A stretch of 64,000 nucleotides of DNA from a virus (Duplodnaviria; Heunggongvirae; Uroviricota; Caudoviricetes). The stretch lies in IMG/VR virus record IMGVR_UViG_2706794662_000007. One strand, given 5' to 3'. Positions 1-64,000 of this stretch are shown piece after piece. How positions within the stretch are numbered: the first letter of the stretch is position 1; every line of letters starts with the position of its first letter. The position numbers were made by a program, and so were the translations under genes. The notes beneath the pieces are model-generated. The model did not search any database. It saw only the letters and a list, made by a program, of their open reading frames with translations, and had not been told where the DNA came from.

Positions 1-319
1 CACCTTTGAGGGCGATCTCCGAACCGTTCTTCAACACGATTGTCATCGTGGTGTCGTTCTTTTTCCTAACCCACTTACGAGGCAGAACTTCCTGTAGATC
101 GTCCCACAAAATCTGGCGAGCCATCTGGTAAGTAGGAGCGACATACCAGACTCTTTGCTTTTTTTCCTTTGCCGCCGCACGAATAATAGTGGAGATCGAC
201 AACCGGGATTTTCCCCAGCGTCGACCAGCACAAACAACTTTAAATCGATGCGGAGACTGGAAGACTTTCATCTGTCCAGAATGCAGTTGCACAAGACTGA
301 GCGAGGACGGGATTGCCAT
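1..319 (-). CDS. terminase large subunit, N-terminal part (runs off window edge)
   Basis: Manual minus-strand translation from ATG at 319-317 gives MAIPSSLSLVQLHSGQMKVFQSPHRFKVVCAGRRWGKS... with a Walker A P-loop; start overlaps stop of upstream small terminase (TAATG). Not in ORF track because truncated. Confidence 0.55.
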   Translation of the reverse strand, partial: MAIPSSLSLVQLHSGQMKVFQSPHRFKVVCAGRRWGKSRLSISTIIRAAAKEKKQRVWYVAPTYQMARQILWDDLQEVLPRKWVRKKNDTTMTIVLKNGSEIALKG

Positions 320-951
320 TATTCGTCCTCCCCTTCACTTCCATCATCTGTCGCATCAAATTCGCTTAGAGCTTCTTCTTCCAACGTCTCAAGCAATTCG
401 TCATCGATGATTTCAGGCTCGTCGTCTTCCTGACGTAATTTCGCCACCTGGGAAGGCGTAAGCTCACCAAATACCAGGTTCGGAATTTCTTCCTCGTCAT
501 TTTCCGCATGATCCATGCCCAATGCTTTGGACGAAACTTCAAAGCATTTTGCAAGAGTATTACTGGCTCTCTGTAAGCTCTTGAGAGAATCCTCAATCGC
601 CCCTAAAGGCTTACCCTCACGTTTGGCCGTAGTGACTTCGACCATCACCATCTGCCCCAACGCATACGCCCAGCCGTCATAACGTGTACGACGTTCTTCT
701 ATCTTTTCCGCACGGGCTTTAGCGCGAAGCTCTGCGTCAGATTTAAGAGACTCACGAACCATCTTCCCAACAGAGTCCGCGCCTTTCTCTAATCCTCGCT
801 TTTTGAAATGTCTGGAGAGTGTTTCACGACGAATGCCGTACTCTTCCTCCAGCTTTGAGAGTGTATATTCGCCTGACGTCCATTTGGCTTCAGCTTCGGC
901 CCACTCCGCTGGTGTCAGGCGAGTTTTTACCTCGTCTTTTTCGACCGTCAT
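319..951 (-). CDS. terminase small subunit (HTH N-terminus, acidic C-terminus)
   Basis: 210 aa; N-terminal HTH-like segment TLSKLEEEYGIRRETLSRHFKKRG, acidic tail; directly upstream of and coupled to the large terminase ORF. Confidence 0.5.
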   Translation of the reverse strand: MTVEKDEVKTRLTPAEWAEAEAKWTSGEYTLSKLEEEYGIRRETLSRHFKKRGLEKGADSVGKMVRESLKSDAELRAKARAEKIEERRTRYDGWAYALGQMVMVEVTTAKREGKPLGAIEDSLKSLQRASNTLAKCFEVSSKALGMDHAENDEEEIPNLVFGELTPSQVAKLRQEDDEPEIIDDELLETLEEEALSEFDATDDGSEGEDE

Positions 952-1066
952 AGATCCCTCTAAAACACACAGAGCGCGTCCATGCGCTCTAAAACAACTT
1001 GTTTACTGCATATGCTAACCAACTTGTTTTCTGGGGTGTTTAATTAGGTCTGGGCATGTCTTACTA

Positions 1067-1123
1067 AGCCTGCTTCTGTATATATTTAATAAGTTACTTA
1101 TTATTTATATATACAGAAGCAGG
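1067..1123. repeat. long nested inverted repeat element, copy 1
   Basis: cctgcttctgtatatat...atatatacagaagcagg with palindromic AT-rich loop aataagttacttatt; flanked by outer inverted repeat ggtctggg/cccagacc. Confidence 0.7.
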
Positions 1124-1147
1124 TCTTTAAATAAGCTCCCAGACCGA

Positions 1148-1414
1148 TTACATCACCAGTAACTTCGCTTTGGCTCGACCTAAAGTGGTTAACCCAAGAG
1201 TCCGGCGGTGATAGCGATTGTCACTGCGTTGGCGCGTATGTCCTTTCTCCACCAGCCCCTTTTTTATCAGAGCGCGAATTGAGAACTGGATGCTTTGCTT
1301 GGTTGTCTTGTACGGCAAAACTTCAAGCAATTCGTCCAGATCAAGTAGATGACCTCGCTCATAACCGAGATTGAGCGTTTTGATGATGTCCTTTTGTTTG
1401 TCGGTTAACGTCAT
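1148..1414 (-). CDS. small winged-helix-like DNA-binding protein (hypothetical)
   Basis: 88 aa ORF, basic, HTH-like segment KQSIQFSIRALIKKGLVEKG; last gene of the leftward operon starting at 4568. Confidence 0.4.
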   Translation of the reverse strand: MTLTDKQKDIIKTLNLGYERGHLLDLDELLEVLPYKTTKQSIQFSIRALIKKGLVEKGHTRQRSDNRYHRRTLGLTTLGRAKAKLLVM

Positions 1415-1423
1415 GGCAAATCC

Positions 1424-2323
1424 TTATGCCGGTAAAGCAATTTCTAACGGTTTATCCAAAGGTTGTTTGTCGAATGCCAGCAGTGGCAGCGTGTCAGGCA
1501 GTCGACGACCAAAGTCAGGGTTTCGGTACACACCATACAACGGAGACGTAAAGCTCAGGTTGTGAATGTCCTTGAGCAGCTTCACAATGCTGGCCTCGTC
1601 CACCAGACTGTCGGCAATGTCCTGAATCGTCGTGCCACGATTCCGCCCAGCTTTTGCCAGGGAACTGTTCTTGTGGTAGTCCGCCACCAGATCACGCAGT
1701 GCACGGCGACGACGAGACTCGCTCATTGCGAACAACTCTTTGACGATCGCCTCGTTATCACCAGGGTCGGAACGGAAATGGCGCTGGAATACACGCAGTG
1801 CACTTTCATAGCTCTTCGGTCGCTCAGGGCGGATGAACTTAAACCCTGCTTTCATGGCGAAGGGATTGTATTTGCTCATCGAGGACTGGATCTCAATGAT
1901 TGGCCGGTCATGCATCCTGCTAACCAGGTTAATCATTCGATAAGAGACGCCTACGCCACGATACTGAGTATCCACAACTGAGCGACTGATCACCGCAAAG
2001 TTGTTATTCACGTACCGACCCCAGTACTGGTTAGCTACGGTGGTATTAGTGGTTGGTTTCAACTTAGGAAACATGCGGTGGCGAGGTGCCAACAGTAGTT
2101 TCGGGTAAGCCATAACCACGACGCCCACCAGACGGTCATCAAGTTCGCAGCGATAGTAAGTTGGCGCGAAAGGTTTGCCGTCTGTTTTGTAGTGAAGCGA
2201 CTTAAGAGCGTGCCAGTCCTCTACAGTTCCCTTTGTGACAGTCATTCGCTCCAGAAAGTCCAGATGACGCGGAAACTCTTCAGGGCGGTAGCGTTTGATG
2301 ATGATATCTGCCATGTCGATCAC
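1424..2323 (-). CDS. hypothetical protein (possible GNAT-like fold)
   Basis: 299 aa ORF; RGVGVS motif resembles acetyltransferase motif A; start overlaps upstream stop. Confidence 0.45.
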   Translation of the reverse strand: MIDMADIIIKRYRPEEFPRHLDFLERMTVTKGTVEDWHALKSLHYKTDGKPFAPTYYRCELDDRLVGVVVMAYPKLLLAPRHRMFPKLKPTTNTTVANQYWGRYVNNNFAVISRSVVDTQYRGVGVSYRMINLVSRMHDRPIIEIQSSMSKYNPFAMKAGFKFIRPERPKSYESALRVFQRHFRSDPGDNEAIVKELFAMSESRRRRALRDLVADYHKNSSLAKAGRNRGTTIQDIADSLVDEASIVKLLKDIHNLSFTSPLYGVYRNPDFGRRLPDTLPLLAFDKQPLDKPLEIALPA

Positions 2324-2574
2324 CTGCGCTCGATATTGGCATTGATGAAATCCAGGCGAAGAGACTCCATCGCCCCTACCATGACATACGGGCGCCCGCC
2401 GTTATGCCAGCAATCAAGAACACTGCCGTCGTTGTTGATCATCAACAGCGCCAGGCTCTGGCTTTTTCCTTCTCTGGCGTGCTGAAGTGCTTCTTCCAGC
2501 AGGCGGATGACTTCCACGTTGTTGTTATCAGTCTCTTTCGATGGCTTCAGCTCTACGATCTTCAAATCAGGCAT
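2320..2574 (-). CDS. hypothetical protein
   Basis: 84 aa ORF, coupled to flanking genes by overlapping start and stop. Confidence 0.4.
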   Translation of the reverse strand: MPDLKIVELKPSKETDNNNVEVIRLLEEALQHAREGKSQSLALLMINNDGSVLDCWHNGGRPYVMVGAMESLRLDFINANIERR

Positions 2575-3205
2575 ATTCCACCTTCACGCGTTCTTTGTAG
2601 TGCTTGGTGATCTGCATATCCGGGCGCAGCGCGTTCTTCAGGTCTTCGTGAGTCGTCGCCACCATTACCGTCGCACCAACCTTTCGAGCGGCACGCTGGA
2701 GGTTAGACGCCACAACCTGAGCGGTTACACGGTCTAGAACAGCGCCGAACTCGTCAGCAGCCCATACTTTAGCGCCTGACTCAATCAGTTTGGCAATCTT
2801 GAGACGATATTTCTGGCCGTCTGACATTTCAGAAGGCTTGCGAACAAACAGATATGCATCGTTCAGACCAGCCATAGATAACAACCCAAGCGCATCACTG
2901 GTCGTTTTGCCCAACTGATCGATGACGTTAACCTCATTATCGAAGGTAAAATCATCGATGGAGGCTACAGACAGCCCTTCATCCTTCATCTGTCGTTGCA
3001 ACTCGCGCAGCACAACGGATTTGCCGGAACCGGATTGGCCGGTGATGTACACCACATCGCCCTGCTTCACTTCCAGCTCCAGATTGTCGTAAAGCGTCCA
3101 CTCTTTTTCGTCCAGGCCAAGCCCGAACGACTCAGCGATTTCCAACGTGCGCGTGGTTTTATTTACGCGTGTCTGAAACGATACGTTGATGATGTATTTG
3201 CTCAT
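2567..3205 (-). CDS. standalone ABC-type ATPase (nucleotide-binding domain only)
   Basis: Walker A GQSGSGKS, ABC signature MSDGQKYR, Walker B VWAADEF, H-loop ATTHE; only 212 aa and no transmembrane partner nearby. Confidence 0.7.
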   Translation of the reverse strand: MSKYIINVSFQTRVNKTTRTLEIAESFGLGLDEKEWTLYDNLELEVKQGDVVYITGQSGSGKSVVLRELQRQMKDEGLSVASIDDFTFDNEVNVIDQLGKTTSDALGLLSMAGLNDAYLFVRKPSEMSDGQKYRLKIAKLIESGAKVWAADEFGAVLDRVTAQVVASNLQRAARKVGATVMVATTHEDLKNALRPDMQITKHYKERVKVEYA

Positions 3206-3870
3206 GCAGCCATCTCCCCGGAAGAGATTTTCTCCGCATATGCCACAAATGCGTCTACCCCGCTTTCTCCCGTCATTTCTTCCATGTGGGCAAGCAAATC
3301 ACCAACAACAATGGCAGAGCCAGCAGGAAGCGTTTTAAAGCCCAATACGTCGACAACACGTACTTCTTCCGCTGCAACTTCACGACTGATCTCGGTGTGT
3401 TCATCCTTCTGTCGTTTAGTTTCTTCGCCAAGATCGATAACTAGCGAGTCGGTGTCCATTTCTTCTGTCATACTGCCAACGAGAACATTCAACTCACGCT
3501 CTTCGAAGCCGAAAACCTCGATATCGTCCAGAACAAGCGACTCAAGCTCTTTCTGTAGCTTAATTGCATCGTAATCAATGCTGGCAAGTCGGTTATCTTC
3601 AAGGCGCTTCGCACGAACCTCGTCATCACTGAGATCATCGCGAACAATAACCGGTACACGCTCAAGTCCAGCAAAAATTGCAGCCTCACGACGGCCGTGG
3701 CCAGTAATAATTACGTCGTTCTTATCGACCGTAATTGGCTGGTCAAATCCGCGCTTTTTAATGGCTGCGGCCAGATCTCTGATCTGCTGTTCATCATGCT
3801 TTTTGGCATTCATCTCATAGGGAATAAGATCTGCCGGGTCGCGATATACGATTTCAAACTTTTTGGTCAT
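3202..3870 (-). CDS. ParB N-terminal domain (ParB/Srx-like nuclease fold) protein
   Basis: ParB-NTD motif ITGHGRREAA; start moved to internal ATG (M12 of track ORF) that overlaps upstream stop as TAATG with GGAG ribosome-binding site. Confidence 0.65.
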   Translation of the reverse strand: MTKKFEIVYRDPADLIPYEMNAKKHDEQQIRDLAAAIKKRGFDQPITVDKNDVIITGHGRREAAIFAGLERVPVIVRDDLSDDEVRAKRLEDNRLASIDYDAIKLQKELESLVLDDIEVFGFEERELNVLVGSMTEEMDTDSLVIDLGEETKRQKDEHTEISREVAAEEVRVVDVLGFKTLPAGSAIVVGDLLAHMEEMTGESGVDAFVAYAEKISSGEMAA

Positions 3871-4568
3871 TACATACGCTCCTTGTAGTAGTCGACCAGC
3901 CACACCAGAGCCTCACCAGCGTTCTCCATTTCATTACCGGTGTTAATAGCCTGCTCTTTGATGATGTTTTTTATGGTTTCTGCAACACGATCTGACGCAT
4001 CGAAAGTTACTTTGAAGCGCATGGTCTGATGTTCCGCCCCCACACGTTCGGTTTTCTCTCGTTTGTCGGTATCGACAGGCTCATCACTACCACGAGACAA
4101 CGCCTCCAGTGCTTCAAGGTCGATTGCCGCCTCTTTTGCTAAAACCATCGAGATTTCGTCGTCATACGGGGCGATTTCAGACAGTTGATAGTCAAGTTCT
4201 GACTGAATTTCTTCAATGAAGCGTTGCAATGCGATTTGGTCGTCTTCACCGTATCGCTCGTTGTCCACCAGTGACATCTGTTTAGCTACGACATCGCTAA
4301 TTTTGCCCACAGAAAGCACTGGAACCGTTGAAATTCCTTGCTCAATAGCGGCACGCCAGCGATGTTCGCCGCCGAGGATTTCAAAAAATCCATCTTCAAG
4401 TTCACGAGCCAAAATTGGCTTAAAAAAGCCCAATTTTTCGATAGAACCTTTCAGTTTTTCGAAATTCTGCGCACCAACCGAATTGGTGTTCCAGGTATTC
4501 GGGCGAAGGTTGGCAACATCAACCTGCAAAATCGTGATTTTTACGTCCATTTTATTGCTACAATCCAC
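3870..4568 (-). CDS. ParB N-terminal domain protein (paralog of neighbour)
   Basis: ParB-NTD motif ILGGEHRWRAA; first gene of leftward operon; motif B upstream at 4567-4589. Confidence 0.65.
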   Translation of the reverse strand: MDCSNKMDVKITILQVDVANLRPNTWNTNSVGAQNFEKLKGSIEKLGFFKPILARELEDGFFEILGGEHRWRAAIEQGISTVPVLSVGKISDVVAKQMSLVDNERYGEDDQIALQRFIEEIQSELDYQLSEIAPYDDEISMVLAKEAAIDLEALEALSRGSDEPVDTDKREKTERVGAEHQTMRFKVTFDASDRVAETIKNIIKEQAINTGNEMENAGEALVWLVDYYKERM

Positions 4569-4632
4569 TAAGTAATCACTTACTTATTATAATAGCCAAA
4601 TAACATACAAAAGGCACTAAGGAAAGAGGTTT

Positions 4633-6192
4633 ATGACTGTTCGGATTGTATCTAACGCAGTAAATGCGCTTATTTCTGGCGCAGATGACAAGGTAAAGCA
4701 ACTGGTGCAGCAAATGTTGAGCTACGAAGTCGAGGCTGGCGACTGGAAGGGCACAAGCACAATGTTCAACTGGAGCAAAAACTCGTTCCCTGCTGGCTTT
4801 GCCAAGCCCGTGGCGGCTAATTTGAACAAGGCGGGCATCAAATGTGTTCATATCCGCAAAGACAAAGCCCCGGCGCTTGGTAAACCAAATCCGGCGGTTA
4901 ACCCATTCCCATACAATCCTGATTATGCGTATCAGGATCAGACTGTGGAAACACTGGTTCGAGAGGGAATGATGATTGCGCAGATCGCTACTGGTGGCGG
5001 GAAATCTAACGTTGCCTGCAAAGCAGCTGCACGTATCGGTCGAATGACATTATTTTTAACAACCCGCTCTGTTCTGATGTTTCAAATGGCCGAAAACTTC
5101 CAGAGATCCATCGACTACCGCGCCAAAAATGGCGAACCGTGGTTAAAAGACCAAAAGGTTGGAGTCATTGGCTCGGGTGAGTTCCAGGTATCACGACATA
5201 TCAACGTCGCTACAGTTCAAACTCTTGCAAGTTTCCTCGAAGAACCACCACGCGATGCAACACCAGATAAGAAAAGCTACCACCTCAAACGTCGGGAGTT
5301 GGTGAAACGCTTCCTTTCAAGTGTCTCTCTTCTTATTCTGGAAGAGGCGCATGAGTCTTCAGGCTCAAATTTCTATGACATCGCCAGATTATGTGTGAAC
5401 GCAGACTATCGTCTGGCGCTTACAGCCACGCCGTTCATGAAGGATTCGACGGAAGCCAACATGCGCCTGATGGCGGTGGCCGGGCGAATTGAAATTAAAG
5501 TCACAGAAAAGTATCTGATTGATCGAGGCATTCTGGCAAAGCCGTACTTCCTTTATCATAAAGTTGCCTACAAGCCAGACGAGGCCAGAATCAAGGCCGA
5601 ACTTGCCAACAAACACCTCAATTTTAGAGTTGGTATGAGCACCGCCTACCAAAAGGCTTATCAGTTGGGGATCGTGTATAATTTGGGACGTAACGAGGCC
5701 ATTGTGCGCGAAGCATTGCTCTATAAGCAACATTCTCTCAATTGTATGACTCTGGTTCGCCTTAAACGCCACGGGCAAATCCTGATGGAAATGATGAAAG
5801 AGTCCGGCCTTAGAGTTGACTTCATCTATGGGGAATCTAACCAGGCGACAAGGCAAGCAAAGCTGAACAGTTTAGCGTCTGGAGAAATAGATGTTTTAAT
5901 AGGCTCGACTATTCTGGATGTCGGTGTTGATGTGCCAAGCGTTGGTGCGGTCATTCTTGCTGGTGGTGGGAAAGCAGAAGTTGAAATGAGGCAGCGTGTC
6001 GGTCGTGGCTTACGAGCCAAGAAGAATCAGGCAAACGTGTGTTTTATCACTGATTTCATTGACATTAGCAACAAATACCTGTTGTCTCACTCTTATGAGC
6101 GAAAACACATCATCGACACCACACCTGGCTTTGCAGAAGGTGTATTGCCTATTGATGGCGCATTCGATTTTGGAGTTCTGAAACGAGATTAG
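4633..6192 (+). CDS. SF2 (DEAD/DEAH-type) helicase
   Basis: Walker A ATGGGKS, Walker B LILEEAHE, motif III TATP, motif VI QRVGRGLR. Confidence 0.8.
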   Translation: MTVRIVSNAVNALISGADDKVKQLVQQMLSYEVEAGDWKGTSTMFNWSKNSFPAGFAKPVAANLNKAGIKCVHIRKDKAPALGKPNPAVNPFPYNPDYAYQDQTVETLVREGMMIAQIATGGGKSNVACKAAARIGRMTLFLTTRSVLMFQMAENFQRSIDYRAKNGEPWLKDQKVGVIGSGEFQVSRHINVATVQTLASFLEEPPRDATPDKKSYHLKRRELVKRFLSSVSLLILEEAHESSGSNFYDIARLCVNADYRLALTATPFMKDSTEANMRLMAVAGRIEIKVTEKYLIDRGILAKPYFLYHKVAYKPDEARIKAELANKHLNFRVGMSTAYQKAYQLGIVYNLGRNEAIVREALLYKQHSLNCMTLVRLKRHGQILMEMMKESGLRVDFIYGESNQATRQAKLNSLASGEIDVLIGSTILDVGVDVPSVGAVILAGGGKAEVEMRQRVGRGLRAKKNQANVCFITDFIDISNKYLLSHSYERKHIIDTTPGFAEGVLPIDGAFDFGVLKRD

Positions 6193-6194
6193 TT

Positions 6195-6473
6195 ATGAGC
6201 GAAAAGAAAACAACTTATTGTCAGGTGGCATTGTCCGATAAGGCCAATGACAAACTTGGAAAGTTTCAAATGAAACTAAAAGAAAAAAACATCAAAATGT
6301 CTAAGGCTGAAGTTATCAATACCATTCTGGAGACGATGACGATGGCTGAATTTGACAAAGTTTCATCTGCCGTTGGAGTCTCTGCTAAGGCTCGTGAGAA
6401 AATCATGCGCATCTATGAGAACTCTAATATGACAAAGGAAGATTTAGAGCAAATTCTAAGCAAACTGCCGTAA
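6195..6473 (+). CDS. hypothetical protein
   Basis: 92 aa ORF 3 nt after helicase stop; followed by hairpin terminator. Confidence 0.45.
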   Translation: MSEKKTTYCQVALSDKANDKLGKFQMKLKEKNIKMSKAEVINTILETMTMAEFDKVSSAVGVSAKAREKIMRIYENSNMTKEDLEQILSKLP

Positions 6474-6528
6474 TATTGGATTCTTAGTCAATTTCAGAAT
6501 TGCCAGACTTGAAGAGCTAATAGACAGA

Positions 6529-6561
6529 GTGCGGCAACAACGCCTTTGCCGCACAGCTTTT
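6529..6561 (+). terminator. rho-independent terminator-like hairpin
   Basis: gtgcggcaa...ttgccgcac stem followed by agctttt. Confidence 0.5.
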
Positions 6562-6654
6562 AGAGAAAACACGTCTGCTATTTACAGTTGAAAACTTATC
6601 GTTTGAGACTATTGGATATTTATAATTCTACTTTGCAATAATCGCTGTATAAAA

Positions 6655-7248
6655 ATGAAACGTTCGTTACTTCTTGCTTGTATATACCTCTCGTCATTTT
6701 CCGCCAATGCGTTGTCAGATATCGTCTCCGACATGCAAAAAACGTACAGCATGTATACTTCTGAAGACGTACTAAAATACGAATCACGAGGTCTGATTCA
6801 ACCAGTCTGGTTCAGATTCTCAGATAACGCAGAAGAAACAATACTTAATGCAGGAAAAGAAAGATTACGGTTGCAAATTAACGGAACCGCTGTACCAGAA
6901 AACGTTAATGTAAGCTCTGACGAAGCCATGAAGCCATCTGGAATTGTTTTGGAAGTTCAAGACGGCACACTTTACTGTGATGAAATGGCTACAACAGGTT
7001 GCCAAGTAAACATTAGGGTTGGCAATGAAGAGCCTATCGTTACTTACGCCAAGGCTGAAGGGAATACAAGTGGAAAGGTATTGTTTATCGATGAAAATAC
7101 CTCAAAACGTATCGTTCGTGACATACAGAAAACAGCGAACTCTAAATCCGTCGATAAAAAAATCTATGTTGAGGTTCCCTTCTTTGTCGTTGGTAACAAA
7201 GAATTTAAATTTGGGTTGCTGAAAACACCTCTAAGAGTATCAGAATGA
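6655..7248 (+). CDS. secreted protein with cleavable signal peptide (hypothetical)
   Basis: N-terminus MKRSLLLACIYLSSFSANA; in AT-rich island; stop overlaps next start (ATGA). Confidence 0.5.
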   Translation: MKRSLLLACIYLSSFSANALSDIVSDMQKTYSMYTSEDVLKYESRGLIQPVWFRFSDNAEETILNAGKERLRLQINGTAVPENVNVSSDEAMKPSGIVLEVQDGTLYCDEMATTGCQVNIRVGNEEPIVTYAKAEGNTSGKVLFIDENTSKRIVRDIQKTANSKSVDKKIYVEVPFFVVGNKEFKFGLLKTPLRVSE

Positions 7249-7766
7249 GAACATTGGACATCACCTACGGCATACCGGCTGAAGTATGGCCGCGAGACTA
7301 CGAACATGCTGAACGTACCTTGCTCTTCTGGCGGAGTGCAAAATTTCCTGTAAGAGTCACTCTCGAAGACGGCCAAGTGTTTTGCATGTATGTCTACGGG
7401 CTATTGAGCGCAAGAAATAAGCTGAACCTCACACCAGATCCGCTTAGCAACACAAATCGTATAAGGCTCCCTCTTGAGCGCATTAGCACAATTGAGTCGG
7501 GCATAGAAGAGGTTGACACTTCATTCACAGGTCGACTAACGCTAAACAATGAACAGATGGTTAATCAGCCATCACGTCGTGACTTTTTTAAGATATGTCG
7601 TCAGGCTTACCAAAACGGCAAATCTATAAGGGTCTACATGGCAGACGGTCGCGAAATTGAGGGAACGTCAGATGGCGTTGACGCCTGTCTAGTCACACTT
7701 AAGTTGGAAGACGGTAGAAAAATACTTATTTTCTTCGATTGGGTTGAACGAATCCTTCCGTTTTAA
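7245..7766 (+). CDS. hypothetical cytoplasmic protein coupled to secreted protein
   Basis: 173 aa ORF overlapping upstream stop. Confidence 0.5.
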   Translation: MRTLDITYGIPAEVWPRDYEHAERTLLFWRSAKFPVRVTLEDGQVFCMYVYGLLSARNKLNLTPDPLSNTNRIRLPLERISTIESGIEEVDTSFTGRLTLNNEQMVNQPSRRDFFKICRQAYQNGKSIRVYMADGREIEGTSDGVDACLVTLKLEDGRKILIFFDWVERILPF

Positions 7767-7780
7767 TTTCTATAAGGGTA

Positions 7781-7808
7781 ATAACCGGCTAAGTCCGGTT
7801 ATTATTTT
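7781..7808 (+). terminator. terminator-like hairpin
   Basis: aaccggctaagtccggtt stem followed by T-rich run. Confidence 0.45.
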
Positions 7809-7959
7809 ACATGCCATTCATTTTATACTCTTTCAATTCTACCCCGTATAAATATATAAGGTCTAAAGCCGGAATCGATTATTTATTTAGGGAACACCCT
7901 CGACGATCTAACATTTATTTCTAGGACTTTCATCCCTGCAAAAAAACTTAAAAAAACAC

Positions 7960-7988
7960 TTGCAATCTTTTTTCGCGTATCGATAATT
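7960..7988 (+). promoter_or_regulatory. candidate sigma70 promoter for 8064 gene
   Basis: TTGCAA, about 17 bp spacer, GATAAT, roughly 75 bp upstream of ATG with AGGA ribosome-binding site. Confidence 0.35.
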
Positions 7989-8063
7989 GAACGCATCAGG
8001 AACGAGTGCAAAACACTTTCTTTCTTGAGTTAAATTTTAATATTTATACTAAGGAATAAAATC

Positions 8064-8714
8064 ATGGCTAACATTATCATTTCTAAAAAGTCCATCATTG
8101 AAGCTGCATCTATTGTATCCGACGAACTGCGCGAAAAAGCAGATCTGGCAACTCAAACATATAACGAACATTATAAAAATGGTACGCACACTAAAGCAGA
8201 CAAAGCAAATATGCAAGCTGCGACCACTAAACTTGCTTACTTCATCAACAACGTCGTAAACGCTGTAGAAGACGAAAAATTATGCTCTGTTTTCTACTAT
8301 GCGATTAAAGCAAGCAAACAAGCGCCAGAAGTATTTTTTCGTGACGCTATGACTAATAGTTATTCACTGGAAAAACTGGTTTATCTGGTTAAATCAATTA
8401 AAGCTGGAAAATGTGTTTATTCCGTCGCTGATATGTCTGGATCTCGTGTATTCGCTTTAATCGATATGATTAACGACGAGATCGACACGTTCACGAATGG
8501 CGCTGTTTTCGATTTAATGAATGAAGCCAAAAAAGCGTGTGAAATTAAATTGGACGCTGGCTATACTCAAGCTAACCAGCTAATCAATCTTTGCGAACGT
8601 CTCGGACTTGTTGAGAAAGTCAAAGGAATGGGAAGCGCCAAAGCTGGTACACAGCAATATCGCTTTATCAAGAATGATTTCTACAATTATCTAGCTGACG
8701 CTTTCAAAGCGTAA
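8064..8714 (+). CDS. hypothetical protein (AT-rich island)
   Basis: 216 aa ORF, low GC codon usage, AAGGA ribosome-binding site. Confidence 0.5.
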   Translation: MANIIISKKSIIEAASIVSDELREKADLATQTYNEHYKNGTHTKADKANMQAATTKLAYFINNVVNAVEDEKLCSVFYYAIKASKQAPEVFFRDAMTNSYSLEKLVYLVKSIKAGKCVYSVADMSGSRVFALIDMINDEIDTFTNGAVFDLMNEAKKACEIKLDAGYTQANQLINLCERLGLVEKVKGMGSAKAGTQQYRFIKNDFYNYLADAFKA

Positions 8715-8763
8715 TTAATGGAATCAAGCGCCCACTATGGGCGCTTTAAAGGAGCTTTAAAAA

Positions 8764-8967
8764 ATGGTCAGCTATGACAAGATCCGCGCGGAATATCGCG
8801 CAAAGTATCGCGCTTATAAACTAGAATTAATCAATGATTTAATCGCGCAACGCGACCAATTAAATTTTACGTTTTCTGATTTGCTTAACAGCAAACGAGA
8901 TTGCAAGCGTAAACGTGAATACTTACGTTTAAGCGCATTAATCGGAAAACTTCATAATTCTATTTAA
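8764..8967 (+). CDS. hypothetical small basic protein
   Basis: 67 aa ORF with AGGAG ribosome-binding site. Confidence 0.4.
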   Translation: MVSYDKIRAEYRAKYRAYKLELINDLIAQRDQLNFTFSDLLNSKRDCKRKREYLRLSALIGKLHNSI

Positions 8968-8987
8968 TTTTTTTAAGGAGCTTAATC

Positions 8988-9215
8988 ATGGTTATTTTCA
9001 TCTCTGGCGTAAATATCAATAATCATACTCTTGTTTATGATATTGCTGGTTTAGCTGGATATGCTCTAAGTTCTGAAGTGGTTGATGAAACAACGTTTAA
9101 AATAAACATCAATGACGTAGAACATAGAGCGCGCGCAGGAATCAATGAAGCAGATGTTACTTTAATGCTTCAAGAATTTTTAAACGCTGGTTTTAATATT
9201 CGCTTAGAAAAATAA
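8988..9215 (+). CDS. hypothetical small protein
   Basis: 75 aa ORF with AAGGAG ribosome-binding site; followed by strong terminator. Confidence 0.4.
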   Translation: MVIFISGVNINNHTLVYDIAGLAGYALSSEVVDETTFKININDVEHRARAGINEADVTLMLQEFLNAGFNIRLEK

Positions 9216-9222
9216 AAACAAT

Positions 9223-9247
9223 AGCGCCCATAGTGGGCGCTTTTTTC
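9223..9247 (+). terminator. rho-independent terminator
   Basis: agcgcccatagtgggcgct stem followed by tttttt. Confidence 0.6.
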
Positions 9248-9579
9248 GTTTCCAATACTCCCACCATAACGCGCCAATGATGGCGCGTTTTTTATTGTCT
9301 TTGACTCACTCCAACAACATAAAAATAAGCGCCAAAATAACGCCATAGACGCGCTTTTATATCCTTGCCAGTACATACCCATTACTTAACACATTAACGC
9401 GCTTAAAACGCGTTATATTGCGCTATAGCGCATAGTTAATCATTGGCTTTTAGTCTTGCTATGTGATCCGCGTTTATTTGTCGGCGCGGATCGGCATTTT
9501 GTTTTGTTCCGTATCCGCTCGCGTATTATGTGCGCGTGATTTTTCACATAATCACACCACTTAATCACGTATGCGATTA

Positions 9580-9843
9580 NNNNNNNNNNNNNNNNNNNNN
9601 NNNNNNNNNNNNNNNNNNNNNNNNNNNNNNNNNNNNNNNNNNNNNNNNNNNNNNNNNNNNNNNNNNNNNNNNNNNNNNNNNNNNNNNNNNNNNNNNNNNN
9701 NNNNNNNNNNNNNNNNNNNNNNNNNNNNNNNNNNNNNNNNNNNNNNNNNNNNNNNNNNNNNNNNNNNNNNNNNNNNNNNNNNNNNNNNNNNNNNNNNNNN
9801 NNNNNNNNNNNNNNNNNNNNNNNNNNNNNNNNNNNNNNNNNNN
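9580..9843. other. N-run (masked or unresolved sequence)
   Basis: 264 consecutive n. Confidence 1.
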
Positions 9844-10324
9844 ACACGCCATCAAGGATGTGGATGCGGTTGCTTGCGTATACATTCAGCATAAAGTTAG
9901 CGCAAAACAGTTTCCATGTATCAACGCCAGCGGTATACGTAATGTTTTTGCATTTAATTGCATTGTTGGCGATCCGCATCCCCTGCGATACTGCTTCATC
10001 GTCGGAAAATTTGAACGACGATTGAGTTTTAATCCAGACAGAAATCTGCGTAGCGAACTCAATCAGCTTGGACTGGCAGAATCGCCCGGAGCGCACCGGA
10101 AAGACGAACGTTCCGAATCCAGAATTTACCACATACGCTTTCTCAAATACCCGCGAGTAACGACGATTGCCAATGATGTCGCGTGCAATAATGCATTTTT
10201 CTTGTGCTGACAGTTCTACCGTCTCATTGTCGCGCCATGCACCAAGTACTCGTTTTTCAATGTCAGAGAACGTTACAGCGATATTGCCATGTGCGGGTGC
10301 GTTTACAGTAGCGATAAAATTCAT
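9844..10324 (-). CDS. hypothetical protein, 3' end lost in N-run
   Basis: ORF starts MNFIATVNAPAHG at 10324; motif A at 10343-10360 upstream; true stop unknown. Confidence 0.4.
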
Positions 10325-10674
10325 GATTAATTCCTTATCGTAAATAACAAATTGTTTTCTTGTTGGCGTTAATTATCGTTGTACGAATAAGGCGTCAAAG
10401 TGGAAAGTTGCGGTAGCCGGACGGGAACAGGTGGGTTTGTCGGTTGCCTGGAGGTAAGAGGTTGGTGTTTTTAGCCTGCGGGAAACAGGATGGTCATTTA
10501 AGGCCACCAGCAGTGGTGGCCTTAATAATTATCGACCGATTACGCTAAGGATCTTTTCCTCAACTGATTTGTTGTTGCGACTAAACTGCCTTGCGTATCT
10601 GATGACAGAAGAGGCGTTTTGCTTTCTGACTATCTCGGCTCTTTCCTTCAGGCGTTTCTTGAAATCGCCCATAT

Positions 10675-11049
10675 TTACCACCAGGCGCAGAAGGTCAGTC
10701 TGTTATTGTGAAAGTCGTGGTTCTTAATCAGCTCTTCCACAAGTTTTTTCAACTCCCCCACGTCATGCCAGTACCCTTCATCGTACTCCTGACTGCCGAA
10801 GAAAAAACCTTCACAGGTAGGTAAGTACTCTTCGCAGTTACTTTCGTTCATGTGCATCAAATGAGCTTTCAGAGCACAAATGTCATTCATCGTTAATTCT
10901 AAAAGCTCACAATTTTTGACTTCACCTACGTTGCGTTCCATCCACCCAAAGAGAGCATTGAACTTACGGAAGTAAGCAACCTTCTTTCTGGATGCATCGT
11001 TATTCAGATCGTTTTTTGGTTGCGTCTCAATGTAGATATCAAGTCCCAT
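10675..11049 (-). CDS. hypothetical protein
   Basis: 124 aa ORF; motif A at 11107-11124 upstream. Confidence 0.45.
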   Translation of the reverse strand: MGLDIYIETQPKNDLNNDASRKKVAYFRKFNALFGWMERNVGEVKNCELLELTMNDICALKAHLMHMNESNCEEYLPTCEGFFFGSQEYDEGYWHDVGELKKLVEELIKNHDFHNNRLTFCAWW

Positions 11050-11126
11050 GATGGTTTCCTTATCAAGTTGCTTTCAGTGAAAGCATTTTCACAAATCAGA
11101 TAAGGCAGAAAACAAATTGTTATCGG

Positions 11127-11147
11127 GCATAAGAAAATGGCGCGGTT
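11127..11147 (-). terminator. terminator hairpin
   Basis: atggcgcggtttacgcgccat followed by T-run on minus strand. Confidence 0.55.
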
Positions 11148-11167
11148 TACGCGCCATTCAAAGAGGA

Positions 11168-11575
11168 TTAAGCGAATACGCTTTCAGGGATTAAGGTGTC
11201 AGCAGGAATGCCGGAGGTAATGCGCAGACCATACTGACCAATCCAGGTAGTGTTAGTGTTCAGACTGGAAGCGAATACGGTGTTAACCATATTCATCATG
11301 GTTTCAAACACCTCTTTATTCACCTTACGGAAGTAACTTTCAATTTTCAACAACAACGGGTCCGTTGCATCAAAAATGGACTGATATTGCGCCTCATATT
11401 CCCCGCCTGATGTATCTCCTTTACGCACAATAGTACTTGCCTGAACTTCAGTTCCAGTTTCGGTGTTGTACGTAACGACGGTGATTTTAGCTACATTCTT
11501 ACCTTCGGCGCTTTCTGAAGCATAGTAGACATCAACTGTCAGGTTTTCTCGTTTAACGCTCATATCACTCTCCAT
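11168..11575 (-). CDS. hypothetical protein
   Basis: 135 aa ORF. Confidence 0.45.
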   Translation of the reverse strand: MESDMSVKRENLTVDVYYASESAEGKNVAKITVVTYNTETGTEVQASTIVRKGDTSGGEYEAQYQSIFDATDPLLLKIESYFRKVNKEVFETMMNMVNTVFASSLNTNTTWIGQYGLRITSGIPADTLIPESVFA

Positions 11576-11632
11576 AGTGTCTTGGTTATTTTTCTATTTT
11601 ATAGACATAGGTATGTACTTACAATACAAAAA

Positions 11633-11651
11633 ACCCCGTAAGGATGGCGGG
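11633..11651 (-). terminator. terminator hairpin
   Basis: ccccgtaaggatggcgggg followed by T6 on minus strand. Confidence 0.55.
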
Positions 11652-11688
11652 GCTGTCGTACTGTCGACTAATTACCACTTGCACATTA

Positions 11689-12000
11689 TCAGGCTATTGC
11701 CATCACTGATGCTCTCTGAATCTCTTGCTGGGCCACGCGGTTAACTTCCATCAAAGCCAGTTCGAGCTGATGTTCCGGCCACATTCTTTGAAATGCCATC
11801 CAGCCTTTTCCACGCTGGCGACGAACATTCATTACATAACGAGTAAAGGTGTTTTTATCGAAAGACACCGCTGTTTCACGGAACAGACGAATAGAGGTTC
11901 CATTGGCAACGATGTCCAGCAAAGTTAATTGAGCAACCAGTGCAGGCTTCTCTTTTCTCTTCTGGTCTTTGTCCAGACCAAGAACCAATGATTTTTTCAT
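11689..12000 (-). CDS. hypothetical protein
   Basis: Start set to internal ATG (MKKSL) with GGAG ribosome-binding site; motif A 13 nt upstream. Confidence 0.45.
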   Translation of the reverse strand: MKKSLVLGLDKDQKRKEKPALVAQLTLLDIVANGTSIRLFRETAVSFDKNTFTRYVMNVRRQRGKGWMAFQRMWPEHQLELALMEVNRVAQQEIQRASVMAIA

Positions 12001-12154
12001 CACAACTCCGTAAACAACTTGTTTTCTCAATGGCGTAAATAATACCAGTAAGAAAACGGCTACAAAGCATATTGATCAGGCGCATGAGCGATATGCAGGT
12101 TCTTCCCTGCGGCTACAGATGAAGTTAAGCCAGCAATGCTGGCTTTGGTTGGGC

Positions 12155-12484
12155 TTACGCGAATATCGCAAGGAAGTCCTGAACGTCCCAATGCTGGACG
12201 AGGTGAAGATAGACCTTAGAAATCACGTCATTTTCGCTATCGCATGTGAAGTAGTACTTCTGGCTGCGGTTGTATGTGTCCACACAAAATTCGCTCATAT
12301 CCATAAAGTCAGCATCTTCACCCATGTCGCAAATCATCAAAGCAGGTGCGTCATCACGAGTCATCAGCTCCAGCACCCATCTTGAATTAATCAGAGTGGA
12401 AGACCAACCTTCCAGCTCATAAAACTGGTCAAACTCTTTTTGAGTCAATTTCTTAATTTGGTTGATGTCGATATTTGCAAACAT
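12155..12484 (-). CDS. hypothetical protein
   Basis: Start set to MFANIDINQ; upstream region is a near-duplicate of that of the 11689-12000 gene. Confidence 0.45.
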   Translation of the reverse strand: MFANIDINQIKKLTQKEFDQFYELEGWSSTLINSRWVLELMTRDDAPALMICDMGEDADFMDMSEFCVDTYNRSQKYYFTCDSENDVISKVYLHLVQHWDVQDFLAIFA

Positions 12485-12622
12485 AAAGCAATCCTTAAAC
12501 ATGTTGTTTTCTGAATTACGTAAACAATACCAGTAAGAAAACGGCCACAAAGTATATCGTTACGGTGCTGCGCTGCCCCGAGGTTAATAGCGACAAAAGC
12601 CACCGTGCTGGTGGCCTCACTC

Positions 12623-12841
12623 TTAATCTTGGTCGTCCGGGAACTCGCTGTGTACCGCGCCCACCAGCTCCCGCTTTTCATCTTCACTCAGCAGGTGCCA
12701 GATATCCTTCCCTTTGGGCGATTCCCCTTCTGCCGGGACGAACGACCACAACTTGCGGTACAACTCCGGCCCCACTGCATCCAGACACTCAGCCAGGGAA
12801 TCCACGCCCCACACCTCAACCGTCACAGGCATCTTAATCAT
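12623..12841 (-). CDS. hypothetical protein
   Basis: 72 aa ORF followed by hairpin. Confidence 0.35.
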   Translation of the reverse strand: MIKMPVTVEVWGVDSLAECLDAVGPELYRKLWSFVPAEGESPKGKDIWHLLSEDEKRELVGAVHSEFPDDQD

Positions 12842-14412
12842 CTCTTCATCCTCACTTCGTTTCTATAACGTCTAAATATGCTGTTTACTTGTTGGTGTTA
12901 TTATCGCAATAAGATAAAGGCGAAAAAGGATTTTATGTCGGGAAAGCCAGGCTGGGCAGTGAATATCCGGGAACGACACGAGAGCCAGTATTTACGATAT
13001 TCTGCTCTACGCGCGCCGCGGGGCTGGTGGGTAGAATAATCCTCTCCCCGAAAACCTACTGAAATCGATTGTGACCCGCTGGCTGTCTGGCACAATTACG
13101 CTGTATCTGGCATTCAGAGGGAATCCAGCGGTAAGCAAGTCAGCCTGCACGTGAGCGCCTCTCTTCTTCCCGCACATTACAGGTGGGTAGCTGCAACTCT
13201 CTCTCTCTCGCTATACCGGTACGCCGCCGTTCCAGAACCGGCATCGAGCCTTTTCCCGAAATCCACACAGGCAACTCGACCGTTTCCCTGAAAATCCCCA
13301 GCCGTTCCCCCGAAGGCAACCCAGCCGTTTCTGTAGCTGGATGCAACCTTTTCCCTGTATGGACCGAAGGCTGACCGTAGGGGGTGTTACGGGGGATAAA
13401 ATCAGGAGTTGAATAAATACGAAAAAGGAGGCGACCCCCCTCCTTCCCTCTCCACTTATACATACCTGGCTTCTTCGCTATACATGTTGTGTTTTATCTG
13501 TCTCAACCTCTCTATAGGCGTTAATGCTCACTCCTTCCAGAATGTTCTATACGGCGACTATTTCTGTTGGTGAATTGGGTGTGTTGTTTTCTCTGTCGGT
13601 GTATGTGGTTTCGTTAGTTTTGCGGTGGTTCTTCTATGGGGGTGTTCTCGTCGTTTTGGTGATTGTTCTTCTCCGTGTATGGAGTAATGGCAGGTGGGCG
13701 ATTGCTTTCGTTATTGTGTTTGAGTTGTTTGTCTGGAGTGTGTGAAGGCTTTTGTAGTTATTCGTGTATTGGGTAATGGCGTTTCCCGTGATTGTTATGT
13801 TTCGTGTCTTTTGGGATTGAGAGAAACCTTGCGGTTACAGGCTTCGTTAGGGTTTCAGCGGTTCAGGTGTTTCTTCGCTGTTTGGGTAATGGCGTGTCGT
13901 GGGTATCGCGCGTATGAATGTTTTCGGATTGCCTGTGAAAGTTAGGTTGGTTGTCCGGTAGCCTGGGGAGAAGAGGTGGGTCTTTTCGGTAGCCTGCCAT
14001 AAAGAGGTTGGTTGTTTTGGGTAATGGCATATGTGTTATTTGGTTGTTTTGTTATGCCTGAAAATAAGTTGTTTATATGGTTGTGTAACGCAACGGGAGC
14101 GATTTTGAGCGTGTGTTTTTGTTGGTAGTGTGTTGAGTCGTCTGTGGTGAAATTTGGACGCTGTGGCGCTATCTGCTGCGTAGAATTACGGGTATAAGAA
14201 GTGATGTGTGATAACGTCAATTTTTTAGACCAAATCGGGAGAAAGCGTTGATGTTTCGTTGATCTGTTATTTAGTTGTTTTCTTATTGGTATAAACAACC
14301 ATAACCTATTGATATTTAATGATGTGATTGCTGGTATGGGAGGGTAGTAGTGGCGATCAACGGGTTCTTATAGAAAAGAATCAAATTGTGACCGCCATTA
14401 TCAACGGTTTGA

Positions 14413-14598
14413 TTAGATGAGATGGTCTAATTCATCATCTATCATGGCTTTGACGCTGGAGTCGTTCACTCCATATTTATTTATGAGCTGTTTCAGCTCT
14501 GTCGAAAACTGAAGGTAGATATCGTGAGCGTTTTTCACTGTAGGTTCAACGCCACTCATTTCAAGCGCCTTTAGTAGATATGAGTCTTCTTTAAGCAT
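14413..14598 (-). CDS. hypothetical protein
   Basis: 61 aa ORF. Confidence 0.35.
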   Translation of the reverse strand: MLKEDSYLLKALEMSGVEPTVKNAHDIYLQFSTELKQLINKYGVNDSSVKAMIDDELDHLI

Positions 14599-14634
14599 AA
14601 ATTCTCCGTTATCTAGTATGAAGCGATTGCCGGA

Positions 14635-14934
14635 TTACCATTGCCAGCACTCAAGCCCTTCAACGACCGGTGCGCCACAATCAAAATGTACAGAGTTAAA
14701 GCCTACATCAAGTACTTTCTGAATGTTCGCAATCGCACCCTCGGATATACCATATCGACGCAACTCATCTTTCCAGTCATCGTCCTGTAACCCGGCGTGG
14801 ACAATGCAACCGTACTCAATTTGTGAAACCCAATCCAGCTCATTGCTTGCGATCATGAATCGGCGAGCATCTTCCTCTGATGTATGAGATGAACTGATCA
14901 ATGCCACCTGGTAGGCTTGGGTAATGTTCAACAT
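14635..14934 (-). CDS. hypothetical protein
   Basis: 99 aa ORF; two motif A copies upstream (14947-14963, 14997-15014). Confidence 0.4.
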   Translation of the reverse strand: MLNITQAYQVALISSSHTSEEDARRFMIASNELDWVSQIEYGCIVHAGLQDDDWKDELRRYGISEGAIANIQKVLDVGFNSVHFDCGAPVVEGLECWQW

Positions 14935-15045
14935 TTCAACTACTCCAAAACAAGTTGTTTTCTTATGTGGCTTATTATCTCAATCAACAAAAGGTAGAAA
15001 ACAAATTGTTTTAGGGCTTGTGTAAATCAGGAGGGATTGTGTCTA

Positions 15046-15076
15046 TATGAAAATGCCCGGCGTGTTGCCGGGCATT
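15046..15076 (-). terminator. metG rho-independent terminator
   Basis: atgcccggcaacacgccgggcat hairpin followed by T-run on minus strand, just after metG stop. Confidence 0.6.
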
Positions 15077-15095
15077 GCGAAGAGAGGTTGTTTAA

Positions 15096-17034
15096 TTACT
15101 TAACCTGGTGGCCAGGTTTAGCACCAGCATCCGGGCTTAACAGGAAGATATCTTTCCCGCCAGGACCGGCAGCCATCACCATGCCTTCAGAGATACCGAA
15201 GCGCATTTTACGTGGTGCCAGGTTAGCCACCATAATGGTGTGACGACCAATCAGTGCCTGTGGATCTGGATAAGCGGAACGGATGCCTGAGAAGACATTA
15301 CGCTTTTCACCACCGAGATCCAGCGTCAGGCGAAGCAGTTTGTCAGAACCTTCGACAAACTCCGCGTTTTCAATCAGCGCCACACGCAGGTCAACTTTGG
15401 CGAAGTCGTCAAAGGTGATGGTTTCCTGAATCGGTTCGTCAGCCAGTGGGCCAGTTACCGGTGCAGCTGTGGCTTTCACTTCTTCTTTGGATGCTTCCAC
15501 CAGTGCTTCCACCTGTTTCATATCGATACGGTTATACAGTGCCTTGAACGGATTCACTTTATGGCCCAGAAGCGGTTGCTGGATACCATCCCAGGTCAGT
15601 TCTGTATTCAGGAATGCTTCTGCACGTTCAGTCAGTTTCGGCAGTACCGGTTTCAGGTACGTCATCAGCACGCGGAACAGGTTAATGCCCATAGAGCAAA
15701 TCGCCTGCAGATCTGCATCGCGACCTTCCTGCTTCGCCACCACCCACGGAGCCTGTTCATCGACATAGCGATTAGCCAGGTCAGCCAATGCCATGATTTC
15801 ACGGATAGCTTTACCAAATTCGCGGCTTTCCCATGCTTCGCCAATCACTTCAGCGGCATCAGTAAAGGTTTTGTACAGTTGCGGGTCAGCCAGTTCGCTT
15901 GTCAGCACGCCGTCAAAACGCTTGTTGATAAAGCCTGCATTACGGGAGGCCAGGTTAACCACTTTGTTCACGATATCGGCATTCACGCGCTGAACGAAAT
16001 CTTCCAGGTTGAGATCGATATCATCAATGCGCGAAGAGAGTTTCGCAGTGTAGTAGTAACGCAGGCTGTCAGCGTCAAAATGATTCAGCCAGGTGCTGGC
16101 TTTAATAAAGGTGCCGCGAGACTTGGACATCTTCGCGCCGTTCACCGTCACATAGCCGTGAACAAACAGGTTGGTCGGCTTGCGGAAGTTGCTGCCTTCC
16201 AGCATGGCAGGCCAGAACAGACTGTGGAAGTAAACGATATCTTTGCCGATGAAGTGGTACAGCTCGGCGGTGGAGTCTTTCTTCCAGTATTCGTCGAAGC
16301 TTACGCTGTCGCCGCGCTTGTCGCACAGATTCTTGAAAGAACCCATGTAGCCAATCGGCGCGTCCAGCCAGACGTAGAAATATTTGCCCGGCGCGTTCGN
16401 NNNNNNNNNNNNNNNNNNNNNNNNNNNNNNNNNNNNNNNNNNNNNNNNNNNNNNNNNNNNNNNNNNNNNNNNNNNNNNNNNNNNNNNNNNNNNNNNNNNN
16501 NNNNNNNNNNNNNNNNNNNNNNNNNNNNNNNNNNNNNNNNNNNNNNNNNNNNNNNNNNNNNNNNNNNNNNNNNNNNNNNNNNNNNNNNNNNNNNNNNNNN
16601 NNNNNNNNNNNNNNNNNNNNNNNNNNNNNNNNNNNNNNNNNNNNNNNNNNNNNNNNNNNNNNNNNNNNNNNNNNNNNNNNNNNNNNNNNNNNNNNNNNNN
16701 NNNNNNNNNNNNNNNNNNNNNNNNNNNNCTCTTCGCTGTGCGTCGAGTGATAGTTGTCATAGCTGATGTTAAAGCCTGCGAAATCAGTCTGATGTTCCTG
16801 ACTCATTTCGCCAATCATCTGTTCCGGTGTGATACCAAGCTGCTGTGCTTTCAGCATGATTGGCGTACCGTGGGCATCGTCGGCACAGATGAAATTAACC
16901 TCGTGGCCGCGCATTCGCTGGTAACGAACCCAGACATCAGCCTGGATGTGCTCCAGCATATGGCCGAGGTGGATTGAGCCGTTAGCGTACGGCAGCGCGC
17001 ACGTCACCAGAATTTTCTTCGCGACTTGGGTCAT
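15096..17034 (-). CDS. metG: methionyl-tRNA synthetase (interrupted by N-run 16400-16728)
   Basis: Start [29 protein letters not shown] (HIGH-type motif) and C-terminus ...[24 protein letters not shown] match E. coli MetG as I recall it; the two flanking ORF fragments are in different frames because of the N-run. Confidence 0.95.
16400..16728. other. N-run inside metG
   Basis: 329 n. Confidence 1.
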
Positions 17035-17191
17035 AGTAGGCATTACTTCTTTGTAGTGAAAAGGGGCTTGATAGTAACAAAATGGCCTTATGTCTGCCAT
17101 GTGATAACAGCATTTCTCATAAATGATTAAATGTCGTAGCTGGAGTACACTACAAGGCGACAATTGCGCAAATTAAAATAAAGGAGACGGG

Positions 17192-18292
17192 ATGAGCGAG
17201 TCCAAATCGCCGGATGCCCTGAGAGCAATGGTAGCCGGTACGCTGGCTAATTTTCAGCACCCAACCCTGAAACACAACTTGACTACGCTTAAAGCGTTAC
17301 ACCATGTTGCGTTGATGGATGACACACTGCATGTCGAACTAATCATGCCTTTCGTGTGGAATAAGCCTTTTGAAGACCTGAAAGAGCAATGTAGTGGTGA
17401 TCTGCTCCGTATCACTGGCGCAAAGGCTATTGACTGGAAGCTGTCGTACAACATTGCCACGCTTAAGCGCGTCAAAAACCAACCAGGCATTAATGGCGTT
17501 AAGAACATTATCGCCGTCAGCTCAGGCAAGGGCGGCGTGGGTAAATCCTCCACAGCAGTAAACTTGGCACTGGCTTTGGCTGCTGAAGGTGCGAAAGTTG
17601 GTATTTTGGATGCCGATATCTATGGTCCATCAATTCCAACCATGCTGGGCGCGGAAAACCAACGTCCAACCTCACCGGACGGTACTCACATGGCACCTAT
17701 CATGTCTCATGGCCTGGCAACCAACTCTATTGGTTATCTGGTCACCGATGACAATGCAATGGTGTGGCGTGGACCGATGGCGAGCAAGGCGCTGATGCAG
17801 ATGTTGCAGGAAACACTGTGGCCTGATCTGGACTATCTCGTTCTCGATATGCCACCGGGCACTGGTGATATTCAATTGACGCTGGCGCAGAACATTCCTG
17901 TAACTGGTGCGGTTGTGGTAACTACGCCGCAAGACATCGCGCTGATCGATGCGAAGAAAGGCATTGTGATGTTCGAAAAAGTCGAAGTGCCGGTACTGGG
18001 TATCGTTGAAAACATGAGTGTGCATATTTGCAGTAACTGCGGTCATCACGAGCCAATTTTTGGCACCGGTGGAGCACAGAAACTGGCCGAGAAATACAAC
18101 ACGCAGTTGTTAGGCCAAATGCCACTTCATATCTCTCTTCGTGAAGATCTGGATAACGGAACACCAACCGTTATTAGTCGTCCAGATAGCGAATTTACGG
18201 CTATTTATCGTGACCTCGCAGATCGCGTTGCTGCCCAAATGTATTGGCAAGGTGAAGTAATACCTGGCGAAATCGCATTCCGCGCAGTGTGA
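17192..18292 (+). CDS. apbC: Mrp/ApbC Fe-S cluster carrier ATPase
   Basis: 366 aa; deviant Walker A AVSSGKGGVGKSST and CxxC (CSNCGH); divergent from metG as in the E. coli chromosome. Confidence 0.95.
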   Translation: MSESKSPDALRAMVAGTLANFQHPTLKHNLTTLKALHHVALMDDTLHVELIMPFVWNKPFEDLKEQCSGDLLRITGAKAIDWKLSYNIATLKRVKNQPGINGVKNIIAVSSGKGGVGKSSTAVNLALALAAEGAKVGILDADIYGPSIPTMLGAENQRPTSPDGTHMAPIMSHGLATNSIGYLVTDDNAMVWRGPMASKALMQMLQETLWPDLDYLVLDMPPGTGDIQLTLAQNIPVTGAVVVTTPQDIALIDAKKGIVMFEKVEVPVLGIVENMSVHICSNCGHHEPIFGTGGAQKLAEKYNTQLLGQMPLHISLREDLDNGTPTVISRPDSEFTAIYRDLADRVAAQMYWQGEVIPGEIAFRAV

Positions 18293-18294
18293 TA

Positions 18295-18319
18295 AAAAGG
18301 CGGTGCATTGCACCGCCTA
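18295..18319 (-). terminator. hairpin terminator (T-run on minus strand)
   Basis: ggcggtgcaatgcaccgcc followed by ttttt on minus strand, between apbC stop and UmuD'-like stop. Confidence 0.5.
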
Positions 18320-18329
18320 ATCAGTTCTC

Positions 18330-18719
18330 CTACATCACAGGACAATCATCAAACTCGCCACTTCTTGCGTCGTTGATAATGTGAGTGATCACACCAAACA
18401 CGGCATTGCTGCCCGTGCATCCATCGTCATCCTTTGGCAATGCTTCCTTCTTACCGGTTCTTAAATCCTCCAGATGCTGACGTGGAGACTTCCGGTATCT
18501 TTTTACGCGATATTCCCCATCCAGAGCGCATACAAGCAGAGAACCATCAACCGGGGTAAGTGAGGAATCAACCACCAGCAATGCACCCTGTAATATTCCC
18601 TCACGATGATGACTATCAGCTGCTCTCATGAAGTAGGTCGCTGAAGGATGTCTAATTATCTGCTGATCAAGAGAAATACGGCTCTCAGCATAATCCGCCG
18701 CAGGAGAAGGGAAGCCCAT
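18330..18719 (-). CDS. UmuD'-like S24 peptidase family protein
   Basis: GFPSPAADYAE...HPSATYF...DS...VKRYRK...VFGVITHIIN aligns with the UmuD C-terminal domain and lacks the N-terminal arm, like processed UmuD'; motif A upstream at 18839-18856. Confidence 0.7.
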   Translation of the reverse strand: MGFPSPAADYAESRISLDQQIIRHPSATYFMRAADSHHREGILQGALLVVDSSLTPVDGSLLVCALDGEYRVKRYRKSPRQHLEDLRTGKKEALPKDDDGCTGSNAVFGVITHIINDARSGEFDDCPVM

Positions 18720-18904
18720 AGCGTTTTGCCCTCAATACTGTTCATTTACACAGTATACATGAAAGAAGCTCACTCAGTGCAACTGATCGGTACATAGCAC
18801 CAGACAAAGGAACGTTATTTTCTCGAACAAGAAAAGGTAGAAAACAAATTGTTTAAGGCCACAACTAGTGGCCTTAATGGAGAAGGGATGCTTATTGGCT
18901 ATGG

Positions 18905-19423
18905 CTAAAAATCAAANNNNNNNNNNNNNNNNNNNNNNNNNNNNNNNNNNNNNNNNNNNNNNNNNNNNNNNNNNNNNNNNNNNNNNNNNNNNNNNNNNNN
19001 NNNNNNNNNNNNNNNNNNNNNNNNNNNNNNNNNNNNNNNNNNNNNNNNNNNNNNNNNNNNNNNNNNNNNNNNNNNNNNNNNNNNNNNNNNNNNNNNNNNN
19101 NNNNNNNNNNNNNNNNNNNNNNNNNNNNNNNNNNNNNNNNNNNNNNNNNNNNNNNNNNNNNNNNNNNNNTTTAAAGGAAGATAGGTTCCCCATAGTAGCT
19201 GTCTGCCGTGCGCTCGTGTGAAATACCGGGCCATCTTCGGATTGCTATGCTGCTTAGGAGCGCCTGGTCTGTATGTCTGATACCCGGCCAACATCCCATC
19301 AAACCTGTATAGAGGGAATGTAACAACTCCTTCGCTTTCATCGATCCACTGTCTATATGGATGCACATCATAGCGGTAGTTACGAGTTAGCAAATGAGCT
19401 TCCAGCTTTCCAAATTTAGTCAT
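18905..19423 (-). CDS. hypothetical protein (interrupted by N-run)
   Basis: Start set to MTKFGKLEAH with GAGGGA ribosome-binding site; C-terminal part and frame uncertain. Confidence 0.35.
   Translation of the reverse strand: MTKFGKLEAHLLTRNYRYDVHPYRQWIDESEGVVTFPLYRFDGMLAGYQTYRPGAPKQHSNPKMARYFTRAHGRQLLWGTYLPLXXXXXXXXXXXXXXXXXXXXXXXXXXXXXXXXXXXXXXXXXXXXXXXXXXXXXXXXXXXXXXXXXXXXXXXXXXXXXXXXXXXXXFDF
18917..19169. other. N-run
   Basis: 253 n. Confidence 1.
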
Positions 19424-19436
19424 AACTTCGCATCCC

Positions 19437-20291
19437 TCATAACACTTCCCATTTATCACCATATTTCTCCATAGCTCTTAGCCAATAAACATGGCCACTA
19501 GGCATAGTGATGTGAGGCTCGCCAAACTCTTCTCCATGTACATCAAAGATGTCCCCAACAGAAAATTGGGGGATTTCTGTTCCGTTTTCACCTATATGTG
19601 TAATTCGTATACGTTTCGGTTGGGATTGTCCACCTTTGAGCGAGTTGTTCACTGCTCTGGCAATTTTCTCCCGCAATTGCTGCGTTCCGTGATACGTAAC
19701 CGCAATATCCCGCAACTCATTCACTAGTTCTCGAATTTGGTGATCTTTAAGCTCATTATTTGGGTGATTGGTAACAACTCTGGTTAATTCCCCATTGTCT
19801 TTTGCTCTTACGTATGCAGCTCTTGTGCATTCGCCCCATGTATTACCGCCTACATTAACTTCGTAGATTAGGCTGGACTTATCTGTCAATTCGGAACAAA
19901 TACGGGCCGTGGTCTGGCAACTAGAGCATTCGCAGTTATCGCGGAAACCGTGGTCTACTGGCTTCGGTTTAACATCATCAACTTTTTCTACCCTATTGGA
20001 ATTTAAATACTTCGAAGCCTTGCTATGCCAATCGCTGGTTTTAGGATCTTGTCCATCCATCAAACGCCAGGCTTCAGCTATTAACTCATAACTAGTGACT
20101 GTAGCTTCCTGCGCATCACCAATAAGTCGTGTAATCTCTCTTTCAAGCCGACCGCCTAACTCCGTTTTAGTGCAATGTTCTGACCAATCGCCAGTCTCAA
20201 GAAGCGCGAGAATGCTTAAAATATCGTCCAATAGAACGGTAGTATTATCGACTTCCTTCTGAAACTCACCGGCTACTGATTTATGCATCAT
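19437..20291 (-). CDS. hypothetical protein
   Basis: 284 aa ORF. Confidence 0.5.
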   Translation of the reverse strand: MMHKSVAGEFQKEVDNTTVLLDDILSILALLETGDWSEHCTKTELGGRLEREITRLIGDAQEATVTSYELIAEAWRLMDGQDPKTSDWHSKASKYLNSNRVEKVDDVKPKPVDHGFRDNCECSSCQTTARICSELTDKSSLIYEVNVGGNTWGECTRAAYVRAKDNGELTRVVTNHPNNELKDHQIRELVNELRDIAVTYHGTQQLREKIARAVNNSLKGGQSQPKRIRITHIGENGTEIPQFSVGDIFDVHGEEFGEPHITMPSGHVYWLRAMEKYGDKWEVL

Positions 20292-20569
20292 TCGTCATCC
20301 TCATCCGAGTCATCCTCATCACAGGATGAGAGTAGTGGGTTAGTCATTCGCCCTACTTGAGTGGCGTAGCAACGCCGACAGAGATTGCGCAGCACACTGT
20401 ATATTTCGAACATCTCGGTTCGTTCATCGCCAACATCAAGCTCAGATGCTATAGCGTGGCATTCAGTCGCGAGAGCCGATATTTTCTGAAATAACTCTGC
20501 TTTATTCACTCTTCGACTCCTGCGGAGGTTCTGGTAGCGGCATCCAGTGAGTTGCTTGCTCAATACCAT
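20288..20569 (-). CDS. hypothetical protein
   Basis: 93 aa ORF; overlaps neighbour 5' region, low certainty. Confidence 0.3.
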   Translation of the reverse strand: MVLSKQLTGCRYQNLRRSRRVNKAELFQKISALATECHAIASELDVGDERTEMFEIYSVLRNLCRRCYATQVGRMTNPLLSSCDEDDSDEDDE

Positions 20570-21077
20570 TACCCGGCTTAATCGTTACATCTCCGCGCCG
20601 AAAGGTGATTCCGGTATAGCGTGCGGAGCATATTAGCGGTTCAACCAGAGAGCTATCGAAATTCACCGAAATAAGCACGTTCTGGCCCTTTTCAGGCATT
20701 CGCTCACTACAGCTTATCCAACCATCCGGAGTTACCGGATGGGGTCCAGCGAACTCGGGAATGTCAGGACCTTTTCTGATAGCTTTAGCCAGATCCAGCG
20801 GGTCATCGTAAAGCCAGTCGCCAGTTTGTGGGTGATTTGCTTCTGCAAGCTGCGCAGCCCATTCAAGACCATCTTTTTGACCTTGGAGATAATCAAGCGG
20901 CAACTCTTCATGATTACTTGCAGGTTCTGCACTATCAGCTTCGCGCCGCTTCTGTAGCTCTGCTGCCATCGCTCTCACGACTTCAACTGGTGCCCTTGCA
21001 GCAAACTCTATGTTGGTGATCAGCTCATTAAGATATTGCTCGCCTGGATACTGTTTCTTATCGGTTATAGTGGTCAT
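20502..21077 (-). CDS. DUF551-like phage protein
   Basis: Start MTTITDKK; C-terminal ...GITFRRGDVTIKPGNG...THWMPLPEPP resembles the DUF551 signature. Confidence 0.5.
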   Translation of the reverse strand: MTTITDKKQYPGEQYLNELITNIEFAARAPVEVVRAMAAELQKRREADSAEPASNHEELPLDYLQGQKDGLEWAAQLAEANHPQTGDWLYDDPLDLAKAIRKGPDIPEFAGPHPVTPDGWISCSERMPEKGQNVLISVNFDSSLVEPLICSARYTGITFRRGDVTIKPGNGIEQATHWMPLPEPPQESKSE

Positions 21078-21078
21078 A

Positions 21079-21465
21079 TCACTCTCCTTTTCCCTGAAGC
21101 ATAGCAGCGCGGCAGGCATTCCAGCCTCTCACCTCTGCAATAGCGGCAACAGCATCAACCGCGTACATGCTAAGAGGATTAGGCATTGGTTTTTCTTCCG
21201 GTACTACTGGAACGGGTGGAGCGGCGTAGACCTCAATAATTCCATTATCAATAGGCCATTCTCCATCCTTGAGGTAGTCACTTGTGCCGTCAACTTGCTG
21301 TTCTGCAATGTGGAATGCACCTATTGGTTTTGCTTCCAGCGATGCCAGAGCAATTCGTGCCAGTTCTTCCGCTTCTTCTGCTGGCAGTACAACGTTGCTA
21401 CCAGGTCCGTATGTTTCGCGCCACTGTTTGATTGTCAGTAGTCGCTCTTTGGTAATAGTGGTCAT
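21079..21465 (-). CDS. hypothetical protein
   Basis: 128 aa ORF starting MTTITKERLL with AAGGAG ribosome-binding site. Confidence 0.5.
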   Translation of the reverse strand: MTTITKERLLTIKQWRETYGPGSNVVLPAEEAEELARIALASLEAKPIGAFHIAEQQVDGTSDYLKDGEWPIDNGIIEVYAAPPVPVVPEEKPMPNPLSMYAVDAVAAIAEVRGWNACRAAMLQGKGE

Positions 21466-21475
21466 GTGTTACTCC

Positions 21476-21748
21476 TTAACCCGCAGTGCNNNNNNNNNNN
21501 NNNNNNNNNNNNNNNNNNNNNNNNNNNNNNNNNNNNNNNNNNNNNNNNNNNNNNNNNNNNNNNNNNNNNNNNNNNNNNNNNNNNNNNNNNNNNNNNNNNN
21601 NNNNNNNNNNNNNNNNNNNNNNNNNNNNNNNNNNNNNNNNNNNNNNNNNNNNNNNNNNNNNNNNNNNNNNNNNNNNNNNNNNNNNNNNNNNNNNNNNNNN
21701 NNNNNNNNNNNNNNNNNNNNNNNNNNNNNNNNNNNNNNNAGTTGCCAT
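21476..21748 (-). CDS. hypothetical protein (mostly masked by N-run)
   Basis: ATG at 21748 preceded by conserved junction GGAGAGTGATATG; body is n. Confidence 0.3.
   Translation of the reverse strand: MATXXXXXXXXXXXXXXXXXXXXXXXXXXXXXXXXXXXXXXXXXXXXXXXXXXXXXXXXXXXXXXXXXXXXXXXXXXXXXXXXXXXXTAG
21490..21739. other. N-run
   Basis: 250 n. Confidence 1.
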
Positions 21749-21749
21749 A

Positions 21750-22271
21750 TCACTCTCCTTTGATGCGAATGCCTGCTGCAATGCTGTTTATGATGCTGTC
21801 AGTGCATGGAGTAGAAAGCTGGGCATCTCCAGCAATTTTCATGACCTCAACATCCGCATATCGAATACCGAGGTGTATCAGACCGGCTATACCTGACTTA
21901 AGTCGAACATTTTCCATAAACAGATCTTTTTCCCGCTGTTTAGCGGCTTCCAACTCCATCGACAATTTTTCCAACTGCTCTTTATGCTTCTTGTATTCCT
22001 GATACGCGTGCCAAGACTGACCTTTGCGCACACTATCAGTGATATCAGCAACCTGCTCCGGTGTTAGCGTGGTCAGTGGCTGTGCTGGAAAAATCATCAC
22101 TTTCCCGGCATCCCAATCAAAACCCGCCTGAATTGACTGAACCTCAACTGATGGTGTTGAACCGATGCGACCAGGCGAATGAACAACGATCGTTACATCC
22201 ATATCGCGACGATGGCTGTGGTTGTTGGACAAAATACGATTCACCAACTCAGAAAATTTGGAAAATTTCAT
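21750..22271 (-). CDS. hypothetical protein
   Basis: Start [10 protein letters not shown]; C-terminus ...AAGIRIKGE encoded by the repeated junction sequence. Confidence 0.5.
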
Positions 22272-22591
22272 GCTGATCCCTCTTTCTCTCCCCGGATAAT
22301 TCTGTTGCACACATCCACACACTCGTCGCAGATGAAAACGGCGTCCCCAGCAATTAACTTTTTGACGGCGTACTGGGATTTGTTGCAGAAGCTGCAACAA
22401 AGTGTTCGCCTGACTGATAAGGATGGAGCGCCAGATGTCAGCCGCTCCATATCGTTCTTGCGACGCAATATCACACGGCTGAACTCAACCAGTTTCTCCG
22501 GGGATATCTCCTCCTCCGTAGCAAGCGCCTCTAATCGTTCGAGTATGTGGAAGGCTTTTTTCTGGGTAATTGCAGAATGCGATGTGGTCAT
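22268..22591 (-). CDS. ClpX zinc-binding-domain-like protein
   Basis: C-terminal [34 protein letters not shown] closely resembles the ClpX N-terminal C4 zinc finger. Confidence 0.55.
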
Positions 22592-22592
22592 C

Positions 22593-23123
22593 TCACTCTC
22601 CTTTGATGCGAATGCCAGCGGCGCGGGAATCATTCCATCGCTTTACTTCTTCACGAATTACGTCAATGCATTCTTTCGAATCCATTAGGTAATCTTCATC
22701 AAAAAGACGTTCCTGTTCGTTTTCTATCGCAACAATGATTGCTTCAACTAACTTTTGTGCCTGAGAATCACTTTCTAACTCTGCTATGCGCTTACTTCCA
22801 TCCGAGATAACGCCCTCGTAATACTCACGCTGCTCGTTGAGTTTTGATTTTGCCAACTCCAGTTGTTTTGTTAGTTCCGCAATACGGCAAACATCGTTGA
22901 TACGCGTTTCCTCTAATGCGTTGATCTCATCCAGTAGTGCCAGCACGGTTTCTGGTCCGGCCAGAAATTTGAAGGCGTTGAGGGCATCAATATCAACACC
23001 GCTATCTTTAAGTTCCTGTTCACTTAACAAGTCATCATCAGCTGGCAACATTAACAGGCGTTCCATTGCTGGAATTGCACGTTCCGCCACCTCACGCAGT
23101 GCCTGGTAATTAATTTCGCTCAC
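22593..23123 (-). CDS. hypothetical protein
   Basis: 176 aa ORF ending ...AAGIRIKGE. Confidence 0.5.
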
Positions 23124-23364
23124 TGGCTGCCTCCTGCTTTTCTGCCTTCAACACCATGCGAGAACCATCATCCAGCTCCCACACTATCTCACCACCTTCA
23201 GCCATGACCAGTTGCCACACCAATTGAGCAGCCTCATTGGTAACATCACGACCTGGATCATTGCCAACGCGCATACGTCCACCTTCAACATCGCGCATTT
23301 TTGCCAGCATGATAGTTTTTGATAGCGGTGAAAAACCAAGCTGTAGTCGTGCTGAATTACTCAC
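23110..23364 (-). CDS. hypothetical protein
   Basis: 84 aa ORF. Confidence 0.4.
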   Translation of the reverse strand: MSNSARLQLGFSPLSKTIMLAKMRDVEGGRMRVGNDPGRDVTNEAAQLVWQLVMAEGGEIVWELDDGSRMVLKAEKQEAASERN

Positions 23365-23903
23365 TGGTTGCCTCCTTTGCGAAGCTGGGCAGCAAAGTCA
23401 ACTAACCACTCAGTCATTTCAACCTTCCCTACCAGGTCTGAACCAGGGTGCATACAGCAATCACTCTGCGCCGCTTTGAAATCCTTATACTCATATTCTT
23501 GGGCCACCAGATTTTTTGCAGCTTCTATAGCAGCATCCACCCCCTGCGCACGTACTTCAGCCAGAAAAGCATCGGTGGCTGGAGTCTCCGTTAATTCGCT
23601 AACCCAATTATCTCCGTGTTCCTCGGCACACATCGCATCGAATGCTCGCTCAGATTCTTTCAGGGCTGCATTCTCCGCCGCTAATGCGTCTCTCTGCGCC
23701 CGCAACTTCTCAATTTCGGCAGCCATGTAGTAACCAACCATAGCGAAGACGGCAAAAGAGTTGTCTGCCTCATCAGGCGACACTGAGGCCATTAGCAGAC
23801 CATCGTAATAATCGTGACTCCCATTGGTGATCGCCACCTCATAGGAGTCGTGGTTCTCACGCTTGTGAATGAGAACTACGGGGTTTTCGATTTTGTTACT
23901 CAT
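23361..23903 (-). CDS. hypothetical protein
   Basis: 180 aa ORF; conserved start context aaaaacacATG. Confidence 0.5.
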   Translation of the reverse strand: MSNKIENPVVLIHKRENHDSYEVAITNGSHDYYDGLLMASVSPDEADNSFAVFAMVGYYMAAEIEKLRAQRDALAAENAALKESERAFDAMCAEEHGDNWVSELTETPATDAFLAEVRAQGVDAAIEAAKNLVAQEYEYKDFKAAQSDCCMHPGSDLVGKVEMTEWLVDFAAQLRKGGNQ

Positions 23904-24041
23904 GTGTTTTTCTCTTCTTTGCTGTTACATAAGCACTACCAAGTGCTGGTTTATTTTCACAAATAAGAAAATGTAGAAAACAATTTATTTAAGGCCACAA
24001 CTTATGGCCTTTATTTATTCATGCCGAAGGATTTGTAGCGT

Positions 24042-24422
24042 CTAATTGCCGTATAAAATGGGGTGAGGTGCTTGCCAGTAGGCTCCACCGGTCCATGTGA
24101 ACCCCATGCGAATAAGAGTGTTTATTGCGGCTTTGGTAGACTCCGATTCGACACTGGCTTTACGAAACTCTTGAACCTCTTTCGCCAACCTGTATGTAAT
24201 TGTGCAGGGGACGATTGCAGCCCAGCCTTTCTCATGACTGTTAATGACCATCTGGATGTGACCATCCAGAATAGGTTGATTAGACATGTTATTGAAAATG
24301 TCTGCCTGTTTTTGAATGTGAAGAAAAAGCCTTGCCAGCTCCATTTGCTCACTACGAGACAAGGGATTATCAAGAGGGCTTTTTGCAAAAGCGGCTATAC
24401 GCTGTGCGTCAATGCCAAACAT
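24042..24422 (-). CDS. hypothetical protein
   Basis: 126 aa ORF. Confidence 0.45.
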   Translation of the reverse strand: MFGIDAQRIAAFAKSPLDNPLSRSEQMELARLFLHIQKQADIFNNMSNQPILDGHIQMVINSHEKGWAAIVPCTITYRLAKEVQEFRKASVESESTKAAINTLIRMGFTWTGGAYWQAPHPILYGN

Positions 24423-25126
24423 CAGCGCACCTCACCATCTTTATGGCTGGAGTTAACTTCCGCCATTAAATGTCTGACGTAATCGACAAGAGAGCCACCT
24501 GGTGGAATCTGGCATTCCTCAACTAACTGGAAGTAGATATCCGCAGCATTACGTGTATTGCTACCCGCGCATATTCTTTCTTCCCGAAGTGCATGAAGCT
24601 CGTTGATCAAACGGTCACACTCTCCGTTACGCTGATCCACAACAGCCTCAAGTTCTGCGACGCGTTCACCTGGCGTCTTACCTTCTTCGCGTTGGATGGT
24701 AACGACGAAATCGCCAATTGCAGGGACGTTGTAATCCAGCTCAAGGTAGTTTTTGGCACCGCTGCGGACGAACTCACCCGCGAACATGGTGGCGAACATC
24801 TCAGAGGCCATTGTGCTGTTGAAAAGTGACTCCAGATCTAACGGAGTCCCGGCAGCCAGAGCCTCTTTTGCTGTATCCATTGTATCCATGAACCGATCAA
24901 ACTCATTAGCGCGCTTTTCCAGGTCTTTCCATTGCTCGCTCCAACGTTTGGCAATGAAGTCTATGAATGTTTTCGCGGATTCATCAAAATCCCCCTCAAA
25001 CTTAACGATGCCTTTATCAATAATGATCTGGCCTACCGCATCCTCTGCATAACCTTTCAATGTAAACTTGAAAGGAAAATCAGAATGGCCTGTGACGTTA
25101 AAATGCTCTAACTGGAGGTTGTTCAT
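24422..25126 (-). CDS. hypothetical protein
   Basis: 234 aa ORF; motif B upstream at 25170-25190. Confidence 0.5.
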   Translation of the reverse strand: MNNLQLEHFNVTGHSDFPFKFTLKGYAEDAVGQIIIDKGIVKFEGDFDESAKTFIDFIAKRWSEQWKDLEKRANEFDRFMDTMDTAKEALAAGTPLDLESLFNSTMASEMFATMFAGEFVRSGAKNYLELDYNVPAIGDFVVTIQREEGKTPGERVAELEAVVDQRNGECDRLINELHALREERICAGSNTRNAADIYFQLVEECQIPPGGSLVDYVRHLMAEVNSSHKDGEVR

Positions 25127-25187
25127 ATGTTTTTCTCTTATCGTTTAGTTATTACATTCTTACACAAATTAAGTAAGTATTTACCTA

Positions 25188-26892
25188 TCATTTAACGCGT
25201 TTGAAAACGTATACGCTGACTGTGATCCCTGTGTCTTCAAACTCGTTGGTAAACGACTTCCCTCTGGCATAAACGTAATTATCCATCGTCATCCAGTCCA
25301 GTATTGGCGCNNNNNNNNNNNNNNNNNNNNNNNNNNNNNNNNNNNNNNNNNNNNNNNNNNNNNNNNNNNNNNNNNNNNNNNNNNNNNNNNNNNNNNNNNN
25401 NNNNNNNNNNNNNNNNNNNNNNNNNNNNNNNNNNNNNNNNNNNNNNNNNNNNNNNNNNNNNNNNNNNNNNNNNNNNNNNNNNNNNNNNNNNNNNNNNNNN
25501 NNNNNNNNNNNNNNNNNNNNNNNNNNNNNNNNNNNNNNNNNNNNNNNNNNNNNNNNNNNNNNNNNCCAGATCGGCGTTAATATAGGCCAGAAGATCCCCA
25601 CGTCCGGCTTGAGGCTCCAACAGCTTCTCACCAGGCTTCAATTCAGTGGCTCTGGCAACGTACTCAGCAATCAAGCGTGGGGTAGGGTAGAACTGGTGTG
25701 ATTTTGTATCCGGTATTAAACCGGTAGCCACAATCGTATTTAGCGTATGGCCGATCTCATACGGGAACTGCCAGTGCTTTTTCTCCTGCACGCCGCCAAT
25801 GAAGCTCAGTGTGCGCTCAAGCTCTTCCACCTGCGACTTCTGGAGAGCTGAATCAGAGAAGTACCATACGCCTTTGTCTTTGCTCAATCGCCCGTCACGA
25901 AGCGCAGTGCGAACCGGCACGGAGATCGTCTTCTGGATTAACCCGAACTGCTTTGGTGCCCGTGTTTTTGGCGCAGTTCGGCATGGCGCGGGGATTGCAG
26001 CAGGCATACTGTAAGCCAGCACCTCATTCAACTTCCAGGCCACGTCAGGATGTATTTCAAAGTGAACGTTGCCGTTCTTGAACATCTTCACGCGCATCAG
26101 ATTTCCATCGACGTTCATCCAGTCACCGGTCTGGCAGTCGTTTGCCCGATACGCAGCTGATAGCACCTCAGCAGTGCGGTTGATGGTAATAAATTCTTTG
26201 TGCGCGAAGAAATGAAGCAAGACACGCAGATCGTCGATGTAGTCCTCTTTGCGATAGTTCACGCTAACGCTGTCACGCCAGAAATCAGAAATGCAGTCAG
26301 CGATTATCAGACGCTCGCTGAAACCGTTTGTCTTATTTGTCTTGTGCGCAGGACTCAGCGCCTTAAACAAGCCATACACGCGCTCAGAGAGATATTTGTG
26401 CCTGTCATTCAGCAAATTAAGCATCGTTGGTATGACCGTTTCTGCTTTGAACTCCGGTACACCAACGAACTCTTTAACCTTCATCTGATAGCCGGTTCTG
26501 TCAGTTTTGATGACTTCCTGCTTGCCCTCGATAAATAGCTCACGCCACTCGTCGCGACGGGAAGCTGGCATGATCAGCAGAACGTTAGTCATATCCGTAA
26601 CCTTCCTCCAGTACTCGGCCCAAATATTCTGTTTCACCCATTCCAGATCGACGTTATCCAGCCAGACTCGATTCAAACGTGAGCGATCTTCATCTGGTCG
26701 GTGGTTTAGTCGAAGCAGGCGATTAATCATGTTGTGGCGTTCATCGCCATAAACGAAGTCGTGTACCTGATACATGAAGGAGATCTCTTTCTCGCACTCG
26801 GCCACAATTTCGTGGATGACGTTCATTTCCTGTCGATAGTCGATAGCAGTGTTTGAGCTGGCATCGCCCATGATGGAAAGGGCTGTATTCAT
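25188..26892 (-). CDS. putative N6-adenine DNA methyltransferase with large N-terminal extension (C-terminal part masked)
   Basis: FYPTPRLIAEYV followed by EPQAGRGDLLAYI (motif X then motif I, gamma-class order) just before the N-run; the catalytic (D/N)PPY region would lie in the masked part. Confidence 0.45.
25311..25565. other. N-run
   Basis: 255 n. Confidence 1.
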
Positions 26893-26995
26893 AATTGCAC
26901 CATTAAGAAATGATTTGTTTAATGATGCAATTATTTCAAAAATAAAAAGGTGCTAAATAGAAATTAACAGGCAATACTTAAAATAAAGGCATTGA

Positions 26996-27670
26996 CTAAT
27001 CATACTTGGATGTATTTATAACCAGGACTTTATTTGTATATAGTTTTTTTACATTCCATGTAACATTACTTGAATACCATTCACCATTATATATTTGGTT
27101 TCCCGTTGCGCCTGTCATTGTTACGTATACAGGTCTGTCGTAAGGTGTTCGTCTATAGTTATATACTCCAACCATTGCAGGCATTATCGCACACGGGTAT
27201 CCCATATTTATGGTAAATTGAGGATTTGTAATAGTGATAATCTCTGCATCAAGGGGCATCATCTCACCGTGATATACCATTTTACCTGCGCTATTATACA
27301 TGGCAATACCATATCCTGAATGTGGTAACACCATATCAGAAAAAGCATAAACTGTTATCGTTCCGGGGTTTCCTCCAACCTGATTCAGTCTGAGAACATT
27401 ATACCCATCTCTAAATTCATGAACGAACATCATATTCGCCTTATTACTGCTTTTTATAAAGAAAAAACATGATTTGTTCGACGGTATTGAAGTCTTAAAA
27501 ACAGAACCTTTAGACGTGGACATTGTCCCCCTATTAATCAAATTTTGCGGTGTAAATTCTGGACTCATCCACACATTACCATTTGACTGAGTAATTGACA
27601 TCCCGAACATTATTGTTATCCCCAATATGTATATATATAAGATCCAAGTCCCTTGTATAAATTTGACCAA
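26996..27670 (-). CDS. membrane-anchored or exported protein (hypothetical)
   Basis: N-terminal hydrophobic segment WILYIYILGITIMFGM; AT-rich region. Confidence 0.45.
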   Translation of the reverse strand: MVKFIQGTWILYIYILGITIMFGMSITQSNGNVWMSPEFTPQNLINRGTMSTSKGSVFKTSIPSNKSCFFFIKSSNKANMMFVHEFRDGYNVLRLNQVGGNPGTITVYAFSDMVLPHSGYGIAMYNSAGKMVYHGEMMPLDAEIITITNPQFTINMGYPCAIMPAMVGVYNYRRTPYDRPVYVTMTGATGNQIYNGEWYSSNVTWNVKKLYTNKVLVINTSKYD

Positions 27671-27897
27671 CTTACTGTATTGCCGTTAATAGTGATAGTT
27701 GGTGTAGGTATATTTACATGGTTATCGTTATTTAAAGGCATCAATGAGCACACAGCATGTAATGATTTGCCAGGTGGTGGATTTGGGTAAGTCTTAGAGC
27801 CTGACGTGGTTGTAAATCGATCAAGAAAAAAAATAGGAGTAAGGAAGCCGGTAACGTTAACTCCCTTATTATTGTAGATCCCTGTACCGTATGCCAT
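27616..27897 (-). CDS. hypothetical ORF overlapping the 5' end of the previous gene in another frame
   Basis: 93 aa ORF; may be the N-terminal part of a frameshifted gene. Confidence 0.3.
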   Translation of the reverse strand: MAYGTGIYNNKGVNVTGFLTPIFFLDRFTTTSGSKTYPNPPPGKSLHAVCSLMPLNNDNHVNIPTPTITINGNTVSWSNLYKGLGSYIYTYWG

Positions 27898-27951
27898 TTT
27901 TCATCCTTGTTTTTATCAACATAATATGGCCGATCATGCGGCCATATCAGA

Positions 27952-28521
27952 TCAATTAGAGCTTTGAAAGGCTTTGTGTGGCTGTGTTGCGAGGTTATGT
28001 CGATGGCTTAACTCACGCATCATGTCTTCAAGGCGACTCTTTGTGTCGTCGAGTTGGTCAGCCATTGCTCCTAAAAGCTGACGAACTACCATCGGATCGT
28101 CGCTGTTTAGTGATGGCATTTTATAACCCGCCTGAGAAGACATCAGATTGAATGCTGACATCAACATCGTTAGAGAGGATTTAAGCCCGGCAATTTCACG
28201 ATCTTTGCTGGCAATAATCGTCTCACTTTTGTTACTGTCATGAGTTCCTTGAGTCTCGATCACCATATCCAAAGTCTCTTGCAACTTATCAGCTCTCTGT
28301 TTTTCAGCAAGATAATGAACACCGAAATGATGTGCTAAAGCTACAACCTGAGTTGGCTCTTCAAAGGTGGACTCAAAATTAAGTGCTGTAACCACTCTCT
28401 CAAAAATGGAAACGTCTTCTATTCCTCGAAGAATGGCTAACATTTTGACAAGTTCATTAGCATCCATTTCTTCGAATAGGGCGTTTTGTTCATCAGCTAT
28501 TGCTTTGCATTTCTCGCACAT
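27952..28521 (-). CDS. hypothetical protein
   Basis: 189 aa ORF; motif A at 28538-28555 upstream. Confidence 0.5.
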   Translation of the reverse strand: MCEKCKAIADEQNALFEEMDANELVKMLAILRGIEDVSIFERVVTALNFESTFEEPTQVVALAHHFGVHYLAEKQRADKLQETLDMVIETQGTHDSNKSETIIASKDREIAGLKSSLTMLMSAFNLMSSQAGYKMPSLNSDDPMVVRQLLGAMADQLDDTKSRLEDMMRELSHRHNLATQPHKAFQSSN

Positions 28522-28660
28522 ATGTTTTCCTTAATGCTTAAACAAGTTGTTTTCTTATTGGCTTTATTGTGATGTGGCATAAAAGGGGAGCAAGCTAAAC
28601 GTAAAGGTGCAAACTCTCTATTTCGGTCAACGAAACACAATGGCCATTTGACCCTTGTCA

Positions 28661-28819
28661 TTAACACGTTGCTTTACGGACTAGCGGATAAGCGAAGTAG
28701 ATCGCCAGACCAATGAGGACGCCATCAGAAATGACAGACATCATCTTTCCCGTAAAATCCACCAACACCGCCATCACCAGAAGAGCAATGACGGTCACAA
28801 GCCGGAATCTCTCAAGCAT
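28661..28819 (-). CDS. small hydrophobic peptide (52 aa), coupled to TerB-like gene
   Basis: Manual translation MLERFRLVTVIALLVMAVLVDFTGKMMSVISDGVLIGLAIYFAYPLVRKATC; ATG overlaps upstream stop as TAATG; below ORF-track size cutoff. Confidence 0.35.
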   Translation of the reverse strand: MLERFRLVTVIALLVMAVLVDFTGKMMSVISDGVLIGLAIYFAYPLVRKATC

Positions 28820-29244
28820 TAGAGATAAGCATCCAGTGACAACTGAAGCGCCTGGGCGATCTTTTTCAGCGCCTGCTCTTCTGGTTCATCAATGCCGTCT
28901 TGGTCGGCAATATCAAGGCACAGACAAAGTACATCTACTGCATCATCAGTCCCGGCCACATCCGCCAGCTCACGTAAAGCCTGGGCATTAGCACGGCGCG
29001 GTGAGGCTTCGTATTGAGCGCGGATATTGGCGCTCATCTGGGCTATCTCACCAGCAAAAGGAGAAAATGCAGGCAGAGCTGCAATTGTTTTCTCAAGAAT
29101 GGAAATTTCTTTTGCATCGCATGTACCGTTGGCATAGGAGATCATGTACCCACCCCACACGGTGGCTTCAACCGCATCACGGTTCTCCATTTTTTTGACT
29201 TCGATAACTGCTTTACGAGTTTTCTTTTTGAAGAAACCTAACAT
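28819..29244 (-). CDS. TerB-like domain protein (hypothetical)
   Basis: 141 aa, all-helical profile reminiscent of TerB; motif A at 29268-29284 upstream. Confidence 0.4.
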   Translation of the reverse strand: MLGFFKKKTRKAVIEVKKMENRDAVEATVWGGYMISYANGTCDAKEISILEKTIAALPAFSPFAGEIAQMSANIRAQYEASPRRANAQALRELADVAGTDDAVDVLCLCLDIADQDGIDEPEEQALKKIAQALQLSLDAYL

Positions 29245-29337
29245 GTGTTTTCCTTTTGTTATTGGTCAAAACAAGTTGTTTTCTAGTTAAATAAATTGCT
29301 TACGCAAAGACGGTCAATGCATATGCACTAACAACCG

Positions 29338-29526
29338 TCAGAAATAACCAAGTACCGAACCGACTGGAAAAATAAAAATCCCAACTACACGAGCCAAGGT
29401 CATGCCAGCCTGAAACTGGAGATCGCCAGAGCAAACAAGTTTTATAATGTTCGATACCCAACCGGCGGCCATGAGGGCAAGAATTGCCAGCCAAATTTTT
29501 CCAAAGTGATTTGAAAACCAGTTCAT
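29338..29526 (-). CDS. small membrane protein
   Basis: 62 aa, hydrophobic segments WLAILALMAAGWV and VVGIFIFPVGSVLGYF. Confidence 0.4.
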   Translation of the reverse strand: MNWFSNHFGKIWLAILALMAAGWVSNIIKLVCSGDLQFQAGMTLARVVGIFIFPVGSVLGYF

Positions 29527-29535
29527 ACAACCGCC

Positions 29536-30051
29536 TTAGTCACAGCATGATCCTGAGTAACTGGATGAACTTGAGGTATCGCATCCACCGTCATCCCATC
29601 CAGAGTGACAGGTCGCTCTACTGGAGTGGTGGTAATTGTCGTCGACGGAGGTGTGGTGATGGATGAATCCGGCATCAAAAGGCTCTGACCGGCTGGAACG
29701 GCTACCGTCGCCAGTGAAACTATAATGAGAACGTAGGCCATTGGTTTCAGCCTCTTTCTTTGAAAATTTTCCATTCGAACTGTCCTTGTTGTTTTTCTCC
29801 TTCACTAAAGGCCGTGCATTTTTCGCTTCGCGTGAAGAACCAGAGGCAACAATCGCCCACACGTTCGCAACAACTGACGCTTGATTATCTAAACGTTCAT
29901 TCAGCAACCGAACGGTAGTCTCTAGTTCATCAAGGCGTGACATAACACGACCGCTAAATAATTCGGCCAAAATTTGACGTAAAGAACGAGGACGTTTAGT
30001 TACAGAAGTGAAATAGGTTTGACGTGCCATGTGGACTCCATCCAGTGTCAT
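29536..30051 (-). CDS. hypothetical protein (3' end ambiguous; overlapping alternative frame 29523-29774)
   Basis: N-terminal part MARQTYFTSV... is plausible; C-terminal low-complexity tail is doubtful. Confidence 0.3.
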   Translation of the reverse strand: MTLDGVHMARQTYFTSVTKRPRSLRQILAELFSGRVMSRLDELETTVRLLNERLDNQASVVANVWAIVASGSSREAKNARPLVKEKNNKDSSNGKFSKKEAETNGLRSHYSFTGDGSRSSRSEPFDAGFIHHHTSVDDNYHHSSRATCHSGWDDGGCDTSSSSSYSGSCCD

Positions 30052-30175
30052 AAAGAGTTGCGGCTGGCAATCGCCAGCCGCCTTTCTCGTTCCATCCTGG
30101 AACTGTGTCTTACCGACACATTGTCATCCTGACGCCGATAAGATACATGATTTATAATGATAGGTAAACACTTAC

Positions 30176-30769
30176 TTACTGTTTGTTATAAACAAAACCA
30201 ATATCTTTCTTGTGAGGCATATCTGCTGCTGAAAAAGCTGCGATCTTCGCGAGTCGATCACATATTTCATTTTCACGATGCCCGGCGTGACCTTTAACCC
30301 ACTTCCAGCGAACATTATGTCGACTTGCGGCCTCATCCAGACGCTTCCACAGATCAACATTCTTTACCGGTTTTTTGTCAGAAGTCATCCATCCATTGCG
30401 TTTCCACCATTTCATCCACTGTGTCATGCCGTTTTTCAGATACTGGCTATCAGAGTGCAAAATAACGTTGCATGGATATTTCAAACGCTCCAGCCCGATA
30501 AGTGCCCCCATCATCTCCATGCGGTTATTGGTGGTGCTATGAAAACCATCTGAGAACTCGCGTTCCTCGCCACGATACTGGAGAACGATACCGTAACCGC
30601 CCGGGCCACCCGGATTTTTAAGGCAAGAGCCATCACTAAAGATTTTCACGGTTTTAAGCTGGGGATTGAACTCTACGACAGGCGTTGTGGGATTGGTGCG
30701 GGGAGAATTTTTGTTTTTGTCTTTTTTGCGAGTTTTTGCTTGCGGTCGGGCTGGTGTCTTCGTTGTCAT
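30176..30769 (-). CDS. rnhA: ribonuclease HI
   Basis: [19 protein letters not shown]...HSDSQY...[16 protein letters not shown] matches the RNase H fold catalytic pattern; start set to MTTKTPAR. Confidence 0.85.
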
Positions 30770-31350
30770 ATAAACTCCTGAATCAAGCGCCGCGCCGATT
30801 TTTCCTCGCGCGTGCGCACACGCGTGCGTGTTAATAATTATTAAAATAAACAAATTACTTCCCAGAACAGGTTTTTATAAACCTGAACTGAACGAACGAA
30901 GTGAGTGAAGTTCACCTCGAACGAAGTGAGAGGTTGTCTTTTCAGGTAATACTCTCCCAGGGAGGTGAGTATAAAATTCCTCACCAACCTGGTCGTTTCA
31001 TAACCTGAAAAGCTATGGTCTAAGTCTACTGCCAGCTTAGACTTGGGAAGTTATGGATGACAGCACCCCAGAACCGAGATCTTCCCACACTTTATGAAGG
31101 GGAGTACTGGATTCAACCTCTCGAAACACCCCAGACTCGACAATCATAAAGTGACCCTTGTCTCCGCTCACTTTGGTTCCCCCTTCCCCGACACCTAAAC
31201 GGCACCGGTTCTACGCTGGTAGTGAGCTTTTTTAAACCTGACGCCAGTGACGCTTACCCCCACCCATCAGGTCGAGTCTCCAGTCTACGACTGGAAACTA
31301 TCAGATCTTAGCACTTACAATTCATCTTATGAATAGTTTGTACTTATCTA

Positions 31351-31581
31351 TCATTTCGATTGATTATTTTCTCGACCATGTAGTTGAACATTCAAGGCAA
31401 ACACCTCGTTGATCAACTCACCTAAAAGCTGTTCAACAAGTTCGCGATGCTCCCCAAGATGCAAGCACTTAATTGCCCACTCGTACAAGTTGAAAGCCTG
31501 CTCACGATCTTTCATCATTTCACGAGCCTGGGCCAGAAAATCGCTGTCTACGAGCGCAACGACATTAGTCGGGTATGACAT
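31351..31581 (-). CDS. hypothetical protein
   Basis: Start MSYPTNVV with AAGGA ribosome-binding site. Confidence 0.4.
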   Translation of the reverse strand: MSYPTNVVALVDSDFLAQAREMMKDREQAFNLYEWAIKCLHLGEHRELVEQLLGELINEVFALNVQLHGRENNQSK

Positions 31582-31689
31582 GTTGGTTTCCTTAAAGTGG
31601 TTCATAAAATCGATTTTAAAGCGTCTGGGAAGGGGGTCTAGTGGATTCTGTAGTGATGTTCAGGTCTGGAGTCTCTGATACAAAACAGC

Positions 31690-31746
31690 CTGCTTCCGTA
31701 TATTAATAATTAATATGTAGTTATTTATATATATACAGAAGCAGGC
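31690..31746. repeat. long nested inverted repeat element, copy 2
   Basis: cctgcttccgtatat...atatatacagaagcagg, same architecture as copy 1. Confidence 0.7.
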
Positions 31747-31768
31747 TAATTACAGACGCCAGAACAAA

Positions 31769-32362
31769 CTAAGCAGCCTTCTTTGATGGTCTTTTTTTCC
31801 TGATCACATTCGCAGGATCATACCCTCCCAGACTTTTCATGACGTCCAAAGGGATCTTGCTTATAGAGTGCCCAGCGTCCTGACAGAATCCTCGAAAAAC
31901 AACGAGCATACTGCCACCGGGGTTGATGTTTACTTCTACCTGACCCAAATTGACGTCAGGCTCGACAAACGCTACGCGGCCACCAGACAGAATAATCGTC
32001 TCATTCGCATACTCTGTTGCACGCTCATACCACTTTGTATCGAGGGATTGAGGAATTAGCATCACTGTAGTAACTCCGCGAGCCTGCTCACGTATAGCAG
32101 CATCAATCCAGGGGGAGATTTTGGAGTAGGGTGGATTGAGGAAGGCAATTGTACCTGGCTGTCCCCATTCAGATTTCAAAGCATCACGCTCAATGCCTAT
32201 GAAATTAGGCAGCTTTGCGTTGTCCTTGTTGCAGGCAACGTCAACATCAAATGTCACTCCAAGATAACGTTGAATGGCAGAAAACAGCCAATCAGGTGTT
32301 CTCCAGAGGTCACGAAGAGAGTTGTCGCGCTTTCGCTGTTTGATTTTTTCGGCTGCAATCAT
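31769..32362 (-). CDS. phage-type N6-adenine DNA methyltransferase (Dam-like)
   Basis: TPDWLF and NPPY motifs; about 197 aa typical of the phage Dam family. Confidence 0.75.
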   Translation of the reverse strand: MIAAEKIKQRKRDNSLRDLWRTPDWLFSAIQRYLGVTFDVDVACNKDNAKLPNFIGIERDALKSEWGQPGTIAFLNPPYSKISPWIDAAIREQARGVTTVMLIPQSLDTKWYERATEYANETIILSGGRVAFVEPDVNLGQVEVNINPGGSMLVVFRGFCQDAGHSISKIPLDVMKSLGGYDPANVIRKKRPSKKAA

Positions 32363-32544
32363 CTTCTTTCTCGATAGGTAAGTAAATACCTATTTTTGCA
32401 TTTGATTTTATGTATGGCAATCAAATAAAACGCGCCAGAAATGCGAACAAGAAGCTCTCTGGCGCGTTTTTTTGGTGCTGGGTATGGGTTATCTTACCCA
32501 GCACTATAAAGCTCTCTATGGGCTTTATTTTCAGTAGGGGAACG

Positions 32545-33354
32545 TCATCCAATAGTGTACTCCGCGACAAACTTCTTAACGATCGGTGATTCTTCGTTCA
32601 ATGTTAGATTTCCACCGTCTCTAACGGCAATTCCTGTAGCTGGAAATACAGCCATCATTTGCCCAGCCTGAGTTGACGCAGTGTTAAGCGGATACGGTTT
32701 TTCTGGATTGCTCATTAAAGCAATCTTAATACTATTACTTGTAGCCTTCTTTTCTGTAAGAAGGTGTCTCATGGAAATTACCGTGTAAACACTAATATCT
32801 GGACCTCCGCTAAACCAATTAAGAAGGTTTAATATCTTATCCTTCGCTTTGACAGGCGCGTTTTCGTAAGCGTCTAAGAAAATATCTTTTTCTAAGCCTG
32901 CTTTATTGAAAAACGAATCATCTTTATCACTTAAAGTAAAACTAGGACCTCTTGCAGCACGAGTTTTTTTATTTGTATTGCTATCATTTGACTGTTGAAC
33001 TTTTAATTCATCATTAACCTCAACACAATCTTCAACCTCAATGATCCCCAACTGTTCTGGCTCATTTTCGGCAGCTTCACCACTTTCAGCGTTAATTACG
33101 TTTATAGGCTCATGCGCTAACTCCAACTCATTTAAAGCAGAGCTGAAATCACCTGCTTTTTCTTCATTGAACAGTTCTTCGGCAACATCATCAGAACTCA
33201 TGGCTACGCCAGCATCGAGGCCGAGAAGCAGATCGTCAATATCATCAGTATTTTCAACCTGTGCAGCTTTTTTTACTGGTTCATCAAGTGATTGCAACAT
33301 GGCTGTCAGCTCATCCAGATCATCATTTGTCATTACATTTTCAACCGAACTCAT
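32545..33354 (-). CDS. hypothetical protein with highly acidic N-terminal half
   Basis: 269 aa; D/E-rich N-terminus. Confidence 0.5.
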   Translation of the reverse strand: MSSVENVMTNDDLDELTAMLQSLDEPVKKAAQVENTDDIDDLLLGLDAGVAMSSDDVAEELFNEEKAGDFSSALNELELAHEPINVINAESGEAAENEPEQLGIIEVEDCVEVNDELKVQQSNDSNTNKKTRAARGPSFTLSDKDDSFFNKAGLEKDIFLDAYENAPVKAKDKILNLLNWFSGGPDISVYTVISMRHLLTEKKATSNSIKIALMSNPEKPYPLNTASTQAGQMMAVFPATGIAVRDGGNLTLNEESPIVKKFVAEYTIG

Positions 33355-33514
33355 GTAAGTCTCCTTCTGTTTAGTTGCATTTGCGTTTCGATGGCTACAT
33401 TTTGACTAAACCTATCAGGCGGAAAAGTATTAAATACAGGCAGGAAATGATTGAAAGGCGACTGTTCTTTAAAAGAAAGCCTGCTTCAAACTCTCTTTAA
33501 AGCAGGCTTTTGTT

Positions 33515-34072
33515 TTACACAATTTCAGAGGGTAATTTAAAAAATCCGTATTTATTACGTGCCTTAAAGAAGCATTGCATCATTAAGTTTGTGTCATATA
33601 AGGCACTATGTGCTTTGGCATGATCGTATATAAAGCCAAGAGAGAAGGCCAATTCTTCAAGGCGAGGACGTTTACCGTCTTCTGTGGCCCACAATCCCGA
33701 TAACATAGTATCTATAACGGGAACGTCTGGCAGTCTTACTCCATACCCTGAAAACTCGTGTCTAATAAATGGTATATCAAACGCTTCGCCGTTATGAGCA
33801 ACCCACGCACTACATGCCTCCATATAAGCGCCAATTTCGCTAGCATGATTTGACAACAAAGGTTCAGCTGCGAGCTGTTCTAATGAAATGCCATGAACGG
33901 CTTGAGCTTTCGGATCTATGTTTCTGCGAGGGTTAAAACGCATCTCCAGACTATCAATATGTCTCTGTGTCTCCAGTTCATAGCGGGTAATTGCGATTTC
34001 AATAATTTTATGACCAGCAAGGAAATCCAGTCCCGTAGACTCGATATCGATGCCTGCAACAATCGTTGTCAT
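33515..34072 (-). CDS. DnaQ-like 3'-5' exonuclease (DEDDh)
   Basis: GIDIESTGL (Exo I), HNGEAFDIPF (Exo II), HSALYDT (Exo III). Confidence 0.8.
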   Translation of the reverse strand: MTTIVAGIDIESTGLDFLAGHKIIEIAITRYELETQRHIDSLEMRFNPRRNIDPKAQAVHGISLEQLAAEPLLSNHASEIGAYMEACSAWVAHNGEAFDIPFIRHEFSGYGVRLPDVPVIDTMLSGLWATEDGKRPRLEELAFSLGFIYDHAKAHSALYDTNLMMQCFFKARNKYGFFKLPSEIV

Positions 34073-34081
34073 CAGAACTCC

Positions 34082-34501
34082 TTACAACTTCTTAGCGCCC
34101 TTAAGTAGTGCGCTACGTACAAATTGAGCCGCTTTTTTCAAAGTTTCTTCACTGGTTTCACAGACAATCGGATCTTTCCACTTACCTGACGCAGTGTTGA
34201 GAATATTGATTTGGTTGCTATCCAGACAAACAGAGATATAAAGCACCGTGCCACCAGCCAGCATCAAATGCATAGGAAACAGAGGCTTTTTACTGTCTTC
34301 ACTGAACTGAGACATGGCGATGTTAATGGCTTCACCTACTTGTGCGCCAACAAGCCCCTGCGCAGTTTCGAATATGGCACGAATAGCCAGACGAGCCTCT
34401 CGATCGCTCATAAGCGACCGGGAATGTTCGTCCGCTACACGAATCAAAGCCTCTGTTGTTTTCCGATCCAGTTCATCTTCAAGCAACATTTCACTAAACA
34501 T
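34082..34501 (-). CDS. hypothetical protein
   Basis: 139 aa ORF. Confidence 0.45.
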   Translation of the reverse strand: MFSEMLLEDELDRKTTEALIRVADEHSRSLMSDREARLAIRAIFETAQGLVGAQVGEAINIAMSQFSEDSKKPLFPMHLMLAGGTVLYISVCLDSNQINILNTASGKWKDPIVCETSEETLKKAAQFVRSALLKGAKKL

Positions 34502-34562
34502 TTTTTATCCTTAACCCATTTTGAGAGTTTTATTGTCGCAATGTCGAAGAGGCGAACAATTT

Positions 34563-35207
34563 CTAATGAACGGTCACTCGACCACAGAACCGGTTTTCTA
34601 TCTTTTCTACAGCGTTATCTAGCATTCTCATCACTGATCTGGCTCTTGCTTCAACCGTGCGATATCGGTTGGAAACGACGAAGGTTTGCAGATCCCCCCT
34701 TTGCGGATGCAGGTGAATTTTTGTCAGTTCCCCGCACATCAACGCATCAATACGAGCGACATACAGACGGTCTAATGATGCTCGTTGTGATCGCAAGTAA
34801 TCTCGCTCTGAGAGAGCGACTCCCGGGCGTAGGCCAGCAATGGCGTTAAAGTTTGAAATAGCAGTTTTGTGGCAAAACTTTTCGATATCGAGGGCTAACT
34901 CAATACATCGATCTTCATTGGTATGGCCGACCAAATCCAACGTGTAGGCCATAACATCAGCAGGTGTGCGATCGATAACAAAGCCTTCAACACCACGCGT
35001 AAGTAGCTCTATATGCTTTGCGATTTCCATTTGAATCTGAAGCCGCTCATATAGAGGCATAGACTCACCTACTCGAACACCGAGTCGGCTCATCAAACTT
35101 CCGACACCAGCATCCACGTAAGGGATTCCGTAATGTTTGTCGATATATTTTGCCAGGGTTGTTTTCCCACTGCCCTGAGCACCAGTGATCCCAATCCGGT
35201 AATCCAT
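34563..35207 (-). CDS. P-loop nucleotide kinase-like protein
   Basis: Walker A GITGAQGSGKTT; sits within nucleotide-metabolism cluster. Confidence 0.5.
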   Translation of the reverse strand: MDYRIGITGAQGSGKTTLAKYIDKHYGIPYVDAGVGSLMSRLGVRVGESMPLYERLQIQMEIAKHIELLTRGVEGFVIDRTPADVMAYTLDLVGHTNEDRCIELALDIEKFCHKTAISNFNAIAGLRPGVALSERDYLRSQRASLDRLYVARIDALMCGELTKIHLHPQRGDLQTFVVSNRYRTVEARARSVMRMLDNAVEKIENRFCGRVTVH

Positions 35208-35683
35208 TACGACCTTCTGTATACGATCTGCGAAAAGCCAGGCTCTTCCTCGCTGGCTCGTTGGGTAAAAACTGTTTCAACAGGCACAAAGCCTAAATTA
35301 CGCATCATGCTTGCCGGGAAGAATGCATCGGCGTTTGGCACATCAACGCCGATGTGGGAGAGCCAAATCTCTTCAACATGCGGCATGAATAGCGAGTAAA
35401 TTTGTTCCCCGCCAATCACCCACACAGGCTCTGGTAATCGCAACACATCATCCACACCAGCAGGGTAGAATCCATTTGGTACAAAGCCATGAGAGCGCGT
35501 CAAAACGAGGTTATGACGCTCTGGAAGAGGGCGTTTGAGACTTTCCATCGTTTTACGCCCCATAACGACAGTGGCGTTTTTGGTGAGTCTCTTAAATAGC
35601 TTCAGATCGGTAGAACAACGCCAGGGCAGTTCGTTCGCTATGCCGATCTCATAGTTACGGCCAACAGCAGCTATCATCTTCAT
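35207..35683 (-). CDS. dihydrofolate reductase
   Basis: IAAVGRNYEIG...LPW...VVMGRKT...LPER...VIGG matches DHFR motifs. Confidence 0.85.
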   Translation of the reverse strand: MKMIAAVGRNYEIGIANELPWRCSTDLKLFKRLTKNATVVMGRKTMESLKRPLPERHNLVLTRSHGFVPNGFYPAGVDDVLRLPEPVWVIGGEQIYSLFMPHVEEIWLSHIGVDVPNADAFFPASMMRNLGFVPVETVFTQRASEEEPGFSQIVYRRS

Positions 35684-36093
35684 TTGCTCACCTCATAGAT
35701 GACCGGTCTATGATGAGAGTCAGCTAAAGCGGCACGGAGTCGAGGATCGTGCACCAGCGCAGCGATAAGCAGATCGCCTTTATGCTCCGCTAATGTGCGC
35801 TTAATATGCTTCTCATAACTGGTGCCATTCGGTACGAGATGAAGCCAGTCGTAATCAACGCCAAAATCTTTCAGCCATCGTTTAGTGGGCGCTTCAAGAG
35901 TTTCAGAGCGGCTACTGATAAGCACCACTTCAGCCCCTGAGCGAGCAAAACCACGCAACATACGGCTGGTGGGGAAAATGAGTTCATCACCGGCAATGAG
36001 CTGGCCTGCATCCGTGTCAGGTACAGATTTACGATGGCTGGTATTTGCCAGCACACCTTCAATTTCGCATAAGACATACATACCTCTTGCCAT
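35680..36093 (-). CDS. HAD-like (5'(3')-deoxyribonucleotidase-like) protein with non-canonical motif I
   Basis: MYVLCEIEGVLANT aligns to the HAD motif hhhDxDGVLAD but with C and E at the aspartate positions; start ATG 4 nt after thyA stop. Confidence 0.4.
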   Translation of the reverse strand: MARGMYVLCEIEGVLANTSHRKSVPDTDAGQLIAGDELIFPTSRMLRGFARSGAEVVLISSRSETLEAPTKRWLKDFGVDYDWLHLVPNGTSYEKHIKRTLAEHKGDLLIAALVHDPRLRAALADSHHRPVIYEVSK

Positions 36094-36094
36094 A

Positions 36095-37198
36095 TCACAC
36101 CGCCACTGGAACCTTGATCCACGGTAGAGGGTCATAGCCAAGAATCAGAATATCGTCCCATTTGAAATCATCCAGCTCAGACCATTCATGAGGGAAAATA
36201 ACGACCGGATCTGAATGCTCTGGAGCCTGTCGTTTCATTAGCTCACACACACCTTCCATGTGGTTGTTGTACAAATGCACGTCAAAGCCAAAATGCACAA
36301 ATGCACCGGCCATGTGACCCGTAATCTTCGCGAGAAAATGAGTGAGAATGCCATAGCCAGCAATATTGAATGGCATACCAACAAAAGTGTCTACGCTACG
36401 CTGTACGAGGCAGGAGTTGAGGATGCGTTTGGGGATTCCAAGTTCATCCAGTTCAGTTTCAGTAACACTGCCGTCCATCTCCAGATCGTATAGCATCTTG
36501 GTGTAGATAGACTCATAACCGAAGCGACTGTGTTGAAGACCAATGTCAGTTGCCATCGTTAAACGGGTTTCAAAATCAAGCTCACGACTCCACAAAGAGA
36601 AGACAAAGTGGCAAGGTGGCAGTTTCATATCCTCAAGCTCGCCTACGTTCCATGCGTTAAGCATGATGCGACGATCGGTAGGGTTCGTGCGCAGTGTGTC
36701 GACAATACGCTGTAGCTGATCGATTTCACGGGACAGCACTACGCGATCTTCACTGATACCCAGGTATCCCTCGACTTTGTACCCGCGTTCACGGAAAGTA
36801 GCGATCTTGCTCAGATATTCACTATGGCTCACGATGCGGGTATCTTCCCATCGACGCCACTGCTTACCGTAAACCGGCCCCAAATCGCCATTCTCATCGG
36901 CCCATGCATCCCAAATCTTAACGCCGTTATCCTTAAGAAATTGGATGTTGCCCGTGCCTTTCAGATACCACTCAAGTTCGACAAGCAGTGGCTTAAGATT
37001 TACCGCCTTTCCAGAAATAAGCGGCACAGTCCCACCAGTAAGCATGTAGTAAGAGGGAACGTAGCAGGTGCTTAAAGTACCAGTGCCTGTGCGATCATCA
37101 GTCTGCACGCCGCTTTTAAGCACCGTCTCAATAACTTTTGCATACGATGCGTTTGTTACCTGACCGTTCGTATGCTCACGATTCAAAAGGAGTGACAT
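36095..37198 (-). CDS. thyA: thymidylate synthase family protein (ThyA-like, with insertions)
   Basis: DRTGTGT, GPVYGKQWR, RRIMLNAWN, LPPCH, QRSVD, PFNIA, DVHLY, C-terminal IKVPVAV; 367 aa with an insertion of about 50 aa after the PCH motif. Confidence 0.85.
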   Translation of the reverse strand: MSLLLNREHTNGQVTNASYAKVIETVLKSGVQTDDRTGTGTLSTCYVPSYYMLTGGTVPLISGKAVNLKPLLVELEWYLKGTGNIQFLKDNGVKIWDAWADENGDLGPVYGKQWRRWEDTRIVSHSEYLSKIATFRERGYKVEGYLGISEDRVVLSREIDQLQRIVDTLRTNPTDRRIMLNAWNVGELEDMKLPPCHFVFSLWSRELDFETRLTMATDIGLQHSRFGYESIYTKMLYDLEMDGSVTETELDELGIPKRILNSCLVQRSVDTFVGMPFNIAGYGILTHFLAKITGHMAGAFVHFGFDVHLYNNHMEGVCELMKRQAPEHSDPVVIFPHEWSELDDFKWDDILILGYDPLPWIKVPVAV

Positions 37199-37279
37199 AA
37201 AACCTCACGAAGATAAGTAATCAATTATTTATCACGTGAGTTTACATTCATTGATAAAACAAGACCAGATAGATAAAAA

Positions 37280-37298
37280 ATGGTGGCCATAGGCCACC
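37280..37298 (-). terminator. terminator hairpin
   Basis: tggtggccataggccacca flanked by A/T runs. Confidence 0.5.
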
Positions 37299-37365
37299 AA
37301 AAAGAATAGTCGTTCCAGAGTTTTATACGCAAATCAAATATACATTAGTAGATAATCACCTACAA

Positions 37366-38235
37366 TTATTTTTTGATCATTCCGTACATTGCTGAGGCTT
37401 TAGCTTGCTCAACAAAGGAGGATAAATCGACATCACTATAGGTTGGAGACTTCAGAATCTTTCCATCGGAAATTCGAAAACCGATCATCTTATCGGTGCC
37501 ATCAGCATGGCGAAATCCCAGGTCTGAAGAGTCGTATTTGCAGTTGGCCACAGCCTGGCGACGTTCCTCTACATCAGCAGGCCATAATTTTGTCATGTTA
37601 GACCGATGAATTTCGCCAACCAGCTCGACTACATTGATACCGAGGAAATCAGCCAGTCGATAGGTCATCATGCACGCCACATAGATTTTGTTCATGACAC
37701 GGCGCAGTTCCTGAATCAGCTCAGAATCCTTAACAGTCTTGTTCTCAAGTTTATCTGCCAGCTCTTCGAGCATACATGACGCCTCACGAGCTTCCTGAAA
37801 TGGCATTGCCATATCATCGAAAACAGTGTTACCGGGCACAAAAATTGTCTGCATAAAGCGATCAATGCTCTGTTCCTGCGTGTAATAGGTCATGCCGGTA
37901 GAAATACCACCTTTGATGGCGACCATCGTACCAACACCAACGTATAAAAAGTCGGCCATTGCATCCAGCAGTTGCTCAATATCCCCATTCATTGCAGCTG
38001 GAATACCTTCCACTACAGCTTCTTCATGAATCAGGCTTGCACGGAGACGAAGCAGCTCTGGTGTCGGCATAACGCGTCTCGGATGCTGGAAGAGTTCATG
38101 AAACTGATCGACCATCTTGTAAATACTTTCAGTAGCTACACCATGACCTTCATGCAACTCATATGGTTCTGGCTTAAATCCAATGAGACGATCGGTGGCA
38201 AGTTTCAGGTGGTCAGTCAGTTTGGTAAAGTTCAT
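37366..38235 (-). CDS. hypothetical protein (possibly nucleotide metabolism)
   Basis: Start set to MNFTKLTDH; helical, with several ExxE-type acidic pairs; function not recognised. Confidence 0.45.
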   Translation of the reverse strand: MNFTKLTDHLKLATDRLIGFKPEPYELHEGHGVATESIYKMVDQFHELFQHPRRVMPTPELLRLRASLIHEEAVVEGIPAAMNGDIEQLLDAMADFLYVGVGTMVAIKGGISTGMTYYTQEQSIDRFMQTIFVPGNTVFDDMAMPFQEAREASCMLEELADKLENKTVKDSELIQELRRVMNKIYVACMMTYRLADFLGINVVELVGEIHRSNMTKLWPADVEERRQAVANCKYDSSDLGFRHADGTDKMIGFRISDGKILKSPTYSDVDLSSFVEQAKASAMYGMIKK

Positions 38236-38312
38236 GCTAGTTTTGTTCCTTCTTAATTCTTGTGATCCATTGTGGCCCAGCGTTGCCAGGTTACATAATG
38301 CTTTGTATCGGT

Positions 38313-39455
38313 TCACAGGTCTGCAAACTGGCTTAGAGAAGCCTTGTCCACGGTAGAATCGATCTGACCTACCAGATATGTGCTTTGCTCTGCCTCTTGT
38401 GGTGCAATTTGCAGTGTGTCGGTTAACAACCACTTGTTCATCCAGACCAGCGGATCGGTGGTAACCTCTGGAAATAAAGCCTTCAGGCCAAGACGATTCA
38501 TAGCCAGATTGGTGCGGTATTTTACATAGGTCTTCAAAATATCCGCGTTTAAACCAATCATCGAACCGTCTTTGAAGAGATACTCGGCCCAGTTCATTTC
38601 TTGTTCGGCGACTGATTTCATGGTGTCGTAAATGACGTTTTCTTCATCAGCAGCAATCTCTTTCCACAATAAACCTTCGCGACCGGTACGCATGAAGCGG
38701 ATCATGCGTTCAGTTCCTTCGCAATGCAGAGCTTCATCACGGGCAATAAAGCGCATAATTTTGGTGTTACCCTCAAGCAACTTCCGTTCGCCAAAGGCAA
38801 ACGTACATGCAAAACTTACATAGAAACGGATCGCCTCAAGCGCATTAATGGACACCAACGTGCGGAAAAGCTGACGGTGCAAAGGATATGGCTCCCAGCC
38901 ATATTCATTTACGTACAGACGCTCAAATTCCTTCTCGCCTAACGACTGGCGCTCGCAGGTCATCCCATAAAGCCTGTCATATTCAGCAGAGATACTGATC
39001 GCTCGGTTGATGATTTCTTCATCCGTAACAATACCGTCAAAAACAATGCTCGGATCGTCCACCATGCCACGAATAATGTGGGTGTAGCTGCGGCTATGGA
39101 TAGTCTCAGAGAAAGACCATGTTTCAACCCACGTTTCCAGTTCAGGAATAGAGATAAGCGGCAGCAGCGTTGCATTTGGGCTACGTCCCTGAACTGAATC
39201 GAGTAACGTTTGATAACGGAGATTGCTCAGAAAAATGTGACGTTCGTGGTCCCGCAGCTTCGTGTTGAAGTCGATACGATCGCTCGAAATATCAACTTCT
39301 TCCGGCCGCCAGAAGAAAGACAATTGACGTTCAATCAACTTTTCAAAATCACGGTATTTTTGCTGATCGTAACGTGCCACGTTGACAGATTGTCCGAGGA
39401 ACATAGGCTCTTTGGTTGCATCATTAGCACCCAAACGGAACGTTGAATATGACAT
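38313..39455 (-). CDS. nrdB: ribonucleotide reductase class Ia beta subunit
   Basis: Near-colinear with E. coli NrdB as I recall it ([38 protein letters not shown]-terminal YLVGQIDS...); start set to MSYSTFRLG. Confidence 0.95.
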
Positions 39456-39536
39456 GTGTTTTTCCTTTTGCTTTTTGATGTGTTTAAACAAGTTGTTATC
39501 CTATTTGTTTAAACAAGGCTTACAAATCAAAGAGAA

Positions 39537-39555
39537 GGTGGGGATACACCCCACC
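39537..39555 (-). terminator. terminator hairpin after nrdA
   Basis: ggtggggatacaccccacc followed by T-rich run on minus strand. Confidence 0.55.
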
Positions 39556-39560
39556 ATATG

Positions 39561-41876
39561 TCAGATTTTGCAGGCTCCGTCGCACTCATCTTCTGGCTCG
39601 ACGGCTACAGCTTGCGTCAGTGGATTCTGCGGTTCGTCGTCATCACGCTTTCCTGCCCCATCTCTGGTGTTGTGGTAGTAAAGCGTTTTAACTCCCATCT
39701 TGTAGGCGAGAAGCAAATCTGACAGTAGCGTCATCATTGGGACTTTATCGCCTTCAAAGCGAGAAGGGTCATAGTTGGTATTGGCCGAAATAGCCTGGTC
39801 AAAGAACTTCTGGATGATCGCCACCTTTGTCAGATAGCCGCGGTTGTCCGGCATATCCCACAGGTATTCATACTGTTCCTTCAGTTTTTCAATCTCAGGC
39901 ACGACCATCTTAACGATGCCGTCCTTAGAAGATTTCACCGACACCGGTCCACGAGGCGGTTCGATGCCGTTTGTGGAATTAGTGATCTGGCTGGAAGTCT
40001 CGCATGGCATTTGTGCCGTCAGTGTGGAGTTGCGAAGACCGTATTTTGCAATACGTTCACGCAGTTCTTCCCACGGCATCTTTAACTCAAAGTTGGTTTC
40101 GCCACTTTCGTCTAATGAAGAACGGTAATGGTCGATCGGCAACTGACCAATTGCGTACTTGGTCTGCTCAAACCAGTCACACTCACCTTTTGCTTCAGCA
40201 AGTTGGCAGCTGGCATCAAGAAGGTAATACTGGATAGCTTCGAACGTTTCATGCACCAGTTTATTACCAGCGGTATCAGAATAACGAATGCCATTCTTTG
40301 CCAGGTAATAAGCAAAGTTGGTTACACCGATCCCCAGGCTACGACGAGCTTTGGCAGGCACTTCGGCTGCCTCCATCGGATAGTCTTGATAATCCAGTAA
40401 CGAATCCAGTGCAGCAACGGCATAGAACGCCACCTCTTTAAGAGACTCCAGTGAACGGATGGCTCCGAGGTTAAAAGCGGATAAAGTGCATAGCGCGATC
40501 TCACCGTTCGGGTCGTCGGTAAATGCCAGTGGACGGGTAGGTAGGGTGATCTCCATACACAGGTTTGACTGGCGGACAGGTGCAAGAGCAGGAATGAAAG
40601 CGCCATGCTCATTAATATGATCGACGTTCGCAATATAAATTCGGCCCGTGGACGCTCGTTCCTGCATCAGAGATGAGAACAGCTCAATGGCAGGTACTGA
40701 CTTCTTGCGAATTGAATCATCGGCTTCGTATTTATGGTACAGCTTTTCAAACAGCTCCTGGTCTGTGAAGAAGGCTTCGTACATATCAGGCACATCATGC
40801 GGGCTGAACAGAGTGATGTTCTCGCTTCTGACGAGTCGACGGTACATTAGACGGTTACTCATGACGCCGTAATCAAGATGGCGAACGCGGTTTTCATCAA
40901 TACCACGGTTATTTTTCACCACCAGCAGACTTTCAACTTCAAGATGCCAGATCGGGTAAAACGCTGTTGCTGCGCCACCACGAACACCACCTTGCGAACA
41001 AGATTTAACAGCCGTCTGGAAATGCTTCAGGAATGGAATAACTCCGGTATGGGTGGCTTCACCATTGCGGATCTCGCTGCCCAGCGCACGGATACGGCCA
41101 AAACCAATACCAATTCCAGCACGACGTGAAACGTAGTCGATAATTGCGGCTGAAGCTGCACTAATCCCTTTCAGACTATCGCCAGACTCAATCAGCACAC
41201 AACTGGAGAACTGACGGGTTGGAGTACGGACGCCGGCCATGATTGGTGTGGGCAGAGACAGTTTGAACGTACTTGTAACGTCATAGAAACCTTTGACCAT
41301 CTCCATACGTGTTTTGCCAGCGCAGTCGTCTTCCCAATTCTGGAACAGACACATGCCTACCAGCATATAGATATGTTGCGGCCCCTCATGAATCTCACCA
41401 GTAACACGGTTTTGAACGAGGTATTTGCTTTGCAACTGCACCGTAGCTGCATAGCCAAAAAGATCGTCACGTTTCGGCTTAATGTAATTACCGAGTTCTT
41501 CGATCTCTTCAAACGAATAATGTGTCAGCAAATCCTTGTCATAAACGCCCTTGTTAACGTTCTTGACAATGTGTTGGTAGAAGTTCGGATAGTCGTAACG
41601 ACCGAAGGCATCTTTGCGGATTTTAAAAATGTTCAGGCGGGCAGCCACCTGTGAGTAATTTGGTGCTTCTGGTGAGATCAAATCAGCGGCAGATTTAACC
41701 AAAGCCTCATGCAACTGGCTGGTGGTCATCCCATCAAAAATGCTGGCCGCAGCTCCCATTGCTACAGCGGATGCGCTTACACCACGAATGCCTTCTACGC
41801 CATACATTACGACGCGGTTGTATTTTTCTTCGGATAACGGCTCTGTTTGGCCGTTACGTTTTACGATGCTTATCAT
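39561..41876 (-). CDS. nrdA: ribonucleotide reductase class Ia alpha subunit
   Basis: 771 aa; SLPTPIMAGVRTPTRQFSSCVLIE, NLCMEI, C-terminal ...TLYYHNTRDGA...DECDGACKI with CxxC tail. Confidence 0.95.
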   Translation of the reverse strand: MISIVKRNGQTEPLSEEKYNRVVMYGVEGIRGVSASAVAMGAAASIFDGMTTSQLHEALVKSAADLISPEAPNYSQVAARLNIFKIRKDAFGRYDYPNFYQHIVKNVNKGVYDKDLLTHYSFEEIEELGNYIKPKRDDLFGYAATVQLQSKYLVQNRVTGEIHEGPQHIYMLVGMCLFQNWEDDCAGKTRMEMVKGFYDVTSTFKLSLPTPIMAGVRTPTRQFSSCVLIESGDSLKGISAASAAIIDYVSRRAGIGIGFGRIRALGSEIRNGEATHTGVIPFLKHFQTAVKSCSQGGVRGGAATAFYPIWHLEVESLLVVKNNRGIDENRVRHLDYGVMSNRLMYRRLVRSENITLFSPHDVPDMYEAFFTDQELFEKLYHKYEADDSIRKKSVPAIELFSSLMQERASTGRIYIANVDHINEHGAFIPALAPVRQSNLCMEITLPTRPLAFTDDPNGEIALCTLSAFNLGAIRSLESLKEVAFYAVAALDSLLDYQDYPMEAAEVPAKARRSLGIGVTNFAYYLAKNGIRYSDTAGNKLVHETFEAIQYYLLDASCQLAEAKGECDWFEQTKYAIGQLPIDHYRSSLDESGETNFELKMPWEELRERIAKYGLRNSTLTAQMPCETSSQITNSTNGIEPPRGPVSVKSSKDGIVKMVVPEIEKLKEQYEYLWDMPDNRGYLTKVAIIQKFFDQAISANTNYDPSRFEGDKVPMMTLLSDLLLAYKMGVKTLYYHNTRDGAGKRDDDEPQNPLTQAVAVEPEDECDGACKI

Positions 41877-41894
41877 GTATCACCAAATAAAGAG

Positions 41895-41916
41895 GGCCAC
41901 TAAATATAGTGGCCCA
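41895..41916 (-). terminator. terminator hairpin
   Basis: gggccactatatttagtggccc followed by T-rich run on minus strand. Confidence 0.5.
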
Positions 41917-41949
41917 TGTTAATAGATAAGCACTTACCTATCAATGAAA

Positions 41950-42519
41950 TCAAATGAGAGACTTAAGAACATCGCGCACCTGGCGGAACTGATCTGTTTG
42001 CATACCGGTATGGATGGCAGCCACCGCATCAGCCAAATGTTCGTTTTTGTTCACGAGAACATCCTGTCCAGATTGCTTACGACGCAGCCACGGTGCTTTA
42101 GAGTGTTTTTTCGTAGCCCACTGGATAATCTCTTCTTTCGATGTAGTAAGTTTATTGCCGACAAAATGCTTGATTTCGTTTGGAGTAACCTGGATCAATG
42201 GCTTATCCACACACGCAAGTACACCGATACAAATACCGTAAGACGTCTGCGAACGAGAGTTTTGGCTCCCAACCGGTAGCTCACAAAAAACCATATTTGC
42301 CTTATCAATGATTGGCTTCGCAACACGCCATATTTCACTGGCTCGGCGCAGATCGTCACTGTTCACACGAACGGTCTTTTTGTTACTCCCCGCTTTAGTC
42401 TCAACAAGAGTAAGGTCGTGAATCTCAAGTTCGTCCGTTTCAAGGTCTAAAGTGCCCACAGCAAGCCCAAAGTTGCTCATTGAGGGATCAACACCAACTA
42501 CGCTGATTTTTTTACTCAT
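41950..42519 (-). CDS. RuvC-like Holliday junction resolvase
   Basis: VVGVDPSMSNFG (catalytic D), CELPVG (E), EHLADAVAAIH (H/D) spacing typical of the RuvC fold. Confidence 0.65.
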   Translation of the reverse strand: MSKKISVVGVDPSMSNFGLAVGTLDLETDELEIHDLTLVETKAGSNKKTVRVNSDDLRRASEIWRVAKPIIDKANMVFCELPVGSQNSRSQTSYGICIGVLACVDKPLIQVTPNEIKHFVGNKLTTSKEEIIQWATKKHSKAPWLRRKQSGQDVLVNKNEHLADAVAAIHTGMQTDQFRQVRDVLKSLI

Positions 42520-42528
42520 ATAGTCTCC

Positions 42529-43272
42529 TTACCATGTTCCCCATATAGGGTTTTCCAATAATCTCGCCTCCAACGAATTGGTTACTATTGCCGTTTGCAA
42601 CGTTGGTTGGGGAGAGTTTGCAAAGTCTGAATACTCATTTTCCTGCGTGACACGTTTATCTACGGCATGTTTAACGCCACTTGCTATGAAATGACGCATG
42701 ATGCCCAACAGCCTCCGACTGTCTGCACTATCGTTTGCTAAAACATGCGGGAGCTGAAGTTCGATTTCTACCATTTCTCCATACTTACCAACAAACTGTA
42801 GTTTGTCCGCACTGTACTTTTTATCCCTCCTTTGGATAAGGAAACCAGTAAAAGCATCACCTGGCGATGCCAAACTATCCACCCGCTTATTGGCAAGTCG
42901 AATAAGGTTGGTGAAAGCCATACAGTGATGCGCACCCATTCCCCCAAAGAACCCTTCGCTATTAATGTTAAGATCTTCATTTTCATGGGATGCAATAAAC
43001 CCAGGCCCGACGTTGGGAAGATATCCCCCCTCAACAAAAGGATTAATCAGGATCGGCGCAATACATCCAGGTGGTAGTGATTTCAAACTTTGCATCAATG
43101 GCGTCTCGGATATTAGACCAAGCAACGCGGCAAATTGTACTCCGTCAATATTGTTGCTGCCCCACAGAATACGTGGAGCCGCACCATTGGAAGTATGCCC
43201 ATTGATCAGTTTTATCGACTGCATCACTGCAAATACCTGCAAAAACTGCGAGCGGCTTAATTTAAACGACAT
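42529..43272 (-). CDS. hypothetical protein
   Basis: 247 aa ORF. Confidence 0.5.
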   Translation of the reverse strand: MSFKLSRSQFLQVFAVMQSIKLINGHTSNGAAPRILWGSNNIDGVQFAALLGLISETPLMQSLKSLPPGCIAPILINPFVEGGYLPNVGPGFIASHENEDLNINSEGFFGGMGAHHCMAFTNLIRLANKRVDSLASPGDAFTGFLIQRRDKKYSADKLQFVGKYGEMVEIELQLPHVLANDSADSRRLLGIMRHFIASGVKHAVDKRVTQENEYSDFANSPQPTLQTAIVTNSLEARLLENPIWGTW

Positions 43273-45195
43273 AGCTGCGCCCCTCTTTAACTTCCAGCGT
43301 AATAGTTTCCCGGAACCATGACTTCATCTCTTTATGGGAGATAATCAGCACAGTACCTCGCTCGCGAGCTTTGGACTCCAGAATACCCATGAGGCGTTCA
43401 AGACCGGCTGTATCGAGTGCATCGTCAATTTCGTCGCCGATAAACAAATCGATGTTTTTACTCGCCCGGTTACTAACCAGATCCTGCAATGCCAAAGAAC
43501 ACGCAATGCGAACCTTCCGCTTCTCACCACCAGAGAGGGTCTGGAACGACTTACTTGAACCTTTCTTCTGCACACTAATGTTGAATTTGTCGCGATACTC
43601 ACCTTTTTTGGTGACATCCATCGTCGACCACTCAGCAGTAATATTCCCGTCAGACAACGTATTGAGATACTCGGCAGTGCGTGTATTCAGGAAAGGCGTA
43701 ACAGACGTCAAAATATGAGAACGCACCCCGGCAGGAGAGTAGACCTGACGAGCTTTTTCCAATAGCAACGTTTGTTCCTGAATAGCCTTCAACTCATCTT
43801 TTAAGGACTTGAAGGTAGACTTACTGGATACCAGGTTATCTTCGTGTCTGGCGATAAGAGCAATAAACGGATTAATCTCTTTTGATATACGATCGACCTC
43901 AGTACGAGCACGAGTCACAAGAGACTCAATAGCAACAATCTCCTTCTCACGATGACGCAAAGATGAGAGTTGTTTCGTAAGCTCTTCAATCCGGGCAATG
44001 ATAGCCGTTACATCAGGTGTCGTTTTAACAAGGGCAGACTCAATGCTTAACGCTTTCTCAAGATTCGTTTTGTGTTTAGCCATTGCCTCTGCAAGTGTCT
44101 TCGCCTGACCAATTTCCTGACGTGCTTGTTCAATGAAATTCTCCTTCACCGTTGATAGATCTTCTTCGCAGTAGGCTTTGCCACAAGTAGGGCATGGTGA
44201 TCCCACTTTAGTACCAACCTCTTCTGCTTTGGTCTTAAAATTACGCGCGCGGTTCATTGCATCAGCCTGACTATTTTCTGTAGCTTTGATGCTTGCCCGA
44301 ATATCAGTTATCGCACCACGAACNNNNNNNNNNNNNNNNNNNNNNNNNNNNNNNNNNNNNNNNNNNNNNNNNNNNNNNNNNNNNNNNNNNNNNNNNNNNN
44401 NNNNNNNNNNNNNNNNNNNNNNNNNNNNNNNNNNNNNNNNNNNNNNNNNNNNNNNNNNNNNNNNNNNNNNNNNNNNNNNNNNNNNNNNNNNNNNNNNNNN
44501 NNNNNNNNNNNNNNNNNNNNNNNNNNNNNNNNNNNNNNNNNNNNNNNNNNNNNNNNNNNNNNNNNNNNNNNNNNNNNNNNNNNNNNGATTGTCGACTCCA
44601 ATTTGGTTTTAACCACATCCATACGTGCGGCAGCTGCATTAGCTCGCTCACGAGCAATAGCGTAGGCGCGTGTCAGTCTGTCAACGCCAGCGGCTTCTTC
44701 TACGATGGTTTTGAGGTTTTTGTCGGACATTCCAGGTAAATCTGGCATAGCTTCTTGGCTCGCATAGATGGAAGCCATGAAAACCTCTTTAGATGCACCG
44801 ATCAGACGCTCGACGAACTCTTGCGTCAGCGCATCTTTGCCTTTCGTCATATCGCCGTCTTCACCACGAACGATAAGCCGATTTTTGAACTCTTTGTGTT
44901 TACGGTGACGAATGATCGCATATCTCTTGCCTTCATCCTCGATGGTTACTGCAACACGACAGTTCTTTTCATGGTCGGTAGACAACACATCGTCACCCTT
45001 CACACCATGAGCTGTTTCGCCATAAAGACACCACATCAGGCTATTCATTAGCGTTGACTTTCCAGAGCCATTACTTGATGCGGAACTATCATCACTATTA
45101 ACACCCTGAATGAGCACTAAACCACGCTGATCTAACTCGACCTCCGCGCTGGCGATAGCCATAAAATTCTCAACCTGGAGCTTTAAAAACTTCAT
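43262..45195 (-). CDS. SbcC/Rad50-like ATPase (gp46-like), interrupted by N-run 44324-44586
   Basis: N-terminal Walker A GSNGSGKST; C-terminal signature LSGGEKRK and Walker B LFIGDEID; coiled-coil middle. Confidence 0.8.
44324..44586. other. N-run
   Basis: 263 n. Confidence 1.
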
Positions 45196-45424
45196 ATAAC
45201 ACCTTTGATACCGTGTGTTAGCTTTTGACCTTCTTTCAATCTGAACTCCGTATGCGCCGGGAAGGATCTGCGCCTCAATACGCCTTTTCTGGTTAACCTT
45301 CCAAGATAAAACGCTACGGGATTTCCTTGTGGCGGGTAGGGCTTGTGAAACATCACCGTCTGGCCTCGTTCAAGTCTTTTCATCGTGATGGCAAAGTCTC
45401 GAAAGCTCCCATAACGACTTTGTC

Positions 45425-46510
45425 TCACACAGCCTCCGAACTCTCCGCTTCGGTGAGGATTTCCTGACACAAAATATCCAACTTGCTCAGATCAAATCCG
45501 CCGTCAGTATCGTGGACAATCTTGCAATAAGCAGATACCGACTCTCCCAGGCTATCGATTTTGCTGGTTTCAGTTGTGCTGGCTGTCCCTTCCATCATTG
45601 ATGACTTACGGATGAAGTTGCACACGACACCTTTTGCGCCCATTGTTTTGAGGATGTTCTGGTACTTAATGCCTTCTTCATCGTTCTCAATTACGGCGCG
45701 GAAACGCACGTAGTTGCCGCGAATTTGGTCATCAGCAACATCATCTTCCAGGTTAATGAATTTAGGCGCACTGGTTTCGTAGTGACTGAAACTGCCGTCC
45801 GGGTTTACGATCATGTAACCAGCCAGAGATCCAACATCTCCCCAATTTTGATGGGTCAGTGCACCGACACTGATAACTCCAGGAATGACCTCTTTGTGGT
45901 TGTGGTAATGCCCACTAAGCACGAGACGAAAGCCGATATCCTTTAACTCCTGCGCATCGATACCGACGTCAGGCATTGTTGGAATGGCTTTGTTAATGGA
46001 TGTATGGATAACAACGTCATGATTATCACCTTCTACGCTCTTACGTAATGCTTTCAGATCGCTGATAAGCTCCGCATGATTGTTACGCCAGCTAATCAGG
46101 TGGACAGTCACATCACCAATTTTTATTGAGTGTGGGCGTTTGCCACATACGATTACCACGCCGATAGAACTCAGCGATGCTGCTGCGTTGGCGCTATATA
46201 CTGAATCGTTGGTTTCAAGATCGTGATTACCGGCCAGCATTACTACTGTCAGATCAAGCTCGTTGATAATCCACTTGTACGTTTCAGTTACGTAATGCAA
46301 AACAGAAGGGGACACAGTTCCTCGGACGTGAAATGTATCACCGGCAACCAACATGTACTTACAACCGGCCTTCTTCATGGCGATGGCTGCTTCTTTCGTT
46401 GCTTCCAACTGTATTTCAAGTCTGGAGTTAAGCCCCTCTGCGTTCGTCGTGGAGAACGCATCCCATTTGTGGTAGTGGCAGTCAGAAATGACGCCGTATG
46501 GCAAAGTCAT
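45425..46510 (-). CDS. SbcD/Mre11-like nuclease (gp47-like)
   Basis: Calcineurin-like phosphoesterase motifs DCHYH, GDTFH, GNHD, GHYH. Confidence 0.85.
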   Translation of the reverse strand: MTLPYGVISDCHYHKWDAFSTTNAEGLNSRLEIQLEATKEAAIAMKKAGCKYMLVAGDTFHVRGTVSPSVLHYVTETYKWIINELDLTVVMLAGNHDLETNDSVYSANAAASLSSIGVVIVCGKRPHSIKIGDVTVHLISWRNNHAELISDLKALRKSVEGDNHDVVIHTSINKAIPTMPDVGIDAQELKDIGFRLVLSGHYHNHKEVIPGVISVGALTHQNWGDVGSLAGYMIVNPDGSFSHYETSAPKFINLEDDVADDQIRGNYVRFRAVIENDEEGIKYQNILKTMGAKGVVCNFIRKSSMMEGTASTTETSKIDSLGESVSAYCKIVHDTDGGFDLSKLDILCQEILTEAESSEAV

Positions 46511-46764
46511 GTGTTTTTCCTTTGTGGTTATTTTGATACAAATTTTAAGAGCAATGAGAAGGTAAACAACTATGCATAACGGTATGTTAGGAATGAAACG
46601 AGCGTCTTAATATACAAAATTTATAAGTAAGTATATACCTATTTGTTGTGGCGCAACTTTGCTTGTCTGTATGACTAAAAATAAGACAGGATCACTGTAG
46701 AACGCTATGAGAGCTATTTTGAGGAGGCGTAGATTCTATCTACGCCAATATACGATCTGGAGGG

Positions 46765-47409
46765 TTACAGCGCGTCAGTGGGCTTTTTACGCGCTGCGTT
46801 TATGCTTATGACGCCAGCTTTTGGACGTGGGTCAACAAGGTTAAGCTCTTCTTCGCTGTGGTATTCGAGGTCGAACTCACGTTTTACATGTCTGATGTAG
46901 ATTGCGGTGAGCAGGCTATCTTTGGTCAGAAAGTGTCCGTAGGATTTGCGGATCACTTCTTCTACCTTCTCGATTTTCTCACCACCCATACAGAGATGAT
47001 TAAACCGGCTGTGTTTCCGCAACATTTCGTCTACTGGGCCTGAGTAAACCTTGTCTACTTTCCCAAAACGGATGATTTTTCCTGTGTCTGCGGATACGAG
47101 GCAAATCAGCTTGTCTGGTGATAAACGATCTCGCCACGTCACACCTGAACGGAGTGTGTTGAAGTAGGGGGCATCCAATCCGATGATCGGTTTACGAAAT
47201 GCGAGTAATGGAACGTACCTGATGCAACTGTTTAAATGAAAATTCACACCAGCCTTATCAAGTTTAATTCTGGTTTCGTAGATCGGGCACTTCGCCGCTA
47301 TACCGCAGATGTCACAAAGCAACTTCTGCTTATTCAGGTTGGAATTTGATTCGATAGTGTAGGAGCCGTCTTCAAGACGACGAACCCAGCGCGTGCGTTT
47401 TAGATCCAT
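46765..47409 (-). CDS. hypothetical protein (Cys-containing)
   Basis: 214 aa ORF. Confidence 0.5.
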   Translation of the reverse strand: MDLKRTRWVRRLEDGSYTIESNSNLNKQKLLCDICGIAAKCPIYETRIKLDKAGVNFHLNSCIRYVPLLAFRKPIIGLDAPYFNTLRSGVTWRDRLSPDKLICLVSADTGKIIRFGKVDKVYSGPVDEMLRKHSRFNHLCMGGEKIEKVEEVIRKSYGHFLTKDSLLTAIYIRHVKREFDLEYHSEEELNLVDPRPKAGVISINAARKKPTDAL

Positions 47410-47495
47410 ATGTCATTTTTCTGTGATTGTTAGCCGAGGCAACGATAACCCACCAGGTGCGCCGAAGGTAGTAAATGCCTGTTTTAATTATTCAC

Positions 47496-47570
47496 ATATC
47501 CACAGGATAGATCCTAATAAAGAGATCCATAGATAGATCCTTATATAGATCAAATAAGATCCCCGATCGC
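47496..47570. promoter_or_regulatory. origin elements: DnaA-box-like site plus cluster of GATC-containing heptamers
   Basis: atatccaca (8/9 match to TTATCCACA) followed by five AGATCC/AGATCA repeats and cgatcg, immediately upstream of the iterons. Confidence 0.6.
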
Positions 47571-47608
47571 TGTAAGCCGCGCCACGACTGGTCTGAAGTC
47601 ATGTTCAT

Positions 47609-47710
47609 GTATGCTGTCAGCGGTAATTGATAGTCTGTCAGCGGTTCACCGTATGCTGCCAACTGTTTTTGGTATTCTGTCAGCGGCAAATCAAGTATGC
47701 TGTCAGCGGT
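47609..47710 (+). repeat. five upstream iterons, consensus (g)tatgctgtcagcggt
   Basis: Copies at about 47609, 47632, 47651, 47674, 47695, ending 21 nt before the repA ATG. Confidence 0.85.
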
Positions 47711-47730
47711 TGAATGACAAAGGTGTCCAC

Positions 47731-48825
47731 ATGTCCACAAAAAATAAAAAAGGTAAAAATAACAAAGAAGTAGAAGATAACATCGACAACTTTGAAGAAG
47801 GTTCCCTTGAATTGTACACAGGGGAACTTGTCCCTAATAGCAACAATACAGTCCAACCAATTGCGTTGATGCGACTGGGGTTGTTCGTCCCCACGCTTAA
47901 GGGAACAAAATACAGTAAACGTAACAAGCCAAATGAGATCGATGCTTCAAAGGAGCTTGTCCAGCTCGAAGTAGCCCGTTCTGAAGGCTATTCCGATATC
48001 AAGATAACCGGTCCTCGTCTCGACATGGATCATGATTTCAAAACGTGGGTGGGCGTTGTGCGTTCGCTGGCAGAATACGGCGAACCTAACGGTCGTGTCG
48101 AGTTAAGCATCACGAAATTTGCTAAGTTTTGTGGCTATCCATCGTCACAGATCCGCAAAACACTCCGCGACCGGCTTACAAACAGTCTTTTGAAGATCAT
48201 GCGTACAACTCTGTCTTTCCAGAGAACGTATGAAGAAAAGAACGTCGACGGCTCTAACAAGATCTCGCTTCTGATGGTGCACCTCATCAATAGCGTGGAC
48301 TACAACGAGCAGAAAGATACGGTGGTGTTCTATGCAGAACCGAAGCTGGCCGAACTATATCGCTTTGACCATAAGGTTCTTTTGCAGTTAAAGGTTATCA
48401 ATAAGCTACCACGCAAAGAAACAGCACAGGCTCTGTACACCTTCATCGAAAGTCTTCCAACCAAGCCTGCGCCGGTATCGCTTGCTCGATTGCGTGCGCG
48501 ACTCAATTTGAGTAGCAGGAATGTCAGCTCGCAGAATCAGACTATACGTAACGGCTTAAAAGCTCTCCAAGATTTGGGCTATCTCGAATACAGCGAGATT
48601 AAGCGTGGGCGGTCGATCTATATCCAGATTCACAGCCGCAATCCAAAACTCAAAGTCGCACCGCCAAAACCTGAAGACATCGAACCCAAAAAACCAGATG
48701 AGAAAGCTGGGGAAATTGATGCCAAACAGAACATTATCAACAAGATAACCGAACTTTCGCAGAATTTGACGCCTGAAAATATCAAGATGATTGAGATCCT
48801 TTCCAATAGTCTCAAACTGCTTTGA
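47731..48825 (+). CDS. repA: iteron-binding replication initiator RepA (P1-type)
   Basis: NSNNTVQPIALMRLGLFVP...GYSDIKITGPRLDMDHDFKTW...ALYTFIESLP...IHSRNPKLK resembles P1-family RepA as I recall it; start set to MSTKNKK (M41 of track ORF). Confidence 0.85.
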   Translation: MSTKNKKGKNNKEVEDNIDNFEEGSLELYTGELVPNSNNTVQPIALMRLGLFVPTLKGTKYSKRNKPNEIDASKELVQLEVARSEGYSDIKITGPRLDMDHDFKTWVGVVRSLAEYGEPNGRVELSITKFAKFCGYPSSQIRKTLRDRLTNSLLKIMRTTLSFQRTYEEKNVDGSNKISLLMVHLINSVDYNEQKDTVVFYAEPKLAELYRFDHKVLLQLKVINKLPRKETAQALYTFIESLPTKPAPVSLARLRARLNLSSRNVSSQNQTIRNGLKALQDLGYLEYSEIKRGRSIYIQIHSRNPKLKVAPPKPEDIEPKKPDEKAGEIDAKQNIINKITELSQNLTPENIKMIEILSNSLKLL

Positions 48826-49357
48826 TATGCTGTCAGCGGTGAAATGTATGCTATCAGCGGCTATTTTTCTGAAAAGTATGCTGTGAACGGTTAAAGATAT
48901 GCTACCAGCGGTATAGTGAGATGAACGTATGCTGTGAGCGGTAAATCATCTATCACCACTCAATGCTCTGTCATACCTCCCCAGTGGTTACTAACCTCGA
49001 AGAGTGCATTCCATATAGGTTTGCGCTCACTAACATTCTATTGCTATTGCGCTGATTGCTTGTAGTGAAAGGCATTTATTGCCTGCTACTCCCTGATAGA
49101 ACGTATGCTGTCAGCGGTGTTTTATTGAGGAATTTTTGTTTGGATATGCTATCAGCGGTAATTAATGGCATATGTCAGACATTCGTATGCTGCCAGCGGT
49201 AATTTTGTTCTGGTTATACCCATACCGGTACACATTATTCATGCAATGTCTTAAGTATGCTGTCAGCGGTAAAAAATCGAGTAAAGTATGCTGTGAGCGG
49301 TGAGATAGACTCTCGATATGCTATCAGCGGTAGTTGATTGTGTATGCTGTCAGCGGT
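48824..49357 (+). repeat. downstream iteron array (12 copies in two groups)
   Basis: tatgctNNcagcggt copies at about 48824, 48846, 48876, 48896, 48926, then 49103, 49143, 49184, 49254, 49285, 49315, 49341; all same orientation. Confidence 0.85.
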
Positions 49358-49404
49358 GACGACTATGAAATATGACTGCGGAACGTGCCGCAGTCAGTTT
49401 GCAT

Positions 49405-49617
49405 TTAGTGTATTTTCTTTAACAGACCCCAAAGTGTACCGGCTTTTGTAGTCAGTTTTCCTGTTTCTGGATCGTACATACGCCATTCACGCCGCTGGTG
49501 GACGATATACCCATCTTCACGTTCCAGACGCTCAAGAATGCCAGGCTGCTTGAAACCCTTAGCACGCCAGTAGCCGCTTGTTTTCTCGATTTCCAGACCT
49601 GCCAGTGTTAATGCCAT
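49405..49617 (-). CDS. hypothetical protein
   Basis: 70 aa ORF; hairpin 49373-49394 downstream. Confidence 0.4.
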   Translation of the reverse strand: MALTLAGLEIEKTSGYWRAKGFKQPGILERLEREDGYIVHQRREWRMYDPETGKLTTKAGTLWGLLKKIH

Positions 49618-49952
49618 TACCCAACCTCCTTGCAGTCATCGAAAAGGTAGCTTTGCTGAGAAGCGTGAACGCCATAGAAGCCCTTGTATTTGTTGTATAC
49701 GAAGTGGTCTTCTCCGACGCCGGTTAATTTGCCATTACGATTTGTGAGATATGGGGATGACAACACTCGATCGTCACGCACAACATAGAACTGGTCGCCG
49801 CTGTCTACGACCATCGCTCCATATGGTGCTTTTATGACGTCGGTAAGAGCGCCATTCTTAACGTCGGCTACAGACATTTCACACTGATAAACAGTGGTGT
49901 CGGCCACAACGATCGAAGAAAGAAACAACAGCGCGAATGGGATGGTCTTCAT
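49617..49952 (-). CDS. secreted protein with signal peptide (hypothetical)
   Basis: MKTIPFALLFLSSIVVA N-terminus. Confidence 0.45.
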   Translation of the reverse strand: MKTIPFALLFLSSIVVADTTVYQCEMSVADVKNGALTDVIKAPYGAMVVDSGDQFYVVRDDRVLSSPYLTNRNGKLTGVGEDHFVYNKYKGFYGVHASQQSYLFDDCKEVG

Positions 49953-50128
49953 GCTGCCACCTCTTTGATTACATCAAATGCTGAATTAAATACGAGCACG
50001 ATAGCCAAAGCGTTTATGACTACGTCGTGCACCGGGGAAAAGACTTTACGAATGACACCAGTGAAAATGCAGTCGATGACAAAAGCTATTGAAACGATGA
50101 GTAACAAGTATTCAATAAAAATCTTCAT
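49949..50128 (-). CDS. small membrane protein (59 aa)
   Basis: Manual translation MKIFIEYLLLIVSIAFVIDCIFTGVIRKVFSPVHDVVINALAIVLVFNSAFDVIKEVAA; stop overlaps next ATG (ATGA); motif B upstream. Confidence 0.35.
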   Translation of the reverse strand: MKIFIEYLLLIVSIAFVIDCIFTGVIRKVFSPVHDVVINALAIVLVFNSAFDVIKEVAA

Positions 50129-50167
50129 GATAGGTAGATACTAACTTATATAAACTTTACTGTAAAC

Positions 50168-50443
50168 TCACTCAAAAGTGCTGATGCTTAAAATACGCTC
50201 AAGATGTTCAGCATCTTCATTACTGATTTGTTGAGTCTCTTCTACGTACCAACAGTTGCCGTTATGCCAACAAACACCATCATCATCAACCATCACTGAA
50301 TCAGCGTCATGACCTGTATATTCAACAAGAGTACGCTGGATCAGCGCGTCAGTTTCTTCATCGTTAAGGCCATCGACTTTGACCATAAAAAGCGGAAACA
50401 CGTCATAGACAGTGCTGGTAACGATTCGAACTAAAACTCTCAT
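50168..50443 (-). CDS. hypothetical protein
   Basis: 91 aa ORF with conserved start context. Confidence 0.45.
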   Translation of the reverse strand: MRVLVRIVTSTVYDVFPLFMVKVDGLNDEETDALIQRTLVEYTGHDADSVMVDDDGVCWHNGNCWYVEETQQISNEDAEHLERILSISTFE

Positions 50444-50498
50444 GTGTTTTTCCTTTTGTGGTTAGTGTTTACTTATTTTGTTAGTTATGAATAGGCGA

Positions 50499-50924
50499 TC
50501 AATCTTCTTGGTTAGGGAAAAACTGTTCAATAACTCTGTCAACGGCTGTGTCTATATGGAGTAGATGCCACACAACCATATCTTTGCTTCCCATGCCTTG
50601 TGTGAATATCACGTCATACTTACGCCATGCGCAGTGGAACCAATATGCTGAGTCATCAATTGGTAAATCCTCTCCCGCCTCTTTGAAGTATTTCAGCAGC
50701 ATTGCCTGCTCTGCCGTTGGCGTTGGACCTATTTCCTGAGCGTACATACGGATGAATCGCTGCCAGTCTGTCTCGTCGGGGGTTGGATCTGGTGGGGTCA
50801 TTTCTGCGATAGCGTTTCGTAGCTGATGCGCCCAATCAGGTTCAGGAAAGCCTTTTGCTACTTCATCATCAATAACATCCAGAGCCACGTTTGCGGCATC
50901 GTAGAGTTTCTTAATTGCTGCCAT
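50499..50924 (-). CDS. hypothetical protein
   Basis: 141 aa ORF. Confidence 0.45.
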   Translation of the reverse strand: MAAIKKLYDAANVALDVIDDEVAKGFPEPDWAHQLRNAIAEMTPPDPTPDETDWQRFIRMYAQEIGPTPTAEQAMLLKYFKEAGEDLPIDDSAYWFHCAWRKYDVIFTQGMGSKDMVVWHLLHIDTAVDRVIEQFFPNQED

Positions 50925-50985
50925 GTTTACTTCTCCTTATAAATAGGAAAATAATCACCTTTGAAAAAATAAAGCAAAGATATAT

Positions 50986-51375
50986 TCACTCCGATACAAG
51001 ACGTTTATATGCTTCGATGTCTCGACGTGCTTCACCGAGTTTTCTTCTTAGGTCCATATTTTCTGATTCAAGTTTTTCAATGTTTTTTTGGTATCGGCCA
51101 CGATGTTCTTCCCAGGCATCCTGATATGCCTTCATATATGTCGTATTAGCCTTTCTTTTTGCCTGACGAACCGCGTGGTGATTTTCTACAAACCAGTCAG
51201 GGTCGTTAAATGCTGCTCTTGCGCATTTATACCAATAATCGGTTGACTCTCTGTTTAACCAATGAATGGTGATAAATGGTAATCGAATAGACAGAATTTT
51301 TCGTTTGGAATCTCGCTCACCAAACATATGCCCTTTTTTTATCTTTAAACCGAACCCAGGTTGAATTAAAAGCAT
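50986..51375 (-). CDS. hypothetical protein
   Basis: 129 aa ORF. Confidence 0.45.
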   Translation of the reverse strand: MLLIQPGFGLKIKKGHMFGERDSKRKILSIRLPFITIHWLNRESTDYWYKCARAAFNDPDWFVENHHAVRQAKRKANTTYMKAYQDAWEEHRGRYQKNIEKLESENMDLRRKLGEARRDIEAYKRLVSE

Positions 51376-51395
51376 TGTCAGTACCTCAGATGCAT

Positions 51396-52136
51396 TTATG
51401 GCAGTAATTCTTTACCGCTTTCCATTTTGGTGATAGAGACAGTAGGATCATCGTTAATGCATGATTCTGTGCCTAATGCTGCTAACCCTTTACGCATAAC
51501 CGTGCCCGCAACATACGCCTCAATCTCCGCCTTTCCAGATGAGACAATTTCATCCATTTGTTCCTGCATTAATTCGGTAGCAAAGCACAGATTTTCAGGA
51601 AGGTTAGCTACAGCAGATGCTAGTTTTCTATATAGTTCTTCAAGGTCACGTTTTCCAGCTCTTCCTTTTTTCACAAGTTCACCTAGCTCTGAAACTTGCT
51701 GATTAAGTCGATCAATCTCACTATTCGTAGCGGCCTTTATTTGATCGTTGAATTTTTGCCGAATACTTTTTTGCTCGGCAATATCATGAACTCTAATTGA
51801 GTCTCCAATGGTTTTATATGAAATAGTGCATGGCACACCTTCGCCCACTCCAAAACTGCTAACCATAGCAGCCCATTGTGCCTGGCTAAGTCTAATTTCA
51901 ACTAAAGGCCGTCTATTGCAACTTCTTTGTGGGCGGGTTCGTTCATTGTCTAAGGACAGTTCCGCCTCGTAAACGCCTATTTCAATATAGTCTCTATGTT
52001 CCAGTTCTGAATCAAATAGGCGAATGCCAGTTGTGCTAACACGGCTTGTTTTCACAAGACCGAACGCTGGATGTGTTTGAATTTTTTCCCCATGTTTATT
52101 AAGGGTCGTTTTTGGTTCTTCAATTTTTCTTTTCAT
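51396..52136 (-). CDS. hypothetical protein
   Basis: 246 aa ORF. Confidence 0.5.
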   Translation of the reverse strand: MKRKIEEPKTTLNKHGEKIQTHPAFGLVKTSRVSTTGIRLFDSELEHRDYIEIGVYEAELSLDNERTRPQRSCNRRPLVEIRLSQAQWAAMVSSFGVGEGVPCTISYKTIGDSIRVHDIAEQKSIRQKFNDQIKAATNSEIDRLNQQVSELGELVKKGRAGKRDLEELYRKLASAVANLPENLCFATELMQEQMDEIVSSGKAEIEAYVAGTVMRKGLAALGTESCINDDPTVSITKMESGKELLP

Positions 52137-52183
52137 CTTATTAACCTCTATGCTTCATGCGTAAAGCTAAATGACAATTTTTT

Positions 52184-53008
52184 TTAATATCCGGCGTATT
52201 CGTATTCTTCATTTAGACCGTATTCTTGTGGAGTGATACCAGGACAACATAACTCAAAGGCGAACTTGCGCCATTTGATTTTTTCTTCTGACGATTGTTT
52301 GTTATTCGCCGGTGCAATGTAGTCATATTCCCATTTGCCGTTGCGAAGTAAAATGAATCCGCAGTTATTGCCGAAGTCTTCGTCTGCATAACGTATTACA
52401 AACTCAAGGTGCGGGAACTTTCTAGCCATCGCTTGATAAATTGGTTTTGGCATAGACCAGGCTGTTTCAAAGCGAATCACCAACTCACCACCAGTTGCGG
52501 CATGTCTTGCAAGACGTTTTTTATAGATTCGTTTTGCATATGCTCGAACGTGTGTATGGCGGAAATTATGGCCGTACTTAATACGTGTAGGGATACGTTT
52601 TACGGGCATTTCGATGTTGTAGGCATTCCATTTTGTTCCCCAATTAGCTCGCGACCAGTCAAACCATGAGTAATAGCCATAGCGACGATAATTCTCAAGC
52701 CGCATAAGAGCCTGCTCTTTGATTTTGCGAATTTCCTTGCGTGTCATTCCTGATTCACGCATAGCTAATTCGACCTGTTCTGGAGTCTTTAATTCACCGA
52801 ACATGTGGTCGTAAACTGTTTCGCCCGCCATTGCAGAGGCCATGCGCCTGATATGATTGTTTTCTTCCATTTCTATACTTTTCGGACGTCTGCAAATGGT
52901 ATTAAAGTCAATTAGACCTTTTTTGTTAGTTATGGCACGTATGAAATCTAAGCGTTGTTTATTTGTACCACCTATGACTCGGATTTCGTTTGTAATGTGG
53001 TTGGGCAT
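52184..53008 (-). CDS. hypothetical conserved phage/plasmid protein
   Basis: 274 aa; YGYYSWFDWSRANWGTKWNA motif; motif A at 53013-53031 upstream. Confidence 0.5.
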   Translation of the reverse strand: MPNHITNEIRVIGGTNKQRLDFIRAITNKKGLIDFNTICRRPKSIEMEENNHIRRMASAMAGETVYDHMFGELKTPEQVELAMRESGMTRKEIRKIKEQALMRLENYRRYGYYSWFDWSRANWGTKWNAYNIEMPVKRIPTRIKYGHNFRHTHVRAYAKRIYKKRLARHAATGGELVIRFETAWSMPKPIYQAMARKFPHLEFVIRYADEDFGNNCGFILLRNGKWEYDYIAPANNKQSSEEKIKWRKFAFELCCPGITPQEYGLNEEYEYAGY

Positions 53009-53067
53009 AATTAACTTAACCTTTTAACAAATTGTTTTCTTGTGTGTGATAATAACGAGAATAAAAC

Positions 53068-53086
53068 GGCGTCCAACTGGACGCCT
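53068..53086 (-). terminator. terminator hairpin
   Basis: ggcgtccagttggacgcc followed by T-run on minus strand. Confidence 0.55.
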
Positions 53087-53103
53087 GATCTTCTTAATGA
53101 GAG

Positions 53104-53934
53104 TTATTTCACTGTAATGAAAGGAGTGTTAGCCCCTTGAGTCATGTACTGCGGTAACTGGCCATTCCATTTATTGATGGCTTCCAGTTCCATAACGTTC
53201 GGGTTTTGACGCAGAGCTTCACCGCGCAGACGAATGGCGTCTGCTTCTGCTTGCGCACGAGCACGGATAGCATCAGCTTCACCATTAGCCTGTTCACGTA
53301 GCATATTCGCCTCAGCTTTACGTTGTTCAACTTCCTGCTGACGTTGCAGAGTACGCTGGTTAGCCGTTACTTTGGCGTTGATAGATTCAATGACGGTTTT
53401 TGGGTAATCAGGCTTTCCAACCCATGACAGGCTCAGTACCTCAATACCAACCGGAGACATCTCTTTCTGAATATCTTTCAGTGCGTTGTCCAGCAATTGC
53501 GCCTTACCACCGTCGATAAATGAGTCAGTGGTCATACGGCTGGCCAAACGGTTTAGAGAGTCGGCAATTTTCTGACGCAGATCTGATTCGGTGATATCGT
53601 CTACGCCTTTGCGATAGGTCTGGAACACCGTCGTTACCTTGTCACGATTAACCAGATACGCAACGCCAATTTTGTGACCAATAGCAGTACCGTCACTCAT
53701 CTGGAATGTGAACGGTTCGTCGTAGGTCTTCATTTGTTTGAAGGTCGGGAATACGTAAAGTTCGGTGTTAAGACCTGTCCATTGGCGACCAACGCCAACC
53801 ACTTCACCGATCCCTTTGTCTTCACCTAATTTGTTTACTTTGATGCCAACGTATCCAGGCTCCACGCGATCACAGCCAGTAAGACCCATTGTGCAAATAG
53901 CCGCCAGAGCAACTGCAAGTAAACCTTTCTTCAT
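53104..53934 (-). CDS. SPFH/band-7 domain lipoprotein
   Basis: Lipobox-like MGLTGC at N-terminus; SPFH-type body with coiled-coil A/E/R-rich C-terminal region. Confidence 0.7.
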   Translation of the reverse strand: MKKGLLAVALAAICTMGLTGCDRVEPGYVGIKVNKLGEDKGIGEVVGVGRQWTGLNTELYVFPTFKQMKTYDEPFTFQMSDGTAIGHKIGVAYLVNRDKVTTVFQTYRKGVDDITESDLRQKIADSLNRLASRMTTDSFIDGGKAQLLDNALKDIQKEMSPVGIEVLSLSWVGKPDYPKTVIESINAKVTANQRTLQRQQEVEQRKAEANMLREQANGEADAIRARAQAEADAIRLRGEALRQNPNVMELEAINKWNGQLPQYMTQGANTPFITVK

Positions 53935-53937
53935 TAC

Positions 53938-54138
53938 TTATTTCCCCTTTGCTTTGATTAATGAGTTGATAAACTTACGACCAGCAATAAGACCGATTAC
54001 AGGAGCACCAAAACCAACGATAACTCCAAACATGACGGCTAAATCACTCTTGGTAGAAATCAGCGACGGAACCAGTAAACCGTAGATGAGAGCCACTGAA
54101 ACGCCTGTGGCTACTGCCAATAGATAGATTTTGATCAT
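53938..54138 (-). CDS. small two-helix membrane protein upstream of SPFH gene
   Basis: 66 aa, IYLLAVATGVSVALIYGLLV and VMFGVIVGFGAPVIGLIAG; 3 nt from SPFH start. Confidence 0.45.
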   Translation of the reverse strand: MIKIYLLAVATGVSVALIYGLLVPSLISTKSDLAVMFGVIVGFGAPVIGLIAGRKFINSLIKAKGK

Positions 54139-54205
54139 GTGTTTTCCTATGTGGTTGTTATGCGAAAATAATAAGTAAGTACTTATATATTTTCAAGAGA
54201 TAAAA

Positions 54206-54226
54206 AAGGCGTCCTGTGGACGCCTT
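54206..54226 (-). terminator. terminator hairpin
   Basis: aaggcgtccacaggacgcctt followed by T6 on minus strand. Confidence 0.6.
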
Positions 54227-54230
54227 GTGT

Positions 54231-55321
54231 TTACTCTTCTACTGACTCGGTGGGGTTGTCTTTTGCTCTTCGGTCGTCGATTGCCTGCAAAGCCGCAATG
54301 ATTTCAGCCAGTGGCTTCTCCCGATACATCTCGACGATCTGCGATTTGGTGTATTTCTTGTCACCAATTTCAACTCGCCCGCTGGCGTTCTTTGGCAGGT
54401 ATCCTTCTTCCAGCATGTACTCGACGAGCGATTCGATAACGTCGAGGCCACGAGTAGGATCGAAGTAGAATTTCCAGGTGCATTTGCCATACGGTGGTGC
54501 AACTTTGTTTTTGATGCATTCTGCGCCTACGTCCTGGCCGATCTTCTCTTTACCATCCTTCATCACCGATGCACCAAGACGGATACGTACAGAAGCGTAG
54601 AACTTCGGTGAATCTCCACCTGGAGACGTAGTAGGGTCGCCAAACATTACACCGATTTTTGTGCGAACCTGATTCAAGAAGATGATGCAGGCGTTGTATT
54701 TGCGTGCCCACAAAGCCAGAGTAGGGAAGTTCGCACTTGTCGCACGAGCCAGTGCCGTATTGTCGTTCATGTTTAGCTGATCTTTGTCTTTGGCAGTGCC
54801 TTCAGCCATCTTTTCGAACTTCTCGGCTTTGGAGTTCGGAACCATAGACGCAAGTGAGTCAGCCACGATACAGATAGGTGCTGATTCAGGAATAAGCTCT
54901 TCATCACGTACCAATTTAAGAATTGTGCCGATCAACTCTACAGAGTCTTCGAAGGTATCAGGCTGCTTGTATACCCACTGACCGTCATCCTCATCTGCAT
55001 TCAAACCATTGGCTACAGCCAGGCCAACGTCAAAACTGTTCTCATGATCGAGGANNNNNNNNNNNNNNNNNNNNNNNNNNNNNNNNNNNNNNNNNNNNNN
55101 NNNNNNNNNNNNNNNNNNNNNNNNNNNNNNNNNNNNNNNNNNNNNNNNNNNNNNNNNNNNNNNNNNNNNNNNNNNNNNNNNNNNNNNNNNNNNNNNNNNN
55201 NNNNNNNNNNNNNNNNNNNNNNNNNNNNNNNNNNNNNNNNNNNNNNNNNNNNNNNNNNNNNNNNNNNNNNNNNNNNNNNNNNNNNNNNNNNNNNNNNNNN
55301 NNNNNNNNNNNNTTTTGCCAT
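54231..55321 (-). CDS. RecA-family recombinase (UvsX/RecA-like), interrupted by N-run 55055-55312
   Basis: C-terminal part ...IIFLNQVRTKIGVMFGDPTTSPGGDSPKFYASVRIRLG matches the RecA core (loop L2 region); N-terminal ATG at 55321; Walker motifs presumably masked. Confidence 0.8.
55055..55312. other. N-run
   Basis: 258 n. Confidence 1.
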
Positions 55322-55323
55322 GA

Positions 55324-55596
55324 TCAGGCTCCTTTTGTTTCGTTGATTCGTTTTAAAGCGGCGGATTCGTCGAATACAATCGCATCGTGGTTAAGGAGTC
55401 TGGATACACGAGCGAGGATTTTTACGACCTGCTCGCTGACTAATCCAAACTCGCGATCTGTCGCTTTCATTCCGGCAGCGCCTAGAATTGACGGCAGTGC
55501 GATGACAGCGTACTCACCGTGATAAAAGACAATCTCTTTTGCCAGTTGGGTAGGGGTGGTTGTAGCGCCATTAATAATCGATTTAAGCATTAGCAA
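55324..55596 (-). CDS. hypothetical protein
   Basis: 90 aa ORF. Confidence 0.4.
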   Translation of the reverse strand: MLMLKSIINGATTTPTQLAKEIVFYHGEYAVIALPSILGAAGMKATDREFGLVSEQVVKILARVSRLLNHDAIVFDESAALKRINETKGA

Positions 55597-56534
55597 TACC
55601 TTTCGAATGGAAGAACAAACACTTCAAGGTCTTCAAGGAACGAACGGAAATTCAGCTCGTAGCACAGTTGCTCGAATGCTTTCACGTCACGATTGCCTTT
55701 GATTGTTTCGATTTCGGTAGGCGGAAACTTCGTCTCAATCAGGTTCATTAGCGTGATGTTTCTCTTGAACGCTTCGAGCATTCGACAGCCTGTTTTCTCG
55801 TTGAAGGCATTCTTCGCTAGTTTGTTGAAGGCGGTCTTATGGCGTCCTTTGTCAACCACGATTGAGCCGTCGTTGATGCCGCGTACCATCGTTGCGACAC
55901 TTCCCCATTCATGCAGCAGCTCTTTCGCACCGCCAGCACCAATGCCACCAACACCGCTAATGTTGTCCGATTTATCGCCTTGTAATGCTTTTGCTTCCAA
56001 AAATGCGCGAGGAGTAGCGAATCCTGTCAGCTCCGCAAATTGCTCAAAATTAACCTGCTTGTTTTTGGCGTCTTCGCGCAGGCTTACCCAGCTTACGTTT
56101 TCGCGAACTAACTGAAGCCAGTCGCTATCGCCTGTTAACAGATAGATGTGTTCAACAATTGGCTGCGGTGCAATGCTGGCTACCAGCAGCCCGGCCAGAT
56201 CATCCGCTTCTGCATCTTTTGCAATGAGTTGGGTAACTCCAAGCGCGGTCATCATTTTGAGGATGTATGGCTTCTGGATAGCAAAGCCTTCCTTCATCTT
56301 TTTCATATCAGGATCGTCGTCGCGATTTGCTTTGTAGTCCGGGTAAAAGTCGCGACGCTTGTCACTAAATCCATCCCAAAGAATCATAGGTCGGGCATGG
56401 AGGATGGAGGCATAACGACGGACGTTCTTAACAAAGCCGAAAGCAGCCTGTACTTCCATTTCGCCGTTGTGCAATTTGTCAGATTGTTGGTGGTAATAAC
56501 CCAGGCTATTGCCATCTACGAAGAGATAATTCAC
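55590..56534 (-). CDS. 5'-3' exonuclease / flap endonuclease (FEN family)
   Basis: NYLFVDGNSLGYY, EADDLAG, LLTGDSDWLQL, GDKSDNISGVGGIG; start set to GTG after GGAAGGA ribosome-binding site, because the longer track ORF runs through the ssb terminator hairpin. Confidence 0.8.
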   Translation of the reverse strand: MNYLFVDGNSLGYYHQQSDKLHNGEMEVQAAFGFVKNVRRYASILHARPMILWDGFSDKRRDFYPDYKANRDDDPDMKKMKEGFAIQKPYILKMMTALGVTQLIAKDAEADDLAGLLVASIAPQPIVEHIYLLTGDSDWLQLVRENVSWVSLREDAKNKQVNFEQFAELTGFATPRAFLEAKALQGDKSDNISGVGGIGAGGAKELLHEWGSVATMVRGINDGSIVVDKGRHKTAFNKLAKNAFNEKTGCRMLEAFKRNITLMNLIETKFPPTEIETIKGNRDVKAFEQLCYELNFRSFLEDLEVFVLPFERYC

Positions 56535-56552
56535 CGGTACATTCCTTCCAAA

Positions 56553-56578
56553 AAGTAAGGCGTCCGTAGACGCCTTAC
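56553..56578 (-). terminator. terminator hairpin after ssb
   Basis: aaggcgtctacggacgcctt followed by T-run on minus strand. Confidence 0.5.
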
Positions 56579-56594
56579 TGGTCACGTAATGGGA

Positions 56595-57623
56595 TTACAG
56601 AGAGTCCAGCTCTCTCAGTAGGTCATCCAGACCTTCATCTTCCGTCGCAGATGCGGCTGCTACAGATGTCGCTGCGACTGCTTCAGACTCTTTGACTGAT
56701 ACGGCAACGGCAGCGGAACTTGCCTCTGGTTTAAATTCAGTTTCAACGGCACGGAGGATTTCTTCATCAACCAGACTGGTTGGTTCAGAAGCCGGTGTGT
56801 GCGCGGTTGCTACAGCCGTCGCTCCTTCTGTATGACCAGTGACAGAGCCAAATCCAGGTAGTGCCGCAGCCGATGTTTTCGCGGTTGAGGAAATTGCTGG
56901 TGCAGATGCTGCGGCAGTTGGTGCAGCGATGCCAATCAGACGACCCATAGTGCGAACTGTCGACAGAAGACGAGTTTCATCAGCCTGATTTGCGTATGCG
57001 ATCAGATCATGCTGGGTGTTCCAGAATTTATCTTCGATATCGCCTTTGTAGACTTTACGCTTAGGCGAGACGTCATATTTGGTATCGCGACCAGAGCCAG
57101 TACGTTTAATCAGGAATGCGTAGCCTTCCTCTTTGCTCAGTGGATTGCCGATATCATCAGCGATGTCTTCGGTGATTGCTTTGCAGATATCATCGAATAC
57201 AGTAGACGGCAGCTCGATTAATTGGCATTTCTCAGCATCTGCGAAATCCTCACGAGCAGAAAGAATGCCGTTGACCAGGTAGCGAGGAGTGGCACGCATT
57301 TGACCGATGCGTTCTTCCATTGCTTTGTTACCCTTGTGACGAGCGCGACCTTCCATCACCATTTCGCATAGCTGACAAGCGCGACCGTGAGTATGTTGCT
57401 CACAAATATAAGCGTTGGTTGCTTCTTTACCTTCCTCGTTCTGATACTTAACGTAGTGCATACCGAAAGTCTGGAAGAACTTACCGTTTGGGTCGTCTTT
57501 ATTCGGGAAGATGCGGATATAGTTGACGCCGTCTTTTAAGCGAGTCAGATCAACGTTGTTGCCACGTTTGGCGGCAATGTCTTCACGAGTTTTGTTAAGC
57601 AAATCAAGTAATGTCTTAGACAT
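56595..57623 (-). CDS. single-stranded DNA-binding protein (gp32-like)
   Basis: Zn-ligand-like C/H cluster YICEQHTHGRACQLCE, A/S/T-rich linker, acidic tail DEGLDDLLRELDSL. Confidence 0.6.
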   Translation of the reverse strand: MSKTLLDLLNKTREDIAAKRGNNVDLTRLKDGVNYIRIFPNKDDPNGKFFQTFGMHYVKYQNEEGKEATNAYICEQHTHGRACQLCEMVMEGRARHKGNKAMEERIGQMRATPRYLVNGILSAREDFADAEKCQLIELPSTVFDDICKAITEDIADDIGNPLSKEEGYAFLIKRTGSGRDTKYDVSPKRKVYKGDIEDKFWNTQHDLIAYANQADETRLLSTVRTMGRLIGIAAPTAAASAPAISSTAKTSAAALPGFGSVTGHTEGATAVATAHTPASEPTSLVDEEILRAVETEFKPEASSAAVAVSVKESEAVAATSVAAASATEDEGLDDLLRELDSL

Positions 57624-57740
57624 GTGTTTCTCCTTGTTGTGATTTGGCCGATGGCGCTATGCGCGTTGGGCTTTCGTTCATTCGTGGCTCTTTCGAGCTG
57701 TTAAATGATAGATCAGTACTTACTTATTATCTATCAAAAA

Positions 57741-58172
57741 TCAACGGGGAGTAATAAAGCGTTCAGAGCCTAATCGCTCTAATTCAACGATGGCCATCTT
57801 TGACGCCTGAACGATCATGTCTCGGCGATGCGAAAAGGCGGCGACAGCATGTTTGTATATGTCTGCTATGTGCCGTGCGTCATCCAACTTCTGACGTTTA
57901 GATAGATACTGTGGGTTCGTTTTAACCTTAGCGTCCAGTACAGACTCGTTGAACTTAATGCCGTTCATACTCAAGTTCTTACGCTCTGTGTCGTATAGCT
58001 TTGCTTCAACAGCTTCAAGGTTAAGTTTTGCCTCTGCGACACTTCTTTCTGCATGAGCGAGTTTTGAGCCATACTCCATTAAAAGGCGGGGTTGTCTACG
58101 CCAGACTTCCTCCAGATTGTCTCGGTCAAACTCGAGATCAGACATTATTTTCTCGTAAATATCGGTGATCAT
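57741..58172 (-). CDS. hypothetical protein (helical; possible recombination mediator)
   Basis: 143 aa ORF between ssb and dnaE; function not recognised. Confidence 0.45.
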   Translation of the reverse strand: MITDIYEKIMSDLEFDRDNLEEVWRRQPRLLMEYGSKLAHAERSVAEAKLNLEAVEAKLYDTERKNLSMNGIKFNESVLDAKVKTNPQYLSKRQKLDDARHIADIYKHAVAAFSHRRDMIVQASKMAIVELERLGSERFITPR

Positions 58173-58267
58173 GTGCTTTCCTTTTTACTTATCATCTTAT
58201 ATTGATTATATCATTGTGATGATAAGGCAAGGAGTTCGAGGATAGGGGATATGAGGGGATAAGAGAA

Positions 58268-58290
58268 AACATGGCCATAGAGGCCATGTT
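58268..58290 (-). terminator. terminator hairpin after dnaE
   Basis: aacatggcctctatggccatgtt followed by T-rich run. Confidence 0.55.
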
Positions 58291-58297
58291 TATTGGA

Positions 58298-61200
58298 TCA
58301 CGACTTAATAGTTTCTGCTACGTCGGCTAATATCGCTTCTAGTCGTTCTCCCTCTTCAGGTCTGAAGTAAAGAATGTTGGGGTTAAACCCGTAAAAGACT
58401 GTAACGTCAAGGTCTGGAAGATACTCCTTCCTACCGACTAAATCGGATGGCTTGTTTTTGTTGTTAAACAATGCCGTTGCCCGACTGCCACACGTCAGCA
58501 CATAGGTCGGACGTACCAGATTGATCTCTTCACGCATAAAGTCGGTGAACTGGCCGATCTCGTCTTTGGTGTAGTCCTTTTCTTTGTCTTTCACCTTTTT
58601 GCAAACGCCTGTGACATAGAGATCGCCCATGCGCAAATCTCCAGCCGTCAACAGCTTGGCCTTAAAATCGTCGTATCCGTTCTCCATGAAGTAACCGGTT
58701 CGAGCATCATTGCCGTTTGCATTGTCCAGAATGATCATGATTTTCGGCTTAATACCAATGCTGGGGCGGATTAGTTCATCACCTAAGCCCATTTCAGCCG
58801 CCATCCGCGTCATAAGTACGTTAATTTCAGCCGAACGTTTGGAGTTCATCTCAAACGGACGTGAGGCTTTAACTGCGTCTATGACAAGATTTCCCATCAA
58901 TTCCGCTTGGTCGCGGAGACGTTCTGGATCAGTTGCTGGCAGACTGCCTGGCTCGATGGATGCAAACGCCCCTACTTTTTGCAGTGATTCGCGCACTCGA
59001 CTATTACAGGCACGTTTCTCGACAGCTTCTTCGAATTGCGCCAGTGACTCGAATTTGCCGCCAACTTTTTCTCGCGCTCTCATGATGGCCTGGCAGCCAT
59101 TCTCAGAACAACCTTTCACAGCAGAGAAGGGCGCATACAGCACCTGGCTGCCATCTTCAAGCGTGCGGATCTCAATTCGGTTAGATGACACGTTAACGTC
59201 TGGTGGCAATACGCGAATACCATAGGTCAGCGCATCTTTAACCAGCCCCTGGTGTTTATCTTCGCCAAGAATAGTGAGAGCAGCAGCGAAAAACTCTGCG
59301 GGATAATGAGTTTTCAACCACATAGATTGATAACTGATTAAGGAGTAAGCAACAGAGTGTGATTTGTTGAACTGGTAGGCACCATTCTTTTCGAATGCGG
59401 TCCAGATCTCCTTCGCTTTCATCTCTGATAGCCCTGGATGTGACGCTGTAACGCGTACTGCGTTTATAGGTAGTTTTGCGCCGTACTCAAGTGCCTCTTC
59501 GACAGTTTTCATAGTTCCGTCTTCGCATTTAAAATGTTCCGCACGGTGAATGCGCTGTGTAGTGCCATCTTCCAGCTCAACGTCTATCCAGCCAGCTTGA
59601 GCCTGAACGATGAACTTCTCGCCCATGCTCTTCATTTTTTCCATGTCTTTTTTGCCTATCGCTTTACGAACGCCGTCAGCTTCAGCCATTGTGAAGCCAG
59701 CAAGCAATCGAGTCGCGTTCATCGTCTGTTCCTGATAGAGAATCACGCCATTTGTTTCTGCGGTAAGTTCATCAAGAACGGGGTGTAATGATTCCGGCGT
59801 CATAAAGCCTTTGGCGACAGAAACATAATCATCCAACATGCCTGACTGAATTGGTCCCGGCCGGAAGAGCGCAGTCGTGGCGACAACGGTTTTAAAGCTC
59901 ATTGGCTCAATGCCACCGCCCAGATCTTTAAGCAGCTTGCGCATTGGGCCTGATTCAAGCTGGAAAACACCTTGAGTGTACCCAGCAGCAAAACCATCCA
60001 GCACCTTGCGATCTTCAAGAGAAATGGTATCAAGATTGATATCTTCACCTGTGTTCTCTTTAATGTAGCGTTTTGCACTATCGAGCAAATCGAGAGTTGC
60101 CAGGCCAAGCACGTCCAGCTTAATTAGGCCCATAGCCTCGCAGTAACGCTTGTCAAATGCGATACAACGCGCGTCACCACGGCGCTCAACCGGTGTACGT
60201 TCTGTCAGAGGAACACCTGCTACGATCATCCCTGCCGCATGTCTACCAAAGCCACGCATAAGGCTTTGTAACTTGCAGGCTGCATTGAATGCATCAGGAT
60301 ATTTTGTTGCGTATTTGTCGAGACTTGCCAGTTGTTCGCGCAGCTCTTCCAATGGAAGGCTATCATCCTCGACGTTCTTCAGTTCTTTTGATACCGCCAT
60401 ATCTGCGGACTCCACACCATAAATACGAGCGGTATCACGTAGTGCAGAGGCTGCGCCCAGGTAGGTGAAGTTCGGAATGCCTGCAACGTAATCTTCGCCG
60501 TAGCGTTCATTCAGATACTCGATCACTTCATGGCGACGTGCCTGGCTGAAGTCCAAATCCGCATCCGGCAAGTCGAGACGCTCAGGGTTGATGAAACGTT
60601 CAAACAGAAGACCGTGACGGATTGGGTCGACGTTGGTTATGCCTATGCACCATGCCACCAGAGATCCAGCGGAGGAACCACGACCAGGCCCGACAGGAAT
60701 GCCAGTTTCACGACTATGATTCATCAGATCGCGCACCATCAGGAAGTAACCACAGAATCCCAGGCGAGTCAGCGTGTCCATTTCGTACTTTAGCCGCTCA
60801 ACATAAACCCTGTTCTCAGAAGCAGGTGGTGTGTATCCAAACTCTTTTGTGGTAAGACGTTTACGCAGCCCTGCAACAGCCAGTTTCATCAGCGTTGCAG
60901 GTTCGTCGTCTGCCATCTTGGGCAGTGCTGGTGGCAATTCATGCCAGCGCCATGTGCAGGCATCGATAATGGTATCCTGCGTTGTTGAGGCCATTGCAGC
61001 TGTTACCGGCACATCCATGCGAACGGAGAAGGCTTTAAGCGCCTCAAGGAGATGGCGGCGACCATTGACGGCGTTATCTCGCTGGTGGGGGATACGCAGA
61101 CGATGCGGCTGGTCGATTTTTATGTTGTTCGTAACCATGTGCGCAATGTCTTTAATGTCTGCATCGTCGATCGATTCGTAATAAGCGGGATAGAACGCCA

Positions 61201-61816
61201 CTGGCTCTATTTTCAATGCGCTGGCGACTTTCATCGCCCGGACGTTAATCTGGTCGTAGAATGGGGTAGGGTGCGGATAAACCACACTATAGAAGTTGTC
61301 TTTTCCACCCGGTGTAATCAGTGTGCTTATGATTTTTGCAAAATCGTTGCGTTGGAACACGCTACCGATGTCGGAAGTGAGCAGGATGATGTTGCCTTTG
61401 GCATATGTAGAAACCAACTGTTCGAGCGAGAGACGCGGTACAAAGTAGAACTGTTCTCGTGTGTTGGCCACCGTCATTAGTTCGCAGATGTCGCGATATC
61501 CTTGCTCATTTTTAATTAGAGCGGTAAACGAGTAGTTACGTCCTCGCTCTAATGATTCCATACATCCCTTAGATTCTTTAGCAAGTTTATCCCGGTGCTC
61601 GTATGTGGGATCATCAACGATGTTTAGTTTCACACCACAAATAACCGCCATGTCGTCACCAGCGGCACGTTGTAGTGGAATAACACTCGCAATATTCATG
61701 CTATCTGCTGAAATTACAGCGGTGTAGCCAGCTTCTCTGGCAATCTTCACCGCGTTTTCTGCTTTTAGAGCCGACTCCCCAAGTGAGAAGTCAGTTCGAA
61801 CCATCAGTGCCTTCAT
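58298..61816 (-). CDS. dnaE: DNA polymerase III alpha-type replicative polymerase (PHP domain N-terminus)
   Basis: 1172 aa; N-terminal PHP-like region, GFCGYFLMVRDLMNHSRETGIPVGPGRGSSAGSLVAWCIGITNVDP palm/fingers signature. Confidence 0.9.
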   Translation of the reverse strand: MKALMVRTDFSLGESALKAENAVKIAREAGYTAVISADSMNIASVIPLQRAAGDDMAVICGVKLNIVDDPTYEHRDKLAKESKGCMESLERGRNYSFTALIKNEQGYRDICELMTVANTREQFYFVPRLSLEQLVSTYAKGNIILLTSDIGSVFQRNDFAKIISTLITPGGKDNFYSVVYPHPTPFYDQINVRAMKVASALKIEPVAFYPAYYESIDDADIKDIAHMVTNNIKIDQPHRLRIPHQRDNAVNGRRHLLEALKAFSVRMDVPVTAAMASTTQDTIIDACTWRWHELPPALPKMADDEPATLMKLAVAGLRKRLTTKEFGYTPPASENRVYVERLKYEMDTLTRLGFCGYFLMVRDLMNHSRETGIPVGPGRGSSAGSLVAWCIGITNVDPIRHGLLFERFINPERLDLPDADLDFSQARRHEVIEYLNERYGEDYVAGIPNFTYLGAASALRDTARIYGVESADMAVSKELKNVEDDSLPLEELREQLASLDKYATKYPDAFNAACKLQSLMRGFGRHAAGMIVAGVPLTERTPVERRGDARCIAFDKRYCEAMGLIKLDVLGLATLDLLDSAKRYIKENTGEDINLDTISLEDRKVLDGFAAGYTQGVFQLESGPMRKLLKDLGGGIEPMSFKTVVATTALFRPGPIQSGMLDDYVSVAKGFMTPESLHPVLDELTAETNGVILYQEQTMNATRLLAGFTMAEADGVRKAIGKKDMEKMKSMGEKFIVQAQAGWIDVELEDGTTQRIHRAEHFKCEDGTMKTVEEALEYGAKLPINAVRVTASHPGLSEMKAKEIWTAFEKNGAYQFNKSHSVAYSLISYQSMWLKTHYPAEFFAAALTILGEDKHQGLVKDALTYGIRVLPPDVNVSSNRIEIRTLEDGSQVLYAPFSAVKGCSENGCQAIMRAREKVGGKFESLAQFEEAVEKRACNSRVRESLQKVGAFASIEPGSLPATDPERLRDQAELMGNLVIDAVKASRPFEMNSKRSAEINVLMTRMAAEMGLGDELIRPSIGIKPKIMIILDNANGNDARTGYFMENGYDDFKAKLLTAGDLRMGDLYVTGVCKKVKDKEKDYTKDEIGQFTDFMREEINLVRPTYVLTCGSRATALFNNKNKPSDLVGRKEYLPDLDVTVFYGFNPNILYFRPEEGERLEAILADVAETIKS

Positions 61817-61996
61817 GTGTTTTTACCTTTCTGGTTTTTTTGATTTTGTCATTTGGGAAGCCTACGAACTTCCCATGCATCGAAATCGCAACTTCTTTTG
61901 CTGATTGGTGACAATAAGGCTTGTCTGGACACTCCAGACAAGCCTTACCAGTTTCAGAAGCAGCGATAAGAGAGCCGAAACATCCTTTACGCACGA

Positions 61997-63232
61997 TCAA
62001 CCAAATATTTTTTGAACAACTTCACGAGCCGCTTGTGCAGAAGCTGAAGGGAGTTTGTTAATGAAAGAACGCTCAATACCTGTCACAAAATCGCCTCGCA
62101 TCATTCCAATCTTGGCCGACAACAAAAGCTCACGAGGCCCAATCGGTTGGCTGATATTGTGTTCTTCGTATCCATCGCGAACGATACCGGCAAACTTAAC
62201 CATCTTTTCAGCGTATTCATCCACGATGCCTGCATTTGTCAACATGTTGATCTCTGCGTCTTTGCTCATGTATTTCACATTCGAAACGATGCCAAAACGC
62301 GAAAAGTTCGCGGCGTTCTGGATGTTTGTACCCTGGTACAAGCCGGTTTCATCACCAGATCCGTTCGTGTTGCCAGTGCCAATGAAAGCAAACCGTTCAT
62401 GCGGAGTAATGCGACGCCATTCTGGAGTTGCCTCTTTGATGACCAACGCTTCACCTTCCAGCACTGGCTGATACACGCCAAGAATTTGTGGAAACGCAAA
62501 GTCGTATTCATCCGCGAGGTAAACCCAGCCATGCTTCATTGCGAGCGCAAGCAAGCCAGGTTCGAAATACGTAGAGCCATCACGCGCCAGAATTTGCCCC
62601 GTAACATGTGCCTCTTCCATTGATGCTGTATGTTGGGCACGGATCAACGGACGATTGAGCAAAGCACATAGCTGTGTAGGCAATGACGATTTGCCTGTTC
62701 CTGCATGACCCCACAAATAGCCAGGTATGCCAAGTTCAAGCATCATGAAAATATCTTTGATCAGTTCGAAGTCGCCATATACGTAGCCTTTCTTCACTTC
62801 GGGAACGAACTCTGGATACGGCGTATTGACGTTGACGCTAACCATGAGCGGCGTCCCACGTTTTGTTCCGAGTTCTTCCACCGTTACGTTTAGCAGTTCG
62901 TGAGCTGCGACCAGATCTGTCTTGTACTCAACTGTGCCTGTGTAGCCAGGGCTACTGGTCAAGCCAGAAGATTTGGCCATTTCGCTTTTTTGCTCGGCAC
63001 GTTTAGCTTGAATTGCATCAAGTGCCTTTTTCGATAGCGTTGGCTCATCTGGAAACTGTGTTGTGTACATTTTCAGTACGGTGTCAGGATCGGCATCTTT
63101 TACTGACTCAGGAATGCCCTCGCAATTACCATTGGCTACATGGGACTTAAAATAGTGAAATGATTTTCCGCACCACTTGCAAACAAGGTAATCAGAAGGA
63201 TTTTTTTCATTTTGCAGTGCAGTAGTAGTCAT
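61997..63232 (-). CDS. MoxR/CobS-like AAA+ ATPase
   Basis: Walker A GHAGTGKSS, Walker B VYLADEYD; N-terminal C4-like cluster CKWCGK...C. Confidence 0.65.
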   Translation of the reverse strand: MTTTALQNEKNPSDYLVCKWCGKSFHYFKSHVANGNCEGIPESVKDADPDTVLKMYTTQFPDEPTLSKKALDAIQAKRAEQKSEMAKSSGLTSSPGYTGTVEYKTDLVAAHELLNVTVEELGTKRGTPLMVSVNVNTPYPEFVPEVKKGYVYGDFELIKDIFMMLELGIPGYLWGHAGTGKSSLPTQLCALLNRPLIRAQHTASMEEAHVTGQILARDGSTYFEPGLLALAMKHGWVYLADEYDFAFPQILGVYQPVLEGEALVIKEATPEWRRITPHERFAFIGTGNTNGSGDETGLYQGTNIQNAANFSRFGIVSNVKYMSKDAEINMLTNAGIVDEYAEKMVKFAGIVRDGYEEHNISQPIGPRELLLSAKIGMMRGDFVTGIERSFINKLPSASAQAAREVVQKIFG

Positions 63233-63327
63233 GCGTTTTTCCTTTGTTTTCTAATGAGCTTTCAACTTCTTATATAAATATACCATCAAATATCGTAAGT
63301 GATTACTTATCATTAAGGCTATTCTAA

Positions 63328-64000
63328 TCACTTCAAAATGATACGAGATAGTTCAGTAACTACAGATGAACCAAGACTATCAACGCTCGTTACCAGGGCA
63401 TGATTTGAGTAAAATCTCTCCGGTGCGTCAGTCATGATGCCAATTGCCATCAAATCAATGTCAGTCTGCGTTTCAATTTGCTTCGCAACCGAACGCAAAT
63501 GAGCGTCAAAACCTCTCCCAACAGCCCACGGCGCGCCATCACTCAGAACAAGCATGATCTTCCTGTCCTCCATGCGACCGGAAAATAACGATGCAAGGCT
63601 GGCTATGCTTTCACCATCCACGTTATTAAGAAGTGGGAATGTGTAGCCTACGCACCCCATACGTGAGCGAACTTCGCGAGAACTTACCTTTTCATTCCAA
63701 TTTTTGATGATAGGTAGCATTAAAGATTCAAAGCGAGAGAACTCATACTTGACAGCCTTAAGTTCTCCTGCCGCCATATGACTACCAAATGTAGTGAAGC
63801 CGGTGATAATGTTGGGAACATTTATTCGATCAAGGGCATCGGCGATGGTATATGAACTTGCAAGAGCCAATTGTATCGTTATACCACTCATTGAACCTGA
63901 TAAATCAATCACTTGTTGAACACAGGCGTTAACGGCTTTAGATTCTTCTTTTTTACGAAACACGCGATCATCATTCATTGCTAATCTGTAGATACTAGAA
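63328..64000 (-). CDS. vWA (MIDAS) domain protein, CobT-like; N-terminus beyond window
   Basis: MIDAS motif DLSGSM; no in-frame stop between listed ATG (63978) and window end, so likely longer. Confidence 0.6.
   Translation of the reverse strand, partial: SSIYRLAMNDDRVFRKKEESKAVNACVQQVIDLSGSMSGITIQLALASSYTIADALDRINVPNIITGFTTFGSHMAAGELKAVKYEFSRFESLMLPIIKNWNEKVSSREVRSRMGCVGYTFPLLNNVDGESIASLASLFSGRMEDRKIMLVLSDGAPWAVGRGFDAHLRSVAKQIETQTDIDLMAIGIMTDAPERFYSNHALVTSVDSLGSSVVTELSRIILK

What the first reader, a model, noticed from the sequence alone, without database searches (positions are those of the whole stretch)
1050..1140. Two copies of a long nested inverted-repeat element (about 1067-1123 and 31690-31746)
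Each copy has a perfect inverted repeat of about 17 bp (CCTGCTTCTGTATATAT / ATATATACAGAAGCAGG) around an AT-rich loop that is itself palindromic and resembles motif B, plus an outer imperfect inverted repeat. Both lie between a gene stop and the next promoter. This could be a bidirectional terminator combined with an operator, a cruciform recombination site, or a mobile miniature element.
Basis: seen in the sequence. Interest (0 to 1): 0.5.

Follow-up and report, generated by a model that had tools for sequence, protein, structure and literature searches.

The report
Three conserved hairpin terminators in phage-plasmid
The two long palindromes are real and belong to a set of three near-identical, roughly 100-bp hairpin elements that sit just after gene ends in SSU5-like phage-plasmids; they most likely stop transcription at the borders between gene modules, but their unusually strict sequence conservation is not explained.

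Summary
The window is an SSU5/pHCM2/pMT1-type phage-plasmid. Copy 1 (1069-1123) has perfect 17-nt arms. Copy 2 (31689-31745) is imperfect.

A third copy lies outside the window, so there are exactly three per genome:
- c1, before terS
- c3, after the parA/parG-like operon and before the helicase-primase genes
- c2, after dam

All three keep their positions across about 58 related contigs and about 260 complete E. coli genomes, almost always on plasmids.

The element is larger than reported. It reads GGTCTGGGAG, 10-16 nt, CCTGCTTCYG, 33-37 nt of 93% A+T, CRGAAGCAGG, 13-17 nt, CTCCCAGACC. It starts 3-24 nt after a stop codon.

c2 and c3 carry a T-run directly after the hairpin, on the transcribed strand only. 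Published RNA-seq of the Cyrano lysogen shows a more than 100-fold drop across c3. A sister lineage has ordinary terminators at all three positions.

Best reading: conserved long-hairpin terminators or insulators at module borders (confidence about 0.5). c1 has no T-run, and the arms are nearly invariant with no clear covariation. A trans-acting factor that recognises the element, as DNA or RNA, therefore remains plausible. A cos/pac site, recombination site, mobile element or P1-type late promoter is poorly supported.

The parts
1069..1123 (-). Copy 1 (c1) core palindrome. Arms are 1069-1085 and 1107-1123, both CCTGCTTCTGTATATAT. The A+T centre, 1086-1106, holds TAATAAGTnACTTATTA.
   Evidence: Orthologous copies in 22 loci. 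Sense RNA of 1040-1150 folds at -51.3 kcal/mol, z = -11.4.
1136..1145 (-). c1 outer repeat, upstream half in the direction of transcription (GGTCTGGGAG). It starts 2 nt after the stop codon of the 88-aa gene.
   Evidence: Conserved in c1 orthologues.
1047..1056 (-). c1 outer repeat, downstream half (reads CCCAGACC on the minus strand).
1148..1414 (-). Upstream gene: 88 aa, phrog_900, with weak similarity to winged-helix regulators. Its stop codon is 24 nt before c1.
   Evidence: The Cyrano homologue CYRAN_123 is expressed in the lysogen.
961..991 (-). Separate canonical GC hairpin with a T-run (TAGAGCGCATGGACGCGCTCTG TGTGTTTTAG), placed directly before the terS start codon.
   Evidence: An equivalent hairpin is present in nickie, Acinetobacter, Aeromonas and Klebsiella relatives.
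319..951 (-). terS (small terminase, phrog_867), the first gene after c1.
31689..31745 (-). Copy 2 (c2) core palindrome. Arms are 31689-31705 (3 mismatches) and 31729-31745 (exact).
   Evidence: Orthologues in 14 loci.
31675..31688 (-). T-run tail of c2 on the transcribed strand (CTGTTTTGTATCAG).
   Evidence: All 6 unique c2 tails have a T-run of 4 or more on the sense side; 0 of 6 do on the antisense side.
31759..31765 (-). c2 outer repeat, upstream half (GTTCTGG on the minus strand). It lies 3-4 nt after the dam stop codon.
31663..31671 (-). c2 outer repeat, downstream half (CTCCAGACC on the minus strand).
31769..32362 (-). Upstream gene: Dam-type adenine methyltransferase. Its stop codon is 23 nt before c2.
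31351..31581 (-). Downstream gene: 76 aa, phrog_5343, homologue of CYRAN_80. It starts 107 nt after c2.

Best explanation
The palindromes are two of three paralogous elements (c1, c2, c3), each about 100 bp, that mark the ends of transcription units in SSU5-like phage-plasmids.

Proposed mechanism: when RNA polymerase reads through from the upstream gene on the window minus strand, the transcript folds into a stem of about 25 bp. The base of the stem is G+C-containing (CCUGCUUCYG / CRGAAGCAGG) and the top is A+U. At c2 and c3 a U-run follows the stem directly, so the element acts as a one-directional intrinsic terminator.

The likely effect is to insulate the next module from upstream transcription. 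c3 would shield the helicase-primase replication genes from the lysogenically expressed parA operon. Read-through RNA would add the outer stem (GGUCUGGGAG / CUCCCAGACC), giving a long double-stranded RNA that host RNase III should cut.

c1 lacks the U-run. It probably works as a pause, processing or stabilising hairpin, and a separate canonical terminator lies 100 nt further on, just before terS.

What is shown: the anatomy, the conservation, the strand-specific T-runs, and the expression drop at c3.

What is inferred: that the hairpin itself causes the drop, the RNase III cleavage, and any factor that recognises the conserved arms.
For: (1) Each element begins 3-24 nt after the stop codon of a same-strand gene. 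At c3 this holds even though the upstream gene differs between genomes.

(2) A T-run of 3 or more follows the hairpin on the sense side in 6/6 unique c2 and 15/16 unique c3 sequences. On the antisense side the figures are 0/6 and 3/16.

(3) RNA-seq of the E. coli LF82 lysogen carrying Cyrano (PMC9928086, S1 table) gives CYRAN_28/29/30 at 50/89/55 in LB, and log2(fpkm+5) of about 10 in other conditions. CYRAN_31 is at 6, and 2.6-3.9. That is a more than 100-fold drop across the 193-nt gap that holds c3. No other hairpin with a T-run is in that gap.

(4) A sister lineage from Klebsiella michiganensis and K. oxytoca (TerS 59-65% identical) has ordinary GC hairpin plus T-run terminators at all three positions.

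(5) The sense RNA folds very stably: -51, -40 and -32 kcal/mol, with z from -5.9 to -11.4.

(6) The most conserved part is the G+C base of the stem, next to the T-run. The A+U top varies and carries indels. This is the pattern expected for a terminator hairpin.
Against: c1 has no T-run in any of 9 unique variants. Across c1 plus the second terminator the expression drop is only about 3-5-fold.

A 25-bp stem is far longer than in typical intrinsic terminators, and the consensus scanner does not call it.

The arms are nearly invariant in 28 unique sequences across three paralogous sites. Where they vary (positions 5, 6 and 9), the two arms vary independently, which produces mismatches.

Sense RNA is not consistently more stable than antisense RNA. 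In Klebsiella/SSU5-type c2 the antisense fold is better.

The sister lineage carries a different shared box of about 50 nt at c2 and c3, in addition to its terminators. Such concerted, lineage-specific sequence points to recognition by a factor, which a plain terminator does not need.

The RNA-seq evidence is per gene, from a paper's table. It is not a map of 3' ends.
Confidence: 0.5

Rival explanations
1. The elements are double-stranded DNA sites for a plasmid- or phage-encoded protein. One form is a dispersed centromere or silencing site, as in the linear plasmid-prophage N15, where the partition protein's binding sites are scattered in the genome. The other form is operators of a repressor that holds the packaging, replication and nucleotide-metabolism modules silent in the prophage.
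For: The anatomy is four conserved blocks in two-fold symmetry, separated by variable spacers of nearly constant length. The arms are invariant at 11 of 15 positions, with no clear compensatory change. There are three copies spread around the circle at roughly 0, 31 and 78 kb. c3 lies just downstream of a type Ib parA plus ribbon-helix-helix parG-like operon, and in some genomes directly after its stop codon. The lytic relative nickie lacks the palindrome upstream of terS, so the element goes with the plasmid way of life. The sister lineage has a different shared box at the same positions.
Against: No half-site occurs in the parA promoter region, where type Ib partition proteins normally also bind. 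The DNA-contacting strand of the parG-like protein is identical in the sister lineage that lacks the palindromes. Arm-to-arm distance varies by 4 bp, since total length is 53-57, so helical phasing is not kept. This reading does not explain the strand-specific T-runs or the position right after stop codons. No binding protein is identified.
Confidence: 0.25
2. The elements are origins of lytic replication. Two inverted initiator sites flank a 35-bp A+T unwinding region, as in herpes simplex oriS/oriL. Alternatively they are R-loop origins as in phage T4.
For: The centre is 93% A+T over 33-37 bp between conserved inverted 10-mers. c3 lies directly upstream of the hypothetical-gene/DnaB-helicase/primase module. 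The phage encodes T4-like recombination and replication proteins: UvsW, UvsY, gp32-like, RecA, SbcCD and RuvC. Several origins per genome are known in T4 and HSV (established knowledge).
Against: No initiator protein is identified. Nickie shares the replication and packaging genes but has no such palindrome at the c1 position. The sister lineage replaced the palindromes with other sequences. Cumulative GC skew shows no turning point at either copy, although skew here is dominated by one-directional transcription. The T-runs and stop-codon proximity are unexplained.
Confidence: 0.1
3. Copy 1 is the packaging site (cos or pac) recognised by terminase, and the other copies are relics or extra initiation sites.
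For: c1 lies 117 nt upstream of terS. The linear GenBank record of SSU5 begins and ends inside c1, at the inner edge of one arm. Cyrano's record does the same to within 1 nt. The large terminase of the related Nickievirus genus groups with 3'-cos phages (PMC8537276).
Against: Three near-identical copies per genome would give three cut sites 31-47 kb apart in a phage of about 108 kb. Relatives with homologous terminases lack c1 (nickie) or have only a remnant of it (K. oxytoca lineage). Cyrano's record start was probably copied from SSU5. Record starts of other relatives are arbitrary: p4727 starts at an ATG, and Nican01 is cut inside terS. An assembly break at a strong hairpin would also explain SSU5's ends.
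Confidence: 0.05
4. The copies are site-specific recombination targets, or copies of a miniature mobile element.
For: The structure is palindromic with terminal inverted repeats. An integrase is encoded elsewhere on the element.
Against: The same three positions and orientations occur in all relatives, with no rearranged forms. There are no copies in other contexts or on chromosomes: 4 of 1429 matched places. No target-site duplications are seen. Same-orientation sites would delete essential genes.
Confidence: 0.03

Closest known systems
Rho-independent (intrinsic) transcription terminators
   Same: A hairpin with a G+C-containing stem base, followed at c2 and c3 by a U-run on the transcribed strand. 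It sits just after a stop codon, and expression collapses across c3.
   Different: The stem is about 25 bp rather than 5-14 bp. The three copies are near-identical paralogues conserved across genera. There is a second, outer stem. c1 has no U-run.
RNase III processing sites between genes of phage T7
   Same: Several related, long intergenic hairpins in one-directional polycistronic phage transcripts. The predicted double-stranded RNA exceeds 20 bp.
   Different: No cleavage data exist. T7 sites have a characteristic internal bubble and do not terminate transcription. Here two of the three carry U-runs.
Dispersed centromere sites (sopC-like inverted repeats) of plasmid-prophage N15
   Same: A phage-plasmid with a few palindromic sites scattered in regions of lytic genes. 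One site is next to a partition operon.
   Different: There is no sequence relation. The partition system here is type Ib (small ParA plus a ribbon-helix-helix protein), not SopAB. No binding has been shown. The partition protein's DNA-reading strand is unchanged in a lineage that lacks the palindromes.
P1 Lpa-dependent late promoters (-22 box AAGTnACTT plus a -10 hexamer)
   Same: The centre of c1 and c3 carries an exact AAGT(A/T/G)ACTT, the same 9-mer pattern as the annotated P1 -22 boxes. P1 also has such a promoter before its small-terminase gene pacA.
   Different: No Lpa homologue is found. The -10 spacing and sequence do not fit. The box is not enriched elsewhere in the genome. The window's copy 2 lacks it.
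Herpes simplex oriS/oriL palindromic origins
   Same: Inverted 10-bp sites flank an A+T-rich centre. There are three copies per genome.
   Different: The resemblance is only anatomical. No initiator is known, and the elements lie between same-direction genes, right after stop codons.

Membership tests
Intrinsic terminator | Stable hairpin with a G+C-rich stem base in the transcribed strand | tested here: met
   Core palindrome RNA folds at -14.5 to -28 kcal/mol. With flanks it reaches about -26 to -56 kcal/mol. The stem base is CCUGCUUCYG / CRGAAGCAGG.
Intrinsic terminator | U-run within 0-3 nt after the stem, on the transcribed strand | tested here: inconclusive
   Met for c2 (6/6) and c3 (15/16). 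Not met for c1 (0/9).
Intrinsic terminator | Transcript abundance falls across the element | tested here: inconclusive
   Gene-level RNA-seq from PMC9928086 shows a more than 100-fold drop across c3, about 3-5-fold across c1 plus the next hairpin, and is uninformative for c2. No 3'-end mapping is available.
Intrinsic terminator | Usual size: stem 5-14 bp, loop 3-8 nt | tested here: not met
   The stem is about 25 bp. The consensus scanner does not call it.
cos/pac packaging site | One site per genome, next to the terminase genes | tested here: not met
   There are three copies per genome. Only c1 is next to terS.
cos/pac packaging site | Coincides with the physical ends of virion DNA | not testable with these tools
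   The SSU5 and Cyrano records end inside c1. How those ends were set is not known, and other records start arbitrarily.
N15-type dispersed centromere | The same site is also present at, or bound by, the element's own partition operon | tested here: not met
   No half-site occurs upstream of parA. The DNA-reading strand of the parG-like protein is identical in the lineage that lacks palindromes. Binding itself is not testable here.
P1 Lpa-type late promoter | -22 box AAGTnACTT followed after 4 nt by TAnnnT | tested here: inconclusive
   The box is exact in c1 and c3. The hexamer 4 nt downstream is AATATA or TTTATA, not TAnnnT. The window's c2 has no box.
P1 Lpa-type late promoter | An Lpa activator is encoded and the box recurs before late operons | tested here: not met
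   tblastn of P1 Lpa against the window, the rest of the genome and SSU5 gives nothing better than E = 0.9. The box is not enriched.
Site-specific recombination site / miniature mobile element | Rearrangements between copies, or copies in varied genomic contexts | tested here: not met
   Only three conserved contexts occur in 58 loci. 1425 of 1429 E. coli matches are on plasmids, with a median equivalent to 3 elements per plasmid.
RNase III processing site | At least about 20 bp of double-stranded RNA; cleavage by RNase III | not testable with these tools
   The length criterion is met by folding. Cleavage cannot be tested.
Known RNA families (Rfam) | Match at or above a family's gathering score | tested here: not met
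   Only sub-threshold microRNA-hairpin matches were found.

The most novel reading that the evidence does not exclude
The three elements are cis-sites for a dedicated factor encoded by the phage-plasmid. They would be either regulated terminators whose conserved hairpin is recognised by an antiterminator when the prophage switches to lytic growth, or N15-like dispersed DNA sites that couple partition or silencing to the borders of the lytic modules. The strict sequence conservation, and the concerted replacement at all three positions in a sister lineage, would then reflect co-evolution with that factor.
Probability: 0.3. Interest if true: 0.65.

Novelty: new variant of a known kind. Interest (0 to 1): 0.4.

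Why it matters
SSU5/pHCM2/pMT1-type phage-plasmids are common in clinical Enterobacteriaceae. About 5% of complete E. coli genomes in the collection carry these elements, and the TerS gene matches 955 plasmid records. The family includes the Yersinia pestis pMT1 backbone. Their regulatory wiring is essentially unstudied.

A fixed set of three conserved boundary elements gives a concrete handle on two questions. One is how lytic modules are kept silent next to genes expressed in the lysogen. The other is where accessory genes can be inserted safely: the slot just upstream of c3 is variable. If a factor does recognise the elements, it would be a new control point of the plasmid-to-phage switch.

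Tried and rejected
- **cos/pac site.** Prompted by SSU5 and Cyrano records ending inside c1. Downgraded because there are three copies, relatives lack the site, and other record starts are arbitrary.
- **IMG/VR locus ends near palindromes.** Dropped as evidence, because locus ends are not necessarily contig ends.
- **P1-type late promoter.** The P1 -22 box matches the centre. There is no Lpa homologue, no enrichment, and a poor -10.
- **LexA box.** CTGTATATAT is half an SOS box. The halves are about 39 nt apart, and about half of all arms read CCGT.
- **Host repeat or mobile element.** Rejected by the E. coli genome survey.
- **Paralogy of the genes downstream of the three copies.** None found.
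- **Strand-specific RNA selection** (G·U versus C·A, and sense versus antisense stability). The signal is mixed and confounded by shared ancestry.
- **Outer motif GGTCTGGGAG as a genome-wide motif.** Not enriched: 35 matches against 31 expected.
- **pMT1 as a test of the centromere idea.** Uninformative. It keeps only c1 and has lost the c2 and c3 regions.
- **The Acinetobacter palindrome TAATAAGCGCTTATTA.** It turned out to be the analogue of 'motif B', a small operator-like site before genes such as sbcD, not of the long palindromes.
- **Literature searches** for SSU5 termini, origins or these repeats found nothing.

Full report
**What the window is.** The window matches SSU5-like phage-plasmids at 98-100% identity: 'Escherichia phage CMS-2020a' plasmids, Cyrano (pLF82) and PhiR41_1. 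It matches Salmonella phage SSU5 and Klebsiella relatives at about 76-84%. Nearly all genes run on the window's minus strand.

**The observation.** Copy 1 has perfectly complementary 17-nt arms at 1069-1085 and 1107-1123 (CCTGCTTCTGTATATAT) around a 21-nt A+T loop. Copy 2 (31689-31745) has one exact arm and one with three mismatches. The window has four half-sites against 0.15 expected by chance. The outer imperfect repeat is real: 51-nt arms at 71% complementarity. The description is therefore correct for copy 1 and slightly overstated for copy 2.

**A third copy and fixed positions.** The part of the closest genome that lies outside the window holds a third copy (CP054387.1, about 30.7 kb). 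SSU5 also has exactly three. In Cyrano coordinates they lie:
- c1, at about 0 kb, 117 nt before terS
- c3, at about 31.2 kb, between CYRAN_30 and CYRAN_31, followed by the DnaB-like helicase and primase
- c2, at about 78.1 kb, between dam and CYRAN_80

A scan of viral contigs gave 58 further elements. All but three could be assigned to one of these three contexts, always in the same orientation. The other three were divergent elements whose flanks matched too weakly to place. Among complete E. coli genomes, 260 of 5426 have matches. 1425 of 1429 places are on plasmids. The median is six places per genome, which equals three palindromes counted on both strands. pMT1 of Yersinia pestis keeps c1 only.

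**Anatomy.** Read in the direction of transcription, the element is GGTCTGGGAG, 10-16 nt, CCTGCTTCYG, 33-37 nt of 93% A+T, CRGAAGCAGG, 13-17 nt, (CT)CCCAGAC(C). The A+T stretch often has AATAAGTnACTTATT at its centre. The core is 53-57 nt long. In 28 unique cores, arm positions 1-4, 7, 8 and 10-14 are essentially invariant. Positions 5, 6 and 9 vary, and they vary independently in the two arms. At position 9 the pairs are T-A in 5 sequences, T·G in 17, C-G in 4 and C·A in 2. The outer motif is not a general motif of the genome. No Rfam family matches.

**Evidence for a terminator or insulator role.**
- Every copy starts 3-24 nt after the stop codon of a same-strand gene. This holds at c3 even though the upstream gene differs between genomes.
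- A T-run follows the hairpin on the transcribed strand in 6/6 unique c2 and 15/16 unique c3 sequences. On the other strand the figures are 0/6 and 3/16.
- In published RNA-seq of the LF82 lysogen, the parA operon (CYRAN_28-30) is well expressed and CYRAN_31 is at background. This is a more than 100-fold drop across the 193-nt gap whose only hairpin with a T-run is c3 (PMC9928086, S1 table).
- A sister lineage from Klebsiella michiganensis and K. oxytoca (TerS 59-65% identical) has ordinary GC hairpin plus T-run terminators at all three positions.
- The sense RNA folds at -51, -40 and -32 kcal/mol for c1, c2 and c3, far below shuffled controls.

**What this reading does not explain.**
- c1 has no T-run in any variant. 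A separate canonical hairpin terminator lies directly before the terS start codon, and that feature is shared even with distant relatives.
- The arms are conserved as sequence, not merely as pairing.
- Sense RNA is not consistently more stable than antisense RNA.
- In the sister lineage, c2 and c3 share a different box of about 50 nt in addition to their terminators.

Concerted, lineage-specific sequence at three sites suggests recognition by a factor. I could not identify one.

**Candidate factors examined.** The gene just upstream of c1 encodes an 88-aa protein with weak similarity to winged-helix regulators. Its Cyrano homologue is expressed in the lysogen. The operon upstream of c3 is a type Ib parA plus a 119-aa ribbon-helix-helix protein, which Cyrano's annotation labels RelE/ParE. 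The DNA-reading strand of that protein is identical in the lineage that lacks the palindromes. The parA promoter has no half-site.

**Other readings.**
- cos/pac site. The SSU5 and Cyrano records end inside c1. Against this, there are three copies per genome, and nickie and the K. oxytoca lineage lack the site. Other record starts are arbitrary.
- P1-type late promoter. The centre of c1 and c3 contains the exact P1 late-promoter -22 box pattern AAGTnACTT. No Lpa homologue is found, the -10 fits poorly, and the box is not enriched.
- Origin of replication. This fits the anatomy and the T4-like replication and recombination gene set, but has no further support.
- Recombination site or mobile element. 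Contradicted by strict conservation of position and by the absence of copies elsewhere.

**Verdict.** The finding is real and larger than described. It is a three-member family of conserved long-hairpin elements at the borders of gene modules. Two of them have the full architecture of a one-directional intrinsic terminator, and one of those two (c3) coincides with a more than 100-fold expression drop. I put about 0.5 on terminator/insulator as the main function. I put about 0.3 on the more novel possibility that a dedicated factor recognises the elements, as regulated terminators or as dispersed DNA sites. I found no description of these elements in the searchable literature.

Noticed in passing
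window about 990-1030; also 10345, 12012, 14948, 28540, 29255, 39481, 53025 and others; L007 18590-18610 (upstream of parA): 'Motif A': a palindrome-centred box, GAAAACAAnTTGTTT(AAGCA), repeated at least 10 times in intergenic regions. Two copies lie between c1 and terS and one lies before parA. A similar box is upstream of terS in Pseudomonas phage nickie. It does not fit a standard sigma-70 promoter.
   Followed up: partly
window 4568-4587, 25169-25188, 30160-30178, 32374-32393, 41922-41941, 46623-46642, 50130-50148, 54168-54190, 57708-57727: 'Motif B': a 19-20-bp near-palindrome, TAAGTAAGTAnnTACCTAT, at about 12 sites, often within 10-40 nt of a start codon. It looks like the operator of a dimeric regulator. 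Acinetobacter relatives have an analogous TAATAAGCGCTTATTA before terS and before sbcD.
   Followed up: partly
window 961-991 (minus strand): A GC hairpin with a T-run lies directly before the terS start codon. The same arrangement is present in Klebsiella, Aeromonas, Acinetobacter and Pseudomonas (nickie) relatives. This suggests attenuation or antitermination control of the packaging and structural operon.
   Followed up: partly
window 47609-49364: Fourteen copies of a 23-nt iteron, GTATGCTGTCAGCGGTAAT..., in two clusters that flank the repA region. This is presumably the plasmid origin.
   Followed up: no
L007 17522-17881 (CP054387.1; = CYRAN_29): The 119-aa protein after parA has a basic tail and a ribbon-helix-helix signature (KSRTMSLEDE...TRSDVIRAAI). 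It is most likely the centromere-binding partner of a type Ib partition system. Cyrano's annotation calls it a RelE/ParE toxin.
   Followed up: partly
L007 15776-17479 and the equivalent position in other loci (upstream flank of c3): The slot between the parG-like gene and c3 is variable. It is empty in some genomes. In others it holds a KAP-family NTPase, DUF2971 or other genes. It appears to be a preferred place for accessory genes, closed off by c3.
   Followed up: partly
window 1424-4500 and L136 3383-7187 (phage nickie): A cluster of two ParB-like nuclease-domain proteins and two ABC-type ATPases, with a divergent UvsW-like helicase, is conserved directly upstream of terS. It is conserved from enterobacterial phage-plasmids to the distantly related Pseudomonas siphovirus nickie. 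Its function is unknown.
   Followed up: no
L141 4066-4130 and 31566-31630; L147 about 3200-3260; L148 about 10095-10160: The sister lineage (Klebsiella michiganensis type) has a different shared A+T-rich box, CTTAATTAAAAAGATTTTAAAAAGAGCTTTAAATACTATCYRGAGC, at the c2 and c3 positions. A related stretch lies at c1, next to a remnant left arm, CCTGATTCTGTAT.
   Followed up: partly
NC_018843.1 positions 1 and 103299 (L003, L001): The linear SSU5 record starts and ends inside the c1 palindrome, at the inner edge of one arm. This is either a true DNA end or an assembly break at the hairpin. It is unresolved.
   Followed up: partly
window 18855-18877 and 23989-24011: Two near-identical small hairpins, AAGGCCACAACTAGTGGCCTT, each preceded by the same box of about 40 nt that includes a motif-A-like sequence (repeat family D4).
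   Followed up: no

Follow-up and report, generated by a model that had tools for sequence, protein, structure and literature searches.

A six-gene module beside the terminase genes of an SSU5-like phage-plasmid holds a split ABC-GNAT enzyme and two ParB-fold proteins and may modify phage DNA

What is an operon with two ParB-like genes and an ABC ATPase gene doing next to the terminase genes of a phage? The DNA analyzed here (the window, 64,000 nucleotides of IMGVR_UViG_2706794662_000007) belongs to an SSU5-like phage-plasmid, and Shigella sonnei plasmids are 100% identical to it. Positions 1148-4568 carry six co-directional ORFs on the minus strand, here called genes A to F. A sequence-only reading had described them as two ParB paralogs, a standalone ABC ATPase and three unknowns, all overlapping and together perhaps forming a DNA-handling module. 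The six genes exist as listed: each has an end-to-end PHROG match (phrog_723, 930, 293, 796, 886 and 900; E values 1e-45 to 1e-165), all are annotated in the identical Shigella plasmid in RefSeq, and the gene order is kept in relatives even at 41-47% identity of the E protein. The genes are tightly packed, with overlaps of 1 nt at the A/B junction (TAATG), 4 nt at B/C (ATGA) and 8 nt at C/D. However, D and E are separated by 5 nt when the annotated ATG start is used, overlapping by 4 nt only with a GTG at 2323, and E and F lie 9 nt apart. Of the five junctions, three thus overlap and a fourth may do so, and because of the two gapped ones the statement that all six overlap was too strong.

Genes A and B encode acidic proteins with the ParB/Srx N-terminal fold. 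ParB1 (gene A, 3870..4550, minus strand; 226 aa, pI 4.6) is an orphan ParB starting at an ATG at 4550, with an alternative GTG at 4568. Its GxxR motif reads GGEHRWRAA, and it matches Pfam ParB_N (3.3e-13), phrog_723 (2e-79) and Spo0J in the PDB (1vz0, 2.7e-9). ParB2 (gene B, 3202..3870, minus strand; 222 aa, pI 4.5) carries the motif TGHGRREAA and matches Pfam ParB_N (1.5e-8) and phrog_930 (1e-112), as well as the N-terminal ParB domain of phage ParB-methyltransferases (phrog_498, 5e-32; PADLOC MTase_II, 2.7e-17). The two share 33% identity over 116 aa (E 5e-10), in agreement with their description as ParB_N paralogs. Neither gave a Pfam hit to HTH_ParB, both scored far under the curated cut-offs of the NCBIfam ParB models, and the ParA-binding motif [LFI]G[KR]G[LFI] was absent from both and from their relatives. 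The nucleotide-binding ParB domain is present and a DNA-binding domain is undetectable, in genes that adjoin, and elsewhere are fused to, an ABC-GNAT.

Gene C (2567..3205, minus strand) encodes a 212-aa soluble ABC nucleotide-binding domain (Pfam ABC_tran, 5e-13). We located Walker A (GQSGSGKS, 56-63), the signature (MSDGQ, 127-131), Walker B (VWAADE, 147-152) and the H-loop (185-187), while a Pfam CbiA/ParA match was marginal (E 0.0013, under the curated cut-off). The protein is therefore a true ABC domain and not a ParA-type deviant Walker ATPase, as had been proposed. An ABC transporter was also considered and rejected: no membrane-spanning segment was found in the six proteins (best 19-residue window, mean hydropathy at most 1.46), which bears out the earlier remark that the ATPase has no membrane partner, and the genes nearby encode ParB, GNAT and terminase proteins.

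These features bear on whether the operon could be a second partition system of the phage-plasmid, with the ParBs binding a centromere and the ATPase serving as motor. The element is a plasmid prophage, the ParBs share the N-terminal fold and GxxR motif with ParABS proteins, database names include 'chromosome partitioning protein ParB' and 'ParB/RepB/Spo0J family partition protein', and 'SSU5: repB, parB' serve as screening markers for this phage-plasmid group, the source leaving unsaid which parB is meant. However, the module differs from ParABS in having a signature-bearing ABC domain in place of a ParA-type ATPase, in its acidic ParBs with neither ParA-binding motif nor detectable HTH_ParB, and in the GNAT fusions of its family. 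Moreover, it occurs in a chromosomal prophage and in non-plasmid phages, among them Pseudomonas phage nickie, which we take to be virulent. In RNA-seq of an LF82 lysogen of the related phage Cyrano, CYRAN_119-123 were at or below background and ParB1 stood at the lowest reported value (average 4.99, log2(FPKM+5) 2.32, in LB), unlike the helicase gene beside the module, which was expressed (PMC9928086, S1 table). Such silence during lysogeny argues that the operon does not serve to partition the plasmid. The partition reading is close to refuted, with a very slim likelihood left to it; the earlier judgement that this is no canonical ParABS system was correct, and the segregation role offered alongside it is largely excluded.

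We found that gene C corresponds to the N-terminal half of the proteins of a widespread family in which ABC and GNAT domains are fused. In hhalign against an alignment of 37 fused ABC-GNAT proteins (A2), it aligned to columns 17-224 over 207 aligned columns, with probability 100 and an E value of 3.4e-62. The C-terminal half of the same family corresponds to gene E (1424..2314, minus strand; 296 aa, pI 9.8), which combines a GNAT acyl-CoA transferase fold (residues ~1-165) with a conserved helical domain (residues ~165-296). The split halves lie 252 nt apart in the window. Among the top 150 representative clusters, a profile of E retrieved 83 ABC+GNAT and 4 ParB+ABC+GNAT fusions, and both ParB1 and ParB2 can be aligned with the N-terminal parts of the triple fusions. 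The existence of these fusions suggests that the ParBs, C and E are one machine. ParB1 is most similar to a ParB beside the fused ABC-GNAT of an unrelated prophage. The ATPase is thus not standalone, C and E being a split version of the fused enzyme. The CoA-binding motif QYRGVG occupies residues 117-122 of E, and its R119 and G122 are invariant in the alignment of the standalone family (A1), as are the equivalent R322 and G325 in A2. As judged from sequence, this conserved pyrophosphate-binding motif argues for a catalytic GNAT. GNAT halves are basic, with pI above 8.5 in 35 of the 37 fused proteins. Between C and E lies gene D (2320..2574, minus strand; 84 aa), which matches phrog_796 (5e-47), gave no Pfam, NCBIfam or PADLOC hit, and had no homologue in distant relatives by local search. 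Its slot is variable, holding a 183-aa protein in Klebsiella phage pJN2-26 and extra genes in locus L004. With E assigned to the GNAT fold and F, described below, to a MarR-like fold, only D of the three supposed unknowns is left without a fold type.

Proteins of this kind have been met before in computational work. COG2401/MK0520 bears the database name 'ABC-type ATPase fused to a predicted acetyltransferase domain', and JGI labels E homologues with this name. Moreover, a tblastn search with a fused family member recovered the ABC gene of pT24, a phage named in PMC7824862. Iyer, Zhang, Burroughs and Aravind (NAR 2013) reportedly predicted that an ABC-coupled GNAT puts an uncharacterized acyl group on a DNA base, which is restated in PMC7824862 (Viruses 2021). 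The module shares with that system a homologous ABC domain and a homologous GNAT with its C-terminal extension. It differs in encoding them separately, on either side of a small ORF that varies, in adding two ParB paralogs and a MarR-like protein, and in its fixed place between the UvsW-like helicase and terminase genes. We found no biochemical or mass-spectrometry data in the literature on DNA-base acylation by an ABC-GNAT. The statement that the operon had no obvious characterized equivalent therefore stands in that we found none characterized by experiment, but it overlooked the published computational prediction given in PMC7824862. Because the ABC-coupled GNAT is known from computational prediction, the homology is to a predicted system and not to a characterized one.

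The remaining gene of the operon, F (1148..1414, minus strand; 88 aa, pI 10.2), encodes a MarR-like winged helix-turn-helix protein. Sequence-level matches in Pfam and NCBIfam were weak; its AF2 model (pLDDT 82) has the topology H-H-H-hairpin-H, and Foldseek against the PDB returned MepR, MarR and ZitR at TM 0.70-0.76. F is also kept in distant relatives, and we consider from the model that it is probably a sequence-specific DNA binder or a regulator of the module. Divergent from the operon on the other side is a DEAD/UvsW-like helicase gene (4633..6192, plus strand; Pfam ResIII, DEAD and Helicase_C), a constant neighbour in SSU5-type phages. Downstream of F, a non-coding gap (952..1147) separates the module from a probable small terminase subunit gene (319..951, minus strand; 210 aa, phrog_867, 2e-100), so annotated in phage Cyrano, which overlaps the start at 319 of the large terminase gene continuing past the window's left edge. 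The terminase adjacency claimed for the operon was thus confirmed.

The gap may be a cos/pac or regulatory site. Within it lies an imperfect inverted repeat whose perfect core arms, 17 nt each (1069-1085 and 1107-1123), flank an AT-rich centre. There are also two AAACAAxTTGTTT palindromes, at 991-1005 and at 1016-1030, and on the minus strand a hairpin resembling a terminator (970-991). About 25 nt separate the module's end from the large palindrome, which is ~93% conserved in Klebsiella pJN2-26, and the linear SSU5 and Cyrano records in GenBank terminate within it, at window 1086/1087. In distant relatives (L003-L005), comparable inverted repeats are found in the corresponding gap. These observations speak for a terminase accessory, in which the ParBs, as nickases or NTP switches, would aid cos/pac recognition or processing together with the ABC protein and the winged helix. 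The target of the GNAT would then be a packaging protein, unless the domain serves for binding. A parallel would be the HNH proteins that HK97-like cos phages reportedly encode at this position of their genomes (Kala et al. 2014). Some ParB/Srx domains have been reported as nucleases (PMC5512222), which also fits such a role.

Across phages, the linkage to packaging genes recurs. In viral metagenome contigs, at least five ABC-GNAT lineages have ParB and ABC(-GNAT) genes adjoining that for the large terminase subunit. Among cultured phages, lytic as well as integrated, the same arrangement is seen in phages of Actinobacteria, Firmicutes and Proteobacteria. In one terminase-linked cluster, the ABC-GNAT gene follows the terminase gene immediately and on the same strand in 45 of 69 loci, although these metagenome loci, joined at 50% identity or more, are essentially one lineage. 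The genome record of Gordonia phage BiggityBass opens at its left end with ParB (gene 1) and ABC-GNAT (gene 2), ahead of the terminase. The co-occurrence check thus supports a DNA-related module linked to packaging genes, as the sequence-only reading had put it. However, ParB-domain phage DNA methyltransferases often adjoin terminases too, so position alone does not discriminate. Members of the family also occur in replication modules far from the terminase, with RecA, DnaB, RuvC and gyrase, and as PolB-ABC-GNAT fusions on at least 24 contigs, and one carries an intein within its ABC domain. The replication-module members, the PolB fusions and the CoA-binding motif speak against a terminase accessory, and we know of no terminase that requires an acetyltransferase. 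A terminase accessory therefore appears unlikely, though it deserves to be kept in view.

Other neighbours point to DNA modification. At one locus (L094), genes resembling E and Mom overlap, with two methyltransferase genes and a stand-alone ABC gene alongside; in BiggityBass, a formyltransferase-family gene lies between ABC-GNAT and terminase; and in Streptococcus phage phiNIH1.1, an ASCH-domain gene follows ParB-ABC. Mom, which like the module is phage-encoded, is expressed late. The protein from phage Mu (PDB 8bv8) has a GNAT fold and transfers glycine from Gly-tRNA to adenine N6 in dsDNA (PMC13219725). E did not match the Pfam Mom family (PF25680), and the two differ in that Mom needs no ATPase or ParB partner whereas the module has both, and in that the Mom donor is an aminoacyl-tRNA whereas E retains the CoA-type R-x-x-G-x-G motif. 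A possible role for the ParBs is suggested by 5mYOX176/ParB176, where a phage ParB-like protein is required for thymine dioxygenase activity on dsDNA (PMC13229309). Both systems place an orphan ParB lacking an evident DNA-binding domain beside a predicted or known DNA-modifying enzyme, but here the partner is an ABC-GNAT and not an Fe/2-oxoglutarate dioxygenase, and there are two ParB paralogs. By analogy, Mom and the ParB-activated thymine dioxygenases may serve as two experimental precedents for a DNA-acylation reading. The phage ParB-DNA methyltransferase fusions (phrog_498), whose ParB domain is homologous to that of ParB2, are enriched in prophage regions (PMC12704722); the module differs in having no methyltransferase domain and an ABC-driven GNAT as its catalytic partner. 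The same source, a survey of the ParB-CTPase fold, describes a bacterial ParB-acetyltransferase fusion that binds GTP.

A GNAT could also act on protein or RNA. In a host-takeover or anti-defence role, the ABC-GNAT would acetylate a host or phage protein, for which RNA polymerase, nucleoid proteins and defence nucleases are examples. The ParBs would regulate it in an NTP-dependent way or act as effectors that deplete nucleotides, and packaging and injection of the proteins is conceivable. Documented or predicted cases are the phage GNATs that acetylate host RNA polymerase (Rac; PMC7824862) and the injected polyvalent proteins, encoded among late genes, that contain GNAT and ParB domains (PMC5512222). 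Against this, the strongly basic GNAT halves have PolB or ParB as fusion partners and not injected-protein scaffolds, no PADLOC defence-related family was matched, and late-gene expression would be too late for classical early takeover, which makes this role rather doubtful. Alternatively, the enzyme could acetylate tRNA or mRNA during the lytic cycle, in the manner of TmcA/NAT10 (N4-acetylcytidine), which combine a P-loop ATPase and a GNAT by the same logic. The basic GNAT half, the tRNA genes near the module in nickie and the BiggityBass formyltransferase-family gene, from the family of the tRNA-acting Fmt, are in line with this. However, C and E did not match Pfam GNAT_acetyltr_2 or Helicase_2, the TmcA/NAT10 families, and the partners ParB, PolB and terminase act on DNA, not RNA; we regard RNA acetylation as improbable.

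The explanation that we tentatively prefer, as a plausible one short of probable, is an acyltransferase that is expressed late, depends on ATP, is assisted by the ParBs and has phage DNA as its substrate. The operon would be a single lytic-cycle nucleoprotein machine, as the homology of C to A2, the fusions found with the E profile and the N-termini of the triple fusions suggest. C and the basic E would form the acyltransferase, for whose competence the intact ABC motifs and the invariant Arg and last Gly of the CoA motif speak. The two acidic ParB-fold proteins may act as its activators or DNA-loading partners, and F would supply sequence-specific DNA binding or regulation. A nucleic-acid substrate is suggested by the basic GNAT halves, the PolB fusions, the intein and the replication-module members, and DNA modification by the Mom-like overlap, the formyltransferase-family and ASCH genes and the likeness of ParB2 to ParB-methyltransferases. 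Expression alongside the late packaging genes, in a non-plasmid role, would agree with the lysogen silence, the chromosomal prophage, nickie and the recurrent large-terminase linkage. In this scheme, ATP-driven ABC dimerization and the ParB partners would bring the GNAT to double-stranded phage DNA, where an acetyl, other acyl or aminoacyl group would be moved to a nucleobase once the DNA has been replicated, either ahead of packaging or in the course of it. We infer DNA as the substrate, the chemistry of the mark and its purpose, which may be to protect the DNA against host nucleases and/or to flag it for packaging. Several observations count against this acyltransferase: the ParBs are acidic with no detectable DNA-binding domain, no ParB was detectable in the 69-locus cluster, the Streptococcus version apparently has no GNAT half, and we found no report of a modified base in SSU5-like phages in the literature. 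The terminase linkage would suit a packaging role equally well. Overall, the homology and structure searches, which identified C and E as ABC-GNAT halves and F as MarR-like, place the module with a computationally predicted kind of system that stands beside packaging genes in many unrelated phages and is predicted to put an acyl mark on phage DNA.

Over its first 6500 nt, the window matched Shigella sonnei plasmids such as pMHMC-002 at 100% identity, Escherichia phage Cyrano at 98% and Salmonella phage SSU5 at 84%, and 778 PLSDB plasmids carried a match to this segment. Given these plasmid and phage matches, we assigned the element to the SSU5-like phage-plasmids. Six minus-strand genes, A to F, encode ParB1 (3870-4550), ParB2 (3202-3870), an ABC ATPase (2567-3205), an 84-aa product (2320-2574), a 296-aa GNAT protein (1424-2314) and an 88-aa winged-helix protein (1148-1414). 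All six are annotated in RefSeq and have full-length PHROG matches (E-values 1e-45 to 1e-165), and the six-gene observation of the sequence-only reading is thus real and mostly accurate. That reading had every gene overlapping the next; A/B, B/C and C/D do overlap, by 1, 4 and 8 nt, whereas D/E and E/F are separated by 5 and 9 nt, so that the genes are tightly packed yet not all overlapping. Its placement of the genes next to terminase agrees with the RefSeq layout, in which gene F is followed by a 196-nt gap and then by the small terminase, large terminase, portal and capsid genes; the probable small subunit (210 aa) lies at 319-951, and the large terminase gene extends beyond the window edge. 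On the other side, a UvsW-like helicase gene is divergent from gene A across an 82-nt region (4551-4632). A consensus scan of 4551-4632 found no sigma-70-like promoter directed toward the operon, which fits, weakly, activator-dependent late expression. Ns mask 9580-9843, 16400-16728, 18917-19169, 21490-21739, 25311-25565, 44324-44586 and 55055-55312; these seven runs (1872 bases in total) break several ORFs, such as a metG-like gene, and leave the six-gene finding untouched.

A profile of protein E retrieved 879 relatives from 1.8 billion representative proteins. Of the remote relatives, most had lengths of 450-500 aa, the E-like region forming the C-terminal half and a Pfam ABC_tran domain the N-terminal half. 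Protein C, which had been read as a standalone ATPase, aligned with this N-terminal half of the fused ABC-GNAT proteins (hhalign E 3e-62), and that description of it does not really hold. Among the top 150 representative clusters from the E profile search, 83 ABC+GNAT fusions were present, together with four ParB+ABC+GNAT fusions belonging to four separate 50%-identity clusters. Three more ParB-ABC-GNAT fusions were found in IMG/VR loci, and their N-termini aligned with ParB1 and ParB2, while a PolB-ABC-GNAT fusion occurred on at least 24 contigs. Judged from these alignments and fusions, C and E are the halves of a single split enzyme, to which the ParB proteins also belong. Structure-linked searches with E were less specific: the PDB sequence search returned AlkD matches by chance only (E about 1), and the comparison with BFVD gave only generic GNAT matches, with Mom ranked first but weak. 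The PolB fusion joins a family-B DNA polymerase to ABC-GNAT in 1260-1310 aa. Unusual fusions in the compared loci are represented by L012/L013 8001-11783, L113 5469-9401, L096 8001-10544 and protein P0155. One family member carries a LAGLIDADG intein within its ABC domain, and Thaumarchaeota members carry a TFIIB repeat at the C-terminus.

The remaining proteins bear on what the module is not. Pfam detected a ParB N-terminal domain in both A (3e-13) and B (1.5e-8). The two proteins share 33% identity, are acidic (pI 4.5-4.6), as are their relatives, and align with Spo0J, ParB and Noc structures over the GxxR box, in keeping with the two ParB paralogs first described; HTH_ParB had no match in A, B or their relatives, and a ParA-binding motif was likewise absent. 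Protein C is a complete though compact ABC nucleotide-binding domain, and none of the proteins A to F has a membrane-spanning segment, which agrees with the earlier view that the operon does not serve transport. Of the three genes listed earlier as unknowns, only D still is one, with relatives detected only in close phages, since E is the GNAT half of the fused family and F is a MarR-like winged helix according to its predicted structure (pLDDT 82; TM 0.70-0.76 against MepR and MarR). Protein searches with ParB1 and F retrieved only close enterobacterial variants. The slot between the ABC and GNAT genes (2320-2574) varies in content: the 84-aa ORF occupies it in the window, an ORF of 183 aa takes its place in Klebsiella phage pJN2-26 (L177 2300-2851), and an Ectothiorhodospira prophage has three ORFs there (L004 8961-9999), namely Phage_gp49_66, an unknown and one with a RyR domain.

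Transcript data were available for a Cyrano lysogen of E. coli LF82 (PMC9928086, S1 table). The operon's five annotated genes, CYRAN_119-123, were at or below the prophage background, and ParB1 had the lowest average reported, 4.99, level with the terminase and structural genes, while clear expression was seen for the neighbouring helicase and for the gene lying downstream of that helicase. A partition system for the phage-plasmid would account for the ParB names; however, the operon is silent in the lysogen, its ATPase is ABC-type, its ParB proteins lack a detectable ParA-binding motif or DNA-binding domain, and the module also occurs in integrated prophages and non-plasmid phages. Because these points combine, we regard partition as extremely improbable; the sequence-only reading, too, had rejected a canonical partition system. 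We considered an ApbC/Mrp-like ATPase at 17192-18292 as the real ParA of the element and disfavoured it, given that it adjoins the metG-like gene. The E. coli chromosome also has metG beside an Mrp/ApbC-like ATPase, and therefore capture of host DNA explains 15096-18292 better than a ParA partition gene does. Its counterpart in Cyrano, named 'septum site-determining protein', is expressed in lysogens.

We then compared the company that these genes keep. The SSU5-type order consists of a divergent helicase, then ParB, ParB, ABC, small ORF, GNAT and winged helix, a gap, and the small terminase, large terminase and portal genes. This layout is kept where E identity is only 41-47%, including a prophage within a 3.3-Mb chromosome contig, and is also found in Pseudomonas phage nickie and Stenotrophomonas phage BUCTxx99; judging from split tblastn matches, Rhizobium phages share it. 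A first IMG/VR scan with the E alignment retrieved nothing but near-identical SSU5-like loci, which contributed no diversity. Other, independently built versions are also found beside the terminase genes. ABC-GNAT is followed by ParB, small terminase and large terminase in a Planctomycetota prophage; ParB and then ABC-GNAT are divergent from large terminase and portal in locus L165; and a ParB-ABC-GNAT fusion precedes the large terminase gene in locus L146. In a large IMG/VR cluster, ABC-GNAT comes directly after the large terminase gene (45 of 69 loci). Genes 1-4 of Gordonia phage BiggityBass are ParB-like, ABC-GNAT, a formyltransferase-family gene (L179 1823-2473, annotated 'tRNA-methyltransferase') and terminase, and Streptococcus phage phiNIH1.1 has a late activator, ParB, ABC, an ASCH-domain (PUA-like) gene (L178 5113-5490), an unknown gene and large terminase. 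The ASCH and formyltransferase-family neighbours may serve a base modification as reader and tailoring enzyme. The fused gene is found elsewhere within replication modules, in the company of RecA, PolB, RuvC, DnaB, DHH and gyrase, and one phage has an E-like gene that overlaps a Mom-like one beside two methyltransferases and a stand-alone ABC gene. On the co-occurrence across phages that the sequence-only reading had proposed to check, these loci show ParB with ABC(-GNAT) recurring beside terminase genes, and replication modules as a second setting of the fused ABC-GNAT gene. Among the IMG/VR loci L097-L176, 68 of 80 have their contig end downstream of the ABC-GNAT gene, and in about 26 of those the end lies within 1.07-1.6 kb of the gene start, that is, at its 3′ end; such ends could be true genome ends or repeats, or could equally be artefacts that arise when proviruses are trimmed at gene boundaries.

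The gap itself (952-1147), which separates gene F from the small terminase gene, is rich in repeats. A large imperfect inverted repeat lies at 1035-1157; its 17-nt core arms (1069-1085 and 1107-1123) are perfect and enclose an AT-rich centre that is palindromic in its own right. The linear GenBank records of SSU5 and Cyrano end at 1086/1087, inside this repeat, which is conserved in pJN2-26, and analogous repeats occupy the same gap in distant relatives. It may be a cos/pac or operator site, and is a plausible candidate target for F. Between the window and pJN2-26 the palindrome has two differences, neither compensatory, which do not support an RNA hairpin there, though two sequences are too few to decide. 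Two AAACAAxTTGTTT palindromes lie at 991-1030, and a terminator-like GC-rich hairpin at 970-991 (minus strand), followed by a T-rich run, stands directly upstream of the small terminase ribosome-binding site; its stem is conserved in pJN2-26 and its loop differs. These elements suggest that the late operon is controlled by antitermination or at an operator, with F as a possible regulator. One of the main rival readings is that the module assists terminase at the neighbouring palindrome; it has the position of the inverted repeat and the recurrent terminase neighbours on its side, and the replication-module loci against it, and we consider it unlikely.

No experiments on the ABC-GNAT family were found in the literature searched. 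Iyer et al. predicted that the family makes an uncharacterised acyl modification of a DNA base, with Tenacibaculum phage pT24 as an example (PMC7824862), and tblastn with a fused member matched the ABC gene of pT24. The earlier statement that the module has no obvious characterised equivalent therefore stands as regards experiments but overlooks this prediction. Two experimental precedents make the acylation idea concrete: Mom, a GNAT, acylates adenine in dsDNA after replication (PMC13219725), and a thymine dioxygenase acts on dsDNA only with the help of a phage ParB-like protein that has no DNA-binding domain (PMC13229309). Moreover, prophages commonly carry ParB-methyltransferase fusions, and GTP is bound by a ParB-acetyltransferase fusion from bacteria (PMC12704722). 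The GNAT halves are basic, with a pI above 8.5 in 35 of 37 fused proteins. This, together with the PolB and ParB fusions and the modification-type neighbours (Mom-like, methyltransferase, formyltransferase and ASCH genes), fits a nucleic-acid substrate at the replication-to-packaging stage. Protein acetylation for takeover or anti-defence is quite unlikely in our estimate; PADLOC defence models gave nothing meaningful on the module past generic ATPase and methyltransferase-ParB similarity. Acetylation of RNA or tRNA would also be served by a basic GNAT half, and we rate it as improbable. Given the prediction, the precedents, the basic GNAT halves, the fusions and the neighbours, we tentatively favour a putative ATP-dependent, ParB-assisted DNA acyltransferase. 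According to the Mom authors (PMC13219725), the substrate of a GNAT is not readable from structure. The fuller proposal, that in SSU5-like and many unrelated phages a ParB-assisted ABC-GNAT enzyme puts an undescribed ATP-dependent acyl mark on DNA during replication and packaging, is possible but rather doubtful. Such a mark might be N4-acetylcytosine or an aminoacyl-derived adduct, and the ASCH-type and formyltransferase-type neighbours would act as its readers or tailoring enzymes.

Taken together, the module belongs to a family already predicted to modify DNA, a split ABC-GNAT with ParB partners that the sequence-only reading missed. DNA-base acylation by the ABC-GNAT family has been predicted since 2013; the family's physical fusion to ParB domains and DNA polymerase B and its recurrent terminase coupling are added here, and both its distribution and its association with terminase go well beyond what the published text suggests. 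Hundreds of clinical plasmid records currently name these genes 'partition protein ParB' and 'ABC transporter', whereas the evidence says that they are neither partition genes nor transporters; an SSU5 'parB' gene also serves as a phage-plasmid group marker, in a paper that does not specify which parB. Because SSU5 and Cyrano, phages of Salmonella and E. coli that are amenable to genetics, carry the module as a clean split operon, the DNA-acylation prediction is directly testable. If the fuller proposal is true, the phage DNA modification would be of a new chemical class, and the ABC and ParB folds would each have a role not seen before. Clinical E. coli, Shigella, Klebsiella and Salmonella commonly harbour SSU5-like phage-plasmids, and such a modification, if found, would bear on restriction evasion and on the spread of resistance genes by these elements, and could provide a new DNA-modifying enzyme.

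Follow-up and report, generated by a model that had tools for sequence, protein, structure and literature searches.

A conserved AT-rich plus-strand block in an SSU5/pHCM2-type phage-plasmid, with a putative FljA-like RNA-binding repressor next to a swappable exported-protein cassette

FljA-type proteins block the translation of fliC mRNA (PMC2652032; references in PMC3378880), and the flagellin-linked members of the family are 67–98% identical to each other (PMC2652032). Apart from the phase-1 flagellin repressor FljA of Salmonella enterica, genes for such repressors are carried on mobile elements: FljA(z66), encoded on the linear plasmid pBSSB1 of S. Typhi, and FlkB, encoded on the flk islet of E. 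coli, act in trans on chromosomal fliC (PMC1876496, PMC2652032, PMC3378880). Each of these two repressor genes is invariably accompanied by an alternative flagellin gene (fljB z66 and flkA, respectively), for antigen switching. A related logic, in which a surface-structure gene is co-expressed with a flagellar repressor, is seen for PapX and MrpJ, which repress motility and whose genes close fimbrial operons; both act on flhDC as DNA-binding transcription factors, without homology to FljA. Here we describe a phage-plasmid locus in which a FljA-type gene is likewise carried on a mobile element, but without any alternative flagellin gene on that element.

On sequence comparison, the stretch of viral DNA analysed (the window, 64,000 nucleotides) is an SSU5/pHCM2-type phage-plasmid and a relative of SSU5. 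Phage-plasmids of the SSU5/pHCM2/pMT1 type are often found in clinical Escherichia, Shigella, Salmonella, Klebsiella, Enterobacter and Y. pestis, yet hardly any work exists on how they control lysogeny or on their conversion genes. In this region the window is 100% identical to Shigella sonnei plasmids, including NZ_CP053753, for which the RefSeq annotation contains the same five coding sequences. The five predicted plus-strand open reading frames were all located in the ORF list, encoding proteins of 197 (6655–7248), 173 (7245–7766, phrog_1444), 216 (8064–8714), 67 (8764–8967, phrog_6145) and 75 amino acids (8988–9215, phrog_1585); all five match PHROG families, with E-values from 1e-40 to 1e-140. 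The block was thought to start at 6480, but its true start is at 4633, 1.85 kb earlier, at the helicase gene. This upstream part (4633–6473, plus strand) encodes a 519-aa DEAD/UvsW-like helicase and a 92-aa protein (phrog_1466), both outside the region 6480–9440 of the original prediction; the reference helicase is present at an identity of at least 80% in 789 plasmids (tblastn, PLSDB). The backbone helicase is part of the same plus-strand block, which counts against reading the orientation as the mark of an island. Downstream of the helicase, on the same strand, the block appears to be organised as two transcription units, at about 6613–7809 and about 7960–9290.

The 173-aa protein belies the earlier statement that none of the proteins is recognisable. 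It is a full-length member of Pfam family PF03614 (Flag1_repress, FljA), matched with an E-value of 1.4e-68 and 230.5 bits (cut-off 24) over profile positions 1–170 of 170, and all 13 aligned relatives match the same family. With S. enterica FljA it shares full-length homology and the motifs that are invariant across the family (DITYG..E.WPRDY, PSRRD.F.IC and DWV.RI; the alignment contains 25 invariant columns). It is 36% identical, over 168 amino acids, to the FljA encoded directly downstream of the flagellin gene on pRM11060-2, and is placed on a separate deep branch, about 36% identical to the flagellin-linked members. The 173-aa protein is a putative RNA-binding translational repressor. 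Both fljA and the 173-aa gene come second in an operon of two genes, after one whose product leaves the cytoplasm. However, where the partner of FljA is flagellin, that of the 173-aa protein varies by lineage: it is the Sec-exported 197-aa protein here, a lipoprotein or another gene product in relatives, and never flagellin; no flagellin gene is linked to the FljA-like gene in any locus read of SSU5-type relatives. Unlike fljA, the locus has no hin-type invertible promoter, and its gene is a phage-plasmid core gene, retained in non-flagellate Klebsiella.

The FljA-like gene was found in 831 plasmids (tblastn, PLSDB), including 341 from Klebsiella and 62 from Y. pestis, with a host range that also takes in flagellated Escherichia, Salmonella, Enterobacter and Citrobacter. 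Among phage records, SSU5-like phages are the only ones that have it. Its dN/dS is about 0.1, with synonymous sites saturated, indicative of strong purifying selection. In E. coli plasmids the alleles are very divergent (67–100% amino acid identity) between near-identical flanks; when the window is compared with pTHO-010-2, the DNA identity is 96% upstream, 71% in the FljA-like gene and 89% downstream. In the carboxy-terminal half of the family, sub-threshold matches to Pfam Hfq are found in 7 of 13 members (best E-value 5.7e-4) and to Pfam LSM in 3 of 13. A profile search against the PDB gave Hfq-like MJ1435 and Bacillus subtilis Hfq as top matches, also sub-threshold (E-values 0.2–0.9), and the probability from hhalign against E. 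coli Hfq was 2%. These sub-threshold Sm/Hfq matches agree with one another.

The FljA-like gene is preceded by a variable cassette (6460–7256, plus strand), which contains a hairpin (6529–6554, −16.0 kcal/mol), a promoter-like site with an extended -10 (6613–6642, plus strand, consensus match only) and the 197-aa gene. Homology to the SSU5, pMT1, Klebsiella, Enterobacter and E. coli THO relatives stops at 6443–6459 and resumes at 7257, and from these alignments the slot, of about 0.8 kb, is true swappable cargo. The 197-aa gene is present in only 65 plasmids (tblastn, PLSDB), and its family has 8 matches among 1.84 billion representative proteins. Other relatives have lipoprotein genes in the slot instead; five of the six slot configurations examined encode an exported protein or a lipoprotein, and the slot is empty in one distant relative. 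As had been proposed, the 197-aa protein has an amino-terminal Sec-type signal (MKRSLLLACIYLSSFSANA, then LSD; predicted by inspection), which its homologues keep together with two invariant cysteines (Cys108 and Cys116). The protein is beta-rich and gave no homology or fold match of any kind that would point to a function. Exclusion lipoproteins are exemplified by Llp of T5 and Cor of phi80/N15; neither in sequence nor in fold does the 197-aa protein resemble any known exclusion protein. The proposed coupling of the 197-aa and 173-aa genes is confirmed by their ATGA overlap, and the FljA-like gene is followed by an intrinsic terminator-like hairpin (7770–7809, plus strand; hairpin at about 7775–7808, −15.3 kcal/mol) that is nearly invariant in all relatives, with 95% identity to the Klebsiella plasmid. 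It resembles phage morons and lysogenic-conversion cassettes in being a small unit of lower GC with a promoter-like site and a terminator-like hairpin, encoding an exported protein, present in some relatives and replaced in others, and with an orthologous neighbourhood transcribed in the prophage state; unlike in morons, this behaviour is limited to about 0.8 kb out of the 3 kb. With its different exported proteins and lipoproteins, the slot is a compact locus in which to seek surface-conversion or exclusion functions.

Expression data are those of the published RNA-seq of the close relative Cyrano (PMC9928086, S1 Table), which has a different slot cassette and of which the homologues of the FljA-like, 216-aa and 92-aa proteins are 75%, 98% and 90% identical to those of the window. 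In the Cyrano prophage state, the FljA-like gene (CYRAN_114) and the neighbouring lipoprotein gene (CYRAN_115) are transcribed, the former at log2 4.2 in overnight LB and 7.0–8.1 in the other four conditions, the latter going from 4.8 to 7.9–9.4 (PMC9928086). In the lysogen, by contrast, no activity is seen for the 216-aa unit, which rises only with structural genes: CYRAN_113 is at 2.3–3.9, reaching 5.6 only at 6 h in macrophages, where the capsid gene rises too. CYRAN_117, the homologue of the 92-aa gene, is 12 times above background in the lysogen, and flagellin mRNA ranks with the most abundant transcripts of LF82, at log2 11.7, while CYRAN_114 is transcribed (PMC9928086).

Between the terminator-like hairpin that follows the FljA-like gene and the 216-aa gene lies a conserved AT-rich regulatory spacer (7810–8063, plus strand, 32% GC), with conserved blocks and a mean column identity of 79% in the alignment of non-coding DNA. 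It contains a sigma-70-like promoter (CTTGCA, 16 nt, GATAAT; 7960–7987, plus strand, consensus match only), followed by the leader of the 216-aa gene, about 70 nt long. All promoters and terminators given here are called from consensus matches only; promoter-like sites (11, against a shuffled expectation of 11.6) are as frequent as expected by chance, while terminator-like sites (15, against 5.6) are above the shuffled expectation. The 216-aa protein, a core gene product of the supergroup encoded in 815 plasmids (tblastn, PLSDB), belongs to a family confined to SSU5-like elements. Its AF2 model (pLDDT 83, pTM 0.74) consists of an amino-terminal helical domain and a carboxy-terminal winged-helix domain, and on this model it is a putative DNA-binding regulator. 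It has no Pfam match, neither the PDB nor BFVD contains a match for its amino-terminal helical half, and its sequence identity to winged-helix regulators of the ArsR/SmtB, MarR, PadR and TubR type is only 6–15%.

On balance, we think it probable that the block is a conserved AT-rich regulatory arm rather than a recent island, in which a lysogeny-expressed unit for an exported protein and an RNA-binding repressor is followed by an early regulator unit. In the first unit, the swappable cassette would supply its own promoter-like site and the Sec-exported 197-aa protein, the gene of which is translationally coupled to the FljA-family gene, with the invariant terminator at the end. The 173-aa protein would bind the leader of a target mRNA, as FljA does, and block its translation; in flagellated hosts the most likely target would be the host flagellin (fliC) mRNA. 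The prophage might then lower flagellin output while its own exported protein enters the envelope, which would amount to surface conversion and possibly to phage exclusion; either role is plausible for the putative exported 197-aa protein. The second unit, with the conserved promoter and leader, the 216-aa winged-helix protein, two cassette genes and two terminators, would be an early or lytic regulator unit, not the lysogeny repressor. Should flagellin be the target, host motility and flagellin display would be altered, with consequences for immune recognition, flagellotropic phages and H-typing, and only then does the analogy with PapX and MrpJ hold. Several observations speak against this target. 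The FljA-like gene is intact in 341 plasmids of Klebsiella, which normally has no flagella; none of the SSU5-type loci read has a linked flagellin gene; S. Typhi carrying pHCM2 is typed H:d, hence flagellin is made; and flagellin mRNA is very high in LF82 with the Cyrano gene transcribed. With only 36% identity, the target specificity of FljA is not transferable to the 173-aa protein.

There is another reading, which we hold to be possible though doubtful: the FljA-like protein may be an internal post-transcriptional regulator of an mRNA of the phage-plasmid itself, for example a lytic transcript, a replication transcript or the 216-aa mRNA next to it, bound at its leader, host flagellin being uninvolved. 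A core gene that keeps its position in about 830 plasmids, 341 of them from Klebsiella, and in a distant Klebsiella plasmid with 38% identity, under strong purifying selection and restricted among phages to the SSU5-like ones, would fit such a role, as would its transcription in the lysogen with the adjoining 216-aa gene silent and the very high flagellin mRNA kept in LF82. The divergent alleles between near-identical flanks have the typical look of specificity or immunity determinants. However, no such target emerged: the 216-aa leader contains a small hairpin, but with only two compensatory pairs among seven sequences and a consensus energy of −2.7 kcal/mol; the leader type does not follow the FljA allele (in the few elements compared), and flagellin mRNA is the target of the only family members characterised. 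If an own RNA is the target, the protein would be a new kind of RNA-level regulator of phage-plasmid lysogeny. A broader version, in which the FljA family consists primarily of SSU5-type post-transcriptional regulators with Sm/Hfq-like barrels and allele-specific own-RNA targets, such as the leader of the winged-helix regulator next to it, that help to hold off the lytic programme in the plasmid state, the Salmonella repressor being a domesticated offshoot and the slot a hotspot for envelope cargo, seems to us quite unlikely. A further reading, that only the 197-aa exported protein matters as cargo, an envelope or periplasmic exclusion or receptor-masking factor carried in the promoter-proximal slot of a conserved operon and to which the FljA coupling is functionally meaningless, is unlikely. 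It would be consistent with a hotspot of sharp boundaries receiving different exported proteins or lipoproteins per lineage, and with one 197-aa gene being paired with FljA alleles of 100%, 94-type and 75% identity (NZ_CP045278); the 197-aa protein is, however, without a homology or fold match, and the empty slot of the distant relative also argues against it.

The original prediction took the whole 3 kb for acquired, terminator-insulated cargo with an exclusion, defence or anti-defence function, which we consider very improbable, even if some of its observations are sound. The composition does drop sharply, to 38.9% GC for 6480–9440 against 45.9% for the window, the second lowest value of 399 same-size windows (sd 2.4%), and the hairpins at 6529, 7781 and 9223 that bracket the units are all present, with folding energies of −14 to −16 kcal/mol. 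Phage exported proteins and lipoproteins often mediate exclusion, and the 197-aa gene and 75-aa alleles vary between relatives. Furthermore, the FljA-like/216-aa block was undetectable in distantly related Acinetobacter phage-plasmids, which retain the helicase and ParB module, so that an ancient gain is possible. However, the 173-aa gene (45.8% GC) is backbone-like, and the 216-aa gene with its upstream spacer has an equally low GC in all relatives checked, which makes it an old property of the backbone and not a mark of recent import. All genes but the 197-aa one are at the same place in hundreds of relatives, and the block is syntenic throughout the enterobacterial SSU5 supergroup, in SSU5 and pMT1 as well as in plasmids of Klebsiella, Enterobacter and E. 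coli, and as far as the distant Klebsiella plasmid with the 38% identical FljA-like protein. Presence in some close relatives and absence or replacement in others is seen for 6460–7256 and partly for the 67- and 75-aa cassettes, but not for the FljA-like and 216-aa genes (831 and 815 plasmids), which are at the same position in essentially all enterobacterial relatives. No mobility genes or flanking repeats were seen around the block, which has the helicase in the same orientation. As to defence, no PADLOC-DB model was matched by any of the proteins, save for a weak partial match of the 67-aa protein to PDC-M47B (E-value 0.007); the 216-aa unit is unexpressed in the Cyrano lysogen, which counts against a defence or exclusion gene, as this should be expressed. 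The locus is largely ordinary conserved backbone, already annotated in public records, partly as "repressor of phase 1 flagellin".

The second unit ends with the two small genes, which, by their distribution, behave as present/absent indel cassettes. The 67-aa gene is found in 517 plasmids (tblastn, PLSDB) and is missing from pMT1; its product is charged and coiled-coil-like. The protein is labelled "MIT family metal ion transporter" in the database, which is implausible for a sequence without any hydrophobic segment. The 75-aa gene is found in 414 plasmids (tblastn, PLSDB), in 123 of them at an identity of at least 80%, with divergent alleles, and is missing from SSU5, Enterobacter and Kp954. 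At the junction with the minus-strand genes, the plus-strand block is closed by a hairpin that reads as a terminator on both strands (9223–9241, −14.1 kcal/mol) and a second terminator-like hairpin (9268–9289); Rfam matches at 9223–9289 are all sub-threshold and driven by these hairpins. The stem of a 19-nt hairpin (AGCGCCCACTATGGGCGCT, 8727–8745, plus strand) recurs at 9223–9241 with the loop flipped (two matches, none expected), so that this hairpin pair brackets the small cassette genes.

The segment 6195–9440 is 100% identical, in megablast comparisons, to four Shigella sonnei plasmids of about 108 kb (including LR213459 and NZ_CP053753, pMHMC-002) and 88–97% identical to many E. coli plasmids. 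Among phages, partial matches were obtained with Salmonella phage SSU5, Escherichia phages Cyrano and PhiR41_1 and Klebsiella phage-plasmids. Because of these matches, the window is assigned by sequence to the SSU5/pHCM2/pMT1-type phage-plasmids, a group that has been described (PMC7969092). Its sequence is present in public databases and partly annotated already. In the RefSeq record of the identical plasmid, one strand carries genes for a terminase, two ParB-like proteins and an ABC ATPase, and the other a DEAD/DEAH helicase gene with six genes labelled hypothetical after it.

The region from 6480 to 9440 had been predicted to be an AT-rich, horizontally acquired island of five plus-strand genes. 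The genes, encoding proteins of 197 (nucleotides 6655–7248), 173 (7245–7766), 216 (8064–8714), 67 (8764–8967) and 75 amino acids (8988–9215), are real, since every one matches a PHROG family (E-values 1e-40 to 1e-140). The first two are coupled by an ATGA overlap, and the 197-residue protein starts with a typical Sec signal, containing a positive start, a hydrophobic core and the residues ANA followed by L. The drop in composition is also present, with a GC content of 38.9% as compared to 45.9% for the window, the second lowest among 399 windows of the same size. Hairpins of -14 to -16 kcal/mol are located at 6529–6554, around 7775–7808 and at 9223–9241, with further ones at 8727–8745 and 9268–9289. 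Other parts of the original prediction had to be revised. The plus-strand block starts at 4633, with the helicase and a 92-residue protein gene, before the proposed edge at 6480; low GC is not found throughout, the 173-residue protein gene having a backbone-like 45.8%; and the proteins are not all unrecognisable, as the 173-residue protein is a plain match to Pfam family PF03614 (FljA). The very low GC content at about 9500–10000, just past the end of the region, reflects a masked run of N and is artefactual. A PADLOC search of the proteins gave no match to a defence system, Rfam matches were sub-threshold only and located on terminator hairpins, and a search for tRNA genes found none.

The island reading holds for a small part of the region only, a cassette of about 0.8 kb; the rest is syntenic across relatives. 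The gene order, two ParB genes, then helicase, 92-residue protein, a variable slot, FljA-like protein, 216-residue protein and small open reading frames, ending at a 160-residue protein gene, is common to SSU5, Yersinia pestis pMT1 and Klebsiella, Enterobacter and E. coli plasmids, and is unchanged in a distant Klebsiella plasmid with an FljA-like protein of just 38% identity. When 72,556 plasmids were searched with tblastn, the helicase was found at 80% identity or more in 789 plasmid records, the FljA-like protein in 831 plasmids (821 full length), the 216-residue protein in 815, the 67-residue protein in 517, the 75-residue protein in 414 (123 at 80% identity or more) and the 197-residue protein in only 65. 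Pairwise BLAST comparisons revealed that pMT1 does not contain the 67-residue protein gene, and that SSU5, Enterobacter and one Klebsiella plasmid do not contain the 75-residue protein gene. Low GC is kept in all relatives checked, at 38–41% for the 216-residue protein gene and 30–35% for the spacer preceding it, and is an old, stable feature of both.

In every relative without the 197-residue protein gene, homology ends at 6443–6459 and restarts at 7257 (pairwise BLAST); these breakpoints delimit a replaceable cassette of about 0.8 kb, consisting of a hairpin, a promoter-like site and the gene itself. The same slot contains a lipoprotein of 140–154 residues with a weak DUF2846 match (phrog_890) in SSU5, pMT1, Enterobacter and one E. 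coli plasmid, and a related 145-residue lipoprotein, encoded on the other strand, in the common Klebsiella plasmids. Another Klebsiella type has a 199-residue protein together with a 118-residue signal-peptide protein, Cyrano has a 199-residue protein and a 266-residue lipoprotein, and in the distant Klebsiella plasmid the slot is empty. Five of the six configurations therefore place an envelope protein beside the repressor gene. In two lineages, a secreted protein of about 98 residues has been added 3' of the FljA-like gene. The 197-residue family is tiny: an exhaustive profile search gave eight matches in 1.84 billion representative proteins and a word-based homology search only 15 close relatives, while Pfam, NCBIfam, PADLOC and fold searches gave none. 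Its homologues keep the Sec signal and two invariant cysteines.

The genes flanking the slot upstream belong to a divergent module (2567–6473; 1443–6075 in locus L015) conserved from the enterobacterial SSU5-type elements to Acinetobacter phage-plasmids, in which two ParB-like proteins and an ABC-type ATPase are encoded on one strand and a UvsW-like helicase and a protein of about 92 residues on the other. Identities between the two groups are 43% for the helicase, 60% for the ABC-type ATPase and 37–47% for the ParB-like proteins. The Acinetobacter phage-plasmids contain this ParB, ABC, helicase and 92-residue-size module and no detectable FljA-like or 216-residue protein gene; the FljA-like and 216-residue block may therefore be an ancient gain in the ancestor of the enterobacterial group. 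Remote homology between the 233-residue Acinetobacter neighbour and the 216-residue protein was sought and not found.

The FljA-like protein matches the whole PF03614 profile (repressor of phase-1 flagellin; E-value 1.4e-68), contains the invariant motifs of the family and is 36% identical to an FljA encoded directly after a flagellin gene on a Salmonella plasmid. FljA-type proteins, including copies on mobile elements, block translation of fliC mRNA (PMC2652032; PMC3378880). The SSU5 and pHCM2 copies are already labelled flagellin repressors in public records, and a literature search found no paper on the FljA homologues of SSU5, pHCM2 or pMT1. The gene has a dN/dS of about 0.1 where synonymous sites are unsaturated, and among phage records the family is restricted to SSU5-like phages. 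Sub-threshold Pfam Hfq matches occur in the carboxy-terminal half of seven of 13 family members, and in a PDB profile search Hfq-like proteins rank top (E-values 0.2–0.9); these matches fit RNA binding, but are only a lead. Residues 26–60 and 120–165, approximately, show a pattern resembling the Hfq Sm1 motif in both halves of the protein, and sub-threshold Hfq/LSM matches recur across the FljA family; FljA may be built of Sm-like barrels. A genome-collection scan for FljA relatives with clade-specific patterns returned six loci, all of phage-plasmid type, and is uninformative on the frequency of linkage to flagellin. A chromosomal E. coli homologue (P0190) is located in a seemingly degraded integrated copy of the same region, with no flagellin gene beside it. 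The E. coli chromosome CP125919.1 (385158–397682) contains a copy with the 92-residue protein gene and a degraded-looking FljA-like gene, 48% identical, which suggests an integrated, decaying SSU5-like element.

The 216-residue protein shows at least 80% identity across genera, and the 300 non-coding nucleotides 5' of its gene are unusually conserved (79% column identity). Within them lie the terminator that follows the FljA-like gene and, in addition, a sigma-70-like promoter (CTTG.., 17 nt, TATCGATAATT). The 67- and 75-residue protein genes each follow the same ribosome-binding stretch, and a 19-nt hairpin stands on either side of the pair, its two copies differing by a flip of the loop. These copies (8727–8745 and 9223–9241) have an identical 8-bp GC-rich stem (AGCGCCCA...TGGGCGCT) and a reversed 3-nt loop, making them mutually reverse-complementary; they may serve both as terminators and as sites at which cassettes are gained and lost by recombination. 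The convergent spacer that closes the block (9216–9440) is 74–80% conserved in relatives and contains, in AT-rich surroundings, five or six short palindromes with GCGC or CGCG cores, which may be more than terminators. In PHROG and SSU5 annotation the 67-residue protein is labelled "MIT family metal ion transporter"; as the protein is short, highly charged and lacks a hydrophobic segment, this label is doubtful and seems to be a misannotation copied from one record to another.

Expression was assessed in Cyrano (pLF82, a close relative from LF82), whose proteins are 98% (216 residues), 90% (92 residues) and 75% (FljA-like) identical to those of the window, using the RNA-seq table of PMC9928086 (values as log2(fpkm+5)). 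The FljA-like gene CYRAN_114 rises from 4.2 in overnight LB to 7.0–8.1 in fresh medium and macrophages, the slot lipoprotein gene CYRAN_115 from 4.8 to 7.9–9.4 in the other conditions, and the 92-residue protein gene CYRAN_117, given as highly expressed by the authors of that study, from 7.2 up to 9.9. The 216-residue homologue CYRAN_113 (2.3–2.8 in overnight LB, 2.8–3.9 in others) and the 75-residue homologue CYRAN_112 (2.3 and 3.0–4.4) stay at the measurement floor until 6 h in macrophages, when they reach 5.6 and 4.4–4.9, respectively, and capsid and tail genes rise too. These data indicate expression of the FljA-like unit, and not of the 216-residue unit, while the element is a plasmid prophage. 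The putative lysogeny repressor of Cyrano, CYRAN_45, is a distinct gene elsewhere on the element (PMC9928086). The same data show transcription of CYRAN_114 alongside a very high level of host flagellin mRNA (11.7).

The region most likely consists of two units. The first would be a prophage-expressed operon, whose first position takes varied envelope-protein genes and whose fixed second gene would produce an RNA-binding translational repressor. Homology points to flagellin mRNA of flagellated hosts as the likeliest single target of this repressor; the operon would then be a surface-conversion unit. Substantial evidence stands against this target: the gene is conserved in Klebsiella plasmids, it has no linked flagellin gene, flagellin mRNA stays high in LF82, and E. 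coli plasmids carry very divergent alleles flanked on both sides by near-identical sequence (96% / 71% / 89% DNA identity). Given this evidence, action on an RNA target internal to the phage-plasmid is a possible, though less likely, alternative. Sequences resembling the E. coli fliC leader occur on the element only as chance-level matches of 9–11 nt. For action on the leader of the neighbouring 216-residue protein gene, the comparisons speak neither way: the leader has a small predicted 5' hairpin, whose consensus energy is -2.7 kcal/mol and which shows two compensatory pairs, and leader type does not clearly match the FljA allele among the five to seven elements compared. That the basic role of FljA-type proteins is RNA regulation in phage-plasmids appears improbable. 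The sole departure from known systems is in the setting of the FljA homologue, which is without a flagellin partner, a core gene of the phage-plasmid supergroup and adjacent to a cargo slot for exported proteins. For the second unit, the simplest reading is that its winged-helix protein is a regulator of the early or lytic stage, accompanied by small cassette genes.

Elsewhere in the window, a non-coding stretch of about 0.8 kb (13470–14300) is strongly G+T-rich on the plus strand, with GC skew up to +0.45 and AT skew down to -0.5. It contains four same-strand copies of T(T/G)GGGTAATGGC, at 13680, 13769, 13882 and 14017, where 0.36 are expected by chance; a tandem array was looked for in it and not found. 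The stretch might serve as an iteron, centromere or packaging site. Seven segments masked with N, of 250–330 nt each (9580–9843, 16400–16728, 18917–19169, 21490–21739, 25311–25565, 44324–44586 and 55055–55312), give rise to false long X-filled open reading frames, such as 9440–10324, and to false GC dips; the unmasked sequence can be read in NZ_CP053753.
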